Origin: a virus
Taxonomy: Duplodnaviria > Heunggongvirae > Uroviricota > Caudoviricetes
IMG/VR virus record: IMGVR_UViG_2617270955_000010
Length of the DNA stretch: 14,867 nucleotides
Direction: 5' to 3' (one strand)
The notes under the pieces are model-generated. The model worked only from the letters and a program-made list of their open reading frames with translations. It ran no database searches and had not been told where the DNA came from. A program made the position numbers and the translations under genes. Positions 1 to 14,867 of this stretch are shown here, piece after piece; the stretch's first letter is position 1; the number at the start of each line of letters is the position of its first letter.

Positions 1-1542
1 ATGCCAACAGTTCCAATTTCTATGAGAAAACTTAAAGAAATTCTTAGGCTTAAATACGGTGTTGGACTCAGCCATCGACAAATTGGTCGTAGTCTTGCAA
101 TCTCCCCTTCCGTTGTATCCAGATATGCTAATCGGGCGGCTCAACTTGGCATAAAGCAGTGGCCCTTACCTACAGGATGGGATGATACAAAACTAAAACA
201 TGCGTTCCTTCAGACCCAGGTTAAGATGAAGAAGCACTCTCTGCCTGACTGGGCTACAGTACACCGGGAACTGCGTAATAAATGCGTGACGCTGCAGCTA
301 CTCTGGGAAGAATACTGTGAGCGTAATCCAGGCGGTTTTTACAGCTATAACCATTACTGCCGGATGTACCGTGAATGGCTCAAAACCACTTCACCATCAA
401 TGCGTCAGGTACATAAAGCTGGCGAAAAACTTTTCGTTGATTACTGTGGACCTACCGTTGGCGTTACCGACCCTGAGACCGGAGAAATAAGAACTGCTCA
501 GGTCATCGTAGCTGTTCTCGGGGCATCAAGTTACACATGGGCAGAGGCCACCTGGTCTCAGCAGCTTGAAGACTGGGTGATGAGTCATGTTCGCTGCTTC
601 CAGTGGTTGGGTGGCGTTCCTGAACTTGTTGTTCCGGACAATCTGAAAAGCGCCACATCCAGGGCATGTAAGTATGATCCTGACGTTAACCCTACCTACC
701 AGCAGATGCTTGAGCATTATAATGTCGCAGTTTTGCCTGCGCGGCCACGTAAACCGAAAGATAAAGCCAAAGCTGAAGTTGGCGTTCAGGTTGTTGAACG
801 CTGGATCATGGCCCGAATCAGGCATGAGATCTTCTACAGCCTTGCATCGCTTAATCAGCGCATTCGGGAGTTGCTGGAAAGACTGAATAACAAAATAATG
901 CAGAAGTTGGGTTATTCACGTGCAGAACTCTTCATCCAGCTTGATAAACCCGCACTGAAGCCTCTTCCTGAAGCCAGTTACAGTTACACCCTGGTGAAGA
1001 AAGTCAGAGTTCATGCCGATTACCACGTGGAAATCGACAAACATTACTACTCGGTTCCATGTTCGCTGTTAGGCCAGCAACTGGAAGCATGGATCTCCGG
1101 AGAACTGGTAAGACTCTTCAATCAGGGGCAGGAGGTTGCTGTGCACCCGCGCAAGCGTACTTATGGCTACAGTACCCGCAACGAGCACATGCCTGAAGCT
1201 CATCGACAGCATGCCACCTGGACGCCAGAGCGTCTTCTGGAATGGGCGGGGCACATAGGCAGTGAAACTCATAGTTATGTGCTTCATATACTGAACTCTC
1301 GTCCACATCCGGAACAAAGCTATCGCTTCTGCCTTGGACTCCTGAACCTTCATAAAAAATACAGTAAAGCCAGACTTAATGCAGCATGTGCAAGAGCTCT
1401 GAAAACAAAGGTATGGCGTCTGTCAGGTATTAAATCGATCCTGGAAAAAGGTCTGGATAAACAACCTGTTCAGGATCCAAAACCAGATCTGTTATCCACG
1501 ATGGAACACGAAAACGTACGCGGCAGTGAGTATTACCACTGA
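1..1542 (+). CDS. istA: IS21-family transposase IstA (N-terminal HTH plus DDE catalytic domain)
   Basis: 513-aa ORF. The N-terminus MPTVPISMRKLKEILRLKYG...LSHRQIGRSL is typical of IstA helix-turn-helix N-termini. It is followed 11 bp later by an IstB-type ATPase gene. The ATG is at window position 1, so the upstream IR is not visible. Confidence 0.92.
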   Translation: MPTVPISMRKLKEILRLKYGVGLSHRQIGRSLAISPSVVSRYANRAAQLGIKQWPLPTGWDDTKLKHAFLQTQVKMKKHSLPDWATVHRELRNKCVTLQLLWEEYCERNPGGFYSYNHYCRMYREWLKTTSPSMRQVHKAGEKLFVDYCGPTVGVTDPETGEIRTAQVIVAVLGASSYTWAEATWSQQLEDWVMSHVRCFQWLGGVPELVVPDNLKSATSRACKYDPDVNPTYQQMLEHYNVAVLPARPRKPKDKAKAEVGVQVVERWIMARIRHEIFYSLASLNQRIRELLERLNNKIMQKLGYSRAELFIQLDKPALKPLPEASYSYTLVKKVRVHADYHVEIDKHYYSVPCSLLGQQLEAWISGELVRLFNQGQEVAVHPRKRTYGYSTRNEHMPEAHRQHATWTPERLLEWAGHIGSETHSYVLHILNSRPHPEQSYRFCLGLLNLHKKYSKARLNAACARALKTKVWRLSGIKSILEKGLDKQPVQDPKPDLLSTMEHENVRGSEYYH

Positions 1543-1553
1543 TACGGGATCCA

Positions 1554-2303
1554 ATGATGAATCATCTTTACGAACAACTGACCGCACTTAAACTCACCGG
1601 CTTCCGTGATGCGCTTAAAAAGCAACTTGCTCAACCGGGCACATACCAGGAGCTGGGCTTCGAAGAACGCCTGTCATTACTGACAGCAGAAGAACTAACC
1701 TGCCGTGAAAACAGGAAGGCAGAGCGTCTGATCAAACATGCACGGTTCAGACTTAATGCTGAGTTATCAAAGCTGGATTATCGTAACAATAGAGGGCTGG
1801 ACAGGGCCCTCATCCGTTCACTCAGTCAGGGAAACTGGTTAACCCTGAAACAAAATATTTTACTGACCGGGGCCACCGGCAGCGGTAAAACGTTCCTGGC
1901 ATGTGCACTTGGTCATAATGCCTGCCGACAGGGATACAAGGTCTACTATTATCGCCTTAAAGCGCTGATGGAACAGTGCTATCAGGGGCATGCTGATGGA
2001 AGATACAGCAAACTTTTGACCAGGCTGAATAATAGCGATCTGCTGCTTCTGGATGACTGGGGGCTGGAACCTCTCTCATCAGAACAGCGTAGCGACCTGC
2101 TGGAAATAGTGGATCTGATGTACCAACGAGGCTCAATCATCGTAGTGAGCCAGTTGCCGGTGGAAAACTGGTACAAAATGATCGGAGACTCCACACATGC
2201 GGATGCCATCCTAGATCGACTGGTTCATGGCAGTATCAAGATCGAACTTAAAGGAGAATCAATGCGGAAAATACAATCTCCGTTGACCGAAGGAGATCAG
2301 TGA
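1554..2303 (+). CDS. istB: IS21-family helper ATPase IstB (AAA+/DnaC-like)
   Basis: 249 aa. Walker A motif GATGSGKTF and Walker B motif LLLLDDWG. Position immediately downstream of istA. Confidence 0.93.
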   Translation: MMNHLYEQLTALKLTGFRDALKKQLAQPGTYQELGFEERLSLLTAEELTCRENRKAERLIKHARFRLNAELSKLDYRNNRGLDRALIRSLSQGNWLTLKQNILLTGATGSGKTFLACALGHNACRQGYKVYYYRLKALMEQCYQGHADGRYSKLLTRLNNSDLLLLDDWGLEPLSSEQRSDLLEIVDLMYQRGSIIVVSQLPVENWYKMIGDSTHADAILDRLVHGSIKIELKGESMRKIQSPLTEGDQ

Positions 2304-2373
2304 AGGTAATTTAAAAACGGTTCTGTGAAAGTGACACGAACCGATCTCCATCGATGTTACTCACCGATCTCCT

Positions 2374-2463
2374 TCACGGTAATACGCAACCGGCGTCGAT
2401 GCCGTTCAGTTCGGCAACACGGGACAGGTAGGCATTAAATTTAAAGCGGGTTTCCTGGCGCAT
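2374..2463 (-). pseudogene. N: 5' fragment of the P2 major capsid gene N, cut by the IS21-family insertion
   Basis: The reverse strand from the ATG at 2461..2463 reads MRQETRFKFNAYLSRVAELNGIDAG, matching my recollection of the P2 gpN N-terminus. It then diverges (CVLP-stop) as it enters the IS end. It lies 58 bp downstream of the O stop, as in P2. Confidence 0.8.
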
Positions 2464-2521
2464 AGTTTTTCCTGAAATTAAGGGTTAATCGTGAAGGTTT
2501 TCCCGGACTGACTGACGCCGG

Positions 2522-3376
2522 TCAGCAGTTCGTCATCAGGGCGTCACCGCCACCACCGGTGGCCTTGCTGCGGCGCTGCTGGGTCAGACTTTCGGTGTGG
2601 TCGAGACTGTTTTTCAGGCGGGTGAATGCCTGGCTGGTTTCATCCGCCCTGTCAGTCACCTCCTGCTTAAGTGCGGAAAAGGCGGTTTCCATCTCAGAGA
2701 GGCGCTGCTCAGTGGCGCTCAGTTTTTCCTGCACATGTTCAGCAACAGCGGTCACCGCTTCATGCACGTCATTCAGACGGGCGTCATCGCTGGCCTGTTT
2801 GCGGCCAAAAATGGATTTCACCTTTTCGGTCAGGGCGGTGAACACGGTTTCAGGCAGGTCTTCAAATTCCAGCTCAACAGGCGTTGCCACTGAAATCAGG
2901 TTTTCAGGGCTTAATTTGAAGCGGTTCAGGGGGTTGTGTTTTGCCGTGCGGCAGAATTCCAGGTATTCCGTGCCGAGGCTTGCCGGGTCATCGGTGACGG
3001 CCAGACCCACCAGATAACATTTGCCGGTGTTGGCAAAGTTCGGCTGAATTTCCATTGAGGTGTAGACCTTCTGCGCGGCCTTGTTCATCGCGATAAGGTC
3101 ATCGGTCGGGGTGATTTTCGCAAACAGCGCCCATTTGCCTTTCAGCGCCGAATCATCGTCAATCTTTTCGGCCTTCAGTTCGGCCACATCGCCATAACGC
3201 TTAAAAATACCGTCAGGCAGGATGCCGCGCAGATGTTCCAGGTTAATGCGGCAACCATAGACTCGCGGGTCAAAGGTTTCGGCCATTTCCTGAATATCCT
3301 GCGCACTGATGACACGCCCGTCACAGGTGTCACCCTCAACGCCGATACGAAAGAATTTTGAGACTTTTTTTGCCAT
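2522..3376 (-). CDS. O: P2-type capsid scaffolding protein gpO
   Basis: 284 aa from the internal ATG at 3374..3376 (MAKKVSKFFRIGVEGDTCDGR...), giving the length I recall for P2 gpO. The longer ORF start at 3442 adds 22 residues not expected. Gene order matches P2 (O divergent from P). Confidence 0.93.
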   Translation of the reverse strand: MAKKVSKFFRIGVEGDTCDGRVISAQDIQEMAETFDPRVYGCRINLEHLRGILPDGIFKRYGDVAELKAEKIDDDSALKGKWALFAKITPTDDLIAMNKAAQKVYTSMEIQPNFANTGKCYLVGLAVTDDPASLGTEYLEFCRTAKHNPLNRFKLSPENLISVATPVELEFEDLPETVFTALTEKVKSIFGRKQASDDARLNDVHEAVTAVAEHVQEKLSATEQRLSEMETAFSALKQEVTDRADETSQAFTRLKNSLDHTESLTQQRRSKATGGGGDALMTNC

Positions 3377-3549
3377 TGTCAGGAGTCCTGAATAGTGATT
3401 AGAGGAGTCACATGTCGGCATCAGTTTCCCGACGATGCGCATCCTCCGCCATCAGTCCCGGATGGCTTATCACTGACACAACAGCACCTTAGCGAATCGC
3501 GGGGCGCGACTCAGTAGCCTTGCCGTGTATTCATCACGGCGAGGTATTC
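3377..3549. promoter_or_regulatory. Divergent late promoter region between O (leftward) and P (rightward); expected site of Ogr-type activator-dependent late promoters
   Basis: Position only: the intergenic region between the divergently transcribed morphogenesis operons of a P2-like phage. I could not confidently pick out the TGT-N12-ACA activator dyads by eye. Confidence 0.45.
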
Positions 3550-5322
3550 ATGACCATCACCACAGACACCACTCTTTTACACGACCCGCGTCGTCAGGCG
3601 GCGCTGCTGTACTGGCAGGGGTTTTCCGTGCCGCAGATTGCCGCCATGTTGCAGATGAAACGTCCGACGGTGCAGAGCTGGAAACAGCGCGACGGCTGGG
3701 ACAGCGTTGCCCCCATCAGCCGTGTCGAAATGAGTCTGGAAGCGCGACTGACCCAGCTCATCATCAAACCGCAGAAAACCGGCGGTGACTTCAAGGAAAT
3801 TGACCTGCTGGGACGCCAGATTGAACGACTGGCACGGGTAAACCGCTACAGTCAGACCGGCAACGAGGCAGACCTTAATCCGAACGTCGCTAACCGCAAC
3901 AAAGGCGGGCGTCGCAAACCGAAAAAGAATTTTTTCAGTGACGAGGCCATCGAAAAGCTGGAGCAGATTTTCTTTGAGCAGTCTTTCGACTATCAGTTGC
4001 ACTGGTATCGCGCCGGGCTTGAGCACCGCATCCGCGATATCCTGAAATCCCGCCAGATTGGCGCGACGTTTTATTTTTCCCGCGAGGCGCTGCTGCGCGC
4101 CCTGAAAACCGGTCATAACCAGATTTTTCTGTCGGCCAGTAAAACGCAGGCGTATGTGTTCCGCGAATACATCATCGCCTTTGCCCGGCTGGTTGACGTT
4201 GACCTGACCGGTGACCCGATTGTCCTGGGCAATAACGGCGCAAAACTGATTTTTCTCGGCACCAACTCCAACACCGCACAGAGCCATAACGGCGACCTGT
4301 ACGTCGACGAGATTTTCTGGATCCCGAATTTTCAGGTACTGCGTAAGGTGGCATCAGGTATGGCCTCACAGAGTCACCTGCGCTCGACCTATTTCTCCAC
4401 CCCGTCCACGCTGGCGCACGACGCCTACCCGTTCTGGTCGGGTGAACTGTTCAACCGGGGACGCGCCAGCGCCGCCGAACGCGTGGAAATCGACGTCAGT
4501 CATAACGCCCTTGCCGGAGGTCTTCTCTGTGCGGACGGCCAGTGGCGGCAGATTGTCACCATTGAGGACGCCCTGAAAGGCGGCTGCACGCTGTTCGACA
4601 TTGAGCAGCTCAAACGTGAAAACAGCGCCGACGATTTTAAAAACCTGTTCATGTGTGAATTTGTTGACGACAAGGCGTCGGTGTTCCCGTTCGAGGAGCT
4701 GCAACGCTGCATGGTCGACACGCTGGAAGAATGGGAAGACTATGCGCCGTTTGCCGCCAATCCGTTCGGCTCCCGCCCGGTATGGATTGGTTACGACCCG
4801 TCACACCGTGGCGACAGCGCCGGATGCGTGGTACTGGCACCGCCGGTGGTGGCCGGTGGCAAATTCAGAATACTTGAGCGTCACCAGTGGAAAGGCATGG
4901 ACTTTGCCACCCAGGCGGAATCCATCCGCAAACTCACCGAAAAATATAACGTCGAATACATCGGTATTGATGCCACCGGCCTCGGTGTCGGCGTGTTCCA
5001 GCTCGTGCGCTCGTTCTATCCCGCCGCGCGCGATATCCGCTACACACCGGAAATGAAAACCGCAATGGTGCTCAAGGCAAAAGACGTTATCCGTCGTGGC
5101 TGTCTGGAATATGACGTCAGCGCCACCGACATCACCAGCTCGTTTATGGCTATCCGCAAGACCATGACCAGCAGCGGACGCAGCGCCACCTATGAGGCCA
5201 GCCGCAGCGAGGAAGCCAGCCACGCCGACCTCGCCTGGGCGACCATGCACGCCCTGTTAAATGAGCCACTCACCGCCGGTATCAGCACCCCGCTGACATC
5301 CACCATTCTGGAGTTTTACTGA
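3550..5322 (+). CDS. P: P2-type terminase large (ATPase) subunit gpP
   Basis: 590 aa from the ATG at 3550 (MTITTDTTLLHDPRRQAALLYWQGFSVPQIAAM...), preceded by GAGG. The longer ORF from 3520 adds 10 residues. The stop overlaps the Q start (ATGA). Confidence 0.93.
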   Translation: MTITTDTTLLHDPRRQAALLYWQGFSVPQIAAMLQMKRPTVQSWKQRDGWDSVAPISRVEMSLEARLTQLIIKPQKTGGDFKEIDLLGRQIERLARVNRYSQTGNEADLNPNVANRNKGGRRKPKKNFFSDEAIEKLEQIFFEQSFDYQLHWYRAGLEHRIRDILKSRQIGATFYFSREALLRALKTGHNQIFLSASKTQAYVFREYIIAFARLVDVDLTGDPIVLGNNGAKLIFLGTNSNTAQSHNGDLYVDEIFWIPNFQVLRKVASGMASQSHLRSTYFSTPSTLAHDAYPFWSGELFNRGRASAAERVEIDVSHNALAGGLLCADGQWRQIVTIEDALKGGCTLFDIEQLKRENSADDFKNLFMCEFVDDKASVFPFEELQRCMVDTLEEWEDYAPFAANPFGSRPVWIGYDPSHRGDSAGCVVLAPPVVAGGKFRILERHQWKGMDFATQAESIRKLTEKYNVEYIGIDATGLGVGVFQLVRSFYPAARDIRYTPEMKTAMVLKAKDVIRRGCLEYDVSATDITSSFMAIRKTMTSSGRSATYEASRSEEASHADLAWATMHALLNEPLTAGISTPLTSTILEFY

Positions 5323-6356
5323 TGAGCAAGAAAAAAGGGAAAACACCGCAACCTGCGGCAAAAAAAATGACTGCCAGCGCCCCGAAAATGGAGGCATTCA
5401 CCTTTGGTGAGCCGGTGCCGGTGCTCGACCGCCGTGACATTCTGGATTACGTCGAATGCATCAGTAACGGCAGATGGTATGAGCCGCCGGTCAGCTTTAC
5501 CGGTCTGGCAAAAAGCCTGCGTGCTGCCGTGCATCACAGCTCACCGATTTACGTCAAACGTAATATTCTGGCTTCAACGTTTATCCCGCATCCATGGCTT
5601 TCCCAGCAGGATTTCAGCCGCTTTGTGCTGGATTTTCTGGTATTTGGTAATGCATTTCTGGAAAAGCGTTACAGCACCACCGGTAAGGTCATCAGACTGG
5701 AAACCTCACCGGCAAAATATACCCGCCGTGGTGTGGAAGAGGATATTTACTGGTGGGTGCCGTCCTTCAACGAGCCGACAGCCTTCGCGCCCGGCTCCGT
5801 GTTTCACCTGCTGGAGCCGGATATTAATCAGGAGCTGTACGGCCTGCCGGAATATCTCAGCGCCCTTAACTCTGCCTGGCTGAATGAGTCGGCCACGCTG
5901 TTCCGCCGCAAGTATTACGAAAATGGCGCCCATGCCGGATACATCATGTACGTCACCGATGCCGTGCAGGATCGCAACGATATCGAAATGCTTCGCGAAA
6001 ACATGGTTAAGTCGAAAGGCCGCAACAACTTTAAAAATCTGTTTCTCTATGCGCCACAGGGGAAAGCTGACGGCATTAAAATTATCCCCCTCAGTGAAGT
6101 AGCGACGAAGGACGATTTTTTTAATATCAAAAAAGCCAGCGCCACTGACCTGCTGGACGCGCACCGCATCCCCTTTCAGTTGATGGGGGGCAAGCCGGAG
6201 AACGTCGGGTCGCTGGGTGATATTGAGAAAGTGGCAAAGGTCTTTGTCCGCAATGAGCTTATCCCGTTACAGGACAGGATCCGCGAGATAAACGGCTGGC
6301 TCGGTCAGGAGGTCATCCGCTTTAAAAACTACTCACTGGACACCGACAACGGCTGA
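5322..6356 (+). CDS. Q: P2-type portal protein gpQ
   Basis: 344 aa, MSKKKGKTPQPAAKK...; translationally coupled to P; followed by an intrinsic terminator and the cos site, as in P2. Confidence 0.93.
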   Translation: MSKKKGKTPQPAAKKMTASAPKMEAFTFGEPVPVLDRRDILDYVECISNGRWYEPPVSFTGLAKSLRAAVHHSSPIYVKRNILASTFIPHPWLSQQDFSRFVLDFLVFGNAFLEKRYSTTGKVIRLETSPAKYTRRGVEEDIYWWVPSFNEPTAFAPGSVFHLLEPDINQELYGLPEYLSALNSAWLNESATLFRRKYYENGAHAGYIMYVTDAVQDRNDIEMLRENMVKSKGRNNFKNLFLYAPQGKADGIKIIPLSEVATKDDFFNIKKASATDLLDAHRIPFQLMGGKPENVGSLGDIEKVAKVFVRNELIPLQDRIREINGWLGQEVIRFKNYSLDTDNG

Positions 6357-6359
6357 ACA

Positions 6360-6381
6360 TCGCCGCCTGCGGGCGGCTTTT
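6360..6381 (+). terminator. Rho-independent terminator of the P-Q operon
   Basis: GC hairpin GCCGCC-tgcg-GGCGGC (6360..6375) followed by TTTTTT (6376..6381), 4 nt after the Q stop codon. Confidence 0.7.
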
Positions 6382-6525
6382 TTACACCCCGTCATCACGC
6401 CCTCACACGCTCACCACCGCACAAAACCCCCCGCAGACACACCAACGCCCCGGCGCACAATCCAAACGCCGTCACGACGCGCTGAGACGCTGAAAAAATA
6501 AAATCAGCACCACCGCCAGCGCGCA

Positions 6526-6544
6526 GTGCTTTCCCCGCCTCGCC
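6526..6544. other. P2-type cos site (19-nt cohesive end)
   Basis: GTGCTTTCCCCGCCTCGCC is the reverse complement of the P2 cohesive end GGCGAGGCGGGGAAAGCAC as I recall it. It lies next to Q, where cos sits in P2. Confidence 0.7.
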
Positions 6545-6661
6545 CGCCCGCTTCGTGGGACGATTTTAATGCAGTTGCCCGCATTAGCTGAATCCGCGCC
6601 AGAACAGACATTATGGATATGTCAATACGAACTTATTGACGTGCAAAATCATGCAATCAAG

Positions 6662-6694
6662 CGCAAAAAAAAACCGCCTTCAAAGAGGCGGTTT
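6662..6694 (-). terminator. Rho-independent terminator of the cargo operon
   Basis: On the minus strand: a 9-bp stem AAACCGCCT / AGGCGGTTT (6671..6679 and 6686..6694) with a 6-nt loop, followed by a run of about 9 U. It lies 16 nt downstream of the kinase-HIRAN stop codon. Confidence 0.75.
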
Positions 6695-6709
6695 ATGTTA
6701 TCCCATTGA

Positions 6710-8353
6710 TTAAGATCTACATTCAACTAAAAGGTACACTAATGGACGTTCTGGCGTCCCATTCTTCTTTGCAACAAAAGCAGATATTTTGTGTTTTGCT
6801 ATTTTTTGCTTGAGTTTTTTACATAACACTTTGTTTATATAACCAAGTTTCCCGCTCTCATGAACAACAGCTATAGCATGTGGATCAACCGGGTTATCCT
6901 CTTCAGGAACAAGCTTGACCAAATCACCGACCATTACTTTCGACAAATCAAGCCCTTCCTGATAACGAGTTCCTGCCACTTCAAAAAGAAGCTCACCTTC
7001 ACTATTAAGAATTTCTGGATCTGGCACCAAACAAAAACCATCGCCAGGTGATTTTGCTCCTGTATATCCTAACAGCGCAAAATCAGAGCCTTCAAATGGA
7101 TGGGGGAGCAAATGTTGAGCCAGATACTCAGCAAAGTCTTTTCTTTTCCGTGGTGGTAAACGCCGAACAAACGGGTCAAGCACGTTGTTCGTATGTTCTT
7201 CACTTTTCAGACTAAATGCGGGATGTCCTGCAAACCCTTTCTCTTGGGCTTTAGCATAATCTTCTGACTGAAAATGGTATGTGAAGACGTAGTTATCCCC
7301 TTGCTGACGATCAATCTGACCAACAACATAACGAGTACCGCCTGTGGGTGGCTGCCATGTAAGAAGCAACCGAGTAGGCTCCATTATTCTGTTTATAGTA
7401 CGCATATTTAGAATCAGTGATAACCTTAGGTATCTACGCCTCAATAAACGAATCGTCCAATCCGCTCGTTCCCTAGTGAACGGCACATCGGAGCTAATTT
7501 CGCAAAGTGAATCTATCTTGTCGACCAGTTCCTGAAAATCAAATTCAAGTCTCCGGGCCAAGTACGCTTTTGACTGCTCATCAAGAGCCAAATCCTGTAT
7601 AGAAGAAATATGACCTAATCGTTCATGCGTGTCTGCCCGATTCTTCCGCAAATGATGACAACCACGCTGTATGTATTCATCTACATTTTGATGGTTCCAT
7701 CCTCTGATCCTCTCTACATACCTTTCATGCCCCAAACTAGTACCATTATCGAAATATGGTGCGAGATATCCCTTCACTTTAGGTGGCGTTATGCCTGGTG
7801 CAGATTCAGGTACAAAAACAAAACCCCAATTCTCTTGGTGTCTATCACTATTACCGATGAGCGCATCAAAAAGCAGCATATCGTAAAGCCATTGGATCCA
7901 GTCTGGAGAGATCAGGCCGCGGATACTAAAAGCCCTACAAATTAAGCGTAGATCAACAAGGTTATGGTGTCTTCCGGAAGAGTCATCAAAATCCGATATC
8001 AACACATGAAAAAAATCAGACGCATGAACAAATAACTGGCTACTTTGATCGTAAAACCACTCAAGCAAAGCTCCATATTCGTATTCACCGTTCTCCATCA
8101 TTCTTCGCGCTGGCAATGCTTTAGGAACAGGAACGCCCATAACATCTCCAACTATATAAGCAACGGTTTCCATCCAGTACTGATCGGGATAAGCATCTCT
8201 TGAGAGTTTAAAAAGATAAGGCCATTCCGGTTTTATCCCCTCAGGAGCATCATTCGGTGACCAAAGCATTTTTTTATCCCTCGCTCCTCGAGGAAAAATG
8301 CCATGCTCATCATCTTTACGCCAACTAGTTACATCTATTAAATTGATATCCAT
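6710..8353 (-). CDS. HipA-family (HipA_C-like) Ser/Thr kinase core fused to a C-terminal HIRAN domain; candidate defence effector/sensor
   Basis: 547 aa. Kinase motifs: P-loop-like GARDKK (aa 23-28), catalytic loop LIGNSDRHQENWGF (D170/H172/N175; HipA DxHxxN motif), and metal-binding APYFDNGTS (D202; compare HipA AP-YD--S). C-terminal ~93 aa (aa ~455-547), ...AGTRYQEGLDLSKVMVGDLVKLVPEEDNPVDPHAIAVVHESGKLGYINKVL..., fits the HIRAN pattern (G-x-x-Y, L-x-x-E-x-x-N-P-x-D-x-x-A-I, G-Y-I). The start is 9 nt after the exonuclease stop (operon). Domain calls are from motif recognition only. Confidence 0.8.
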   Translation of the reverse strand: MDINLIDVTSWRKDDEHGIFPRGARDKKMLWSPNDAPEGIKPEWPYLFKLSRDAYPDQYWMETVAYIVGDVMGVPVPKALPARRMMENGEYEYGALLEWFYDQSSQLFVHASDFFHVLISDFDDSSGRHHNLVDLRLICRAFSIRGLISPDWIQWLYDMLLFDALIGNSDRHQENWGFVFVPESAPGITPPKVKGYLAPYFDNGTSLGHERYVERIRGWNHQNVDEYIQRGCHHLRKNRADTHERLGHISSIQDLALDEQSKAYLARRLEFDFQELVDKIDSLCEISSDVPFTRERADWTIRLLRRRYLRLSLILNMRTINRIMEPTRLLLTWQPPTGGTRYVVGQIDRQQGDNYVFTYHFQSEDYAKAQEKGFAGHPAFSLKSEEHTNNVLDPFVRRLPPRKRKDFAEYLAQHLLPHPFEGSDFALLGYTGAKSPGDGFCLVPDPEILNSEGELLFEVAGTRYQEGLDLSKVMVGDLVKLVPEEDNPVDPHAIAVVHESGKLGYINKVLCKKLKQKIAKHKISAFVAKKNGTPERPLVYLLVECRS

Positions 8354-8362
8354 ATCTTACGG

Positions 8363-8914
8363 TTACCCAGCTAATGCACGGAAAGCAGCACTAACATAAG
8401 CTACCTGAAACTTTGCATCTCGAAGCGCATGATGCGCATCAGTAACATTAATGGAAAAATTTGCCCTTACATCAATATTCTTAAGGCTTTTAGCTAGTTC
8501 AACGATGGTACGCACGTCTCGATCATTTCGAAAACGCCATGGGATATTTTGCGCATGTTTACGGTAAACCGCTGCCAATATAGCGTTATCAAAGCTTGCC
8601 CCATTCCCCCAAACTTGTACGTCATCGTTACTACGACTTCGTACAAATAGAGAAAATTCTTGTAAGGCTTCATGTAAGTCAACAGCAGACGGGTCATTAA
8701 AAACCGCCCTTGCAGAATCGCTTTGTATCATCCACCACTGTAAAGTTTTTGGGTCTACAAAACTATTTTCCAATGCAGATGATAGGGTTATAACTCTATA
8801 AAACTCATCCCCACACTTGCCAGTCAGAGGCTCAAAGAACACAGCGCCGATTGAAATCAAAGGAGCATCCATTGACACACCTAATGTTTCTATATCGAGC
8901 ATTAAATTATTCAT
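8363..8914 (-). CDS. DexA-like DEDDh 3'-5' exonuclease (DnaQ-fold)
   Basis: 183 aa. Exo I motif LDIETLG (D7, E9); Exo II motif WGNGASFDNAIL (D109); Exo III motif DAHHALRDA (H161-x4-D166). The overall pattern resembles phage T4 DexA (IDFETMG, GMSFDFPIL, HDSIHD). Strong SD GGAGG 5 nt upstream of the ATG. Confidence 0.85.
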   Translation of the reverse strand: MNNLMLDIETLGVSMDAPLISIGAVFFEPLTGKCGDEFYRVITLSSALENSFVDPKTLQWWMIQSDSARAVFNDPSAVDLHEALQEFSLFVRSRSNDDVQVWGNGASFDNAILAAVYRKHAQNIPWRFRNDRDVRTIVELAKSLKNIDVRANFSINVTDAHHALRDAKFQVAYVSAAFRALAG

Positions 8915-9054
8915 TTAACCTCCACCCCAGACATAGCTCAGGGAAACGTAACCTATTGAAATAACGAATCAAGTATTTGTCACATTCTATACTAAAACAT
9001 TCGAATTCCAAAACTTCAGCTTTTGCAACCCCTTACAAGTCAATTGATCCATAA

Positions 9055-9074
9055 TACTGTATACATACACAGTA
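9055..9074. promoter_or_regulatory. Putative LexA (SOS) operator upstream of the cargo operon
   Basis: TACTGTATACATACACAGTA has the CTGT-N8-ACAG pattern with an AT-rich centre and matches the E. coli LexA consensus TACTGTATATATATACAGTA at 18 of 20 positions. It lies 18 bp downstream of the A stop and about 140 bp upstream of the exonuclease ATG on the same transcriptional side. Confidence 0.5.
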
Positions 9075-9092
9075 CTACATTTGAAAAACAAA

Positions 9093-11369
9093 TCAAGGGA
9101 AATCATTAAAACCCGGCCAATCACAACAAGGCGGATAAACAAATTTTTTCATGTCATAAATAACTTCTGCCCCACGAGCCAGCGCCTCAAGCTCCCATCT
9201 CTGAGGCCTGATACCGTTCTGAGCAAGGTCAACGCGGATACGGGTGATTTGCAATCGTTCAGACCGGGTCAGTCTGGCCGATGGTGCAATTTCATGCGGT
9301 TTTAACGGGCTTCCGTTTCTTTGCCGACGATTTGGCGTTCTCAGCCCGTGTTTTAATGCGCCCCTGAGCGCCTTCACGACCTCCGGGTCATTCCATTCGA
9401 TAACACCATCATCAACCAGATTAAGCACTGCTGCGGCGTGCTCAGAAGGTGTGGGAACCGGTAACGAAGTATCACCACCGGTGAGCTTTCCACAGTTATT
9501 GACAGGACTCCGAGGCGCGGCGATGCCGCTTTTTAAAGTCAAAGGCTCAACGACCGGAACTTTCGGCACAATGCGCCAGTCCGTCGTTCTGGTGATATGA
9601 ATATGACGCGCGCCGAGATGCGGCGCGTAAATGCCGACCACTCTCTCGACCTCTTCCTCGTACTCGTTAACGTCATCCGACGGGCTACGGGCGACCCTGA
9701 CAGTCTGACAATCGCGCGGGACATTTGCCCCACCCTGCGCGCTGATATACAGCGCAAAATCGCCACTGTCTGCGGCGGCGCGTGCAGCCTCCACGCGTTC
9801 GTCAAATTCATCAGCAATGCTGACGCCGCGAGGCAATTTACGTAGCTCACGGTAAGCTCCCATTGTCGGCAGGCCAACCGTTTTAAATTGCGGGATGCGC
9901 CACGTTGACGCCCATGCGGTAACAGCCGCGGCAGTATCTTTCAGCGGTCTGCCGGTATCGTTATCGAGCTGACCATCCAGTGCATAGCCGTCGATATTTT
10001 TTGAAATGTATTTCGCGATATATCCCGCAGCACCGCCCCGGTTAAGGTGTTTTGCCTGAAAACGGTTTCGCGCGGCTCCTCTTTCGTCGCCATCCTCTTT
10101 GAGCGCATAGCGACGCATGATTTCGATAATCTGGTTACGCTGGCGTGGATTACAAAAAAGCATCATATGCCAGTGCGGCGTTCCGTCGTGGTGTGGCTCG
10201 ACGACTCGCAAACCGTAGACCTGTAAATCATTATCCTTGAATGCCGTGCGCATCAGGCTCCAGATACGGCAGAGATAACGCTGCGCATCCTTTGGATTAA
10301 ATGCCTCATCATTCCAGCCGTGATTAAGCTGGACGGTTTTATTTTCGCCTTTTCCAACCTGACGTGTCGGGTGATACTTTGACGGCGCGGTAAGCGTGAT
10401 AAACATCCCCACATCACCCTCTGAGGCGGCGTAACGCTCAATACCGGCAATGGTGTTCATCAGCTCCATCCGGCGAATTTCAGGATTAGAAATACTGCCC
10501 ATCACCTTACTGATAAGGTCGATGCGCTCGCCGGTTTCCCTGTTTTCAAGGTCACACGATTTAAGAAATTCCAGATTTGCCTGGCGGCGCGCACGCACAT
10601 CACGAATGGCATGTTTACTGGCATAAGGTGAACGGTCTTTATTGACCTCCCCGACAGCAATCAGTAACGCCTCATGCCAGCGCATACGCTGGCCTTTAAG
10701 CTGACTAATCCACCACTCATCGTTAAACAGGCGGGCAATGGCAGAATATGCCTGCCTCGTGGTCATCTGCCCTTTACGGTATTTTCTCCAGTAAAGCGGG
10801 GAAATATTGAAAGCACGTGCAGCGCCAGCAACATGACCATACAGGTGAGCCTGCGCCTCATCCGTAAACAGCGATTCTTTTTCGCCATGCGCATCCACCC
10901 AGGCATCGCAGAGTTCCCCATACATCATGAAAAGCTGCGATGAGATTCGGGCGGCAAACTTTTTCAGCTCCTTGTCATTCATCCCCGGCAGGCGCGCATA
11001 CTGGTCGCGCTCTGCCAGAAACAGCAACGACGCGTCAGTGTTCATTTCATGGCGCTGATTCACACGCTCAATGCGCGGCCATAAACGACGCTGAAAAGTG
11101 GATGTGAGGAAATAAAACCCGTGCACCGGGCTTTTATTGCGCCGGATGTAGTCATAGCGTGAAGTAAACAGCGAGCGCAAAAAGTAAGGCAGGCGGTTAA
11201 TCATGGATAAAACACCTTGCACCTGACGCATCTCGTCACGTGTAAGGGGTCTTTCGCGCCCGACAGCCTCGCGTGGCGCGTTCCACGCATAAGCACCGGT
11301 AAACGTCTTACCGGTGCCTGCGGCAAATGCTGACGGAGGGACAAAACGCCCGGAGGCTTTAACGGCCAT
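9093..11369 (-). CDS. A: P2-type replication initiation protein gpA (rolling-circle endonuclease)
   Basis: 758 aa from MAVKASGRFVPPSAFAAGTGK..., the N-terminus I recall for P2 gpA. The ORF track extends 14 codons further to 11411, which is a possible alternative start. HUH-like motif TPHWHMMLF and paired catalytic tyrosines GYIAKYISK (Y-x3-Y). Confidence 0.93.
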   Translation of the reverse strand: MAVKASGRFVPPSAFAAGTGKTFTGAYAWNAPREAVGRERPLTRDEMRQVQGVLSMINRLPYFLRSLFTSRYDYIRRNKSPVHGFYFLTSTFQRRLWPRIERVNQRHEMNTDASLLFLAERDQYARLPGMNDKELKKFAARISSQLFMMYGELCDAWVDAHGEKESLFTDEAQAHLYGHVAGAARAFNISPLYWRKYRKGQMTTRQAYSAIARLFNDEWWISQLKGQRMRWHEALLIAVGEVNKDRSPYASKHAIRDVRARRQANLEFLKSCDLENRETGERIDLISKVMGSISNPEIRRMELMNTIAGIERYAASEGDVGMFITLTAPSKYHPTRQVGKGENKTVQLNHGWNDEAFNPKDAQRYLCRIWSLMRTAFKDNDLQVYGLRVVEPHHDGTPHWHMMLFCNPRQRNQIIEIMRRYALKEDGDERGAARNRFQAKHLNRGGAAGYIAKYISKNIDGYALDGQLDNDTGRPLKDTAAAVTAWASTWRIPQFKTVGLPTMGAYRELRKLPRGVSIADEFDERVEAARAAADSGDFALYISAQGGANVPRDCQTVRVARSPSDDVNEYEEEVERVVGIYAPHLGARHIHITRTTDWRIVPKVPVVEPLTLKSGIAAPRSPVNNCGKLTGGDTSLPVPTPSEHAAAVLNLVDDGVIEWNDPEVVKALRGALKHGLRTPNRRQRNGSPLKPHEIAPSARLTRSERLQITRIRVDLAQNGIRPQRWELEALARGAEVIYDMKKFVYPPCCDWPGFNDFP

Positions 11370-11634
11370 ATGAGCCAAAAGCCTCTGAACAACGCTTGCT
11401 GAGTTGCTCAACCTGCGCGTTTAAATCAGCAAAAGACTTTGCGCTTCCGGTCAGAATATCGTGATGCATCAGGCCGGAAACGAGCTGGCTTAATTTCGGG
11501 TAATAACCAACCACCGCCAGCCATTCCTGACCGGCGTTTTTACCGCTTTCAGCTCTCTTTTTCTCGTGGAGAATAAACTGAAAGCTGTCACTGGTAACGA
11601 CATAACGTTCGCCAATTTCAATACGAATACTCAT
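11359..11634 (-). CDS. P2 orf83-like small early protein
   Basis: 91 aa, the same size and position as P2 orf83 immediately upstream of A; overlaps the A start by 11 nt. Confidence 0.75.
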   Translation of the reverse strand: MSIRIEIGERYVVTSDSFQFILHEKKRAESGKNAGQEWLAVVGYYPKLSQLVSGLMHHDILTGSAKSFADLNAQVEQLSKRCSEAFGSYGR

Positions 11635-11855
11635 GCCGTTCTCCGGTAATGTTTGTTTTTTGCTTCAAAGACTGACTGACAGGAAACACATCGCGTGGCT
11701 GACGGATAAGCAGCACGACGGGCAGCAGGTATTGGCGCGTCACACTCTTCGCAAACCAGCGCAGAAGCACCGCAATGTTTTACCCTTGCCGCGTTAATCT
11801 GGCGCTCCAGTAATTCAGCCTGTTGTTCCTGAATAAAATCTACGTTGTCCGGCAT
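11631..11855 (-). CDS. P2 orf82-like TraR/DksA-family C4 zinc-finger protein
   Basis: 74 aa with CEEC...(18 aa)...CVSC cysteine pairs; the position corresponds to P2 orf82; 4-nt overlap with neighbours. Confidence 0.8.
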   Translation of the reverse strand: MPDNVDFIQEQQAELLERQINAARVKHCGASALVCEECDAPIPAARRAAYPSATRCVSCQSVFEAKNKHYRRTA

Positions 11856-12160
11856 TACCAGCTCCTTTTGTCGTTCAGCTTCTTAAATTCATCAGCGCAA
11901 TAACTGGCGAGTTCTGTCGTTAATTTTGTCAGTTCATCCACTGAGGAAATTTGCTTGTGGAATACAGCGCGTTTAACAAGTAAATTGACCACATCAGACA
12001 GGAGGTTTAATTCACTCTGATAAATCGCGATAACAGATTCAGTTATTTCGCGCTTCTCTTTATCAATACCAAGTTGAATAAGAGACAAATCACCATTTTT
12101 CATAACGGCGATTTTTAAGGCGTTATTCAGTAATACAACTGAATGAGAACAGGACATCAA
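11855..12160 (-). CDS. P2 orf81-like early protein
   Basis: 101 aa, matching the size and position of P2 orf81; start/stop overlaps with flanking genes. Confidence 0.75.
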
Positions 12161-12381
12161 AGCACCTCCCCGCGAGACAATCCGATATTGTGAAATTTTT
12201 CCGACTCCTGACTGAGCAGCTCGACTATCTCCACGCGGGATAACTCCGCCTTTGTGATATGGCGAATCATGGCGTCAAGATGAGAAGAAAAGCGTGTCGC
12301 TGCGTCGGCCTGTGCTTCGGCTCTGGCCTGTTGCAGCAGTAATGCGTATTTACCGCACTTGTTTTCAGAAACTGTATGCAT
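12157..12381 (-). CDS. P2 orf80-like early protein
   Basis: 74 aa, matching the size and position of P2 orf80 downstream of B. Confidence 0.75.
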
Positions 12382-12444
12382 GACTTTCTCCAGGCAAAAA
12401 GAAGCCCCGCACGATTAAGTGCGTTAAAAACTCTGGTTAATTAT

Positions 12445-12945
12445 TTAATGCAGATATTGCTCTGGTTTTACCGACGTCAGAATTGTCGGTGCATACTCAA
12501 ACAGGCTGAATAATTCACGTAATGCACGGAATAAAGCATCACGCCAGTAACATGACTCTTCATTAATTCGCCAGTATGGCTGGTTGAATTCTTTTTCAGT
12601 CAATCCGGCATGCATAAATAAAGTACGGCGCTGACTGACAGTTAAAAAGCTAATATATGCATACTCACTTGCACCGACCTGACGGCGTTTTGAGAATGCC
12701 CCACGCAGTTCATCAATTGCACAAACCAGCCGTTCACGTTCGATGTCGTTCATTTCTTCAAAACGCATCGTTGCGTGACGTTGTTTTAACTGCGCATGAA
12801 AGCAAACTGTTAGCCGTTCGCGCTCCATCATCTGATTGTAATAATCACATGTCTCCTGCCAGCGAGGGACGGCCAGATGCTTACCAATTATCCGGCGCAT
12901 AGCTGCTGGCTGTTTTTCAACGAGATTGAGCGTCATCACTGTCAT
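12445..12945 (-). CDS. B: P2-type replication protein gpB (helicase loader)
   Basis: 166 aa, the length I recall for P2 gpB; position between orf78 and orf80 in the early operon. Confidence 0.88.
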   Translation of the reverse strand: MTVMTLNLVEKQPAAMRRIIGKHLAVPRWQETCDYYNQMMERERLTVCFHAQLKQRHATMRFEEMNDIERERLVCAIDELRGAFSKRRQVGASEYAYISFLTVSQRRTLFMHAGLTEKEFNQPYWRINEESCYWRDALFRALRELFSLFEYAPTILTSVKPEQYLH

Positions 12946-13112
12946 TTCCAGACCCTCCGGCTTTTCAGAAAGGTCAGAGCCTTTTTTAACGGACTCTGTT
13001 TTTTGGTGCGGATAATGATTCCCTTGCGTCCCTTCCCGTGGGTGATGGTGAAGTCAATCGCCCTGGGGCTTTCGTTACGCAATAACTGAGCAATACAACG
13101 CGGCTCATTCAT
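12942..13112 (-). CDS. P2 orf78-like small early protein
   Basis: 56 aa from the internal start MNEPRCIAQLL..., placed 2 nt after the cox stop. The longer ORF from 13139 would overlap cox by 25 nt. Stop overlaps the B start. Confidence 0.65.
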   Translation of the reverse strand: MNEPRCIAQLLRNESPRAIDFTITHGKGRKGIIIRTKKQSPLKKALTFLKSRRVWK

Positions 13113-13114
13113 AA

Positions 13115-13387
13115 TCACAACCCCATCCACAAAAGCCATGCATCACGCTGTTCAACCGGTCGGTTATAAAACGCCTCACGTACAGCGCGATTAAACTCAG
13201 GAATGAAAACCCATTTTTCACCGGCACGAGCCTTCGGTTTGCAAGGATCACGCAATTCAATAATTGGTAATTTATTTGCCTTCACCATTTCACTGACAGC
13301 TGTCTTTGGCTTCCCTAATAAATCAGCAAATTTATCCACATGAACCGCATCAAGCGGATACTGAATCACATAATTTTCAGCGTCCAT
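13115..13387 (-). CDS. cox: Cox-like excisionase / early-promoter repressor
   Basis: 90 aa from the second ATG (MDAENYVIQYPLDAVHVDKFADLLGKPKTAVSEMVKANKLPIIEL...), preceded by GAGGG. First gene of the early operon, divergent from C. Resembles P2 Cox in size and pattern (...LPVI...AGE.WV..P.....WL.W.GL). Confidence 0.8.
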   Translation of the reverse strand: MDAENYVIQYPLDAVHVDKFADLLGKPKTAVSEMVKANKLPIIELRDPCKPKARAGEKWVFIPEFNRAVREAFYNRPVEQRDAWLLWMGL

Positions 13388-13523
13388 ATATGGTACCCTC
13401 ATAGGATCCAGCCCTTTCTAAACCACTCAAAACCGTTTAGACGCTGGTTTATTCTCAAATCAATGGAACCTATATAGGTTCCAGTTTTGAGGGAATTTAG
13501 TCCCTATATAGGCACCATGTCAA
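13388..13523. promoter_or_regulatory. Lysogeny/lysis switch region (Pe/Pc promoters and operators) between cox and C
   Basis: 136-bp intergenic region between the divergent cox and C genes, containing two copies of the palindromic core CCTATATAGG with TATATA -10-like hexamers. Confidence 0.6.
13465..13482. repeat. Perfect 18-bp palindrome GGAACCTATATAGGTTCC (candidate operator), with a second copy of the 10-bp core at 13503..13512
   Basis: Read directly in the sequence; the core CCTATATAGG is self-complementary and occurs twice, 34 bp apart, just upstream of the C start. Confidence 0.7.
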
Positions 13524-13817
13524 ATGAAATTAAGCGAAAAGATTAAGGCCTTGCGTGAGGCTGAAGGGCTAAGCCAATCAAAATTCTGTGAAATCATAGA
13601 GTTACCGCTAAGCACACTTAAAAAATATGAAGGAGGAAACTTTGAACCCGGTGGCACAGCTTTGCTAAAAATCACTATGCATCCCACATTCCAAAAATAT
13701 GCTCTATGGCTTATGACAGATAAAACCGCGCCGGACGCAGGACAAATCGCACCGGCTCTCGCGCACATTGGGCCAGAGTCAACAGAGTCCAACCACTCCG
13801 CGAAAAGGATTGGCTAA
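13524..13817 (+). CDS. C: P2 C-type immunity repressor
   Basis: 97 aa. The C-terminal half ...FQKYALWLMTDKTAPDAGQIAPALAHIGPE... closely resembles P2 C (...FTKYTLWFMTNQIAPESGQIAPALAHFG...). Position immediately upstream of int. Confidence 0.85.
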   Translation: MKLSEKIKALREAEGLSQSKFCEIIELPLSTLKKYEGGNFEPGGTALLKITMHPTFQKYALWLMTDKTAPDAGQIAPALAHIGPESTESNHSAKRIG

Positions 13818-13886
13818 CTCTATATAAAGATTACATTTTCACCATTTGCTACCAAGATGGTGAATACAGCGCCGGAGGGCTTTCTT

Positions 13887-14867
13887 ATGGCAATTAAGAA
13901 GCTCGATGATGGTCGCTATGAAGTGGACATTAGACCTCGCGGTCGCGACGGAAAACGCATCCGCAGGAAATTCGAAAGAAAAGCTGAAGCACTAGCATTT
14001 GAGCGATACACAATCGCCAATGCCAGTCAGAAAGAATGGGGAGGCCAGCGAGCAGACCGCCGGACTTTGAGTGAGTTGCTGGACATCTGGTGGAAATATC
14101 ACGGGCAAAACCACGAGCATGGAACAAAAGAGTTTAATCATCTACTCAAAACCATCAGCGGCATAGGTGATATACCAGTGAGCAGGATGAGCAAAAGGGC
14201 TTTGATGGATTATCGTTCCATGCGACTACGTGATGGTATCAGTGCCGCAACGATAAACCGTGACATGTACCGATTATCCGGCATGTTCACAAAATTAATT
14301 CAATTGGATGAATTTTCCGGGCAACACCCAATTCACGGACTGCCGCCACTGGCGGAGGCCAACCCTGAAATGACGTTCCTGGAAAAAGCAGAAATCGAAA
14401 AACTGTTAAATGTTTTGGCTGGTGATGACTTACTTGTCGCGCTTTTATGTCTGAGCACTGGAGGAAGATGGACGGAAGTTGCCACGCTAAAACCAGCACA
14501 GATTACAAATTGCAGGGTTACCTTCCTGAAAACCAAAAACGGTAAAAAGCGAACCGTGCCGATTTCTGAGGAACTGGAGAAAAAAGTTAAAGAGGAGGCC
14601 AGCGCCAAATTATTCAAAGTTGATTATGAGAAATTTTGCGGGATTTTACGCAGAGTGAAACCTGATATACCACCCAATCAGGCAACCCACATCCTGCGGC
14701 ATACATTCGCAAGCCATTTCATGATGAATGGGGGCAATATAATCGCACTGCAACAGATTCTGGGACATGCGAGCATTCAGCAGACGATGGCCTATGCGCA
14801 CCTTGCGCCTGACTATCTGCAAAATGCCGTCGCTCTGAATCCACTAAAAGGCGGAGTGACGTTATAA
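13887..14867 (+). CDS. int: P2-type tyrosine integrase
   Basis: 326 aa from MAIKKLDDGRYEVDIRPRGRDGKRIRRKF..., with GGAGGG 8 nt upstream. The ORF track starts 10 codons earlier at 13857. Tyrosine-recombinase box motifs HILRHTFASH and catalytic tyrosine in MAYAHL. The stop codon is the last triplet of the window. Confidence 0.93.
   Translation: MAIKKLDDGRYEVDIRPRGRDGKRIRRKFERKAEALAFERYTIANASQKEWGGQRADRRTLSELLDIWWKYHGQNHEHGTKEFNHLLKTISGIGDIPVSRMSKRALMDYRSMRLRDGISAATINRDMYRLSGMFTKLIQLDEFSGQHPIHGLPPLAEANPEMTFLEKAEIEKLLNVLAGDDLLVALLCLSTGGRWTEVATLKPAQITNCRVTFLKTKNGKKRTVPISEELEKKVKEEASAKLFKVDYEKFCGILRRVKPDIPPNQATHILRHTFASHFMMNGGNIIALQQILGHASIQQTMAYAHLAPDYLQNAVALNPLKGGVTL

Follow-up and report, generated by a model that had tools for sequence, protein, structure and literature searches.

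Within the window, by which we mean the whole 14,867-nucleotide stretch of viral DNA that was analysed, two open reading frames were verified on the minus strand, encoding an exonuclease (8914..8363, 183 aa) and a kinase (8353..6710, 547 aa) that are separated by a spacer of 9 nt. On one side the pair is bounded by the gene for P2 gpA (9093-11411; phrog_91, 'nicking at origin') and on the other side by the P2 cos cohesive-end sequence (6526..6544, minus strand), which forms the left boundary of the hotspot and is followed by the portal gene Q (5322-6356). The cos assignment was based on an exact 19-nt match (0 expected by chance) to the cohesive-end sequence of P2. Other P2-type genes surrounding the cargo, including those for Cox, the C repressor, integrase and scaffold, were recognised from family assignments. 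The cargo is thereby located between gene A and cos/Q of a P2-like prophage, i.e. in the P2 gpA-gpQ (tin/old) hotspot, as had been stated in an initial annotation of this DNA. The broader statement in that annotation, that the remainder matches P2 in gene order throughout, holds to the extent that P2-type families are present, the comparison having been made at the level of family assignments only. An IS21 insertion is found elsewhere in the prophage, and a scan of the whole window with Rfam returned 0 RNA families.

The GC content was 0.39-0.44 over positions 6600-9200 as compared to 0.52-0.58 in both flanks, and both the tight linkage of the two genes and their foreign composition, as initially annotated, were borne out. 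The cassette is a horizontally acquired two-gene operon, and a single promoter-like site and a single terminator are predicted to serve both genes. The promoter candidate is sigma70-like (TTGGAA-16 nt-TAGAAT; 9011..8984, minus strand), a consensus match only, and the same hexamers are present in the leader of a related locus (L001) that is 88-89% identical. A GGAGG ribosome-binding site (8919..8923, minus strand) is evident from the sequence itself, 4 nt ahead of the ATG of the exonuclease gene, and a sequence scan detected an intrinsic terminator-like hairpin with a 9-bp stem and a T-run (6694..6671, minus strand) 16 nt past the kinase stop, so that the Shine-Dalgarno sequence and terminator ascribed to the operon could both be located.

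Upstream of these signals there is a LexA-box-like palindrome, TACTGTGTATGTATACAGTA (CTG-N10-CAG; 9055..9074, unstranded), which is an exact match to TACTGTN8ACAGTA and is regarded here as a candidate site. The palindrome begins 19 nt past the stop codon of gene A, the predicted -35 following about 45 nt further downstream, and no promoter overlapping it was found above the scan threshold. At ≤2 mismatches, 0.23 matches are expected per window by chance and at least one was obtained in 41/200 shuffles. A similar box was found upstream of the exonuclease gene in three other lineages (L001, L097 and L102) and was missing in five others. The idea of a LexA-like box as a universal feature of the cassette was rejected, given that 4/9 lineages have one within 400 bp. 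Judged from the sequence, it is possible that the operon is under SOS control.

The first gene of the operon encodes a DEDDh 3'-5' exonuclease of the Rv2179c / T4 DexA type. The protein matched Pfam PF16473 (Rv2179c-like) with E = 7e-57 and 192 bits (gathering score 27), and it also matched phrog_255 'exonuclease' (1e-62) and PDB 8kel 'Exodeoxyribonuclease' (E = 2e-5), in agreement with the DexA-like family originally proposed. The identity to T4-like dexA genes was about 26%. In an alignment of 10 kinase-linked homologues the DEDDh residues D7, E9, D109, H161 and D166 were invariant, among them D7 and E9, for which mutation had been suggested in the initial annotation. T4 DexA and M. tuberculosis Rv2179c belong to the same Pfam family and have the same DEDDh catalytic residues but, unlike the window exonuclease, they are housekeeping or phage DNA/RNA-turnover enzymes without a kinase partner. 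A classification of the exonuclease as an NrnC-like deoxydinucleotidase (diDNase) was rejected since its sole Pfam family is PF16473, which is not of the NrnC branch, and diDNases are defined as NrnC homologues (PMC11706625). What the exonuclease has in common with the diDNases is confined to their genetic association.

The second gene encodes a protein with three domains. [quoted passage not shown] The Pfam matches themselves extended over residues 23-206 for HipA_C, 343-437 for Couple_hipA and 453-525 for HIRAN, with the HipA_C match (25.8 bits) being below its gathering score of 30.5, and in NCBIfam the window proteins gave sub-threshold matches only (YjjJ, 13 bits). When the AlphaFold2 model of the protein (pLDDT 84, pTM 0.86) was used in Foldseek, matches were obtained to CtkA (1e-9, TM on target 0.73-0.75), HipA (4e-6) and HipT (5e-5), and a profile search found CtkA at 1e-8; the fold predicted by the model is that of a HipA-type kinase. 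The HIRAN part matched DNA-bound HLTF HIRAN structures in Foldseek (rmsd 2.7-3.6 A) and both lp_0118 and the HLTF HIRAN domain in profile comparisons. Pfam and AlphaFold2/Foldseek were thus in agreement on the fusion of a HipA kinase to HIRAN, which was already recognised in the initial annotation, and a HipS-like domain lies between the two.

Among 12 homologues of 40-81% identity, the kinase residues G23, R25, K27, K49, D170-R-H-Q-E-N175 and D202-N-G were invariant, and these motifs correspond to the glycine-rich loop, the catalytic D-x-H-x-x-N motif and the Mg-binding Asp of DxG in HipA. D170 is the kinase residue for which mutation had been suggested in the initial annotation. The Ser of the glycine-rich loop that is autophosphorylated in HipA/HipT is apparently absent from the window kinase. 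In the HIRAN part, G461-T-R-Y464, N487, D490 and A493 were invariant in the homologue alignment, and R463, Y464, N487, D490 and A493 align with the HLTF motif that contacts the DNA 3' end, the aromatic residue preceding the Asp not being conserved. It is plausible that 3' ends are a theme shared by the exonuclease and the HIRAN domain.

The kinase is commonly annotated as starting at M29 (8269). Because homologues of 40-81% identity share conserved residues 1-28, the ATG at 8353 is preferred as the translation start, and this start is supported by the alignment. A start at M29 would probably remove the glycine-rich loop of the kinase, and sub-cloning of the annotated M29 open reading frame may consequently lose it. 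There is no HipB/HTH gene in the operon and the exonuclease is the sole partner of the kinase, so the cassette is not a type II HipBA system.

The gpA-gpQ interval of P2-like prophages is a hotspot for defence genes (Rousset et al. 2022, PMC9122126), and one of the recurrent arrangements in this hotspot was described as 'DUF5051 + HIRAN' (PMC9122126). In the same study 'Exonuclease + HipA' from E. coli TA255 was cloned with its native promoter as pFR108, on a fragment that reaches from the 3' end of gene A to that of Q, with the kinase annotated from M29 (PMC9122126). Protein 1 of pFR108 is identical to the window exonuclease and protein 2 is, over the part compared, identical to the window kinase from M29. 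The locus type and layout of pFR108 and 'DUF5051 + HIRAN' are the same as those of the window with no substantive difference; the source strain of pFR108 is TA255 and the window prophage additionally carries the IS21. The pFR108 clone was tested against eight phages at native expression, an anti-phage effect was not detected, and it was filed in Table S2B ('additional tested systems') and not in Table S2A ('validated') (PMC9122126). Because identical proteins were already catalogued, cloned and tested in 2022, the cassette is the previously catalogued 'Exonuclease + HipA', i.e. an unproven candidate and not a new system, and its initial designation as undescribed is refuted by the pFR108 listing. 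A lack of protection from the cloned operon had been named in the annotation as an outcome that would speak against a defence function, and with pFR108 this outcome was in part obtained, limited to eight phages and native expression. At present one negative test is on record for this catalogued candidate, and the cassette is not to be counted as a discovery.

The initial annotation also held that the architecture could not be assigned to anything named, which is not supported. The layout of the kinase is that of HipL, defined by Gerdes et al. [quoted passage not shown] The likeness to HipL is one of architecture: the window kinase has the same order of three domains, is without N-subdomain-1 and keeps the core motifs. 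HipL was described as monocistronic, whereas the window kinase and every fused homologue surveyed are preceded by a DEDDh exonuclease in the same operon. The monocistronic layout is a descriptive and not a defining feature of HipL. Furthermore, the two halves of the protein match the PADLOC models PDC-M03A (3.8e-31, residues 4-308) and PDC-M03B (1e-30, residues 325-525). PDC-M03 is a published two-gene prediction, the PDC candidates being the outcome of a 'guilt by embedding' approach. In hipIN / PDC-M03 the kinase is encoded by gene A and HipS-HIRAN by gene B, whereas in the window both are fused into one open reading frame, to which an exonuclease gene is joined in the operon. The literature search did not turn up any experimental studies of HipL, HipI or HipN, and queries on HipA in P2-like hotspots, on defence by a HipA-like kinase with an exonuclease and on DUF5051/Rv2179c-like proteins returned nothing beyond the papers cited here. 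What is added in the present analysis is the linkage of the exonuclease across 31 loci, the distant split relatives without exonuclease, the problem of the M29 start and the LexA-box-like palindrome.

Other related systems share some of these components. In one third of the Actinomycete/Clostridial loci, NrnC-type DEDD deoxydinucleotidases are encoded next to HipA and HIRAN genes, and the functional link of the diDNase to HipA/HIRAN was left open by the authors (PMC11706625). As in the window, a DEDD 3'-5' exonuclease is coupled in these loci to a HipA kinase and HIRAN on mobile elements, but the exonucleases are NrnC homologues from Gram-positive hosts, and kinase and HIRAN are encoded by different genes, whereas the window has an exonuclease of the PF16473 type and a fused kinase. 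DS-6/HipAD is a HipA-family kinase system that has been validated as defence, with a requirement for kinase activity (PMC13092281). The cassette has a HipA-family kinase effector in common with HipBST, HipBA and HipAD, and its HipS-type domain may neutralise the kinase as in HipBST. It differs from these systems in having neither a HipB/HTH antitoxin nor a DUF3037/DUF1829 partner, in carrying the neutraliser-like domain in cis and in having HIRAN and the exonuclease as extra components.

It is reasonable to ascribe a defence-type role to the cassette. The explanation that we consider best for the whole, and that in our judgement has about an even chance of being correct, is that the catalogued cassette acts as a self-neutralised, toxin-antitoxin-like sensor that aborts phage infection. 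In the resting state, the HipS-like domain would keep the kinase off in cis. Free 3'-OH ssDNA ends or short oligodeoxynucleotides, which could originate from phage replication or DNA breakdown, would then be bound by HIRAN and the inhibition relieved. The activated kinase would phosphorylate an essential translation factor, comparable to HipA acting on GltX and HipT on TrpS, and the ensuing growth arrest would abort the infection. As to the exonuclease, we speculate that it clears 3'-ended ligands and in this way sets the threshold for activation, and it may shield the lysogen, and possibly P2 rolling-circle replication, from self-activation.

The LexA-box-like palindrome upstream of the operon, with its recurrence in three other lineages, would fit into another explanation, in which the cassette works as a stress or toxin-antitoxin-like module and profits the prophage or lysogen otherwise than through phage exclusion, for instance by prophage addiction, or by growth arrest/persistence upon DNA damage, with SOS control as a possibility. 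Kinases of the HipA family are well known as toxins of toxin-antitoxin systems and in persistence, the clone with the native promoter did not give validated defence, and the hotspot is also known to hold non-defence cargo such as partition systems and cytolethal distending toxin (PMC9122126). However, five of the nine lineages lack the box, which in the window is separated by about 45 nt from the -35 predicted downstream of it, and a DNA-end sensor domain is suited to the detection of foreign DNA. The genomic contexts of the relatives also argue against a stress module. Split kinase/HIRAN relatives, with identities of 30-57%, occur frequently in Proteobacteria and are often found after hsdS (immediately following it in 11 loci), i.e. 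embedded in type I RM operons, and their other neighbours include Type ISP RM, SNF2 helicase, S24 repressors and integrase. Taken with these observations, a stress module appears somewhat unlikely, although it is the alternative that survives best.

In favour of the self-neutralised sensor is the linkage of exonuclease and kinase. In the kinase subclade to which the window protein belongs (41-100% identity), the exonuclease was located directly upstream of the kinase in 31/31 loci and on the same strand, and the gap, measured in 14 representatives, was 3-19 nt. The linkage was kept both with the fused kinases of Enterobacterales and with split hipI/hipN-type kinases (L004, L102-L108 and L116). 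P2-type A, Q or P homologues were present on one or both sides in 30 of the 31 loci, and in L004 the two genes are found beside an IS3 transposase and groEL, with no P2 genes in the sequence examined. The pairwise identities of exonuclease and kinase were correlated (r = 0.95) and the backbone genes A and Q were decoupled from the cargo, and in a neighbour-joining tree the kinase-linked exonucleases formed one group apart from about 60 unlinked phage exonucleases. In this subclade the exonuclease is a conserved and co-diverging part of the module and not a chance neighbour.

These results are difficult to reconcile with the idea that the kinase alone is the functional unit, as in a monocistronic HipL, and that the exonuclease is an ordinary phage gene for nucleic-acid metabolism that travels alongside. 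Nor does such an idea account for the survival of the linkage in the different backbone of L004, or for the independent linkage of an unrelated DEDD subfamily to HipA/HIRAN genes in Gram-positives (PMC11706625). It is compatible with the wide occurrence of the exonuclease family in phages without the kinase (686 records, as a rule of lambdoid or T4-like phages) and with the 76 unlinked exonuclease relatives among the 80 viral loci kept, but on balance we find it quite unlikely. The exonuclease is nevertheless dispensable for the core kinase module, because most hipI/hipN relatives are without it, a point that also counts in favour of the kinase acting alone. Similarly, no DEDD exonuclease was found beside the distant split kinase/HIRAN pairs in the gut-phage loci L118-L137 or in the C. 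difficile phage phiCDKH02, where the neighbours were DUF6808, amidase, unknown proteins or a lysogeny module.

Products of DNA breakdown are acted on by DexA and other DEDDh exonucleases of phages, and from this it could be imagined that the cassette serves P2 in counter-defence or inter-phage competition, with the exonuclease destroying signals or competitor DNA and the kinase modifying proteins of the host or of a rival phage. The cassette is carried by a phage as cargo, in a locus that serves competition between viruses (PMC9122126), which would fit, but no homology to known anti-defence proteins was detected in the libraries searched and the kinase module is likewise found in chromosomal RM islands that do not derive from phages, making this explanation very improbable. 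That the cassette is a truly new and previously undescribed anti-phage system is hardly credible, since identical proteins are published as a tested candidate (PMC9122126), the kinase family and the hypothesis for its mechanism are published as well (PMC8262856) and the split form is PADLOC PDC-M03, even though the pair of exonuclease and kinase as such is not covered by any named and validated system in PADLOC 2.0, Pfam, NCBIfam or PHROGs.

Within the reading of a self-neutralised sensor, a more far-reaching version may be considered, in which exonuclease, HipS-like domain, HIRAN and kinase make up a real three-function immune module, HIRAN sensing free 3'-OH ssDNA or short oligodeoxynucleotides, the exonuclease being the signal-clearing, antitoxin-like part that sets the threshold and the kinase arresting translation, and in which the DexA-like exonucleases and the NrnC-like ones of Gram-positives, as two unrelated DEDD subfamilies, were recruited independently to one and the same task. 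The negative test would then be due to weak or SOS-repressed expression or to an unsuitable phage panel. This version is possible, if tentative, and the earlier test of pFR108 may indeed have been uninformative given the possible SOS control and the small phage panel. If functional, the cassette would be the first HIRAN-based immune sensor to be characterised in bacteria, and a role would be provided for the DEDD exonucleases that are found time and again beside HipA/HIRAN genes. An exonuclease that clears the signal may be likened to the ring nucleases of cyclic-oligoadenylate signalling.

[quoted passage not shown] A GGAGG motif is present 5' of the exonuclease ATG, a putative sigma70-like site was found upstream of the operon by sequence match (9011-8984), and a sequence scan identified a hairpin with a T-run (6694-6671) 3' of the kinase stop codon. 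GC content is 0.39-0.44 over the two genes compared with 0.52-0.58 in both flanks, and the neighbours are P2-like: scaffold protein O, portal Q (5322-6356), cos, gpA (9093-11411, phrog_91), small early genes, Cox, C repressor and integrase. The cos site was located at 6526-6544 by a match to the P2 cohesive-end sequence. The initial annotation had thus placed the operon and described its layout correctly.

An IS21-family element (1-2303) adjoins the P2 late region beside scaffold gene O and consists of an IstA-like transposase (1-1542, with rve and Mu-transposase C-terminal domains) and IstB (1554-2303; PF01695, E = 2e-67). If this element truncates capsid gene N, as was first suggested, the prophage would probably be defective in this copy.

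The proposal that the operon is an undescribed system, not assignable to any named one, did not hold, given that three independent prior descriptions were found. The HipL family was defined with exactly this architecture of kinase, HipS-like and HIRAN domains (Gerdes et al. 2021, PMC8262856), and the PADLOC-DB candidate PDC-M03 is a split form of the fused protein, whose N-terminal half matches PDC-M03A (4e-31) and C-terminal half PDC-M03B (1e-30). The decisive description is that of Rousset et al. 2022 (PMC9122126), who defined the gpA-gpQ hotspot, reported 'DUF5051 + HIRAN' as one of its recurrent arrangements and cloned 'Exonuclease + HipA' from E. coli TA255 (pFR108). Protein 1 of pFR108 is identical to the window exonuclease, and from residue 29 onwards the window kinase shows no difference from the portion of protein 2 displayed in their table. 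Since the 3' part of the forward primer maps inside the end of gene A (window 9199), the native upstream region is present in this clone. It was tested against eight phages under native expression and was placed among the 'additional tested systems' of Table S2B, the validated systems being those of Table S2A. Of the eight extra P2 systems, those that the main text names as active are limited to DUF4238, a three-gene system and DprA+PRTase (PMC9122126). The cassette is a known candidate, the exact sequence of which has already been cloned and tested with no validated phenotype, and this negative test is the main evidence against an anti-phage function. In the same study, a PARIS homologue showed no activity from its own promoter and was active once induced (PMC9122126).

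The DEDDh residues of the exonuclease (D7, E9, D109, H161 and D166) are invariant. By Pfam search the protein is a full-length member of PF16473 (Rv2179c-like 3'-5' exoribonuclease, E = 7e-57), of which DUF5051 is presumably the earlier name, and it also belongs to the 'exonuclease' family phrog_255 of PHROGs. Given that its closest solved relative by sequence is the 227-aa 'Exodeoxyribonuclease' 8kel and that its identity to the dexA genes of T4-like phages is about 26%, the label 'DexA-like' used in the initial annotation is fair.

The domain interpretation of the kinase protein was also borne out. Pfam matches were obtained for HipA_C (residues 23-206, below the gathering score), Couple_hipA/HipS-like (343-437) and HIRAN (453-525), and an AlphaFold2 model based on an alignment of 12 homologues was confident (pLDDT 84, pTM 0.86). 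Structure comparison showed that the model resembles the HipA-like kinases CtkA, HipA and HipT and, in a separate part, the DNA-bound HIRAN domain of HLTF. The catalytic motifs D170-R-H-Q-E-N175 and D202-N-G as well as the HIRAN motifs G-T-R-Y464 and N487-x-x-D490-x-x-A493 were invariant in the homologue alignment. In GenBank (phage 899, 1560-nt CDS) and in Table S2B of Rousset et al. the kinase start is annotated at M29 (ATG at 8269), whereas an upstream ATG at 8353 lies 9 nt past the exonuclease stop. Given that residues 1-28 are kept in homologues of 40-81% identity, including the invariant G23, R25 and K27, and that the HipA_C match starts at residue 23, before M29, the true start is very probably the ATG at 8353. 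The G23/R25/K27 region, taken to be the glycine-rich ATP-binding loop, would be lost with the M29 start, and the choice of start bears on any re-testing of the cassette.

The linkage of the two genes was surveyed in 137 loci encoding kinase relatives. All fused, HipL-type homologues (L001-L003 and L081-L100, at least 57% identity), nearly all of them from Enterobacterales P2-like prophages, have the exonuclease directly upstream, and the exonuclease also accompanies split kinase and HipS-HIRAN pairs of 41-57% identity (L004, L102-L104, L106-L108 and L116), so that it directly precedes the kinase in 31/31 loci of this subclade; the intergenic gap, measured in 14 representatives, is 3-19 nt. The pairwise identities of the exonuclease track those of the kinase (r = 0.95), and genes A and Q of the backbone vary independently of the cargo (e.g. 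88-89% for cargo versus 60% for gpA in L001; 56-63% versus 80% for Q in L092). In a neighbour-joining tree the kinase-linked exonucleases cluster together, and about 60 phage exonucleases of comparable identity that have no linked kinase lie outside this cluster. Together with the published finding that NrnC-type deoxydinucleotidases are associated with HipA and HIRAN genes in Gram-positives (PMC11706625), this argues for a functional link rather than chance adjacency. HipL was described by Gerdes et al. as monocistronic; at least in this lineage, the HipL-type kinases are in an operon with an upstream exonuclease. In Shewanella (L004:7432-9642) the exonuclease and the split genes adjoin an IS3-family transposase, groEL and a MatE gene, and no P2 genes were found in the flanking DNA examined, the contig ending shortly past the module; the three genes apparently move as a unit.

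No such exonuclease was found with the distant split relatives (L005-L080, L101, L105, L109-L137 and the C. difficile phage phiCDKH02). Kinase and HipS-HIRAN thus make up the core unit, to which the exonuclease is an accessory in a branch almost wholly confined to P2-like prophages. In eleven loci or species (L016, L017, L019, L021, L022, L023, L025, L035, L037, L040 and L043) the split pair directly follows a type I RM specificity gene (HsdS; the L019 representative, when checked, matched Methylase_S), which is the kind of 'embedded' setting that yielded the PDC candidates of PADLOC. Other neighbours are a Type ISP enzyme (L027), an SNF2 helicase (L060), S24 repressors (e.g. L111), an integrase and a prophage lysogeny module, contexts that are defence-like or mobile. 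The temperate Clostridioides phage phiCDKH02 (record positions 1415-3004) carries split HipA-domain and HIRAN-domain genes between ImmA/repressor genes and integrase, and is a second phage family with the module, in a typical accessory-gene position. In a Rheinheimera genome (L007:7571-8005) the split kinase gene is directly preceded, with an overlap, by a gene for a DUF3037 protein (E = 1.6e-20); DUF3037 is one of the partner domains of the validated HipA-family defence system DS-6/HipAD, which hints at partner exchange among HipA-kinase modules.

A near-consensus LexA (SOS)-box-like palindrome, TACTGTGTATGTATACAGTA (9055-9074), is located just past the gene A stop, some 45 nt 5' of the predicted -35, and may place the operon under SOS control. 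Among P2-like phages, further genes carried in this hotspot are expressed under SOS control (186 tum, dinI-like genes). The box is kept in L001 with different internal bases, L097 and L102 have a similar one 5' of the exonuclease, and none was found there in five other lineages examined. It likewise bears on re-testing.

Gerdes et al. proposed that HipL senses, through its HIRAN domain, the DNA ends of an invading phage or of replication intermediates, and that this switches on the kinase and leads to abortive infection (PMC8262856). The best-supported candidate mechanism is this model extended to the exonuclease. By analogy to HipS and HipT, the HipS-like domain would hold the kinase inactive in cis, and HIRAN would bind free 3'-OH DNA; the HLTF residues contacting the 3' end are conserved in the aligned window HIRAN. 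DNA binding would free the kinase to phosphorylate an aminoacyl-tRNA synthetase or similar target and block translation, and the 3'-5' exonuclease might clear 3'-ended single-stranded ligands and so set the activation threshold. In the unrelated two-gene system DS-6/HipAD a HipA-family kinase was validated as defence effector (PMC13092281), which makes an anti-phage role of the cassette more plausible and also less novel. What remains of interest is the conserved pairing with the exonuclease, along with the hypothesis that HIRAN acts as a sensor.

Copies of the cassette with 99.9% identity were found in 61 of the 5426 complete E. coli genomes searched, as well as in the records of Escherichia phage 899 and Yersinia phage GMG73. 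Many of the complete E. coli chromosomes (e.g. NZ_CP054214, NZ_CP053251 and NZ_CP091682) have it on the minus strand between record positions 2270 and 4770, so that these records begin approximately at the start codon of P2 gene A (2277-nt annotated form). Such assemblies were apparently rotated to the prophage replication gene and not to dnaA, which looks like an artefact of assembly processing.

Follow-up and report, generated by a model that had tools for sequence, protein, structure and literature searches.

The AT-rich tract in the window (the whole stretch of DNA analysed, 14,867 nucleotides) is very probably a cassette that can be replaced, situated in the variable slot which P2-family genomes have between replication gene A and cos/portal gene Q, and AT-rich as a long-standing property of its gene pool. 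The two genes of the tract are cargo swapped horizontally at this hotspot and are not core phage genes. These assignments are based on the composition and boundaries of the tract, its presence/absence polymorphism, its mosaic identity and the domain architecture of its proteins, and the features concerned are collected in Table 1. The gene pair and the hotspot were already known, and the compositional observation is correct but ordinary.

Table 1. Positions of the cassette, its genes and signals, and the conserved flanks in the window.
Feature	Position	Strand	Evidence
AT-rich exchangeable cassette, cos-proximal hotspot of P2-like prophage	6579..9108		Homology breaks and GC edges
P2 cos 19-nt cohesive-end sequence, conserved backbone outside the cassette	6526..6544	-	Exact match
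Portal gene Q, conserved left flank, GC 0.526	5322..6356	+	Pfam Phage_portal; RefSeq annotation of homologous loci
Replication gene A, conserved right flank, GC 0.53	9093..11369	-	Pfam Phage_GPA, 409 bits; annotation of homologous loci
Promoter-like site (putative) upstream of the exonuclease gene: TTGGAA, 16 nt spacer, TAGAAT	8984..9011	-	Consensus scan only
Exonuclease gene, 183 aa, predicted Rv2179c-like DEDDh 3'-5' exonuclease (formerly DUF5051)	8363..8914	-	PF16473
HipL-type kinase gene, 547 aa	6710..8353	-	Pfam HIRAN, Couple_hipA, HipA_C; PADLOC; AlphaFold2; Foldseek
Intrinsic-terminator-like hairpin and T run, end of the cargo operon	6671..6694	-	Sequence

Boundaries and exchange of the cassette

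In comparisons with nine E. coli P2-like prophages carrying other cargo (flanks 94–98% identical), the homology ended at 6577–6581 and restarted at 9108–9142 in seven of the nine prophages and at about 9406–9411 in the other two. The drop and the rise in GC coincided with these breakpoints within a few tens of bases. The limits of 6700–8930 given in the preliminary description were broadly right but slightly too narrow, the tract covering approximately 6579–9108 and including the intergenic region around the promoter-like site (8915–9092, 34% GC). The hotspot is characterised by its position in P2-like genomes, with gene A on one side and cos/portal gene Q on the other, and by a content that varies among collinear, similar prophages with sharp breakpoints; both features were found. 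The 19-nt cos match (0 expected by chance) was the same sequence as that annotated in P2 as cosR. A search of the cassette edges for repeats, direct or inverted, gave only short chance-level matches, no integrase, transposase or other mobility gene was located within 6579–9108, and no known RNA families were detected in the whole window.

The cos-proximal slot of P2 has been described as a hotspot for cargo directed against phages (Rousset et al. 2022, PMC9122126). Its annotated cargos were restriction-modification systems, an ABC-three-component system, AAA ATPases and tin/old. The comparison of the same slot in related prophages, which had been suggested as a check of acquisition, resulted in differing contents, but the cargos of the nine other prophages were all AT-rich too (GC 0.33–0.445). 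The tin-old region of P2 occupies the identical slot (gene A to cos/Q) and likewise consists of dispensable cargo that brings its own transcription signals and is strongly AT-rich; the GC of tin, old, the whole P2 slot and A was 0.329, 0.348, 0.350 and 0.532, respectively. The genes are different, and the GC of old-tin is lower than that of the present cargo (0.415). In addition, old-tin runs the opposite way from near cos, whereas the present operon is co-directional with gene A.

Of the 2153 complete E. coli genomes having such a P2-type Q/cos flank, 61 contained the cassette (61 of 5426 genomes), every time with both genes, in a single copy and with at least 99.5% identity. Compared with three other carriers, 0–1 substitutions were determined in the 2530 bp of the cassette, whereas the abutting genes differed at 37–41 positions in 1035 bp (Q) and 53–75 positions in 2261 bp (A), i.e., a near-identical cassette is located next to Q and A with a divergence of 2.3–4%. 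A second allele with 58% amino-acid identity was located at this very slot in E. coli backbones which were 95–97% identical. The cassette was also detected in the isolated phages GMG73 and 899, and none was found on plasmids. The same type of cassette in the same slot was carried by P2-like prophages of Serratia, Atlantibacter and Klebsiella, the amino-acid identities being 62–68% for the cassettes and 59–71% for the backbone. The presence in only a small part of the suitable genomes, the sharp homology breaks and the near-identity of the cassette beside diverged Q and A indicate that the cargo is horizontally exchanged. The exchange between P2-like genomes probably proceeds via homologous recombination in the conserved flanks.

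Low GC content of the tract

The GC content of 6700–8930 was 0.422 compared to 0.506 elsewhere in the window, and that of 6579–9108 as a whole was 41.5%. None of the 7877 windows of 2231 bp outside the cassette was under 0.444, and the lowest-GC window of equal length in the whole stretch begins at 6933. The earlier designation of the 6.7–8.9 kb segment as AT-rich was therefore correct. The flanks had been described as GC-balanced to GC-rich, which applies to Q (0.526) and A (0.533), with P at 0.573, but not to the small early genes, which are AT-leaning (0.376–0.507). The GC of the orf81 homologue (11855–12157), 0.376, was lower than that of the cargo; the corresponding value of P2 orf81 was 0.373. 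Long A/T runs had also been listed as a mark of the cargo. However, the density of homopolymers of at least 5 nt was similar to that of the backbone: 5.8 per kb in the cargo, 5.3 in the late region and 6.3 in the early region.

The GC1 and GC2 values of the cargo (0.53–0.56 and 0.37–0.39, respectively) were comparable with those of the backbone genes, and the gap lay at GC3. The GC3 of the kinase gene (GC 0.424) and the exonuclease gene (GC 0.411) were 0.341 and 0.310, respectively, and 0.33 for the cargo together, whereas Q, P, O and A resulted in 0.641, 0.709, 0.632 and 0.543, with 0.67 for the O/P/Q late genes. In contingency tests, the GC3 of the cargo differed from that of the late genes (p=5e-48), A (p=4e-16) and the small early genes (p=3e-7). 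The synonymous-codon heterogeneity between the cargo and O/P/Q/A, conditioned on the amino acid, was also high (chi2=381, 41 df, p=9e-57). Relative to the backbone, the cargo had a codon adaptation index of 0.43–0.46, compared to 0.73–0.78 for O/P/Q. The exonuclease and kinase genes did not differ from each other (p=0.45). The AT-rich codon choice noticed by eye was thus confirmed by GC3, the codon adaptation index and the synonymous-codon heterogeneity, and the tract is a compositional island in the sense of a significant difference from the flanking P2 genes in GC, GC3 and codon usage. The composition is, however, not unique to acquired DNA, as the conserved backbone orf81 shares the low GC.

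Horizontal acquisition into the hotspot, as concluded in the preliminary description, is supported, but chiefly by non-compositional evidence. The step from AT-rich to acquired and not ancestral is weak, because the other cargos of the slot are AT-rich and backbone orf81 is equally so, and because the cassettes of the other genera, diverged like the backbone, are still 7–12 GC points under their own flanks. Among 71 species, the GC of the kinase/HIRAN module was lower than that of its flanks in 66, and over all 71 it followed the GC of the host (r=0.78, slope 0.74), the offset of about -6 points being constant. Therefore, the low GC is a standing property of the gene pool; it is neither a clock of recent arrival nor a fingerprint of a low-GC donor. 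Nearly all of it at synonymous third positions, the low GC probably represents a long-standing trait of the mobile defence-type gene pool in the slot. As such, AT-richness persists across hosts and long divergence, and flags accessory cargo but does not date its arrival. The persistent host-tracking offset calls for caution in scans which equate 'AT-rich' with 'recently acquired'.

A recent arrival of both genes from a low-GC donor, not yet ameliorated, would make the AT-richness a signature of that arrival and would agree with a GC3 far under that of the flanks and with the near-identity among the E. coli carriers, which fits a recent spread. Such an import is improbable, since the cassettes in the same slot of the other genera have kept their GC deficit at backbone-like divergence, the module GC follows the host and has no fixed donor value, and all the other slot cargos examined and orf81 are equally or more AT-rich. 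The absence of a copy with over 95% nucleotide identity from low-GC genomes outside P2-like phages also speaks against it. The amino-acid composition of the proteins, in place of codon choice or gene history, was rejected as the cause of the low GC; it would be compatible with the raw GC value alone, but is made highly improbable by GC1 and GC2 matching the backbone and by the synonymous heterogeneity. An ordinary regional fluctuation along the phage genome, in line with local dips to 0.40 in the early region, was also rejected as practically negligible, because no outside window of equal length was as low in GC as the cassette and the edges of the dip fall on the homology breakpoints.

The exonuclease–kinase operon

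Judged from its sequence, the cassette is one self-contained minus-strand operon of two genes, with a putative promoter, the predicted exonuclease, the HipL kinase and a terminator-like hairpin. The kinase starts 9 nt past the stop codon of the exonuclease on the same strand, and the hairpin is located 16 nt past the stop codon of the kinase.

The exonuclease protein matched PF16473 with 192.4 bits (cut-off 27) over the profile positions 1–176 of 177, and a match to phrog_255 'exonuclease' was obtained. The motifs DIET, NGASFD and HHALRDA were found at residues 7, 104 and 161, respectively. The full-length profile match and the DEDDh motif residues assign it, as a predicted enzyme, to the Rv2179c-like DEDDh family.

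The kinase consists of a HipA-like core (residues ~1–310), a HipS-like domain (~325–440) and a HIRAN domain (~453–545), the last predicted to bind 3' DNA ends. The scores of Pfam Couple_hipA (residues 343–437) and HIRAN (residues 453–525) were 26.7 and 41.2 bits with the cut-offs of 22.5 and 24.7, respectively, whereas HipA_C, 25.8, was under its gathering cut-off of 30.5. The PADLOC profiles PDC-M03A (residues 4–308, E=4e-31) and PDC-M03B (residues 325–525, E=1e-30) both matched this single polypeptide, though PDC-M03 consists of two genes. In the PDB, only a weak match to CtkA was detected by sequence, and a fold search was needed. The AlphaFold2 model (pLDDT 88.5, pTM 0.89) was matched by Foldseek to CtkA (TM 0.75), HipA and HipT, and the HIRAN domain of HLTF gave a fold match with 2.7 Å rmsd. 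The kinase motifs DRHQEN and FDNGTSLG were found at residues 170 and 201. The catalytic and ligand-binding residues D170, H172, N175, D202 and K49, as well as N487 and D490, were invariant in 23–28 homologues. W11, D14, G23, R25 and K27 were also invariant in homologues, which supports the longer kinase reading of 547 aa.

An N-terminal HipA-type core kinase with conserved catalytic motifs, a HipS-like domain in the interior and a HIRAN domain at the C-terminus correspond to the HipL architecture of Gerdes, Baerentsen and Brodersen 2021 (PMC8262856). HipL is described there as monocistronic, whereas in the present case and in all the fused relatives examined the kinase gene comes second in an operon, after that of a DEDDh exonuclease. 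The adjoining helix-turn-helix antitoxin gene HipB of hipBA was not found; just two ORFs with family matches, neither of them a helix-turn-helix protein, were detected in the cassette.

The adjacency of the exonuclease and the kinase was kept down to 45–58% exonuclease identity in Serratia, Atlantibacter, Klebsiella, Shewanella and the divergent E. coli allele, and the two were paired in every fused relative examined. The gene order was strict and the spacing 3–10 nt in both fused and split forms of the kinase. Of the 80 related kinase/HIRAN loci retrieved, 77 were split and 76 were without the exonuclease; no exonuclease homologues were found near these 76 by phmmer or by a subsequent profile built from five sequences. 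The exonuclease is thus not a universal partner, because distant relatives occur alone. The only other conserved neighbours of the split modules were type I restriction-modification genes, at 7–10 loci. Exonuclease relatives below ~50% identity were solitary genes in other prophages, ordinary in early regions.

Related systems and possible function of the pair

The pair was catalogued and cloned with its native promoter as pFR108 from E. coli TA255 by Rousset et al. 2022 (PMC9122126). The exonuclease (protein 1) of pFR108 is identical to the present one, the printed part of the kinase is identical as well and the flanking cos sequence is the same, but the kinase was annotated there from Met29. 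Table S2B of that study places 'Exonuclease + HipA' under the 'additional tested systems', outside the validated ones, and therefore no protection was reported against the panel of eight phages (PMC9122126). 'DUF5051 + HIRAN' entries are given in Table S5 of the same paper. No literature was found which validates HipL, HIRAN-kinases or DUF5051 as a defence system; other HipA-family kinases have been validated in defence (PMC13092281).

The hipIN modules (PADLOC candidate PDC-M03, kinase A and HipS-like/HIRAN B) contain both functional halves with 35–57% identity. These halves are split in hipIN and fused in one chain in the present kinase, and the split modules are without the exonuclease, save one Shewanella locus and some E. 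coli P2 hotspot entries. HipBST and HipBA share the kinase fold, and by analogy the HipS-like domain is a plausible internal inhibitor. In contrast to the cassette, they have a HipB-type helix-turn-helix gene, and lack HIRAN and the exonuclease partner.

An abortive-infection-type anti-phage module is tentatively proposed as the function of the pair. The HIRAN domain may sense free 3' DNA ends made during infection, which would lift the HipS-like auto-inhibition of the kinase, and the freed kinase could phosphorylate a translation factor, e.g., an aminoacyl-tRNA synthetase. Without infection, the 3'-5' exonuclease from the same transcript would limit the 3'-end signal, or it would process this signal. 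The predicted consistent co-transcription of HipL with an exonuclease in the fused clade offers a concrete, testable hypothesis on the function of the system.

It is possible, though doubtful, that the pair is not anti-phage and represents a toxin-antitoxin-like addiction module stabilising the prophage, or two independent genes of phage benefit sharing the slot, a kinase and an exonuclease serving the DNA metabolism of the phage. This would be in accordance with the lack of reported protection by pFR108, with the exonuclease relatives which are lone early-region genes in other prophages, and with HipA-family kinases being classical toxins (PMC8262856). The adjacency in strict order and at 3–10 nt across deep divergence, in both kinase forms, speaks against it, as do the defence systems held in the slot by neighbouring prophages, the type I restriction-modification genes beside split relatives and the status of the kinase/HIRAN pair as a PADLOC defence candidate.

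A stricter form of the anti-phage proposal, in which the exonuclease and the HipL kinase are an obligate two-gene sensor-effector with a nuclease-set threshold, is rather unlikely. Here infection would supply HIRAN with its ligand, either short 3'-OH oligonucleotides or free 3' ends of DNA, and the DEDDh exonuclease would destroy this ligand in healthy cells, acting as an enzymatic 'antitoxin' and possibly being what a phage inhibitor targets. Ligand binding would free the HipS-like brake and the kinase would halt translation; the negative result of pFR108 would then be due to the narrow phage panel. A similar gene neighbourhood is known from mobile elements of Actinobacteria, where a diDNase (NrnC-type DEDDy dinuclease) is clustered with HipA and HIRAN genes (PMC11706625). 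In both cases, a DEDD-superfamily 3'-5' nuclease directly adjoins HipA-domain and HIRAN-domain genes and the functional link is putative, but the hosts are Gram-positive and the nuclease is NrnC-like, not Rv2179c-like/PF16473. The same exonuclease family was therefore rejected for these diDNases, and the likeness is an analogy. If the obligate sensor-effector were true, the independent Actinobacterial pairing of another DEDD family with HipA and HIRAN would point, by convergence, to a general design of kinase immunity gated by a nuclease.

Base composition of the cargo and its flanks

The window is a segment of a P2-like E. coli prophage and runs in the reverse orientation of the standard P2 map. 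The genes were assigned by this analysis and from the RefSeq annotation of near-identical loci.

Features of the window in order of position
Feature	Position	Strand	Remark
ISEc12 (IS21-family)	1-2388		99.96% identity to the copy interrupting gene O in prophage L007
istA (IS21-family)	1-1542
istB (IS21-family)	1554-2303
Scaffold gene O	2522-3376	minus
Terminase gene P	3550-5322
Portal gene Q	5322-6356
Terminator-like hairpin	6360-6377	plus	ends gene Q
P2 cos, 19 nt	6526-6544		exact match; same as annotated cosR of P2
Low-GC tract, true extent	6579-9108		takes in the intergenic stretch (34% GC) that precedes the operon
Strong terminator-like hairpin	6694 to 6671	minus	after the kinase gene; ends the cargo operon
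HipL-type kinase gene (cargo)	6710-8353	minus
Exonuclease gene (cargo)	8363-8914	minus
Promoter-like site	9011 to 8984		upstream of the exonuclease gene
Replication gene A	9093-11369	minus
orf81 homologue (DUF5405)	11855-12157		GC 0.376, GC3 0.386
Small early genes, then cox, C, int	beyond gene A

The segment 6700-8930, preliminarily described as AT-rich by eye, had a computed GC content of 42.2% compared with 50.6% in the remaining window, the values for the flanking Q, P and A being 52.6%, 57.3% and 53.3%, respectively. None of the sliding windows of 2231 bp outside the cassette fell below 44.4% GC. The AT-rich codon choice was confirmed as well: the GC3 of the two cargo genes was 0.34 and 0.31 versus 0.63-0.71 for O, P and Q and 0.54 for A (p=5e-48 in the comparison with the late genes, p=4e-16 for A and p=3e-7 for the small early genes). 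GC1 and GC2 resembled those of the backbone, the gap lying in the third codon positions. Synonymous-codon usage differed between the cargo and O/P/Q/A (chi2=381, 41 df) and was indistinguishable between the two cargo genes, whose codon adaptation relative to the backbone was 0.43-0.46 versus 0.73-0.78 for the late genes. The core observation of AT-richness is correct and far beyond chance.

Three details of the preliminary description needed correction. The low-GC tract extends over 6579-9108 and so takes in intergenic DNA of 34% GC as well. Long A/T runs were not enriched in the cargo, where they were as dense as in the late region and less dense than in the early region. The flanks were GC-balanced to GC-rich in the case of Q and A but not of the small early genes (37.6% to 50.7%); a lower G+C content of the early/int segment was also reported in a published comparison of P2-like phages (PMC5694545).

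The variable slot and exchange of the cassette

Of 5426 complete E. coli genomes, 2153 contained the flank comprising Q and cos, and most of these 2153 lose homology at about position 6578 of the window. The boundaries were mapped with nine prophages that carry other cargo on backbones 94-98% identical to the window. Homology ended at 6577-6581; it restarted at 9108-9142 for seven prophages and at about 9406-9411 for the remaining two. These are the same points at which GC drops and recovers. In these other prophages the slot held type II restriction-modification systems, an ABC-three-component system, AAA ATPases, or DUF2971, DUF4325 or DUF3850 proteins, and in P2 the same position is occupied by orf91, tin and old. 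Rousset et al. 2022 (PMC9122126) have described this slot as a P2 hotspot.

The AT-richness itself, previously taken to indicate horizontal acquisition, is not a sign of recent acquisition for five reasons. Firstly, the nine alternative cargos were all AT-rich (33.1-44.5% GC versus about 53% in the flanks), as are tin and old of P2 (33-35% GC), and the window's cassette is among the least extreme of the slot cargos. Secondly, P2-like prophages of Serratia, Atlantibacter, Klebsiella and one unclassified Pseudomonadota genome had the exonuclease-HipL cassette in this slot too, in every case 7-12 GC points under the flanks. In two of these the cassette (54-68% amino-acid identity) had diverged about as far as Q, P and A, and in Serratia the cassette was better conserved than the backbone (88-89% versus 60-80%). 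Thirdly, in 66 of 71 species with a related kinase/HIRAN module, the GC of the module was below that of its distal flanks; the mean offset was -5.8 points (Wilcoxon p=2e-11). Fourthly, module GC followed host GC (r=0.78, slope 0.74). Finally, orf81 is a conserved backbone gene with a 'foreign-looking', cargo-like composition; the homologue in the window is more AT-rich than the cargo, and P2's own orf81 has a GC of 0.373. Low GC is thus a lasting offset relative to the host, as is typical of the mobile gene pool in the slot. The offset may stem from weak codon-usage selection, from mobile-DNA mutation bias or from selection that favours silencing by nucleoid proteins.

The cargo is nevertheless exchanged horizontally, and the earlier conclusion of horizontal acquisition is essentially right; its compositional argument is weaker than it appears, and the best evidence is of another kind. 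The coding cassette was detected in 61 of the 5426 genomes, always as a single copy with both genes and at ≥99.5% identity. Compared with three other carriers (Escherichia phage 899 and two prophages), the cassette had 0-1 substitutions in 2530 bp, whereas 37-41 were counted over 1035 bp of the abutting Q, 7 over 222 bp of the cos spacer and 53-75 over 2261 bp of A. A near-identical cassette thus abuts neighbours of 2.3-4% divergence, with a sharp mosaic boundary on both sides: the pattern is one of mosaic recombination whose breakpoints coincide with the edges of the cassette. In E. coli (L092, 4001-6205) the same slot was also occupied by a second allele of the pair (~58% protein identity), although A and Q of that backbone share 95-97% identity with those of the window. 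This divergent allele was also present in the slot of two Klebsiella loci (L095 and L096, 4001-6217), followed by extra unannotated genes. Neither boundary repeats nor mobility genes were found at or in the cassette, which makes homologous recombination between the conserved flanks the likely route of exchange. The cassette was present in two deposited phage genomes at 99.9% identity; none of the plasmids searched carried it.

The exonuclease-HipL operon

The 183-aa cargo protein belongs, over its full length, to the Rv2179c-like DEDDh 3'-5' exonucleases (PF16473, 192 bits; phrog_255), and none of the three exonuclease motifs is missing. The kinase matches, as a single chain, both halves of the PADLOC candidate system PDC-M03 and has the architecture of HipL (Gerdes et al. 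2021, PMC8262856). In its AlphaFold2 model (pLDDT 88.5, pTM 0.89) the N-terminal part matched the folds of CtkA, HipA and HipT, and the C-terminal part that of the DNA-bound HLTF HIRAN domain. The catalytic and ligand-contact residues did not vary in 23-28 homologues. Some annotations, including those of phage 899 (519-aa product) and of the table for pFR108 (a clone of the pair), start the kinase at Met29. The 547-aa start is the better call because W11, D14, G23, R25 and K27, upstream of Met29, are invariant in homologues. The kinase start codon lies 9 nt past the end of the exonuclease gene, and given this tight spacing, the promoter-like site and the terminator-like hairpin, the cassette looks like an autonomous operon.

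A scan for kinase/HIRAN modules, with one genome per species, returned 80 loci. The fused form of the window was found in three, all in P2-like prophages, and the split form (a kinase gene and a HipS-like/HIRAN gene; hipIN) in 77. The exonuclease was directly upstream, in the same order, at the three fused loci and one split Shewanella locus, and absent beside the other 76. Exonuclease relatives at 57-58% identity (E. coli, Klebsiella) were followed by a 546-554-aa HIRAN protein in the P2 hotspot. In Table S5 of Rousset et al. (PMC9122126), 'DUF5051 + HIRAN' and the split 'DUF5051 + HipA_C + HIRAN' are entered at P2 hotspots; the counts of 31 DUF5051, 24 of this exonuclease accession and 8 HipA_C agree with the exonuclease never occurring without a kinase/HIRAN module at these hotspots. 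The pairing is thus clade-specific, yet conserved through deep divergence in fused and split forms, which contradicts the description of HipL as 'monocistronic' (Gerdes et al. 2021). In Actinobacteria, a different DEDD nuclease family (NrnC-type diDNases) adjoins HipA and HIRAN genes, an independent case (PMC11706625).

A 48%-identity exonuclease relative in K. pneumoniae (L097-L099, 4001-4561) stood alone in another type of prophage, adjoining an integrase and DndB-like and ParB-like genes; it had no kinase partner and a near-backbone GC of 0.488. Split modules lay directly beside type I restriction-modification hsdM-like/hsdS-like genes in 7-10 species, a defence-island-like context (L032, L033, L034, L036, L038, L041, L046, L048, L054, L072, L082, L090 and L091).

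The simplest model of the pair, which we consider somewhat less likely than not, is an abortive-infection switch. HIRAN domains bind 3' DNA ends (literature cited in the context of PMC8262856), with which the HLTF fold match agrees, and HipS-like domains inhibit cognate Hip kinases (PMC8262856). HipA-family kinases phosphorylate aminoacyl-tRNA synthetases, blocking translation, and some are validated phage defences (PMC13092281). The 3'-5' exonuclease would remove exactly the ligand recognised by HIRAN; infection would raise 3' ends or block the exonuclease, and HIRAN binding would then release the kinase and stop translation. Against this model, the identical pair of E. coli TA255, cloned with its native promoter (pFR108), is listed only among the 'additional tested systems' of Table S2B and not with the validated ones (PMC9122126), and no later validation was found in the literature. 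The AT-rich slot phenomenon, the slot and this very cassette have already been published; mildly new are the conserved exonuclease-HipL operon and the AT offset as a standing feature instead of a mark of recent acquisition.

Other features of the prophage segment

The first base of the window is the istA start codon, and the left end of the IS therefore lies outside view. Backbone homology restarts at 2389, a position in the major-capsid gene N roughly 74 nt away from the start of that gene; because it resumes inside N beside the IS, this prophage is probably unable to produce capsids. The two hairpins flanking cos are convergent, and the cos-bearing spacer between them, about 220 bp, is GC-rich (about 60%) and looks untranscribed. 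Among the small early genes just past gene A, a PAPS-reductase-family gene (L009, 13326-14333) and a hypothetical gene (L011, 13294-13539) were inserted in two other prophages, which suggests a second, smaller variable spot in P2-like prophages.

Follow-up and report, generated by a model that had tools for sequence, protein, structure and literature searches.

HipL kinases, with HipIN as their split form, were defined by Gerdes, Baerentsen and Brodersen (2021, mBio; PMC8262856), and the architecture given there to HipL is the one found at the locus described here. The same study reported that bacterial HIRAN domains keep their DNA-binding motifs, described a Gram-negative subclade of HipL, and found hipL to be monocistronic. 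It also put forward the hypothesis that HIRAN recognises phage DNA ends and that this turns the kinase on, leading to abortive infection (PMC8262856). Beyond this work, no experimental study of HipL, HipN, hipIN, PDC-M03 or a 'HIRAN-kinase' was found in the literature searched, nor does that literature demonstrate kinase activity, toxicity, DNA binding or a substrate for any HipL or HipI/HipN protein.

A second line of work concerns the genomic site. The gpA-gpQ interval of P2-like phages is a defence-rich hotspot that also holds non-defence cargo (Rousset et al. 2022, Cell Host Microbe; PMC9122126), and split 'DUF5051 + HipA_C + HIRAN' arrangements are listed in E. coli P2 hotspots in Table S5A of that study. 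An 'Exonuclease + HipA' cassette from E. coli TA255 was cloned with its native promoter into a pSC101 plasmid as pFR108 (Table S2B); carried by MG1655, it was challenged with eight coliphages, namely lambda, T4, P1, 186cIts, CLB_P2, LF82_P8, AL505_P2 and T7. It appears among the 'additional tested systems' of Table S2B and not among the 'validated' systems of Table S2A; only three other P2 systems were scored active in the study (PMC9122126).

Nucleases of the DEDD superfamily form the third point of contact. One third of Gram-positive NrnC-like deoxydinucleotide nucleases (diDNases) directly adjoin HipA and HIRAN genes, a link that was left open (NAR 2025; PMC11706625). Bacterial homologues of the T4 exonuclease DexA also exist, and one of them, EcD ('HREX'), digests modified phage DNA and alone protects against T4 (2025 NAR; PMC12153337).

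Architecture of the kinase-HIRAN protein

The DNA analysed here (the window, 14,867 nucleotides) contains exactly one open reading frame at 6710..8353, on the minus strand, the plus strand there being broken by many stop codons. The ORF starts with ATG, encodes 547 aa plus stop, corresponds to RefSeq WP_023253881.1 ('HIRAN domain-containing protein') and is assigned here to the HipL-type three-domain Hip kinases. A sequence-only reading had placed a single gene at these coordinates, which the ORF fills exactly, and had described its product as a HipA-type kinase with a C-terminal HIRAN domain.

The HipA-type core occupies residues ~1-315 (7409..8353, minus strand). Its Gly-rich, ATP-binding loop GARDKK lies at residues 23-28 (8270..8287, minus strand) and its Mg-binding DNG at residues 202-204 (7742..7750, minus strand), both assigned by motif position and alignment; the catalytic loop DRHQEN at residues 170-175 (7829..7846, minus strand) can be aligned to its counterparts in CtkA and HipA. 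The order of the three motifs and the numbering of D170 and H172 were given correctly in the sequence-only reading, and its spacing of about 143 aa between GARDKK and DRHQEN agrees with the 142-147 aa counted here, the exact figure depending on the counting convention. In an alignment of 34 full-length homologues with identity down to 40%, residues G23, R25, K27, D170, R171, H172, Q173, N175, D202, N203 and G204 are invariant. At the level of sequence, the active site of the kinase encoded at 6710..8353 is demonstrably intact.

Pfam HipA_C matches residues 23-206 with 25.8 bits, which is below the gathering cut-off of 30.5, so the kinase call needed independent support. This is supplied by the PADLOC model PDC-M03A (kinase; 3.8e-31, residues 4-308) and by Foldseek, which matches the kinase model to CtkA, HipA and HipT; the fold is also common to lipid and small-molecule kinases (PI4K, Fam20, CotH). 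Since the N-terminal 28 residues are conserved in the homologue alignment, the long kinase start is taken as the real one. No Ser/Thr stands directly ahead of the Gly-rich loop in that alignment (F-P-R-G is found there), and control by autophosphorylation in the style of HipA or HipT is therefore unlikely. The AF2 model of the whole protein is compact and confident (pLDDT 94.7, pTM 0.93), and this implies that the domains are packed in a fixed arrangement.

Between the core and HIRAN, at residues ~326-445 (7019..7378, minus strand), lies a HipS-like (Couple_hipA) domain, the equivalent of N-subdomain-1 of HipA and of the HipS antitoxin of HipBST, which here follows the kinase instead of preceding it. 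It was detected by fold comparison only; PDB sequence searches with the single sequence or with a 58-sequence profile gave no match. The description of the protein as a 'minimal' kinase devoid of the N-terminal HipA domains thus has to be amended: none precedes the core, but the N-subdomain-1 equivalent is present C-terminally, where it had been overlooked, and the protein is not minimal in this sense.

The HIRAN domain follows at residues ~453-545 (6719..6997, minus strand) and carries the conserved motifs AGTRY (460-464) and DNPVD (486-490). In HLTF, the R-Y and N-x-x-D residues of HIRAN contact the 3' end of DNA. Pfam HIRAN (PF08797) matches residues 453-525 with 41.2 bits, which exceeds the gathering cut-off of 24.7, and both the HIRAN fold and the conserved 3'-end-binding motifs of the family are present. 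The proposed combination of a HipA-type kinase with a C-terminal HIRAN is accordingly borne out by Pfam HIRAN, the PADLOC models and Foldseek, with HipA_C remaining sub-threshold.

The second PADLOC model, PDC-M03B (HipS-HIRAN), matches residues 325-525 (1e-30). With PDC-M03A and PDC-M03B in one polypeptide, the ORF is a fusion of the genes of a candidate two-gene system, and the fusion point, M317, aligns with the start of the separate HipS-HIRAN proteins (the HipN start). In this fusion, the kinase carries its putative cis-regulator, the HipS-like domain, in the same chain. In HipA, N-subdomain-1 is part of the active kinase and is not inhibitory; because the equivalent subdomain belongs to an active kinase there, 'HipS-like' need not mean inhibitory.

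Cassette anatomy and prophage setting

An exonuclease gene of the same orientation precedes the kinase gene, and 9 nt separate its stop codon from the kinase start. In the 178 bp between gpA and the exonuclease gene downstream, a consensus scan finds a sigma-70-like promoter candidate (TTGGAA-16-TAGAAT; 8984..9011, minus strand); it is a weak pattern match in a region that held fewer such sites than shuffled controls. On the other side, a strong intrinsic-terminator-like hairpin with a 9-bp stem and a T-run (6671..6694, minus strand) starts 15 nt after the kinase stop codon. The exonuclease and the kinase are predicted to form one operon. No HipB, HipS or HipN gene adjoins the kinase, whose neighbours are the exonuclease on one side and cos with the portal gene on the other, and no internal repeats were found in the window by BLAST.

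The gene order is integrase, C/Cox, B, gpA, cassette, cos, portal gpQ, terminase gpP and scaffold gpO, which places the cassette as cargo in the gpA-cos-gpQ hotspot of an E. coli P2-like prophage. The GC content of the cassette is 0.42 compared with 0.53-0.56 in the flanking phage genes, and the cassette looks like a self-contained, horizontally acquired moron. About 130 bp past the terminator comes the 19-nt P2 cos sequence, which can also be seen in the cloned fragments of Rousset et al. 2022 (PMC9122126).

A prophage of strain Ecol_656, located next to cpxP, matches the window over 12.5 kb with 98.4% identity. Bases 1-2388 of the window correspond to ISEc12, an IS21-family element that interrupts the major capsid gene and has probably left this copy of the prophage defective. 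Both cassette proteins are encoded with 100% amino-acid identity by Escherichia phage 899 and by 'Yersinia phage GMG73'.

The partner exonuclease

The first gene of the cassette (8363..8914, minus strand) encodes an Rv2179c/DexA-like DEDDh 3'-5' exonuclease of 183 aa (Pfam PF16473, 6.8e-57), in which the DEDDh catalytic residues are present in the motifs DIETLG (7-12), NGASFDN (104-110) and HHALRD (161-166). The protein shows a weak sequence match to PDB entries 8kel and 8ken ('Exodeoxyribonuclease'), which are taken to be DexA and a DexA mutant because the two entries differ exactly at S87A/D90A. Glu82 of the exonuclease aligns to D90 of DexA, a position occupied by Ala in EcD; with Glu82 and not Ala at this diagnostic position, identification of the enzyme with the published EcD/HREX defence nuclease is unsupported.

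Across 5426 complete E. coli genomes searched by megablast, the exonuclease and the kinase occur in exactly the same 61. The exonuclease was also considered as a P2 backbone gene, as 2153 E. coli genomes matched the interval 6400-9000; this was rejected, since the exonuclease alone is found in the 61 genomes of the kinase and the wider matches come from the flanks. Outside E. coli, the exonuclease gene lies directly upstream of the kinase in P2 hotspot settings of Serratia, a Pseudomonadota MAG, Atlantibacter and Klebsiella, and in a chromosomal islet of Proteus mirabilis. Split versions of the kinase with the exonuclease directly upstream occur in Shewanella and in Aeromonas veronii, where the exonuclease and the split genes (three genes in all) sit beside an integrase, away from gpA. 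Three of the contexts in which the two genes adjoin lack gpA. At least 9 lineages and 3 unrelated genomic contexts share this gene order, in which the intergenic distance varies from about -17 to +15 nt. Across 15 loci, the identities of exonuclease and kinase to the window copies rise and fall together (r = 0.98); these loci represent about 9 distinct and phylogenetically non-independent lineages.

The exonuclease neighbour is absent from about 74 of the 80 species-level loci, these being distant split loci, and a more distant fused gene of Aeromonas salmonicida also stands without an adjacent exonuclease. Because most relatives of the kinase do without it, the exonuclease is not regarded as essential to the core mechanism. 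Rv2179c/DexA-like exonucleases, in turn, occur alone in 686 phage records.

Distribution of kinase-HIRAN relatives

Homologues were found in 1471 cluster representatives at E <= 1e-3 and in 217 at E <= 1e-30. The usual form is a kinase of ~310 aa followed by an overlapping gene for a HipS-like and HIRAN protein of ~233 aa, and the fused form is rare, accounting for 3 of the 80 species-level loci and for about 2 among the top 150 cluster representatives. In a rough NJ tree of the kinase cores, the gammaproteobacterial fused forms branch among split HipI-type kinases, a pattern suggestive of repeated fusion or fission.

Unrelated temperate phages carry distant relatives in their lysogeny module, flanked by repressor and integrase; examples come from Aeromonas and from the Clostridioides phage phiCDKH02. 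Other distant split loci adjoin type I R-M, DrmMI/type IIG-like (DISARM-like) or WYL genes. No system-specific recurrent neighbour was detected around ~75 split loci, where only phage backbone genes, integrases, R-M/DISARM-like genes and WYL genes recur. The Proteus islet that carries the cassette has no phage structural genes within 4 kb.

Proposed function and alternatives

Taken as a whole, the locus may encode a single-chain, toxin-antitoxin-like kinase that excludes phages through growth arrest triggered by DNA ends; we infer this reading tentatively and rate it somewhat short of probable. In a resting lysogen, the HipS-like domain would sit against the kinase in the way that HipS sits against HipT, and would restrain it. 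HIRAN would report free 3'-OH ends of ssDNA, or short DNA fragments, that arise when a competing phage replicates or degrades DNA, and the co-expressed exonuclease would trim such 3' ends and so set the activation threshold. Ligand binding would switch the kinase on, and the active kinase might then phosphorylate an essential translation factor, as HipA does GltX and HipT does TrpS, so that growth would stop and the incoming phage would be excluded. An aminoacyl-tRNA synthetase as target is proposed by analogy only. A DNA-end sensor that gates a growth-arresting kinase for abortive infection is plausible, and is not new, being the hypothesis of Gerdes et al. 2021 (PMC8262856).

The evidence in favour of this reading comprises the domain identities, the compact model, the anatomy of the cassette and its location in the defence-rich P2 hotspot. 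To these can be added the co-travel of the exonuclease, the separate DEDD family (NrnC-like diDNases) found beside Gram-positive HipA/HIRAN genes, the relatives located in lysogeny modules or next to R-M, DrmMI-like or WYL genes, the PADLOC entry PDC-M03 and the Gerdes proposal. On the opposite side stands pFR108, the sole published experiment on this cassette, which gave no validated defence against eight coliphages. The non-inhibitory nature of the HipA subdomain, the lack of Ser/Thr before the Gly-rich loop, the many relatives without an exonuclease and the non-defence cargo of the P2 hotspot also weigh against it.

A related proposal, which we regard as improbable, treats the kinase-HIRAN protein and the DEDD exonuclease together as a sensor of DNA breakdown. 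Short 3'-OH deoxyoligonucleotides or ssDNA ends, set free as a phage breaks down or copies DNA, would be the ligands of HIRAN, and the exonuclease would erase the signal and guard against self-activation; the pairing would have arisen twice, with an Rv2179c/DexA-like enzyme in Gammaproteobacteria and with an NrnC-like diDNase in Actinobacteria and Clostridia. If true, this would provide a general 'damage-associated' trigger for a kinase toxin.

The likeliest of the alternatives is that the cassette serves the prophage itself as a growth-arrest or dormancy module, although we consider it unlikely. Such a module would sense 3' ends produced by host DNA damage, or by replication or packaging of the prophage near cos, and would slow translation so as to time induction, stabilise lysogeny or promote persistence. 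The position of the cassette ~130 bp from the P2 cos site would fit, as would the placement of relatives in other phages inside the lysogeny module, by repressor and integrase. HipA-family kinases are classically tied to persistence, the published test with eight phages revealed no defence, and the hotspot holds non-defence cargo too. However, split relatives also occur far from prophages, in chromosomal settings resembling defence islands, beside R-M/DISARM-like genes. The cassette is moreover kept in a prophage inactivated by ISEc12 and in the Proteus islet, which argues for a benefit to the host over a role in the phage life cycle.

It is improbable, in our estimate, that the two genes are independent neighbours brought together by moron stacking, with the exonuclease acting as a stand-alone nuclease defence like EcD ('HREX') and the kinase as a single-gene system. 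The parallel divergence of the two proteins and their constant order across at least 9 lineages and 3 unrelated contexts speak against it, as does the like adjacency of an unrelated DEDD nuclease family in Gram-positives. Further points against it are that the exonuclease has Glu at the DexA D90 position where EcD has Ala, and that no protection against T4 was scored for the cassette. In its favour, a bacterial DexA homologue alone protects against T4 (PMC12153337), most kinase/HIRAN modules have no adjacent exonuclease, Rv2179c/DexA-like exonucleases are found alone in the 686 phage records, and some hotspots stack several systems.

Phosphorylation of a nucleic acid, in which the PI-kinase-like-fold active site would receive a DNA 3'-OH end or a small nucleotide from HIRAN and phosphorylated ends would block extension or ligation, is very improbable, as it has no precedent in the family and the characterised close structural relatives (HipA, HipT and CtkA) are all protein Ser/Thr kinases, even though the HIRAN-kinase arrangement in the model is compact and fixed (pTM 0.93), the fold is common to lipid and small-molecule kinases (PI4K, Fam20, CotH) and the partner enzyme works on 3' ends.

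With respect to phage exclusion by a DNA-end-triggered kinase, the architecture, the mechanistic hypothesis and the exact cassette are already known. All three are in the literature (Gerdes 2021, Rousset 2022), and the finding is for that reason not new. The function of HipL and HipIN has so far been probed with one small phage panel, and the E. coli copy offers a convenient model for the hypothesis of Gerdes: a P2-like phage with a sequenced genome (Escherichia phage 899) encodes it, its active site is intact, its structural model is confident and its partner is conserved. The conserved partnership with the exonuclease is the most useful lead on what HIRAN senses: it is the best handle on the signal because it recurs in three contexts and about 9 lineages and has a counterpart in Gram-positives that involves a different DEDD family. 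The link now involves two different DEDD nuclease families in distant phyla.

Comparison with known systems

The HIRAN domain described here has the fold and the R-Y and N-x-x-D motifs in common with HIRAN of HLTF/Rad5; there the domain is attached to an SNF2 translocase, whereas here it is attached to a kinase, and the aromatic residue equivalent to Y93 of HLTF is variable (Val here). As for HREX/EcD, the DEDDh residues are present in the cassette exonuclease, but the loss of the acidic residue equivalent to D90 (the dimer-only form) is not seen. DS-6/HipAD, a HipA-family defence system from DefensePredictor, was considered as a counterpart and set aside, as its partner is different (DUF3037/DUF1829) and it has no HIRAN.

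HipBST and HipBA have a separate HipB (HTH) and/or HipS gene in the operon, which is not the case here. In contrast to these systems, the kinase has no HipB/HTH partner, the HipS-like part is covalently joined C-terminal of the kinase, a HIRAN domain is added, and there is no Ser/Thr before the Gly-rich loop. The Gram-positive diDNase clusters resemble the present cassette in that a 3'-5' nuclease of the DEDD superfamily lies beside HipA and HIRAN genes on mobile elements; they differ in that the nuclease is an NrnC-like DEDDy dinuclease and the kinase and HIRAN are separate genes, whereas here the nuclease is an Rv2179c/DexA-like DEDDh enzyme and the two are fused.

Both components of PDC-M03, a candidate defence system in PADLOC, are present in the ORF. 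The halves of the protein are homologous to those of hipIN/PDC-M03, with at most 56% identity to stand-alone kinases and at most 75% to stand-alone HipS-HIRAN proteins, and what are two genes in hipIN/PDC-M03 form one fused chain here.

The closest cloned counterpart is pFR108, which comes from the same P2 gpA-gpQ hotspot and has an identical exonuclease and a kinase identical from residue 29 on. The published table starts the kinase at Met29, which would drop the invariant Gly-rich loop, but the cloned DNA holds the full ORF. Beyond the match to pFR108, the window prophage has the ISEc12 insertion in its capsid gene.

By architecture, the protein is a HipL. It has a HipA-homologous core with conserved Gly-rich loop, catalytic and Mg-binding motifs, no N-subdomain-1 ahead of that core (the Gly-rich loop already lies at residues 23-28), a HipS-like domain between kinase and HIRAN, and HIRAN at the C-terminus; both HipL and this locus do without a separate antitoxin gene. 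The difference lies in the gene organisation: hipL was described by Gerdes et al. as monocistronic, whereas here, and in at least 9 related lineages, the kinase gene follows an exonuclease gene at near-zero spacing.

Start codon and fusion junction of the kinase

The records of the HipL-type kinase disagree on its start codon, and the discrepancy concerns residues 1-33 (window 8255-8353). Translation begins at Met29 in the Escherichia phage 899 record and in Table S2B of Rousset et al. (PMC9122126), whereas RefSeq places the start at Met1. A start at Met29 would remove the invariant Gly-rich loop of the kinase. Residues D7, W11, D14, G23, R25 and K27 are conserved in 34 homologues, and this N-terminal conservation supports Met1.

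The fusion junction lies at Met317 (window 7403-7405); in homologue alignments A1 and A3, this is also where the stand-alone HipS-HIRAN proteins have their start codon. In the split loci, the HipS-HIRAN gene overlaps the kinase gene in a different frame; a one-base frame change would turn a fused form into a split one or the reverse, and more than one such event is suggested by the NJ tree.

Genomic context of kinase/HIRAN homologues

Among the distant split loci, the kinase and HipS-HIRAN genes adjoin type I restriction HsdR genes at five (L036, L039, L051, L062 and L079), DrmMI/type IIG-like methylase-nucleases at three (L014, L032 and L045) and WYL-domain regulators at three more (L053, L065 and L066); all of these look like defence-island settings. 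Two further modules belong to unrelated temperate phages and occupy the repressor-integrase interval, the usual place of lysogen-expressed genes: a fused one in Aeromonas salmonicida (locus L094, 4001-5617) and a split one in Clostridioides phage phiCDKH02 (locus L095, 3084-4673). The exonuclease gene is absent at both modules. At the Vibrio harveyi loci L005 and L006, a filamentous-prophage-like gene set with Zot is present, and a split kinase and HIRAN pair lies directly downstream of it.

The exonuclease-kinase cassette was found in P2-like hotspots of Klebsiella (L088 and L089), with a DinI gene upstream in the same hotspot and, on the downstream side, a gene that encodes either a 367-aa PIN_12 protein or a 234-aa DUF4145 protein. 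These hotspots show that cargo is stacked and swapped as modules. In Proteus mirabilis (L092/L093, 3443-5650), the cassette adjoins ahpC/ahpF; a 43-aa Ogr/Delta fragment is the sole phage trace, and phage structural genes were not found within 4 kb. The locus is probably what remains of a P2-like prophage, of which the cargo alone was kept.

Insertion element and cos site in the window

The prophage copy in the window is probably defective, because its P2-type major capsid gene is interrupted by ISEc12 (IS21 family; window 1-2388), which encodes IstA (513 aa) and IstB (249 aa). From position 2389 onward the window is again homologous to intact prophages, and the cargo cassette is intact despite the insertion.

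A single, exact match to GGCGAGGCGGGGAAAGCAC, the 19-nt cohesive-end (cos) sequence of P2, is located on the minus strand at window 6526-6544. It lies about 130 bp past the cassette terminator, and the cassette therefore abuts cos. Cargo abutting cos was described by Rousset et al. for the P2 hotspot, and their cloned fragments also contain GGCGAGGCGGGGAAAGCAC (PMC9122126).

What the first reader, a model, noticed from the sequence alone, without database searches (positions are those of the whole stretch)
7004..7396. Unassigned ~130-aa region between the kinase core and HIRAN
Residues ~320-450 (…LLLTWQPPTGGTRYVVGQIDRQQGDNYVFTYHFQSEDYAKAQEKGF…PPRKRKDFAEYLAQHLL…) match no motif I recognise. The segment is too long for a simple linker and contains a basic patch (RRLPPRKRK). 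It could be a second nucleic-acid-binding or regulatory module, or a degenerate duplicated HIRAN-like beta-barrel.
Basis: inference. Interest (0 to 1): 0.4.

Follow-up and report, generated by a model that had tools for sequence, protein, structure and literature searches.

The report
HipS-like domain of a HipL kinase
The unassigned 130-residue stretch is a well-folded, highly conserved copy of the small HipS / HipA N-terminal domain, already described in 2021 for the "HipL" kinase family, so the finding is real but ordinary.

Summary
Window 7004-7396 encodes residues 320-450 of a 547-aa protein on the minus strand (6710..8353). The segment is not a linker, not kinase C-lobe and not a second HIRAN. 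It is a HipS-like domain, the homologue of HipA N-subdomain 1.

- **Sequence:** it matches Pfam Couple_hipA at 29.4 bits, above the 22.5-bit cut-off.
- **Conservation:** it is the most conserved part of the protein.
- **Origin:** in most relatives the kinase (about 310 aa, HipI) and a HipS-like+HIRAN protein (about 233 aa, HipN) are separate, overlapping genes. Here they are fused, and the old HipN start aligns with Met317.

The kinase / HipS-like / HIRAN architecture was published as the HipL family (Gerdes et al. 2021) and corresponds to a fused form of PADLOC candidate PDC-M03.

The likely role is inferred, not shown: a cis-acting, antitoxin-like regulator that sits on the kinase next to the Gly-rich loop and couples DNA-end sensing by HIRAN to kinase activation.

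The gene lies in the variable cargo site of a P2-like prophage, directly after a DEDDh exonuclease gene. Novelty: already known. Interest is low.

The parts
6710..8353 (-). Complete 547-aa ORF: HipL-type three-domain kinase (kinase core, HipS-like domain, HIRAN).
   Evidence: ORF listing. Pfam HipA_C, Couple_hipA and HIRAN. PADLOC PDC-M03A on the N-terminal half and PDC-M03B on residues 325-545. Full-length AlphaFold model with pLDDT 88.8 and pTM 0.89. RefSeq annotates it as WP_023253881.1 'HIRAN domain-containing protein'.
7406..8353 (-). HipA-type Ser/Thr kinase core, residues 1-316. It has no N-subdomain 1 of its own.
   Evidence: Foldseek: CtkA at E 2.7e-10 (TM 0.75 normalised to the target), then HipA and HipT. 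Invariant columns G23, R25, K27 (putative Gly-rich loop), D170, H172, N175 (catalytic loop) and D202, N203, G204. Stand-alone kinases of about 310 aa align to this part only.
7403..7405 (-). Met317 codon: the position that aligns with the start codon of stand-alone HipN proteins, i.e. the fusion junction.
   Evidence: In split loci the kinase ORF ends, and a 229-241 aa ORF starts, 4-20 nt upstream of that stop. Its N-terminus (M..I.H.VEP.RL.LTWQP) aligns with MRTINRIMEPTRLLLTWQP. No Shine-Dalgarno-like sequence lies upstream of this Met in the fused genes.
7004..7396 (-). The finding as given, residues 320-450. It equals the HipS-like domain plus its short leader and the linker to HIRAN.
7019..7378 (-). 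Folded core of the HipS-like domain (HipA N-subdomain-1 homologue), residues 326-445.
7133..7171 (-). Motif F395-V-R-R-L-P-P-R-K-R-K-D-F407, the 'basic patch'. R398, L399, P400, P401, R404 and D406 are invariant among the 20 full-length HipL proteins.
   Evidence: Invariant columns. It aligns to HipA F61-D-N-L-L-P-D67-S-P-I-V-R72.
6719..6997 (-). C-terminal HIRAN domain, residues 453-545.
   Evidence: Pfam HIRAN E 1.4e-10. Profile hits to the HLTF HIRAN domain and to lp_0118. Foldseek matches HLTF HIRAN at TM 0.55-0.60.
8363..8914 (-). Upstream neighbour: Rv2179c-like DEDDh 3'-5' exonuclease, 183 aa. Its stop codon lies 9 nt before the kinase ATG. Probably an accessory partner in this subclade.
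   Evidence: Pfam PF16473 E 6.8e-57. Motifs DIE, NGASFD and H-x4-D are present. The spacing is shown. The gene is a conserved neighbour in L002-L006 and L084-L087.

Best explanation
Residues about 317-450 form a HipS-like domain. This is the homologue of the roughly 100-residue N-subdomain 1 of HipA, and of the free-standing HipS antitoxin of HipBST systems. Here it is attached after the kinase core instead of before it. The protein is a single-chain fusion of a HipI-type kinase with a HipN-type (HipS-like + HIRAN) partner, which makes it a member of the published HipL family.

Proposed mechanism:
1. The HipS-like domain docks on the kinase N-lobe beside the Gly-rich (P-) loop, as HipS does on HipT, and acts as a built-in regulator that keeps the kinase off.
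2. The HIRAN domain, joined to it by only about 7 residues, recognises free DNA 3' ends of an infecting phage.
3. DNA binding shifts the HipS-like domain and releases the kinase.
4. The kinase phosphorylates an essential host factor (aminoacyl-tRNA synthetases in HipA and HipT) and aborts the infection.

What is shown here: domain identity, fold, conservation, the fusion junction, intact catalytic motifs and the location in a prophage cargo site. What is inferred: docking site, autoinhibition, DNA-end sensing, kinase target and anti-phage role.

My confidence is about 0.95 for the domain identity and about 0.45 for the cis-inhibitory switch mechanism. The number given is a blend of the two.
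For: - **Sequence:** Pfam Couple_hipA scores above its gathering cut-off for the isolated segment (29.4 vs 22.5 bits). It is the only Pfam family hit by any of 29 homologous segments, and 13 of 29 hit it.
- **Register with HipA:** a global alignment to HipA residues 1-113 keeps the landmarks LVTW/LLTW, VGEL/VGQI, HTFKY/YVFTY, FFDNLLPD/FVRRLPPR and FDLL..G..GAVTLIPE/FALL..G..DGFCLVPD.
- **Independent module:** about 233-aa proteins covering 97-100% of residues 320-547 are common. They are encoded directly after, and overlapping, kinases of about 310 aa. In a search of 1.84 billion representatives, nearly all of the top 150 hits are 220-260 aa with the match at the N-terminus.
- **Selection:** the segment is the most conserved part of the protein.
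- **Rigid packing:** full-length pTM of 0.89 suggests the domains pack in a fixed arrangement.
- **Literature:** HipL was described as kinase + HipS-like + HIRAN with a suggested regulatory role (PMC8262856). HipS inhibits HipT by acting on the Gly-rich loop (PMC10627512; PMC9325769).
- **Context:** the gene sits between gpA and the portal gene of a P2-like prophage. This site is variable across E. coli: the cargo is present in 61 of 5426 genomes, while the flank is present in about 2150. PADLOC lists both halves as defence candidate PDC-M03.
Against: - No experiment on any HipL or HipI/HipN system was found.
- I could not obtain model coordinates, so the docking site is not verified.
- In HipA the homologous N-subdomain is a constitutive part of the enzyme and is not inhibitory.
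- The HipS Trp65 that wedges under the Gly-rich loop seems to have no aromatic counterpart here. The aligned stretch is RLPPRKR. I mapped it through HipA only, because I had no HipS sequence in hand.
- Sequence-only searches of the segment against PDB chains did not recover HipS or HipA. hhalign against a single HipA sequence is weak (E 0.045-0.08).
Confidence: 0.6

Rival explanations
1. Constitutive structural piece. The domain simply completes the HipA-like kinase fold in a circularly permuted order, as N-subdomain 1 does in HipA. It is needed for stability or substrate binding, and regulation lies elsewhere, for example in autophosphorylation, HIRAN-driven assembly on DNA, or the neighbouring exonuclease.
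For: - HipA carries the homologous domain covalently without being inhibited by it (PMC10627512).
- The segment appears to lack the Trp65-type wedge.
- It is the most conserved part of the protein, as expected for an obligatory structural element.
- The high pTM of 0.89 implies a fixed arrangement.
Against: - In most relatives the domain is on a separate polypeptide, always together with HIRAN. That fits a dissociable regulator better than a core structural element.
- Free HipS proteins are proven inhibitors of their kinases.
Confidence: 0.3
2. Second nucleic-acid-binding surface. The invariant basic motif RRLPPR.R, together with the adjacent HIRAN domain, forms a composite DNA- or RNA-binding face. 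This does not exclude the best explanation.
For: - R398 and R404 are invariant and R397 nearly so, across both fused and split relatives.
- The corresponding HipA residues are not basic: D62, N63, D67.
- HIRAN follows after only about 7 residues.
Against: - In HipS the equivalent region faces the kinase active site, not solvent (PMC10627512). This mapping is by inference.
- No binding data exist.
Confidence: 0.15
3. Degenerate duplicated HIRAN-like beta-barrel.
For: The segment does begin with three beta-strands.
Against: - No local alignment to the protein's own HIRAN at E <= 100.
- The Pfam HIRAN model hits only residues 453-525.
Confidence: 0.01
4. Plain disordered linker, or an extension of the kinase C-lobe.
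For: None beyond its position between two recognised domains.
Against: - pLDDT is 90-96 across the segment.
- It has the highest conservation in the protein.
- It is encoded on a separate gene product in split relatives.
Confidence: 0.01

Closest known systems
HipL kinase family (Gerdes, Baerentsen & Brodersen 2021, mBio; PMC8262856)
   Same: [quoted passage not shown] The same suggested regulatory role. A Gram-negative subclade is described.
   Different: The family was described as monocistronic. Here, and in the closest relatives, a DEDDh exonuclease gene sits directly upstream. I could not confirm that this exact protein is in their Table S1. The paper had no structural evidence for the HipS-like domain.
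HipI kinase + HipN (HipS-like + HIRAN) two-gene modules; PADLOC candidate PDC-M03A/B
   Same: Residues 1-316 match PDC-M03A and residues 325-545 match PDC-M03B. Split relatives reach 53-56% identity and have the same gene order.
   Different: Here the two genes are fused into one ORF at the old HipN start, Met317. The split form is the common one, and the fused form is rare among representatives.
HipS antitoxin of HipBST (E. coli O127:H6, PDB 7AB3; Legionella pneumophila, PDB 7VKB/8EZR)
   Different: - HipS is a free protein of about 100 aa encoded upstream of its kinase and works with a HipB repressor. Here the domain is fused downstream of the kinase and to HIRAN, and there is no HipB.
- This domain is about 20 residues longer.
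- Sequence identity is only 15-19%.
- It has a branch-specific GF.G.PAF motif and a basic RRLPPR.R.DF motif.
- The Trp65 wedge is apparently absent (inferred).
HipA N-subdomain 1 (E. coli K-12 HipA, PDB 5K98/3TPB; Pfam PF13657 Couple_hipA)
   Different: The position relative to the kinase core is reversed, a circular permutation by gene fission and re-fusion. In HipA the domain is not known to inhibit, and regulation is by HipB and by Ser150 autophosphorylation.

Membership tests
Pfam PF13657 Couple_hipA / HipS-like domain | Profile score above the curated gathering threshold | tested here: met
   29.4 bits against a 22.5-bit cut-off, E 1.2e-6, profile positions 9-94 of 99. 13 of 29 homologous segments also match, and no other Pfam family is hit.
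Pfam PF13657 Couple_hipA / HipS-like domain | Fold of solved HipS / HipA N-subdomain 1 | tested here: met
Pfam PF13657 Couple_hipA / HipS-like domain | Partnered with a HipA-type kinase core that lacks its own N-subdomain 1 | tested here: met
   The kinase core starts at residue 1. Foldseek matches it to CtkA, HipT and the HipA core. Pfam HipA_C covers residues 23-206.
HipS antitoxin (functional sense) | Neutralises its kinase; carries the Trp65-type residue that wedges under the Gly-rich loop | tested here: inconclusive
   Neutralisation cannot be tested with these tools. By alignment through HipA, the stretch around the LLP(D/E) motif reads RLPPRKR and has no aromatic residue. I had no HipS sequence or structural alignment to fix the exact column.
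HipL kinase family (Gerdes 2021) | Core kinase with conserved HipA motifs (Gly-rich loop, catalytic D.H..N, Mg-binding D) | tested here: met
   Invariant columns G23, R25, K27; D170, H172, N175; D202, N203, G204. phmmer aligns the LIGNSDRHQENWGF stretch to the corresponding catalytic stretches of CtkA and Shewanella HipA.
HipL kinase family (Gerdes 2021) | Internal HipS-like domain followed by a C-terminal HIRAN domain in one polypeptide | tested here: met
HipL kinase family (Gerdes 2021) | Monocistronic operon | tested here: inconclusive
   An exonuclease gene ends 9 nt upstream on the same strand. It is conserved in the nearest relatives but absent next to a 41%-identical Aeromonas HipL. No transcript data are available.
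PADLOC PDC-M03 candidate defence system | Matches to both the A (kinase) and B (HipS-like + HIRAN) profiles | tested here: met
   PDC-M03A at E 3.8e-31 on residues 4-308. PDC-M03B at E 1e-30 on residues 325-525. Here both are on one polypeptide.
PADLOC PDC-M03 candidate defence system | Protects against phage | not testable with these tools
   No experimental report was found.
HIRAN domain (as a second, degenerate copy) | Sequence or fold similarity to HIRAN | tested here: not met

The most novel reading that the evidence does not exclude
The HipS-like domains of HipL and HipN form a separate branch. They have lost the acidic/aromatic inhibitory loop of HipS and gained an invariant basic motif (RRLPPR.R.DF) and a GF.G.PAF insert.

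The most novel reading not excluded is that this domain and HIRAN together form one ligand-gated switch. In this reading the switch reads free DNA 3' ends or very short DNA fragments. The DEDD exonuclease encoded next door then acts as the signal-clearing or threshold-setting partner. That exonuclease is Rv2179c-like here and an NrnC-type deoxydinucleotidase in Gram-positive bacteria.

If so, the exonuclease plus HipL pair would be a nucleic-acid-fragment-sensing kinase defence system carried in P2 prophage cargo sites.
Probability: 0.12. Interest if true: 0.6.

Novelty: already known. Interest (0 to 1): 0.2.

Why it matters
For the finding itself, the result closes a gap in annotation. RefSeq labels this protein only as 'HIRAN domain-containing protein', and NCBIfam has no model for it. 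In fact it is a complete HipA-type kinase whose regulatory HipS-like domain sits in a permuted position.

It gives a clear, testable construct design for an uncharacterised prophage-borne candidate defence gene: kinase 1-316 against regulatory half 317-547, with the natural split relatives as controls. None of this changes current understanding, because the architecture was published in 2021.

Tried and rejected
- **PDB sequence searches:** phmmer of the segment and of the whole protein, and a profile of 62 HipN/HipL sequences, did not recover HipS or HipA N-domains. Only the CtkA/HipA kinase and HIRAN were found. Sequence alone is too weak, and fold search was needed.
- **hhalign against one HipA sequence:** it gives the right register but poor statistics (E 0.045 local, 0.084 global). 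I used it only for motif mapping.
- **NCBIfam:** no model.
- **HipS sequence for placing Glu63/Trp65:** a PDB search with the HipA N-terminus lists HipS chains (E 1e-4 to 1e-7), but only the five top alignments, all HipA, are printed. The Trp65 mapping therefore stays inferred.
- **Internal translation start at Met317:** no Shine-Dalgarno-like sequence lies upstream in any fused gene. Not supported, not excluded.
- **Exonuclease as an obligatory third component:** rejected as a general rule. It is absent from about 75 of 80 related genome loci and from an Aeromonas HipL.
- **Literature on the P2 site:** papers on P2 hotspots do not mention this cargo. The supplements of Gerdes 2021 held as text did not let me confirm that close homologues are in their table.
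- **L010 and L022:** same-frame hits suggested further fusions, but the reading frames are interrupted. Not pursued.

Full report
**1. Observation**

The only long ORF across 7004-7396 runs on the minus strand from 8353 to 6710 and encodes 547 residues. Residue 320 begins at 7396 and residue 450 ends at 7004, so the coordinates are exact. Pfam places a HipA-type kinase in the N-terminal part (HipA_C, residues 23-206) and a HIRAN domain at 453-525. Nothing else of note overlaps it on the other strand.

**2. What the segment is**

- **Pfam.** The segment does match a known family. Scanned alone, it hits Pfam PF13657 Couple_hipA ('HipA N-terminal domain') at E 1.2e-6 and 29.4 bits, above the curated cut-off of 22.5, over profile positions 9-94 of 99. 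Of 29 homologous segments scanned one by one, 13 hit this family and none hits any other.
- **PADLOC.** PADLOC splits the protein cleanly. Residues 4-308 match PDC-M03A and residues 325-545 match PDC-M03B, the two proteins of a candidate defence system.
- **Foldseek.** It agrees: HipS of Legionella at TM 0.74 (normalised to the target), probability 1.0, followed by HipA chains.
- **Full-length model.** It has pLDDT 88.8 and pTM 0.89, with pLDDT 90-96 across the segment. Its kinase part matches CtkA, HipA and HipT, and its C-terminus matches the HLTF HIRAN domain.
- **Register with HipA.** A global profile alignment with E. coli HipA residues 1-113 is statistically weak on its own (E 0.08). It is collinear at every landmark: LVTW/LLTW, VGEL/VGQI, HTFKY/YVFTY, FFDNLLPD/FVRRLPPR and FDLL..G..GAVTLIPE/FALL..G..DGFCLVPD.

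**3. Alternatives rejected**

The segment has no detectable similarity to the protein's own HIRAN domain. No HIRAN structure appears among its listed fold matches. It is not disordered. It is the most conserved part of the protein: among 20 full-length homologues reaching down to 40% identity, 24% of its columns are invariant, against 18% for the kinase and 13% for HIRAN. It is not kinase C-lobe either, because the kinase helices end near residue 314 and the module is a separate protein in relatives (section 4).

**4. Relatives and origin**

A search with the whole protein finds about 35 full-length homologues in Enterobacterales, Aeromonas and others. It then finds hundreds of kinases of about 310 aa that cover only the first 55-58%. 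A search with residues 320-547 finds hundreds of proteins of about 233 aa that cover 97-100% of it.

In 80 genome loci the two parts are nearly always adjacent, kinase first, and in different reading frames. In the eight split loci examined at the junction, the kinase stop and the downstream start overlap by 4-20 nt, typically 4-8 nt such as ATGA.

The downstream protein's N-terminus (M..I.H.VEP.RL.LTWQP) aligns with window residues 317-335 (MRTINRIMEPTRLLLTWQP). Met317 therefore marks the old start codon, and the 547-aa protein is a simple in-frame fusion.

A profile of the segment alone, searched against 1.84 billion representative proteins, finds 688 hits. Nearly all of the best 150 are 220-260 aa with the match at the N-terminus, and only a few are fused. 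The domain thus travels with HIRAN as one unit, and the fused form is the minority.

**5. Mechanism**

What is shown here:
- The kinase keeps G23-A-R-D-K27, D170-R-H-Q-E-N175 and D202-N-G.
- The HipS-like domain is joined to HIRAN by about 7 residues.
- The high pTM indicates a fixed domain arrangement.

What comes from the literature:
- HipS binds HipT at the site that N-subdomain 1 occupies in HipA.
- HipS inhibits the kinase by holding or remodelling the Gly-rich loop, so that ATP cannot bind (PMC10627512; PMC9325769).
- HIRAN domains bind DNA 3' ends (cited in PMC8262856).

My best inference is that the segment is the kinase-binding half of a built-in regulator and that HIRAN is the sensor half. 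Phage DNA ends would release the kinase, which would then block translation or another essential process. I put this mechanism at about 0.45.

The main rival, at about 0.3, is that the domain merely completes the kinase fold, as it does in HipA.

Its arginines R398 and R404 are invariant in both fused and split relatives.

**6. Comparison with what is known**

[quoted passage not shown] They defined HipI/HipN as the split version, and they proposed both the regulatory role of the HipS-like domain and phage DNA-end sensing by HIRAN. The window protein meets every structural criterion of HipL.

The only open criterion is 'monocistronic', because an exonuclease gene ends 9 nt upstream. No experimental study of HipL or HipI/HipN was found.

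What this analysis adds:
- structural confirmation of the HipS-like assignment
- the exact fusion junction
- the conservation ranking of the three domains
- the branch-specific motifs
- the genomic setting

The finding is therefore already known.

**7. Setting**

Window 2389-14867 is 98.4% identical to a P2-like prophage next to cpxP in E. coli Ecol_656. The region carries integrase, cox, gpB, gpA, then the exonuclease and hipL, then portal, terminase and scaffold.

The exonuclease + hipL cargo occurs in 61 of 5426 complete E. coli genomes. The 222 nt next to the portal gene occur in about 2150 of them. This is the behaviour of a variable cargo site. It sits between the replication gene gpA and the portal gene, the variable P2 site where, from my own knowledge of the phage rather than a tool result here, P2 itself carries old and tin. 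The P2-hotspot literature I checked (PMC9122126) does not mention this kinase/HIRAN cargo.

**8. Verdict**

Novelty is 'already known', and interest is low at about 0.2.

Noticed in passing
window 8363-8914 (-); also L002 674-1222, L003-L006 about 5430-5990, L084/L085 4443-4985, L086 4448-5017: An Rv2179c-like DEDDh 3'-5' exonuclease gene with intact motifs sits immediately upstream of the kinase. This holds both for fused HipL genes and for the closest split HipI/HipN pairs, inside and outside P2-like prophages. It is absent from about 75 more distant split loci and from an Aeromonas HipL (L083). A 2025 paper (PMC11706625) reports a different DEDD subfamily, NrnC-type deoxydinucleotidases, next to HipA + HIRAN genes in Gram-positive bacteria. 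The exonuclease / HipI-N association may therefore have arisen twice.
   Followed up: partly
window 1-2388: An IS21-family element (IstA-like transposase at 1..1542, IstB/DnaC-like helper at 1554..2303) replaces the sequence expected from the intact relative. Homology to prophage L088 stops at window 2389, about 25 codons into the P2 major capsid gene N. This prophage copy is therefore probably defective.
   Followed up: partly
window 6357-6709: In the intergenic stretch between the portal gene and hipL, only the first about 222 nt (portal side) are conserved across about 2150 E. coli genomes and many P2-like phages. This marks one boundary of the variable cargo site. I did not look for cos or promoter/terminator elements.
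   Followed up: no
window 7403-7405 (Met317): The Met that aligns with the start of stand-alone HipN proteins is kept in fused HipL proteins (shifted by a few residues in the most distant ones). No Shine-Dalgarno-like sequence precedes it, so separate internal translation of a HipN-like product is not supported, though not excluded.
   Followed up: yes
L083 5001-6617: A 41%-identical HipL in an Aeromonas P2/186-like prophage sits at a different cargo position, between the cI-like repressor and the integrase, and has no exonuclease. The fused kinase can therefore travel alone and uses more than one prophage cargo site.
   Followed up: no
L010 about 5989-7626 and L022 about 5989-7635: In these two distant loci the kinase and HipN parts lie in the same frame, but the reading frame is interrupted. 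They may be pseudogenes, assembly errors or differently organised genes.
   Followed up: no
window 6710-8353 (-): RefSeq/PGAP names the protein only 'HIRAN domain-containing protein' (WP_023253881.1), and NCBIfam has no matching model. PHROGs lists it as phrog_26212, function unknown. The kinase and HipS-like domains are invisible in standard annotation.
   Followed up: yes

Follow-up and report, generated by a model that had tools for sequence, protein, structure and literature searches.

HipA-family kinases, whose targets are tRNA synthetases, include the HipL type, which was described by Gerdes et al. 2021 together with a split form, hipIN, composed of the kinase HipI and the HipS-HIRAN protein HipN (PMC8262856). 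In that description hipL was called monocistronic, and the HipS-like and HIRAN parts were proposed as regulators of the kinase. HIRAN domains bind DNA 3' ends, and those of HipL and HipN keep most of the DNA-binding motifs, the proposal being that HIRAN probably binds ssDNA ends in these proteins (PMC8262856). The hipL/hipIN systems correspond to PDC-M03, which PADLOC holds as a candidate system only and defines by two genes, A and B. A literature search found no experimental work on PDC-M03, on HipL with HIRAN or on an anti-phage HIRAN kinase.

In Gram-positive bacteria, small DEDD exonucleases are coupled to HipA-type kinases and HIRAN on mobile elements. These NrnC-like diDNases of Actinomycetes and Clostridia cleave only DNA dinucleotides, and in one third of the cases studied they adjoin HipA and HIRAN genes (Mortensen et al. 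2025, PMC11706625). They belong to the DEDDy type, with a Tyr in Exo III and the motif HHAxFD(L/I)xF in Exo II (PMC11706625). Among DEDDh enzymes, the structure of DexA of phage T4 was reported by Kang et al. 2025 (PMC12153337), who also reported that an E. coli homologue, EcD, protects on its own against T4 by digesting 5hmC-DNA. In DexA, W152 and D169 are needed for cleavage of T4 DNA and D90 for tetramer formation (PMC12153337); W152 is contributed by the partner subunit and reaches into the active site. Finally, the variable hotspot between gpA and Q of P2-like phages carries tin and old in P2 itself, and defence genes cluster there (PMC9122126). The literature on this hotspot that was searched makes no mention of HIRAN or HipA and refers to an exonuclease only in connection with P2 Old.

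The locus analyzed here lies in a stretch of viral DNA of 14,867 nucleotides (IMGVR_UViG_2617270955_000010, hereafter the window), where the P2 hotspot holds a DexA-like exonuclease gene and, directly downstream, a HipL-type kinase gene (Table 1). The exonuclease adds a new protein to an established family, PF16473/DexA-like, and the exonuclease-HipL module departs from the published descriptions; no mention of such a module in P2 hotspots was found in the literature search.

Table 1. Features of the exonuclease-kinase locus, in window coordinates.
Feature	Position	Strand	Remarks
P2 gpQ portal gene	5322..6356	+	Conserved border of the slot; followed by the cos region
Variable cargo slot of P2-like prophage	6580..9108	.	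Delimited by GC shift and homology break
Intrinsic-terminator-like hairpin and T-run	6671..6694	-	16 nt past the kinase stop; hairpin strong
HipL-type kinase, 547 aa	6710..8353	-	HipA-like core, HipS-like Couple_hipA domain, HIRAN domain
DEDDh 3'-5' exonuclease gene (predicted)	8363..8914	-	183 aa; PF16473 Rv2179c/DexA-like; clade signature R129
R129 codon	8528-8530	-	Clade-signature residue of the exonuclease
Shine-Dalgarno GGAGG	8919..8923	-	Separated from the exonuclease ATG by 4 nt; seen by direct reading of the sequence
Sigma-70 promoter-like TTGGAA-16-TAGAAT	8984..9011	-	Consensus match only
P2 gpA replication endonuclease	9093..11411	-	Conserved border of the slot

Family, fold and signature residue of the exonuclease

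The open reading frame of the exonuclease fills positions 8363-8914 exactly, from an ATG at 8914-8912 to a TAA at 8365-8363. The interval given in an earlier note on this DNA proved exact, but no strand had been given there; the gene lies on the minus strand, and translation of the plus strand over the same interval meets many stops. A Pfam profile search matched the product to PF16473, the Rv2179c-like 3'-5' exoribonuclease domain, with E 6.8e-57 and a score of 192.4 bits (cut-off 27 bits), and the match spans profile positions 1-176 of 177. This was the sole Pfam match of the protein, and no HTH was found beside it, which sets aside a HipB-like type II antitoxin fold. The match runs from end to end and supports the single-domain DEDDh exonuclease that the earlier note had proposed. 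The PHROG family phrog_255 'exonuclease' was also matched (E 1e-62). PADLOC yielded only weak generic DEDDh/exonuclease models for the protein, including the Cas-associated DEDDh at E 9.1e-7, NCBIfam gave only a sub-threshold match (19.7 bits vs 261), and a search of the window against Rfam found nothing.

The earlier note had claimed all five DEDDh catalytic residues. Residues 7, 9, 109, 161 and 166 of the protein are indeed D, E, D, H and D, supplying the D-x-E of Exo I, the D of Exo II and the H-x4-D of Exo III, and D7, E9, D109, H161 and D166 are invariant across 21 homologues as well as throughout the clade of kinase-linked exonucleases described below. Since the catalytic residues do not vary in the kinase-linked clade, the intact active site is under purifying selection there, and enzymatic activity with it. 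An AlphaFold2 (AF2) model built from the 21 homologues reached a mean pLDDT of 91.3 and predicts an RNase H-like alpha/beta fold. All of the best 50 Foldseek matches of this model in the PDB were DEDD exonucleases, headed by the chains of T4 DexA and followed by RNase T, with Cap18, Orn/REXO2 and RNase AS lower in the order. These profile and fold matches rule out a chance open reading frame, and on sequence and model grounds the protein is very probably a catalytically competent DEDDh 3'-5' exonuclease. It is small and processive-looking, with no evident regulatory domain next to the catalytic one.

The resemblance to DexA that the earlier note had pointed out is real. T4 DexA is the best match among solved structures (E 6.6e-10, TM 0.77-0.79), and a phmmer search of PDB sequences returned only 8KEL/8KEN, a 227-aa exodeoxyribonuclease (E 1.7e-5) that the fold search identified as T4 DexA. 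The family alignment pairs D7, E9, D109, H161 and D166 with D7, E9, D119, H186 and D191 of DexA, and the two proteins also share the WW motif and the N(D/Q)RD(V/I)RT motif. The relationship is nonetheless remote: identity to T4 DexA is only 21-24%, a BLASTP comparison with DexA of the T4-like phage JS98 gave 24% over the whole length (E 1e-13), and the window protein has neither the insertions of DexA nor the Trp (W152) that is reported as necessary for recognition of 5hmC-DNA, R129 standing in its place. It was therefore not assigned as a T4 DexA orthologue, given its 183 vs 227 aa, the missing insertions and its place in a P2 cargo slot with a kinase rather than in the dda-dexA region of T4 (and of JS98).

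RNase AS of M. tuberculosis (Rv2179c, 4OKE; Foldseek rank 46) has the same fold and is the namesake of the profile that the window protein matches over its full length, but it is a poly(A)-specific exoribonuclease, and in structure the window protein lies nearer to DexA, a DNase. CBASS Cap18 (7T2S, Foldseek rank 39) and the Cas-associated DEDDh likewise share the fold and are add-ons of defence operons, but the similarity is weak, their partner systems are different and no orthology is implied. The NrnC-like diDNases are DEDDy enzymes specific for dinucleotides, whereas the window enzyme is a DEDDh, DexA-like protein of gammaproteobacterial distribution; a diDNase assignment is ruled out by His161 in Exo III and by an Exo II that reads NGASFDNAIL.

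EcD/HREX, a bacterial prophage-borne DexA homologue of the same family, required closer comparison. The published accession was not found among cluster members, and an EcD-like gene was instead rebuilt from the primers in the supplement of PMC12153337. Its product (189 aa) starts with MIDTETLG, carries A78 and terminates in PFLNI. Compared with the window exonuclease it shows 36% identity; the Trp is retained, and no kinase gene lies close by. In the phmmer alignment A83 of the window exonuclease is aligned with D90 of DexA, so that both the window protein and the dimer-type EcD have Ala at this position. The two differ at the position equivalent to W152, which in the family alignment is occupied by Trp in DexA and EcD-like proteins, as it is in 73% of solo relatives, but by Arg (R129) in 11 of 11 distinct kinase-linked sequences. 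R129 not being Trp, the published residue criterion rules out an EcD-type 5hmC-DNA exonuclease. The stand-alone character of HREX/EcD does not apply either: EcD/HREX is solo, whereas in all loci sampled of the window clade HipL or HipIN follows. The Arg may alter substrate recognition or length preference; more speculatively, it might limit the length of the substrate through contact with a phosphate.

The cargo slot and the kinase partner

The window displays the gene order of a P2-like prophage, with early genes, cox, C and int to the right of the slot and portal Q, terminase P and scaffold O to the left. GC content falls from 52-58% in the prophage backbone to 41-44% in the slot, and homology to other P2-like phages ends at ~6545-6578, past Q and cos, and restarts at 9109, in the 3' end of gpA. 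The slot contains exactly two genes, the exonuclease followed by the 547-aa kinase, and in the sister phage vB_YpM_22 the same slot holds a Fic protein and no exonuclease. Because backbone homology halts at the slot borders and Fic takes the place of the cargo in the sister phage, the exonuclease is not a conserved gene of the P2 backbone.

The promoter-like site upstream of the exonuclease lies in the 178 bp of AT-rich sequence that separate the start of the exonuclease gene from the stop of gpA, and the kinase start lies 9 nt after the exonuclease stop. Together with the ribosome-binding site and the terminator-like hairpin (Table 1), this arrangement supports the reading of exonuclease and kinase as a two-gene cargo operon, closed by the hairpin, and upholds the earlier view of the exonuclease as the first gene of a cargo operon beside a kinase. 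A 51-aa, TTG-initiated open reading frame (8987-9142, minus strand) that overlaps the 3' end of gpA and extends into the promoter spacer is probably spurious.

At the left end of the window, an IS21-family element (1-2388), comprising an IstA-like transposase at 1-1542 that is cut by the window edge and an IstB ATPase at 1554-2303, is inserted about 74 bp inside gpN, the gene for the P2 major capsid protein; from 2389 onward the sequence is collinear with that of an intact prophage of E. coli (L001). Owing to this interruption of gpN the window prophage is probably defective, the cargo operon being intact.

The kinase was recognized by PADLOC as a fusion of PDC-M03A (E 3.8e-31), the N-terminal HipA-like kinase core, and PDC-M03B (E 1e-30), the HipS-like and C-terminal HIRAN part. 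Both defined parts of PDC-M03 are present in this one gene, and the exonuclease is an addition to the system, not a defined component of it. The catalytic-loop and Mg-binding residues of the kinase are invariant in 26 homologues. The protein matches the published HipL architecture, in which the domain order is permuted relative to HipA, with the kinase core first, then the HipS-like N-subdomain and then HIRAN. A phmmer comparison of the HIRAN domain of this kinase with HLTF structures, made to check its 3'-OH-binding residues, gave an insignificant match (E ~1.3-1.5).

Pairing and co-inheritance of exonuclease and kinase

The exact locus was found in 61 of 5,426 complete E. coli genomes, and the exonuclease DNA occurred nowhere else in those genomes; the 61 genomes represent a single allele and hence carry little weight on their own. 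The Yersinia phage GMG73 also carries the locus, with 99.1% identity over 3.6 kb. More divergent exonucleases retain the same neighbour. A HIRAN kinase directly follows the exonucleases with 87% (Serratia), 85% (Proteus) and 58% (a second E. coli allele) identity to the window protein, and pairing was seen down to 46% identity, the paired loci coming from Serratia, Proteus, E. coli, Atlantibacter, Shewanella and metagenomes and including both fused HipL and split hipIN. The spacing between the two genes is as tight in these relatives as in the window, at 4 nt in Proteus and 9 nt and 24 nt elsewhere, with an 11-nt overlap in L173. The pair is not confined to P2 prophages, two loci outside them being L173 (fused kinase, 48% identity, overlapping genes) and L175 (split hipIN, 53% identity, exonuclease 24 nt upstream). 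Antitoxin genes usually occupy a position upstream of, and close to or overlapping, the toxin gene, and this is the gene order observed here, the exonuclease lying immediately upstream of the kinase and abutting or overlapping it.

In Serratia ureilytica (L002/L003) the pair, with products 87-88% identical to the window proteins, adjoins cpxP, and the only phage remnant is Ogr/Delta; it looks as though a P2-like prophage at the cpxP-side attachment region shared with E. coli has decayed here while keeping its cargo. In an E. coli genome with the second allele (L009, 6565-9556) an IS3-family transposase splits the kinase and leaves the exonuclease intact, a natural kinase knockout.

Two samples were used to delimit the association. 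On the kinase side, 80 species-level genome loci were collected via kinase alignment, with up to 6 kb covered on each side. The exonuclease is present in four of them, those of the closest relatives (Serratia, a Pseudomonadota MAG, Atlantibacter and Shewanella), and absent within up to 6 kb on each side from the remaining 76, nearly all of which are split hipIN, although in ~10 of these 76 fewer than 900 bp upstream of the kinase are available and the gene could be off the contig. On the exonuclease side, 80 viral-contig loci were collected via exonuclease alignment, with downstream DNA often limited to 0.3-3.5 kb. A kinase adjoins the exonuclease in only four of these, the best matches (at least 51% identity), and none was detectable in the DNA covered, often 0.3-3.5 kb downstream, for the 76 more distant viral-contig exonucleases. 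A solo relative in the lambdoid phage mEp460 adjoins xis and int. Since most kinase loci and the distant viral exonucleases are unpaired in the DNA covered, the exonuclease qualifies as a lineage-specific accessory.

Split hipIN without an exonuclease is widespread in Beta-, Gamma- and Alphaproteobacteria (L015-L090), and a search of these loci for another conserved nuclease partner found none. About 7-10 of them are flanked, as judged by eye, by type I R-M genes resembling hsdM/hsdS, an arrangement that recalls the abortive-infection genes lying within R-M operons, and these neighbours fit a defence role of the core hipIN system. An Aeromonas prophage HipL with 41% identity also has no exonuclease; this fused gene (L172, 5001-6617) lies between a CI-like repressor and the integrase of a P2/186-like prophage of Aeromonas salmonicida.

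Neighbour-joining trees, which carry no support values, were computed for the exonucleases and for the kinase cores. Among the sampled loci the kinase-linked exonucleases are monophyletic and sister to solo exonucleases. The tree of the kinase cores has the same internal topology and places all exonuclease-bearing kinases in one clade, within which the exonuclease-less kinases of L015/L016 and L017 are nested. In the kinase tree, fusion of the kinase with its HIRAN part has apparently arisen more than once, in the enterobacterial clade, in L173 and in the Aeromonas locus L172. From these sequence comparisons we conclude that a phage-type DexA-like exonuclease was captured about once by a gammaproteobacterial hipIN lineage and then co-inherited with it, and that the A-B fusion creating the enterobacterial HipL fell within this period of co-inheritance. 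Taken as a whole, the exonuclease is probably an accessory dedicated to the HipL/HipIN-HIRAN kinase system and evolving together with it, and neither a backbone gene nor an unrelated neighbour.

Possible roles of the exonuclease in kinase control

Seeing that 76 of 80 kinase loci and the Aeromonas HipL do without it, the exonuclease, though a stable accessory, is dispensable across the wider kinase family and would modulate its core function. Its status as a co-inherited accessory narrows the open list of roles in the earlier note and favours a modulator, be it a signal remover or an antitoxin-like brake, over an indispensable effector. We therefore consider a model in which the exonuclease trims the HIRAN ligand and so sets the activation threshold of the kinase, with a rough probability of 0.4. 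During phage infection, DNA with free 3'-OH ends or in the form of short oligonucleotides would accumulate and be sensed by HIRAN, and its binding would relieve the inhibition exerted in cis by the HipS-like domain; the released kinase would then arrest translation, resulting in abortive infection. In uninfected cells, continuous trimming of the ligand by the exonuclease would hold the kinase off, the exonuclease serving as an enzymatic, antitoxin-like brake with a logic comparable to that of ring nucleases. The kinase would be tripped by any phage that swamps the cell with 3' ends or blocks the exonuclease. The Gram-positive diDNases offer an analogy. Because they are limited to dinucleotides, they cannot serve as genome-degrading effectors and can only clear small DNA species, and their association with HipA and HIRAN genes appears to be an independent, analogous recruitment. 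The more comprehensive proposition makes a catalytically active DexA-like exonuclease the third built-in function of a HIRAN-gated immune system with a HipA-family kinase, a ligand-clearing brake on its sensor of DNA 3' ends or oligonucleotides. Two unrelated DEDD families, DEDDh in Gammaproteobacteria and DEDDy in Gram-positive bacteria, would have been recruited independently to this end; the proposition is advanced tentatively and is more doubtful.

Several observations argue against the ligand-trimming model. A brake is not generally needed, since the majority of hipIN systems do without an exonuclease. The trees carry no support values, and two kinases that lack an exonuclease (L015, L017) are nested in the clade of those that have one. 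The comparison of the HIRAN domain with HLTF did not confirm its 3'-OH-binding residues. The specificity of the brake for DNA is called into question by the namesake of the family, Rv2179c/RNase AS, which is an RNase, and by RNase T as the second-best structural match. Moreover, a 3'-5' exonuclease could equally well create the ligand. In such a scheme the exonuclease would act upstream of the kinase as a signal generator, resecting the 3' ends of incoming or replicating phage DNA or producing limit oligonucleotides that HIRAN recognizes. The co-inheritance data fit this arrangement as well as they fit a brake, the catalytic residues are conserved, and DexA-family enzymes act on both ssDNA and dsDNA (PMC12153337). 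It is nevertheless unlikely: the sensor evidently does not need an exonuclease in the 76 of 80 kinase loci that have none in the DNA covered, 3'-5' resection of duplex ends gives 5' overhangs and recessed 3' ends instead of free 3' ssDNA tails, and the Gram-positive analogue, by turning dinucleotides into mononucleotides, destroys possible ligands and cannot create them.

Alternatively, the gene could encode a defence nuclease of the HREX/EcD type that degrades modified phage DNA, such as 5hmC-DNA, and merely shares the hotspot with HipL. Protection against T4 was reported for EcD alone (PMC12153337), the window protein resembles the dimer-type EcD in having A83 at the D90 position of DexA, and the P2 slot is a place where defence genes cluster (PMC9122126). 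This explanation is rather improbable given that the EcD-like product shares just 36% identity with the window protein and its gene has no kinase beside it, that R129 separates the 11 kinase-linked sequences from EcD and from most solo relatives, and that every sampled member of the clade has an adjoining kinase, spaced by 4-24 nt or overlapping.

We consider it just as improbable that the exonuclease is a co-effector, attacking DNA or RNA 3' ends (e.g. the CCA of tRNA) after the kinase has fired and thereby reinforcing the arrest, possibly under control by phosphorylation or complex formation. A role of this kind would suit a family that includes RNases (Rv2179c/RNase AS) and has RNase T as second-best structural match, the tRNA synthetase targets of HipA-family kinases (PMC8262856), and the accessory DEDDh exonucleases of other defence operons, such as Cap18 and the Cas-associated DEDDh. 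It sits poorly with the many kinase systems that have no exonuclease, with a single-domain enzyme in which no regulatory domain is evident, and with the first-gene position, which is atypical for an effector needing restraint. Lastly, although solo relatives are common lambdoid accessory genes (adjacent to xis and int in mEp460) and T4 DexA serves in DNA scavenging and intron homing, an ordinary DNA-metabolism gene of a P2-like phage, functionally unlinked to the kinase, is very improbable for a gene located inside the variable slot and not in the backbone, replaced by Fic in vB_YpM_22, found only with the kinase in the 61 of 5,426 E. coli genomes carrying the allele, and paired outside P2 prophages as well (L173, L175).

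The association has consequences for how these systems are described. The published account of hipL as monocistronic and the definition of PDC-M03 as a two-gene A + B system are both corrected by a gammaproteobacterial clade that adds an upstream, co-evolving exonuclease. This clade is also distinct from the stand-alone 'HREX' exonucleases, and annotation pipelines should therefore not transfer the HREX function to its members. For the biology of the kinases, the exonuclease partner provides a clue to the trigger of HipL/HipIN, the likely ligand being either a short oligonucleotide or the 3' end of a nucleic acid, at a level set by an enzyme. That an unrelated DEDD nuclease is paired in a like manner in Gram-positive bacteria suggests a general design principle and not a coincidence of the P2 hotspot. 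If the proposed role of the exonuclease as a ligand-clearing brake is true, it would constitute a new logic for abortive infection, 'nuclease-buffered DNA-end sensing'.

Follow-up and report, generated by a model that had tools for sequence, protein, structure and literature searches.

Within the window, the 14,867-nt stretch of DNA analyzed here, a near-consensus LexA box is located between the replication gene A (gpA) of a P2-like (Peduoviridae) prophage, reversed relative to the P2 map, and a two-gene cargo operon encoding a DEDDh 3'-5' exonuclease and a HipL-type kinase. Comparison of this region with related loci suggests that the box probably serves as operator for a sigma-70 promoter that LexA represses, one of the p95 type found in phage 186 that drives the exonuclease-hipL operon. 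Transcription from this predicted promoter, TTGATT-16-TACTGT, would read along the minus strand into the exonuclease gene (8914-8363) and hipL (8353-6710), and would end at a terminator-like hairpin (6694-6671). In the undamaged lysogen, LexA situated on the -10 element and the start site would block the cargo promoter; following DNA damage, RecA-stimulated cleavage of LexA would free the promoter and cargo expression would rise. Given a P2-type C repressor and the absence of a Tum protein, the SOS signal would reach the cargo instead of triggering prophage induction. The original prediction had tentatively placed the cargo operon, rather than prophage induction, under DNA-damage control, a proposal supported by comparative evidence that includes the quality of the box, the lack of Tum and the type of the C repressor. 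Throughout, it is from sequence comparison that we infer LexA binding, the start site, repression and the effect of the induced cargo.

Table 1. Predicted genes and regulatory features of the window (positions in nt).
Feature	Coordinates	Strand	Remarks
Terminase P	3520-5322	+	
Portal Q	5322-6356	+	
Cargo-specific DNA, gpQ/cos-gpA variable hotspot	approx. 6579-9108		contains LexA box and -35
Intrinsic terminator-like hairpin and T-run	6671-6694	-	16 nt past hipL stop
Second cargo gene, 547-aa HipL-type kinase	6710-8353	-	Pfam HipA_C, Couple_hipA, HIRAN; PADLOC PDC-M03A/B
First cargo gene, 183-aa Rv2179c-like DEDDh 3'-5' exonuclease	8363-8914	-	Pfam PF16473, E=6.8e-57
Second, box-independent promoter candidate, TTGGAA-16-TAGAAT	8984-9011	-	9/12 consensus match; inside conserved leader
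LexA (SOS) box, predicted	9055-9074	-	consensus match, HI, conservation; coding (-) strand reads TACTGTGTATGTATACAGTA
Predicted -10, TACTGT	9069-9074	-	first hexamer of LexA box; geometry as annotated for 186 p95; best box-overlapping sigma-70 pairing
Predicted -35, TTGATT	9091-9096	-	16 nt upstream of -10; overlaps gpA stop codon (9095-9093)
Replication gene A (gpA)	9093-11411	-	after B and several small ORFs
cox	13115-13402	-	
P2-type repressor C	13524-13817	+	43% identical to P2 C over full length, E=7e-30
int	13857-14867	+	

Sequence and position of the LexA box

The sequence TACTGTATACATACACAGTA at positions 9055-9074 agrees with the LexA consensus TACTGTATATATATACAGTA at 18 of 20 positions, with two mismatches, and retains a perfect copy of the 16-mer core, CTGT-N8-ACAG, within this 20-mer palindrome. 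When the whole window was scanned, the box was the sole match to the consensus at three or fewer mismatches, and not one of 200 dinucleotide shuffles contained any such match. The box has a heterology index (HI), for which lower values are better, of approximately 3.7, compared to 5.0 for recA and 5.1 for sulA in the same matrix, all values being approximate since the matrix is an approximate reconstruction based on 27 SOS boxes of E. coli. For comparison, Salmonella boxes upstream of damage-induced genes span HI values of 1.5-13 (PMC8072944). An HI scan of the window and of the complete phage 899 returned this box as the only strong LexA site, the runner-up in the window scoring 10.2. That runner-up, TCCTGTATATCCTAACAGCG, is located inside hipL (7058-7077) and was considered and rejected as a second operator: its HI decays to 12.8-22 in relatives, and it is therefore probably a coincidence of coding sequence.

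The box is contained in the 178-nt gap separating the gpA stop codon (TGA, 9095-9093, minus strand) from the exonuclease ATG at 8914, beginning 18 nt past the former and 140 nt ahead of the latter. Both the near-consensus nature of the site and its placement between these two genes had been put forward in the original prediction, as had scoring by a LexA matrix or heterology index; each is borne out by the match of 18 in 20, the shuffles and an HI that, within the approximation of the matrix, is the best in the window.

Conservation of the box in related loci

Relatives were gathered by exonuclease and HipL searches of viral, genome and metagenome contigs, yielding approximately 25 related Peduoviridae loci with the same cargo, that is, a DEDDh exonuclease together with a HipL or HipI/HipN kinase with HIRAN. 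In every such locus with enough upstream DNA, one strong box is found between gpA and the exonuclease gene, the exception being L154, in which a pair of overlapping weaker sites (HI 7.5) is present instead. The box-bearing loci, namely L008 (the same as L055), L013 (Serratia sp. H1w), L012 (the same as L068), L056-L069, L151-L157, L161 and L163, range in identity from 40 to 90% for the exonuclease and from 42 to 90% for the kinase. These loci provide 21 distinct box sequences, in all 21 of which CTG at positions 3-5 and CAG at positions 16-18 are invariant; variation in the central spacer is free, and the invariant positions are those of the consensus half-sites. Among the window and its close relatives L152 and L055, 18 of the 20 box positions are invariant, as compared to 15 of 40 flanking positions (Fisher p=9e-5).

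Such conservation bears upon a set of readings that we consider very improbable, according to which the box would control a transcript of the plus strand (either antisense to the 3' end of gpA or covering a 74-codon ORF at 9081-9305), would have arisen as a chance palindrome, or would be the site of some other protein. A chance palindrome is excluded by the shuffles and by conservation across the 21 variants, and the positions conserved are those of the consensus half-sites, CTG and CAG. The plus-strand possibility draws on a CATAAT hexamer (9050-9055, plus strand) that abuts the box and on the existence of the 74-aa ORF on that strand, but no usable -35 is found 16-18 nt from CATAAT, and the genes past the box (tum, exonuclease) are on the gpA strand in all relatives. 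Plus-strand promoters adjoining the box were likewise sought in the window and rejected for want of acceptable partner hexamers.

Linkage of the box to the cargo cassette

Analysis of 80 viral contigs with gpA at least 96% identical to that of the window revealed a box after gpA in two, both of which possess this cargo; the remaining 78 near-identical backbones contain different cargo and no box after gpA. Because so many of these near-identical backbones are without it, the box is seen to travel with the cargo cassette. Homology to the 78 other P2-type backbones ends at 6573-6614 on the gpQ side and at approximately 9109 on the gpA side, and the box, the -35 element and the last five gpA codons are therefore part of the mobile cassette and not of the P2 backbone. 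Linkage of the box to that backbone was rejected on the same counts, P2 itself being devoid of it, with no site between int and cos scoring an HI of 10 or lower.

Two additional associations were considered and rejected. Firstly, the box is not linked to the exonuclease family generally, as no strong box lies directly upstream of the gene in 36 genome and four viral loci in which an exonuclease homolog occurs in contexts other than this cassette, e.g., lambdoid prophages. Secondly, it is not general to HipL: approximately 70 metagenomic homologs outside the Peduoviridae (L158-L230) are without the exonuclease or a convincing box, the motifs sought upstream of them being those of the gamma-, Cheo- and alpha-type, so that other LexA motifs could escape on these contigs. 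Elsewhere in the hotspot, two P2-type loci with other cargo (L073 and L118) contain a moderate LexA-like sequence, TACTGGACTTATACACAGTG, with an HI of 7.1 at position 6700, approximately 900 nt downstream of gpA, and other hotspot cargos may be SOS-linked too.

Predicted promoter elements and leader upstream of the exonuclease gene

While the -35/-10 pairing could not be fixed in the original prediction, the most likely arrangement is TTGATT (9096-9091) separated by 16 nt from TACTGT (9074-9069), which mirrors the annotation of 186 p95. This predicted promoter is of moderate quality, with the -35 matching consensus at 4/6 positions and the -10 at 3/6, T1, A2 and T6 being present in the latter; in the same rough sigma-70 matrix the pairing scores 8.5 and 186 p95 scores 7.5. 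At the same spacing, the -35 hexamer is TTGATT in L152 and TTGAAT in L055, a conservation that constitutes weak evidence because the gpA stop codon constrains part of the element. A promoter with its -35 inside the box, of the style described below for L155, was rejected in the window, where no acceptable partner hexamer was found.

A second, box-independent promoter candidate, TTGGAA-16-TAGAAT, is a better match to consensus than the box-overlapping pairing and is positioned 45-70 nt downstream of the box. Should this candidate dominate, the box would lie near -88 and control by LexA would be weak. Alternatively, the candidate may supply basal, LexA-independent expression. As it is nearer to the exonuclease gene, SOS control of the operon may be partial. 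The candidate resides in a leader of approximately 120 nt (8915-9036) in which the window, L152 and L055 share approximately 90% identity, compared to 83% overall for coding DNA, and that is more conserved among these close relatives than is the DNA adjoining the box. A structured RNA or riboswitch in the leader was rejected (fold z=0.6, no Rfam match); the leader could contain an operator for autoregulation. L012 contains two copies of a motif related to it, GGAAT(TCG)AATGTT..AGTAT, one near 2732 and the other near 2895.

In the window, the stretch from the box to the exonuclease gene contains no terminator-like site. Given that there is also no terminator between gpA and the exonuclease gene, and that the box begins so shortly after the gpA stop, LexA could be envisaged as a roadblock or insulator whose main effect is to curb transcription running on from the early operon (Pe, cox-B-A) into a kinase gene that could be toxic, with SOS lifting the block and no dedicated promoter being fired. 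Locus L056 presents a terminator-like hairpin (2891-2910) ahead of its LexA box, suggesting that transcription of the early operon does not normally extend into the SOS operon. We nevertheless regard the roadblock as quite improbable, as there would be little read-through to block in a lysogen in which C represses Pe, and as the homologous element of 186 is annotated as a promoter. Such an effect is compatible with a LexA-repressed promoter and may act in addition to it.

Relationship to the tum operon of phage 186

LexA control of p95-tum has long been known. In the record of phage 186 (U32222), p95 is composed of a -35 element TTCACA, an 18-nt spacer and a -10 element TACTGT that forms the first hexamer of the box TACTGTATGTTTATACAGTA, and it is followed by tum, the partial terminator t95a and orf97, a remark in the record stating that plasmid-expressed orf97 'blocks 186 infection'. 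For a P2-like prophage, that of E. coli HS, LexA-tum control of induction has been shown genetically (PMC12055606).

Among the relatives of the window cassette, the box lies 160-746 nt from the exonuclease ATG, and the long gaps contain small genes that start 10-90 nt past the box and occur in three forms: a single 160-aa ORF, found in L067 and 59% identical to 186 Tum; a TumA-like gene (approximately 60-70 aa) accompanied by a gene for a DinI-family TumB-like protein (Pfam DinI), as in phage PSP3; and the TumA-like gene by itself. In most relatives, tum is found directly past the box and is followed by the same exonuclease-kinase cargo. No convincing terminator was found between tum and exonuclease-hipL in these tum-carrying relatives, in which the exonuclease and hipL, to judge from gene order, are placed behind tum in the same SOS operon. 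By this comparison, the window box is the predicted counterpart of the p95 operator. The 186-like arrangement noted in the original prediction is thereby upheld, related phages having the same box before tum homologs and then the same cargo.

Several features are common to the window and 186. In both, the SOS promoter (predicted in the window) directly follows gene A and points the same way, within the variable region ahead of cos; in both, TACTGT as the first hexamer of the box serves as the -10, with the -35 16-18 nt upstream (a predicted role in the window); and in both, non-essential cargo is placed behind the SOS promoter (orf97 in 186). Despite these similarities, the window and phage 899 are without tum, the immunity repressor of the window is of the P2 C type and not CI as in 186, and the payload consists of the exonuclease and the HipL kinase, with no similarity to orf97 found. 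The cassette most likely derives from, or is sister to, the 'SOS operon' of tum-carrying Peduoviridae, with tum absent.

Tum-less lineages and the possibility of a relic operator

In the window, L152, L055/L013, L155 and L012/L068, the box and the exonuclease gene are not separated by any ORF of 35 aa or more. These tum-less variants represent at least three separately diverged cassette lineages (window/L152/L055, L155 and L068), the cassette of L155 being a different allele even though its gpA is 97% identical to that of the window. All tum-less lineages possess a strong box, with an HI of 3.1-5.7, on a predicted core promoter facing the exonuclease gene. In L152 and L055 the elements are arranged as in the window, with TTGATT or TTGAAT, respectively, 16 nt from TACTGT; in L155, TGTACA, inside the box, is 17 nt from TATAAT, a match to consensus at 10/12 positions plus the TG of an extended -10 (2686-2714); in L068, TTGACT is 17 nt from CATTGT, a -10 that abuts the box. 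The same operator thus appears to be used in at least three promoter geometries.

These lineages weigh upon the possibility that the box is a relic of a 186-type p95-tum unit from which tum was deleted as the cassette moved to P2-type phages, such that LexA may still bind with no consequential control and the operon would be expressed from the internal promoter at 9011-8984. That most relatives have tum between the box and the exonuclease gene is in keeping with such a history, as is the better-matching promoter downstream of the box. So too is the hypervariable stretch of 18 nt directly downstream of the box (9037-9054), at which only 2/18 positions are invariant among the window, L152 and L055, and which may be a scar of tum loss or exchange. 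Against a relic stand the retention of a strong box by tum-less variants of three or more lineages and the finding that the predicted LexA-contact bases are intact even as the flanks decay. In addition, each lineage has the box overlapping a predicted core promoter element that faces the exonuclease gene, with a different geometry each time, and the placement of LexA on the core promoter by every one of these geometries points to a maintained function rather than a decaying relic. We consequently judge the relic to be unlikely and the box to be, with good probability on these comparisons, a functional LexA operator controlling the exonuclease-hipL operon.

The exonuclease and the HipL kinase

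The DEDDh residues of the exonuclease (D7, E9, D109, H161 and D166) are invariant among homologs (alignment A2), and its nearest solved structure, to which the relation is distant, is the exodeoxyribonuclease 8KEL. The start of hipL is 9 nt past the exonuclease stop, no Peduoviridae locus examined separates the two genes, even where exonuclease identity falls to 40%, and the hairpin downstream of hipL is likely to mark the end of the operon. The HipL protein is composed of a HipA-like kinase core, a HipS-like domain and, at the C terminus, a HIRAN domain, an order that fits the description of the HipL family (PMC8262856). Pfam scores for HIRAN (41.2 bits) and Couple_hipA (26.7 bits) are above their cut-offs, and that for HipA_C (25.8 bits) is under its cut-off of 30.5. 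PADLOC assigns residues 4-308 to PDC-M03A (E=3.8e-31) and residues 325-545 to PDC-M03B, PDC-M03 being a candidate anti-phage defense system only. Two motifs, the catalytic-loop-like DRHQ(E/D)NWGF and FDNGTSLGHER, are kept in alignment A3. Members of the HipA family of kinases bring about growth arrest through phosphorylation of translation factors.

The cargo resembles known systems in part. The order of kinase core, HipS-like and HIRAN domains is that of the HipL family of Gerdes, Baerentsen and Brodersen (2021; PMC8262856), and a split form, HipI plus HipN as in the same study, is found in the homologous cassette of L012/L068. While HipL as described there is monocistronic, with no regulator named, hipL of the window comes second in an operon, preceded by the gene for a DEDDh exonuclease and by a LexA box. 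Similarly, in the DEDD diDNase-HipA-HIRAN clusters of Actinomycetes and Clostridia, a small DEDD-superfamily nuclease gene directly adjoins HipA- and HIRAN-domain genes on mobile elements (PMC11706625). The nucleases of those clusters are NrnC-like dinucleases, whereas that of the window is Rv2179c/DexA-like, and a LexA or SOS link is not reported for them. As DEDD nuclease-HipA-HIRAN clusters recur on mobile elements (PMC11706625), the nuclease-kinase partnership is probably functional.

HIRAN domains bind 3' DNA ends (reviewed in PMC8262856). A further and tentative possibility, which we think doubtful as it stands, is that the box, exonuclease and HipL form one SOS-licensed, DNA-end-sensing kinase system. 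Cleavage of LexA would supply the exonuclease and HipL proteins; the exonuclease and HIRAN would act on or read free 3' DNA ends, such as those of damaged forks or of invading or replicating phage; this would relieve the inhibition of the kinase by its own HipS-like domain; and translation or growth would then be arrested by the kinase, with abortive infection or a dormancy induced by damage as the outcome. In phages with tum, firing of the unit would coincide with prophage induction. SOS licensing of such a kinase is a coherent, though unproven, hypothesis.

Immunity and distribution of the prophage

The original prediction had also assigned a P2-type C repressor to the prophage, an assignment confirmed by 43% identity to P2 C (E=7e-30) and accompanied by the presence of cox. 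A search with 186 Tum (tblastn) returned no significant homolog in the window or in the complete phage 899, which is 98% identical to the window; the best match (E=0.031) covers 25 aa in L001 (12256-12330), far from the gpA-gpQ hotspot. A hidden Tum or DinI-like gene elsewhere in the phage was also rejected, no homolog being found in the window or phage 899. With no Tum, a P2-type C and Cox, the route by which 186 responds to SOS is therefore absent. The segment containing the C repressor and operator (13373-13745) gives no blastn alignment to phage 899, though its flanks are 96-98% identical, a pattern resembling an exchange of immunity regions between two phages that are otherwise nearly identical.

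Escherichia phage 899 (PV533660) and Yersinia phage GMG73 match the intergenic region at 100% identity, and 61 of 5,426 complete E. coli genomes, mostly from humans, contain it at 99% identity or more; because the matches in these 61 genomes are so nearly identical, E. coli offers no useful diversity for comparison. In approximately half of the 61 genomes, the match occurs at identical coordinates near base 2,000 (e.g., NZ_CP054214, 2070-4970), and coordinate 1 of those records therefore lies near the start of the prophage gpA gene. Assembly-rotation software probably took the phage replication gene for the chromosomal start gene in those records. At the other end of the window, positions 1-2388 are occupied by an IS21-family element (istA, 1-1542; istB, 1554-2303), and homology to phage 899 stops at window position 2389, corresponding to phage 899 position 29504, 75 nt into the major capsid gene gpN. 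With this element in gpN, the window prophage is apparently inactivated, the cargo operon being intact.

Significance

Chromosomal toxin modules repressed by LexA are known in E. coli and include tisB/istR, symE, dinQ, hokE, dinJ-yafQ and yafNO. The cargo resembles these modules in that a growth-arresting toxin is licensed by DNA damage, a predicted property in the case of the window. It differs from them in belonging to an unrelated family and in being phage-borne, with a candidate Ser/Thr kinase that possesses HipS-like (antitoxin-like) and DNA-3'-end-binding domains. No literature linking HIRAN or HipL with LexA, SOS or prophages was found in the library searched: the HipL study contains no mention of LexA, SOS or prophages (PMC8262856), and two papers on the P2 hotspot contain none of LexA, SOS or HipA. 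A p95-type operator directly driving HipL/exonuclease cargo in a tum-less phage of P2 immunity appears to be undescribed, as does the constant association of exonuclease-HipL cargo with a LexA box.

The association provides a first concrete regulatory lead for the HipL and HipI/N kinases, namely DNA damage via LexA, and one that fits the DNA-3'-end-binding HIRAN domain and the partnered 3'-5' exonuclease. If the cassette does form a DNA-end-sensing kinase system, it would represent SOS-gated phage cargo in a non-inducible prophage, and the HipL and HipI/N kinases would thereby gain their first proposed regulatory input, together with their first proposed activating ligand. Moreover, a prophage with a strong LexA box need not be one that SOS induces to lysis. 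The predictor PSOSP bases its SOS-dependent calls on the lowest heterology index found among promoter regions (PMC12527982), and predictors of this type would probably misclassify this P2-type, tum-less prophage. Cassettes of the P2 gpA-gpQ hotspot can, if the predicted promoter is real, bring their own stress-responsive promoter with them between phage backbones. Lastly, as the prophage is found in 61 of the 5,426 E. coli genomes, expression of a HipA-family kinase in those strains could be turned on by antibiotics that induce SOS, fluoroquinolones for example, an effect that would bear on tolerance and persistence.

Follow-up and report, generated by a model that had tools for sequence, protein, structure and literature searches.

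The switches of WPhi and P2 are the closest described systems to the locus considered here. In WPhi, the nearest characterised relative, C acts through the operators O1 and O2 at the early promoter Pe (Liu and Haggard-Ljungquist, 1999; PMC1904263; PMC1904268), and the operator was experimentally mapped as two 10-bp direct repeats, 34 bp apart from centre to centre, which flank the -10 hexamer of Pe (PMC1904268). O1 was given as TATTGGTGAC (PMC1904263); in the WPhi sequence, whose record annotates Pe at 1757-1793 and Pc at 1875-1911, the half-sites are two copies of GTCACCAATA. In vitro, one half-site is enough for binding by WPhi C, and altered spacing between the half-sites leaves repression in place in vivo (PMC1904263). 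The P2 switch consists of convergent Pe and Pc promoters together with Cox, and its half-sites, which also flank the Pe -10 and are both needed for repression, are 8-bp non-palindromic direct repeats (GTTTAGAT) located 22 bp apart. In P2 and WPhi, repression is lost only once both half-sites have been mutated.

The published model of the family is based on non-palindromic direct repeats for P2, WPhi, P2 Hy dis and the seven immunity classes (PMC2995052). In the crystal, P2 C forms a symmetric dimer, which can be superposed on the complex of P22 c2 with its palindromic operator and has similarly spaced recognition helices; how such a dimer would recognise repeats that are not palindromic was left unexplained (PMC2995052). 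The C protein of P2 Hy dis is reported to be 63% identical to that of P2. Switches of the 186 type comprise a two-domain CI of ~190 aa, inverted-repeat operators complemented by distal sites, and a cII gene. Karlsson et al. reportedly defined seven immunity classes in 2006, and Garcia et al. are said to have described the genome of L-413C in 2008. Outside these two studies, the literature searched contained no operator map and no mention of an operator motif for the L-413C-type class to which the present prophage is assigned below; a 2026 survey of P2-like viruses does not discuss repressors.

Gene layout and immunity class

The DNA analysed (hereafter the window) is a stretch of 14,867 nucleotides from a tailed phage of the Caudoviricetes (IMG/VR record IMGVR_UViG_2617270955_000010). 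Two divergent genes delimit the region of interest:

Positions 13115-13387, minus strand: cox, coding for 90 aa, with the first ATG of the open reading frame at 13402; Pfam Phage_Cox domain and match to the P2 Cox structure.
Positions 13524-13817, plus strand: the C immunity repressor gene, coding for 97 aa with a helix-turn-helix (HTH); homology to P2 C.

The C protein, which is identical to WP_000777029.1, carries the Pfam domain HTH_3 and aligns along its entire length with the P2 C structures 2XCJ/2L49 (residues 3-97, E 1.9e-21), while Cox carries Phage_Cox (E 1.2e-23) and matches the P2 Cox structure 4LHF. The order cox <- -> C-int, with its Cox and integrase domains, is the same as in annotated L-413C (orf78-cox <- -> C-int), and the gene layout and the 97-aa length of C are shared with WPhi. 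Cox is 82% identical to WPhi Cox, with which it shares its start; the 273-nt version of cox is annotated in nine of the phage records compared, and a 288-nt version in L-413C and 569R9. With these gene calls confirmed by domains, the two repeated elements reported in a preliminary description of the window do lie inside the intergenic region, between cox on the minus strand and C on the plus strand.

The repressor is homologous to those of P2 and WPhi, with 43 and 56% identity, respectively, and identity to the three characterised C proteins amounts to only 43-56%. Given how distant it is from WPhi C and P2 C, this repressor falls outside all three immunity classes with mapped operators. Moreover, N34 and H39 of WPhi C are replaced by K34 and N39 in the window C, two positions at which P2 C makes base contacts. 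The start of the gene also differs from that of P2, in which the start codon of C is the ATG of ATGTCAA; in the window the equivalent ATG is not in frame, and the start codon of C lies 7 nt further on. Assignment to the WPhi class is contradicted by the 56% identity of C and by half-site sequences that differ; phiECO7 was put in that class by a near-identical C and spacer (PMC3448106). A switch of the 186 type does not fit either, since C has 97 aa and a single HTH domain, and its best structural relative is P2 C rather than 186 CI.

Over the 761-bp switch region, identity to Yersinia phage L-413C, 'Escherichia phage P2' KC618326, P24B2, R18C, FSL SP-004 and HQ103 amounts to 98.8-99.9% (99.3-99.9% for L-413C, R18C and HQ103). 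C has no substitution relative to L-413C, and the spacer differs from that of L-413C only at three L-413C-specific positions. On these sequence grounds, the immunity class of this prophage is the already catalogued L-413C type. The same region is found at >=99% identity in 420 of 5426 complete Escherichia coli genomes (7.7%, ~1 in 13), always on the chromosome. The immunity specificity proposed in the preliminary description is therefore distinct in one sense, as the element sequences differ from the operators of P2, WPhi and P2 Hy dis and C is only 56%/43% identical to WPhi C and P2 C, but it is not special to this prophage, given how frequent the class is in E. coli. The L-413C-type and WPhi classes are expected to be heteroimmune.

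Two palindromic elements around the predicted early promoter

Inspection of the window revealed a perfect palindrome of 20 bp, TGGAACCTATATAGGTTCCA, at 13464-13483. The 18-bp palindrome noticed initially (GGAACCTATATAGGTTCC, 13465-13482) is correct as far as it goes and falls one base pair short on either side of the full perfect length. Its 10-bp core, CCTATATAGG, is present at 13469-13478 and again at 13503-13512, 34 bp away from start to start, as had been described. The proximal copy keeps one outer arm, 13503-13517 (CCTATATAGGCACCA) being equal to 13469-13483 at 13 of 15 positions, a relation that was also recovered as inverted repeat I2. Each element is thus a dyad, the distal one being perfect over 20 bp and the proximal one made of the 10-bp core plus one arm, and the pair forms a direct and an inverted repeat simultaneously. 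The intergenic features are as follows:

Positions 13464-13483, no strand: candidate distal operator (WPhi O2 equivalent), the 20-bp palindrome TGGAACCTATATAGGTTCCA; based on the WPhi alignment, the L-413C/R18C substitutions and conservation in prophages.
Positions 13503-13512, no strand: core of the candidate proximal operator (WPhi O1 equivalent), CCTATATAGG, with a right arm to 13517; nominal 18-bp site at 13499-13516.
Positions 13523-13518, minus strand: predicted Pe -35, TTGACA, from the promoter scan; it abuts the C start codon.
Positions 13499-13494, minus strand: predicted Pe -10, TAAATT, from the promoter scan; it aligns with the WPhi Pe -10 TATATT.
Positions 13487-13488, minus strand: predicted Pe start, transferred through alignment A1 from the mapped WPhi start, which lies 6 nt past its -10.

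Intergenic regions are AT-rich and short repeats in two copies are frequently accidental, so that a palindrome and a repeat could in principle have fallen there by chance. Nevertheless, 13464-13483 is the longest perfect palindrome of the window, the runners-up having arms of 6 bp, and when 2000 windows of 14.9 kb were simulated with a first-order Markov model, arms of >=10 bp appeared anywhere in just 1.5% of them, whereas the palindrome observed here sits within a 121-bp spacer. The core CCTATATAGG occurs only twice in the window, also when one mismatch is tolerated, against 0.17 copies expected, and a count of 2 was reached in 5 of 200 shuffles. Together with the positional homology to the mapped WPhi operators, the conservation of the elements across more than 400 prophages and the co-evolution of the two sites, all described below, these figures effectively refute an accidental origin, the probability of which we consider negligible.

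The alignment with WPhi (A1) sets both elements of the window on the same columns as the two GTCACCAATA half-sites, and the -35 (TGTCAA on the plus strand) and the -10 are placed relative to the elements as they are in WPhi. The operator-like character attributed to the elements is hence borne out, as they coincide exactly in position with the C operators mapped in WPhi, the closest relative to have been characterised. The two systems have in common a pair of 10-bp repeats 34 bp apart that flanks the Pe -10 and a -35 TTGACA that abuts the start of C. In contrast, the repeat itself is unrelated in detail (GTCACCAATA in WPhi, CCTATATAGG in the window), the Pe spacer is 17 bp long in WPhi and 18 bp in the window, and the WPhi repeats are non-palindromic and direct whereas those of the window are dyads. 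A comparison with the operators of P2, WPhi and P2 Hy dis confirmed that the elements differ from all of them in sequence, and a full-text literature search for CCTATATAGG returned no phage paper. The locus therefore has the attributes of a P2-type switch, namely a small HTH homologue of C and two short repeats 34 bp apart with the Pe -10 between them, and departs from the published description of P2-type operators (PMC2995052) in that each site is itself palindromic, as had been pointed out in the preliminary description.

The promoter scan yielded a single promoter-like site in the region, TTGACA-18-TAAATT on the minus strand, with 10 of 12 matches to the consensus; on the plus strand, where Pc would lie, no promoter passed the scan of the region. 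The -35 hexamer is identical to the annotated Pe -35 of P2 and lies within the Pe promoter feature of WPhi, and its complement TGTCAA is found at the corresponding position in 112 of 149 related loci. To survey the family, 160 loci encoding relatives of C were collected and anchored on TGTCAA, and 50 non-redundant distal regions were aligned (A3). Among these 50 switch classes, A13494 and A13499 are invariant (50/50 each) and T13498 is conserved in 48. On the minus strand, these columns correspond to T-7 (13494), A-11 (13498) and T-12 (13499) of the predicted Pe -10. T-12, A-11 and T-7 are the three most conserved positions of the -10 hexamer recognised by sigma-70. This family-invariant triplet at 13499-13494 locates the Pe -10 between the two elements, and not on their TATATA centres. 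The proximal core is accordingly predicted to lie within the spacer between the Pe -35 and -10, and the distal palindrome downstream of the predicted start.

The latter point bears directly on the proposal, made in the preliminary description, that the TATATA centres could also serve as -10 elements, here taken as those of Pe, Pc or both, such that the repressor would sit directly on the -10. TATATA does match TATAAT at 4 of 6 positions, Pc still lacks a located position in the L-413C-type class, and no activity was seen when the HQ103 fragment with Pc was placed in a reporter (PMC10321612). Nevertheless, the promoter scan uses neither centre; the best -35 partners found by eye (TTTATT or TTAATT) reach only 3 of 6 matches, and the conserved final T of the -10 is missing. 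The mapped Pe -10 of WPhi lies between its half-sites, Pc lies next to cox in WPhi and is likewise annotated near cox in P2, and the homologous centres are not TATA-like in most of the related classes. Homology and family invariance both designate TAAATT at 13499-13494 as the Pe -10, and we regard a -10 function of the TATATA centres as very unlikely. As for Pc, alignment A1 shows no counterpart in the window of the segment that carries its -35 in WPhi.

Taken together, the anatomy of the sites, their positional homology with WPhi, the invariance of the -10, the co-evolution of the sites and the contrast between prophages and lytic isolates make it highly probable that the two elements are the O1- and O2-equivalent C operators at Pe of an L-413C-type P2-like prophage. 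According to this reading, Pe would fire leftwards, on the minus strand, probably from 13487-13488. The proximal site would fill the spacer between the promoter hexamers, whereas the distal palindrome would extend over approximately positions +5 to +25 of the transcript predicted from Pe, with the site centres 34 bp, or about three helical turns, apart. One two-fold symmetric dimer of C most likely binds each dyad site. Occupancy of both sites, which bracket the -10 and the start of Pe, would keep RNA polymerase off the promoter, thereby silencing cox and the replication genes and maintaining lysogeny as well as superinfection immunity.

The proposed stoichiometry of one dimer per site, and the symmetric reading that it entails, is suggested by the symmetry of the P2 C dimer, the binding of WPhi C to an isolated half-site, the free orientation of the sites across the family (see below) and the perfect palindrome found here. 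A dyad of 18-20 bp suiting a symmetric HTH dimer is also what lambdoid HTH repressors such as P22 c2, 434 and lambda cI use. Unlike the lambdoid arrangement, in which a tripartite OR is shared with a Cro-like protein, the window has only two sites, three helical turns apart and bracketing the -10, and the lytic repressor Cox uses separate sites in switches of this type. Moreover, the window C has no RecA-cleavable C-terminal domain.

Site variation across related switches

On average, 8.76 of the 12 inner positions of the distal site are matched in the proximal zone of the same locus, against 6.69 of 12 in non-cognate proximal zones, and in 10,000 permutations the observed cognate mean was never attained, although the loci share phylogeny and such statistics overstate their independence. 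The proximal 18-mer is oriented directly relative to the distal one in 19 of 49 classes, inverted in 26 and tied in 4. Individual switches clearly illustrate both orientations, with 16 of 18 matches in direct orientation against 11 in inverted orientation at L004, and 15 of 18 inverted against 10 direct at L147. Such freedom of orientation makes the direct-repeat feature look non-defining for the P2-type family. The distal 18-mer is palindromic at >=7 of 9 pairs in 15 of 49 classes, and a subfamily that includes Pseudomonas loci has cores of the type CC(T/A)TATA(A/T)GG at both positions. Hence, the two sites co-evolve across ~49 related classes, whether direct or inverted, and are often palindromic, which fits one symmetric C dimer per site.

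The residues of C vary along with the cores. Recognition helix 3 has x-K-Y where the palindromic cores are of the TATA type and mostly K-N-Y where they are not, an association that is confounded by common ancestry. The core-linked residue of helix 3 corresponds to Tyr36 of P2 C by alignment A2, a poorly conserved residue placed to contact bases (PMC2995052). Likewise, Cox is 82% and C 56% identical to their WPhi counterparts, and WPhi has entirely different elements. Conservation of Cox alongside divergence of both C and the elements indicates that the elements track C and not Cox.

This pattern is difficult to reconcile with the binding of the palindromes by Cox, the lytic repressor and excisionase, or by a host nucleoid protein such as H-NS, in place of C. 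Either protein has something to recommend it: the region is AT-rich, Cox acts within the same intergenic region, and H-NS binds fragments carrying Pe and Pc from HQ103, a near-identical phage, in which it silences the former promoter at 21 C (PMC10321612). H-NS, however, would neither need nor conserve two exact 10-mers or a perfect 20-bp palindrome, and would not drive the co-evolution of the sites with the recognition helix of C. The high identity between the Cox proteins of the window and WPhi is at odds with elements that have no specific sequence in common with the corresponding positions of WPhi, and a better candidate for Cox binding is a more conserved box nearer to cox, at ~13417-13447, with inverted pairs I5 and I6. 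Considering the divergence of C relative to Cox and the co-evolution data, Cox and H-NS were both rejected as binders of the elements, a reading to which we attach only a very small probability.

The distal palindrome is itself the centre of a larger symmetrical structure:

Positions 13451-13496, no strand: extended imperfect dyad (I1) centred on the candidate distal operator, with outer arms CTCAAA at 13454-13459 and TTTGAG at 13486-13491.

The palindrome and these arms could form, in addition to or instead of an operator, an RNA stem-loop located at the 5' terminus of the Pe transcript or close to it, or else in the Pc (C-int) leader, with an effect on mRNA stability, processing or transcriptional interference. 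Strong hairpins are predicted on both strands, with folding energies of -18.4 kcal/mol for the plus strand (z -4.2) and -16.4 kcal/mol for the minus strand (z -5.2). Across the 50 classes of alignment A3, which are related to one another, the homologous dyad of 17 pairs is paired in 74.3% of cases against 59.6% in shuffles, and its covariation score reaches 0.379 against 0.163 in shuffles, a value attained by none of 500 shuffles, with slid controls at <=0.175. All eight outer pairs change on both sides, as in CCCGAAAAGGT/ACCTTTTCGGG and CCTCAAAAGGT/ACCTTTTGAGG, and the outer arms are beyond the contact range of a single HTH dimer. In addition, the mapped Pe start of WPhi falls exactly at the base of an 8-bp stem in that phage, and P2 has an 8-bp inverted repeat by O2. 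In the outer helix, wobble-compatible mismatches number 34 for the plus strand, i.e. the Pc leader, against 17, an asymmetry that is weak and confounded by relatedness. The P2 inverted repeat lies just downstream of O2, and one of its arms is a third copy of TGTTTAG.

A stem-loop offers no explanation for the repetition of the core within the Pe spacer, nor for the way in which the two sites co-evolve, the paired substitutions of the lytic isolates or the operator genetics of WPhi. In many classes the outermost covarying pairs are located upstream of the WPhi-type Pe start, and a hairpin confined to the 5' end of the Pe transcript does not account for them. The promoter and terminator scan did flag 13483-13464 (minus strand) as terminator-like, with TTGATTTGAG as its tail, and this flag agrees with a structured RNA on that strand. 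An intrinsic terminator nonetheless seems unlikely, since the U-tract is weak and the position implausible, ~5 nt past the Pe start, with a stem that is half AT. A search of Rfam with 13300-13650 at E values up to 10 retrieved no family, the sub-threshold matches (miRNA, GIR1 ribozyme) being meaningless. Overall, a role of the palindrome and its arms in RNA strikes us as rather unlikely; it is a possible additional layer and very unlikely to be the sole function, and the extended dyad may act at the RNA level, the DNA level or both.

In a broader model, repressors of the C family would have no intrinsic preference for direct repeats. Each 'half-site' of the C family would be a full dyad or pseudo-dyad of 18-20 bp, read by one symmetric C dimer through a conserved outer contact (G at -8 and C at +8) together with class-specific inner contacts. 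Orientation of the sites would be free, and the direct repetition seen in P2, WPhi and P2 Hy dis would be fortuitous, their sites being asymmetric. The distal operator would perhaps be embedded in a conserved, covarying stem-loop of ~34 bp acting at the RNA level where convergent Pe and Pc transcription overlaps. We put this model forward tentatively, since the probability that all of its parts hold together seems to us to fall slightly short of even.

Prophages, lytic isolates and significance for the L-413C-type class

Conservation of the elements is almost complete in resident prophages. The 30-mer spanning the distal element is exact in 415 of the 420 E. coli prophages of the class and the one spanning the proximal element in 407, so that up to 5 and up to 13 prophages differ, respectively, in searches for which a match requires an exact word of 28 nt. 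Likewise, the elements are unchanged in 20 of 22 genome and metagenome loci of the class, the two exceptions being L089, with T13464C at the outermost position of the palindrome, and L100, which is the record of R18C itself. Three isolates that share the same two elements present a different picture:

L-413C, lytic isolate: C intact; G13466T in the distal element and G13512T in the proximal element.
R18C, described as "virulent" (PMC6823313): C intact; G13478A in the distal element and C13504A in the proximal element.
HQ103, forming clear plaques (PMC10321612): C with a 7-bp deletion; operators intact.

Whereas the window has the wild-type elements of prophages, L-413C and R18C, whose C genes are identical to that of the window, have one substitution in each element, and HQ103 has a frameshifted C. 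Over the 761-bp switch region covered by the comparison, one change per element would arise by chance with a probability of ~7e-4 for R18C and ~4e-3 for L-413C. The latter also carries A13495G in the Pe -10 and P51L in Cox. G13466, which is substituted in L-413C, hardly varies among the 50 classes, and C13481, its partner in the dyad, does not vary at all. The paired substitutions are reminiscent of the need to mutate both half-sites in P2 and WPhi. It may be, on this circumstantial evidence, that the operator substitutions of L-413C and R18C cause their lytic phenotype. For HQ103, plasmid-borne full-length C of the L-413C-type class blocks plaque formation (PMC10321612). C of the window would likely bind the predicted operators and repress Pe.

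The switch described here is an ordinary, textbook one, and the known logic of P2-type lysogeny is unchanged. What is new, in all probability, is the operator of the catalogued L-413C-type class, in the form of true palindromes rather than the direct repeats of P2. The class is shared by the plague-diagnostic phage L-413C, R18C and HQ103, and the identity of its operator provides a candidate reason for the lytic behaviour of L-413C and R18C in spite of an intact C, as both could be vir-type double operator mutants. Operator identity also predicts the immunity relations between prophages and incoming phages. Finally, these elements would offer a perfectly symmetric natural site with which to approach the puzzle of P2 C, a symmetric dimer thought to read "non-palindromic direct repeats".

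Substitutions in the predicted operators of lytic isolates

L-413C (locus L002) and R18C (loci L168/L100) are the two lytic isolates in which the C gene is intact, and in both phages each of the two predicted C operator elements carries exactly one substitution, at the following window-equivalent positions between cox (- strand) and C (+ strand).

Operator positions substituted in L-413C and R18C
13466 and 13478, distal C operator (20-bp palindrome, 13464-13483)
13504 and 13512, proximal operator core (13503-13512)

Their sequences suggest that both phages are naturally occurring double operator mutants of the vir type. L-413C has further changes: A13495G in the -10 element of the predicted early promoter Pe (- strand, TAAATT, 13499-13494), and P51L in Cox. 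In the near-identical clear-plaque phage HQ103 (L171), C is frameshifted by a 7-bp deletion at window-equivalent 13680-13686, in agreement with the published truncation (PMC10321612). The only other intergenic difference in HQ103 is C13442T, and since this polymorphism is common among prophages, the published "mutation of promoter Pc" (the C-int promoter, + strand) may not be a defect.

Arrangement of C sites and neighboring repeats

Among 49 non-redundant classes (related switch loci L003-L162), the proximal C site is an inverted copy of the distal one in 26, a direct copy in 19 and tied in 4. Direct repetition therefore seems not to be a feature that P2-type C operators have conserved. P2 itself (L176, NC_001895) has a third TGTTTAG copy at 631-658, 37 bp from operator O1; this copy makes up one of the two arms of an inverted repeat of 8 bp (TTTAGTGC/GCACTAAA) situated between O2 and the Pc -10 element, inside the Pe/Pc overlap.

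Around the distal operator, the outer arms of a dyad of about 34 bp (13451-13496; columns 15-48 of A3, the alignment of 50 non-redundant distal switch regions) covary across the 50 switch classes, with a score of 0.379 against 0.163 for shuffles. This dyad is longer than the reach of one HTH dimer, and may be an RNA stem-loop within the Pe/Pc overlap. On the cox side, segment 13417-13451 could be where Cox binds or where Pc lies. It contains the short inverted pairs TCTAAAC/GTTTAGA and TAAACCA/TGGTTTA, and a box, CCGTTTAGACGCTGG, similar to the ACGTTCTAGCGGCTGG that many other classes carry at this position.

Start codons of cox and C

The most likely cox start is 13387, giving a 90-aa product; it is favored by an upstream GAGGG Shine-Dalgarno sequence, by the identical start of Cox in the relative WPhi and by nine of the retrieved phage records, which annotate a cox of 273 nt. 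The alternative, adopted in the annotations of L-413C and 569R9, is the first ATG of the ORF, at 13402, which would give 95 aa. A third perfect 10-bp palindrome, CCATATATGG (13384-13393), overlies the probable start codon and has no position-by-position match to the operator core. The P2 C gene begins at the ATG of ATGTCAA, whereas in the class of the window C begins 7 nt further on, at 13524. Here the ATG of this motif (13517-13519) is out of frame with C and opens a 9-codon ORF.

A Pe variant among E. coli prophages

A13494G, which removes T-7 of the Pe -10 element, a base invariant in 50 related classes, is present in 80 of the 420 E. coli prophages of the L-413C-type class (complete-genome carriers of the switch region at ≥99% identity), and is accompanied by C13442T wherever this was checked (two genomes and one metagenome locus). 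In prophages bearing A13494G the early promoter may be crippled, and these prophages may be grounded or hyper-stable lysogens.
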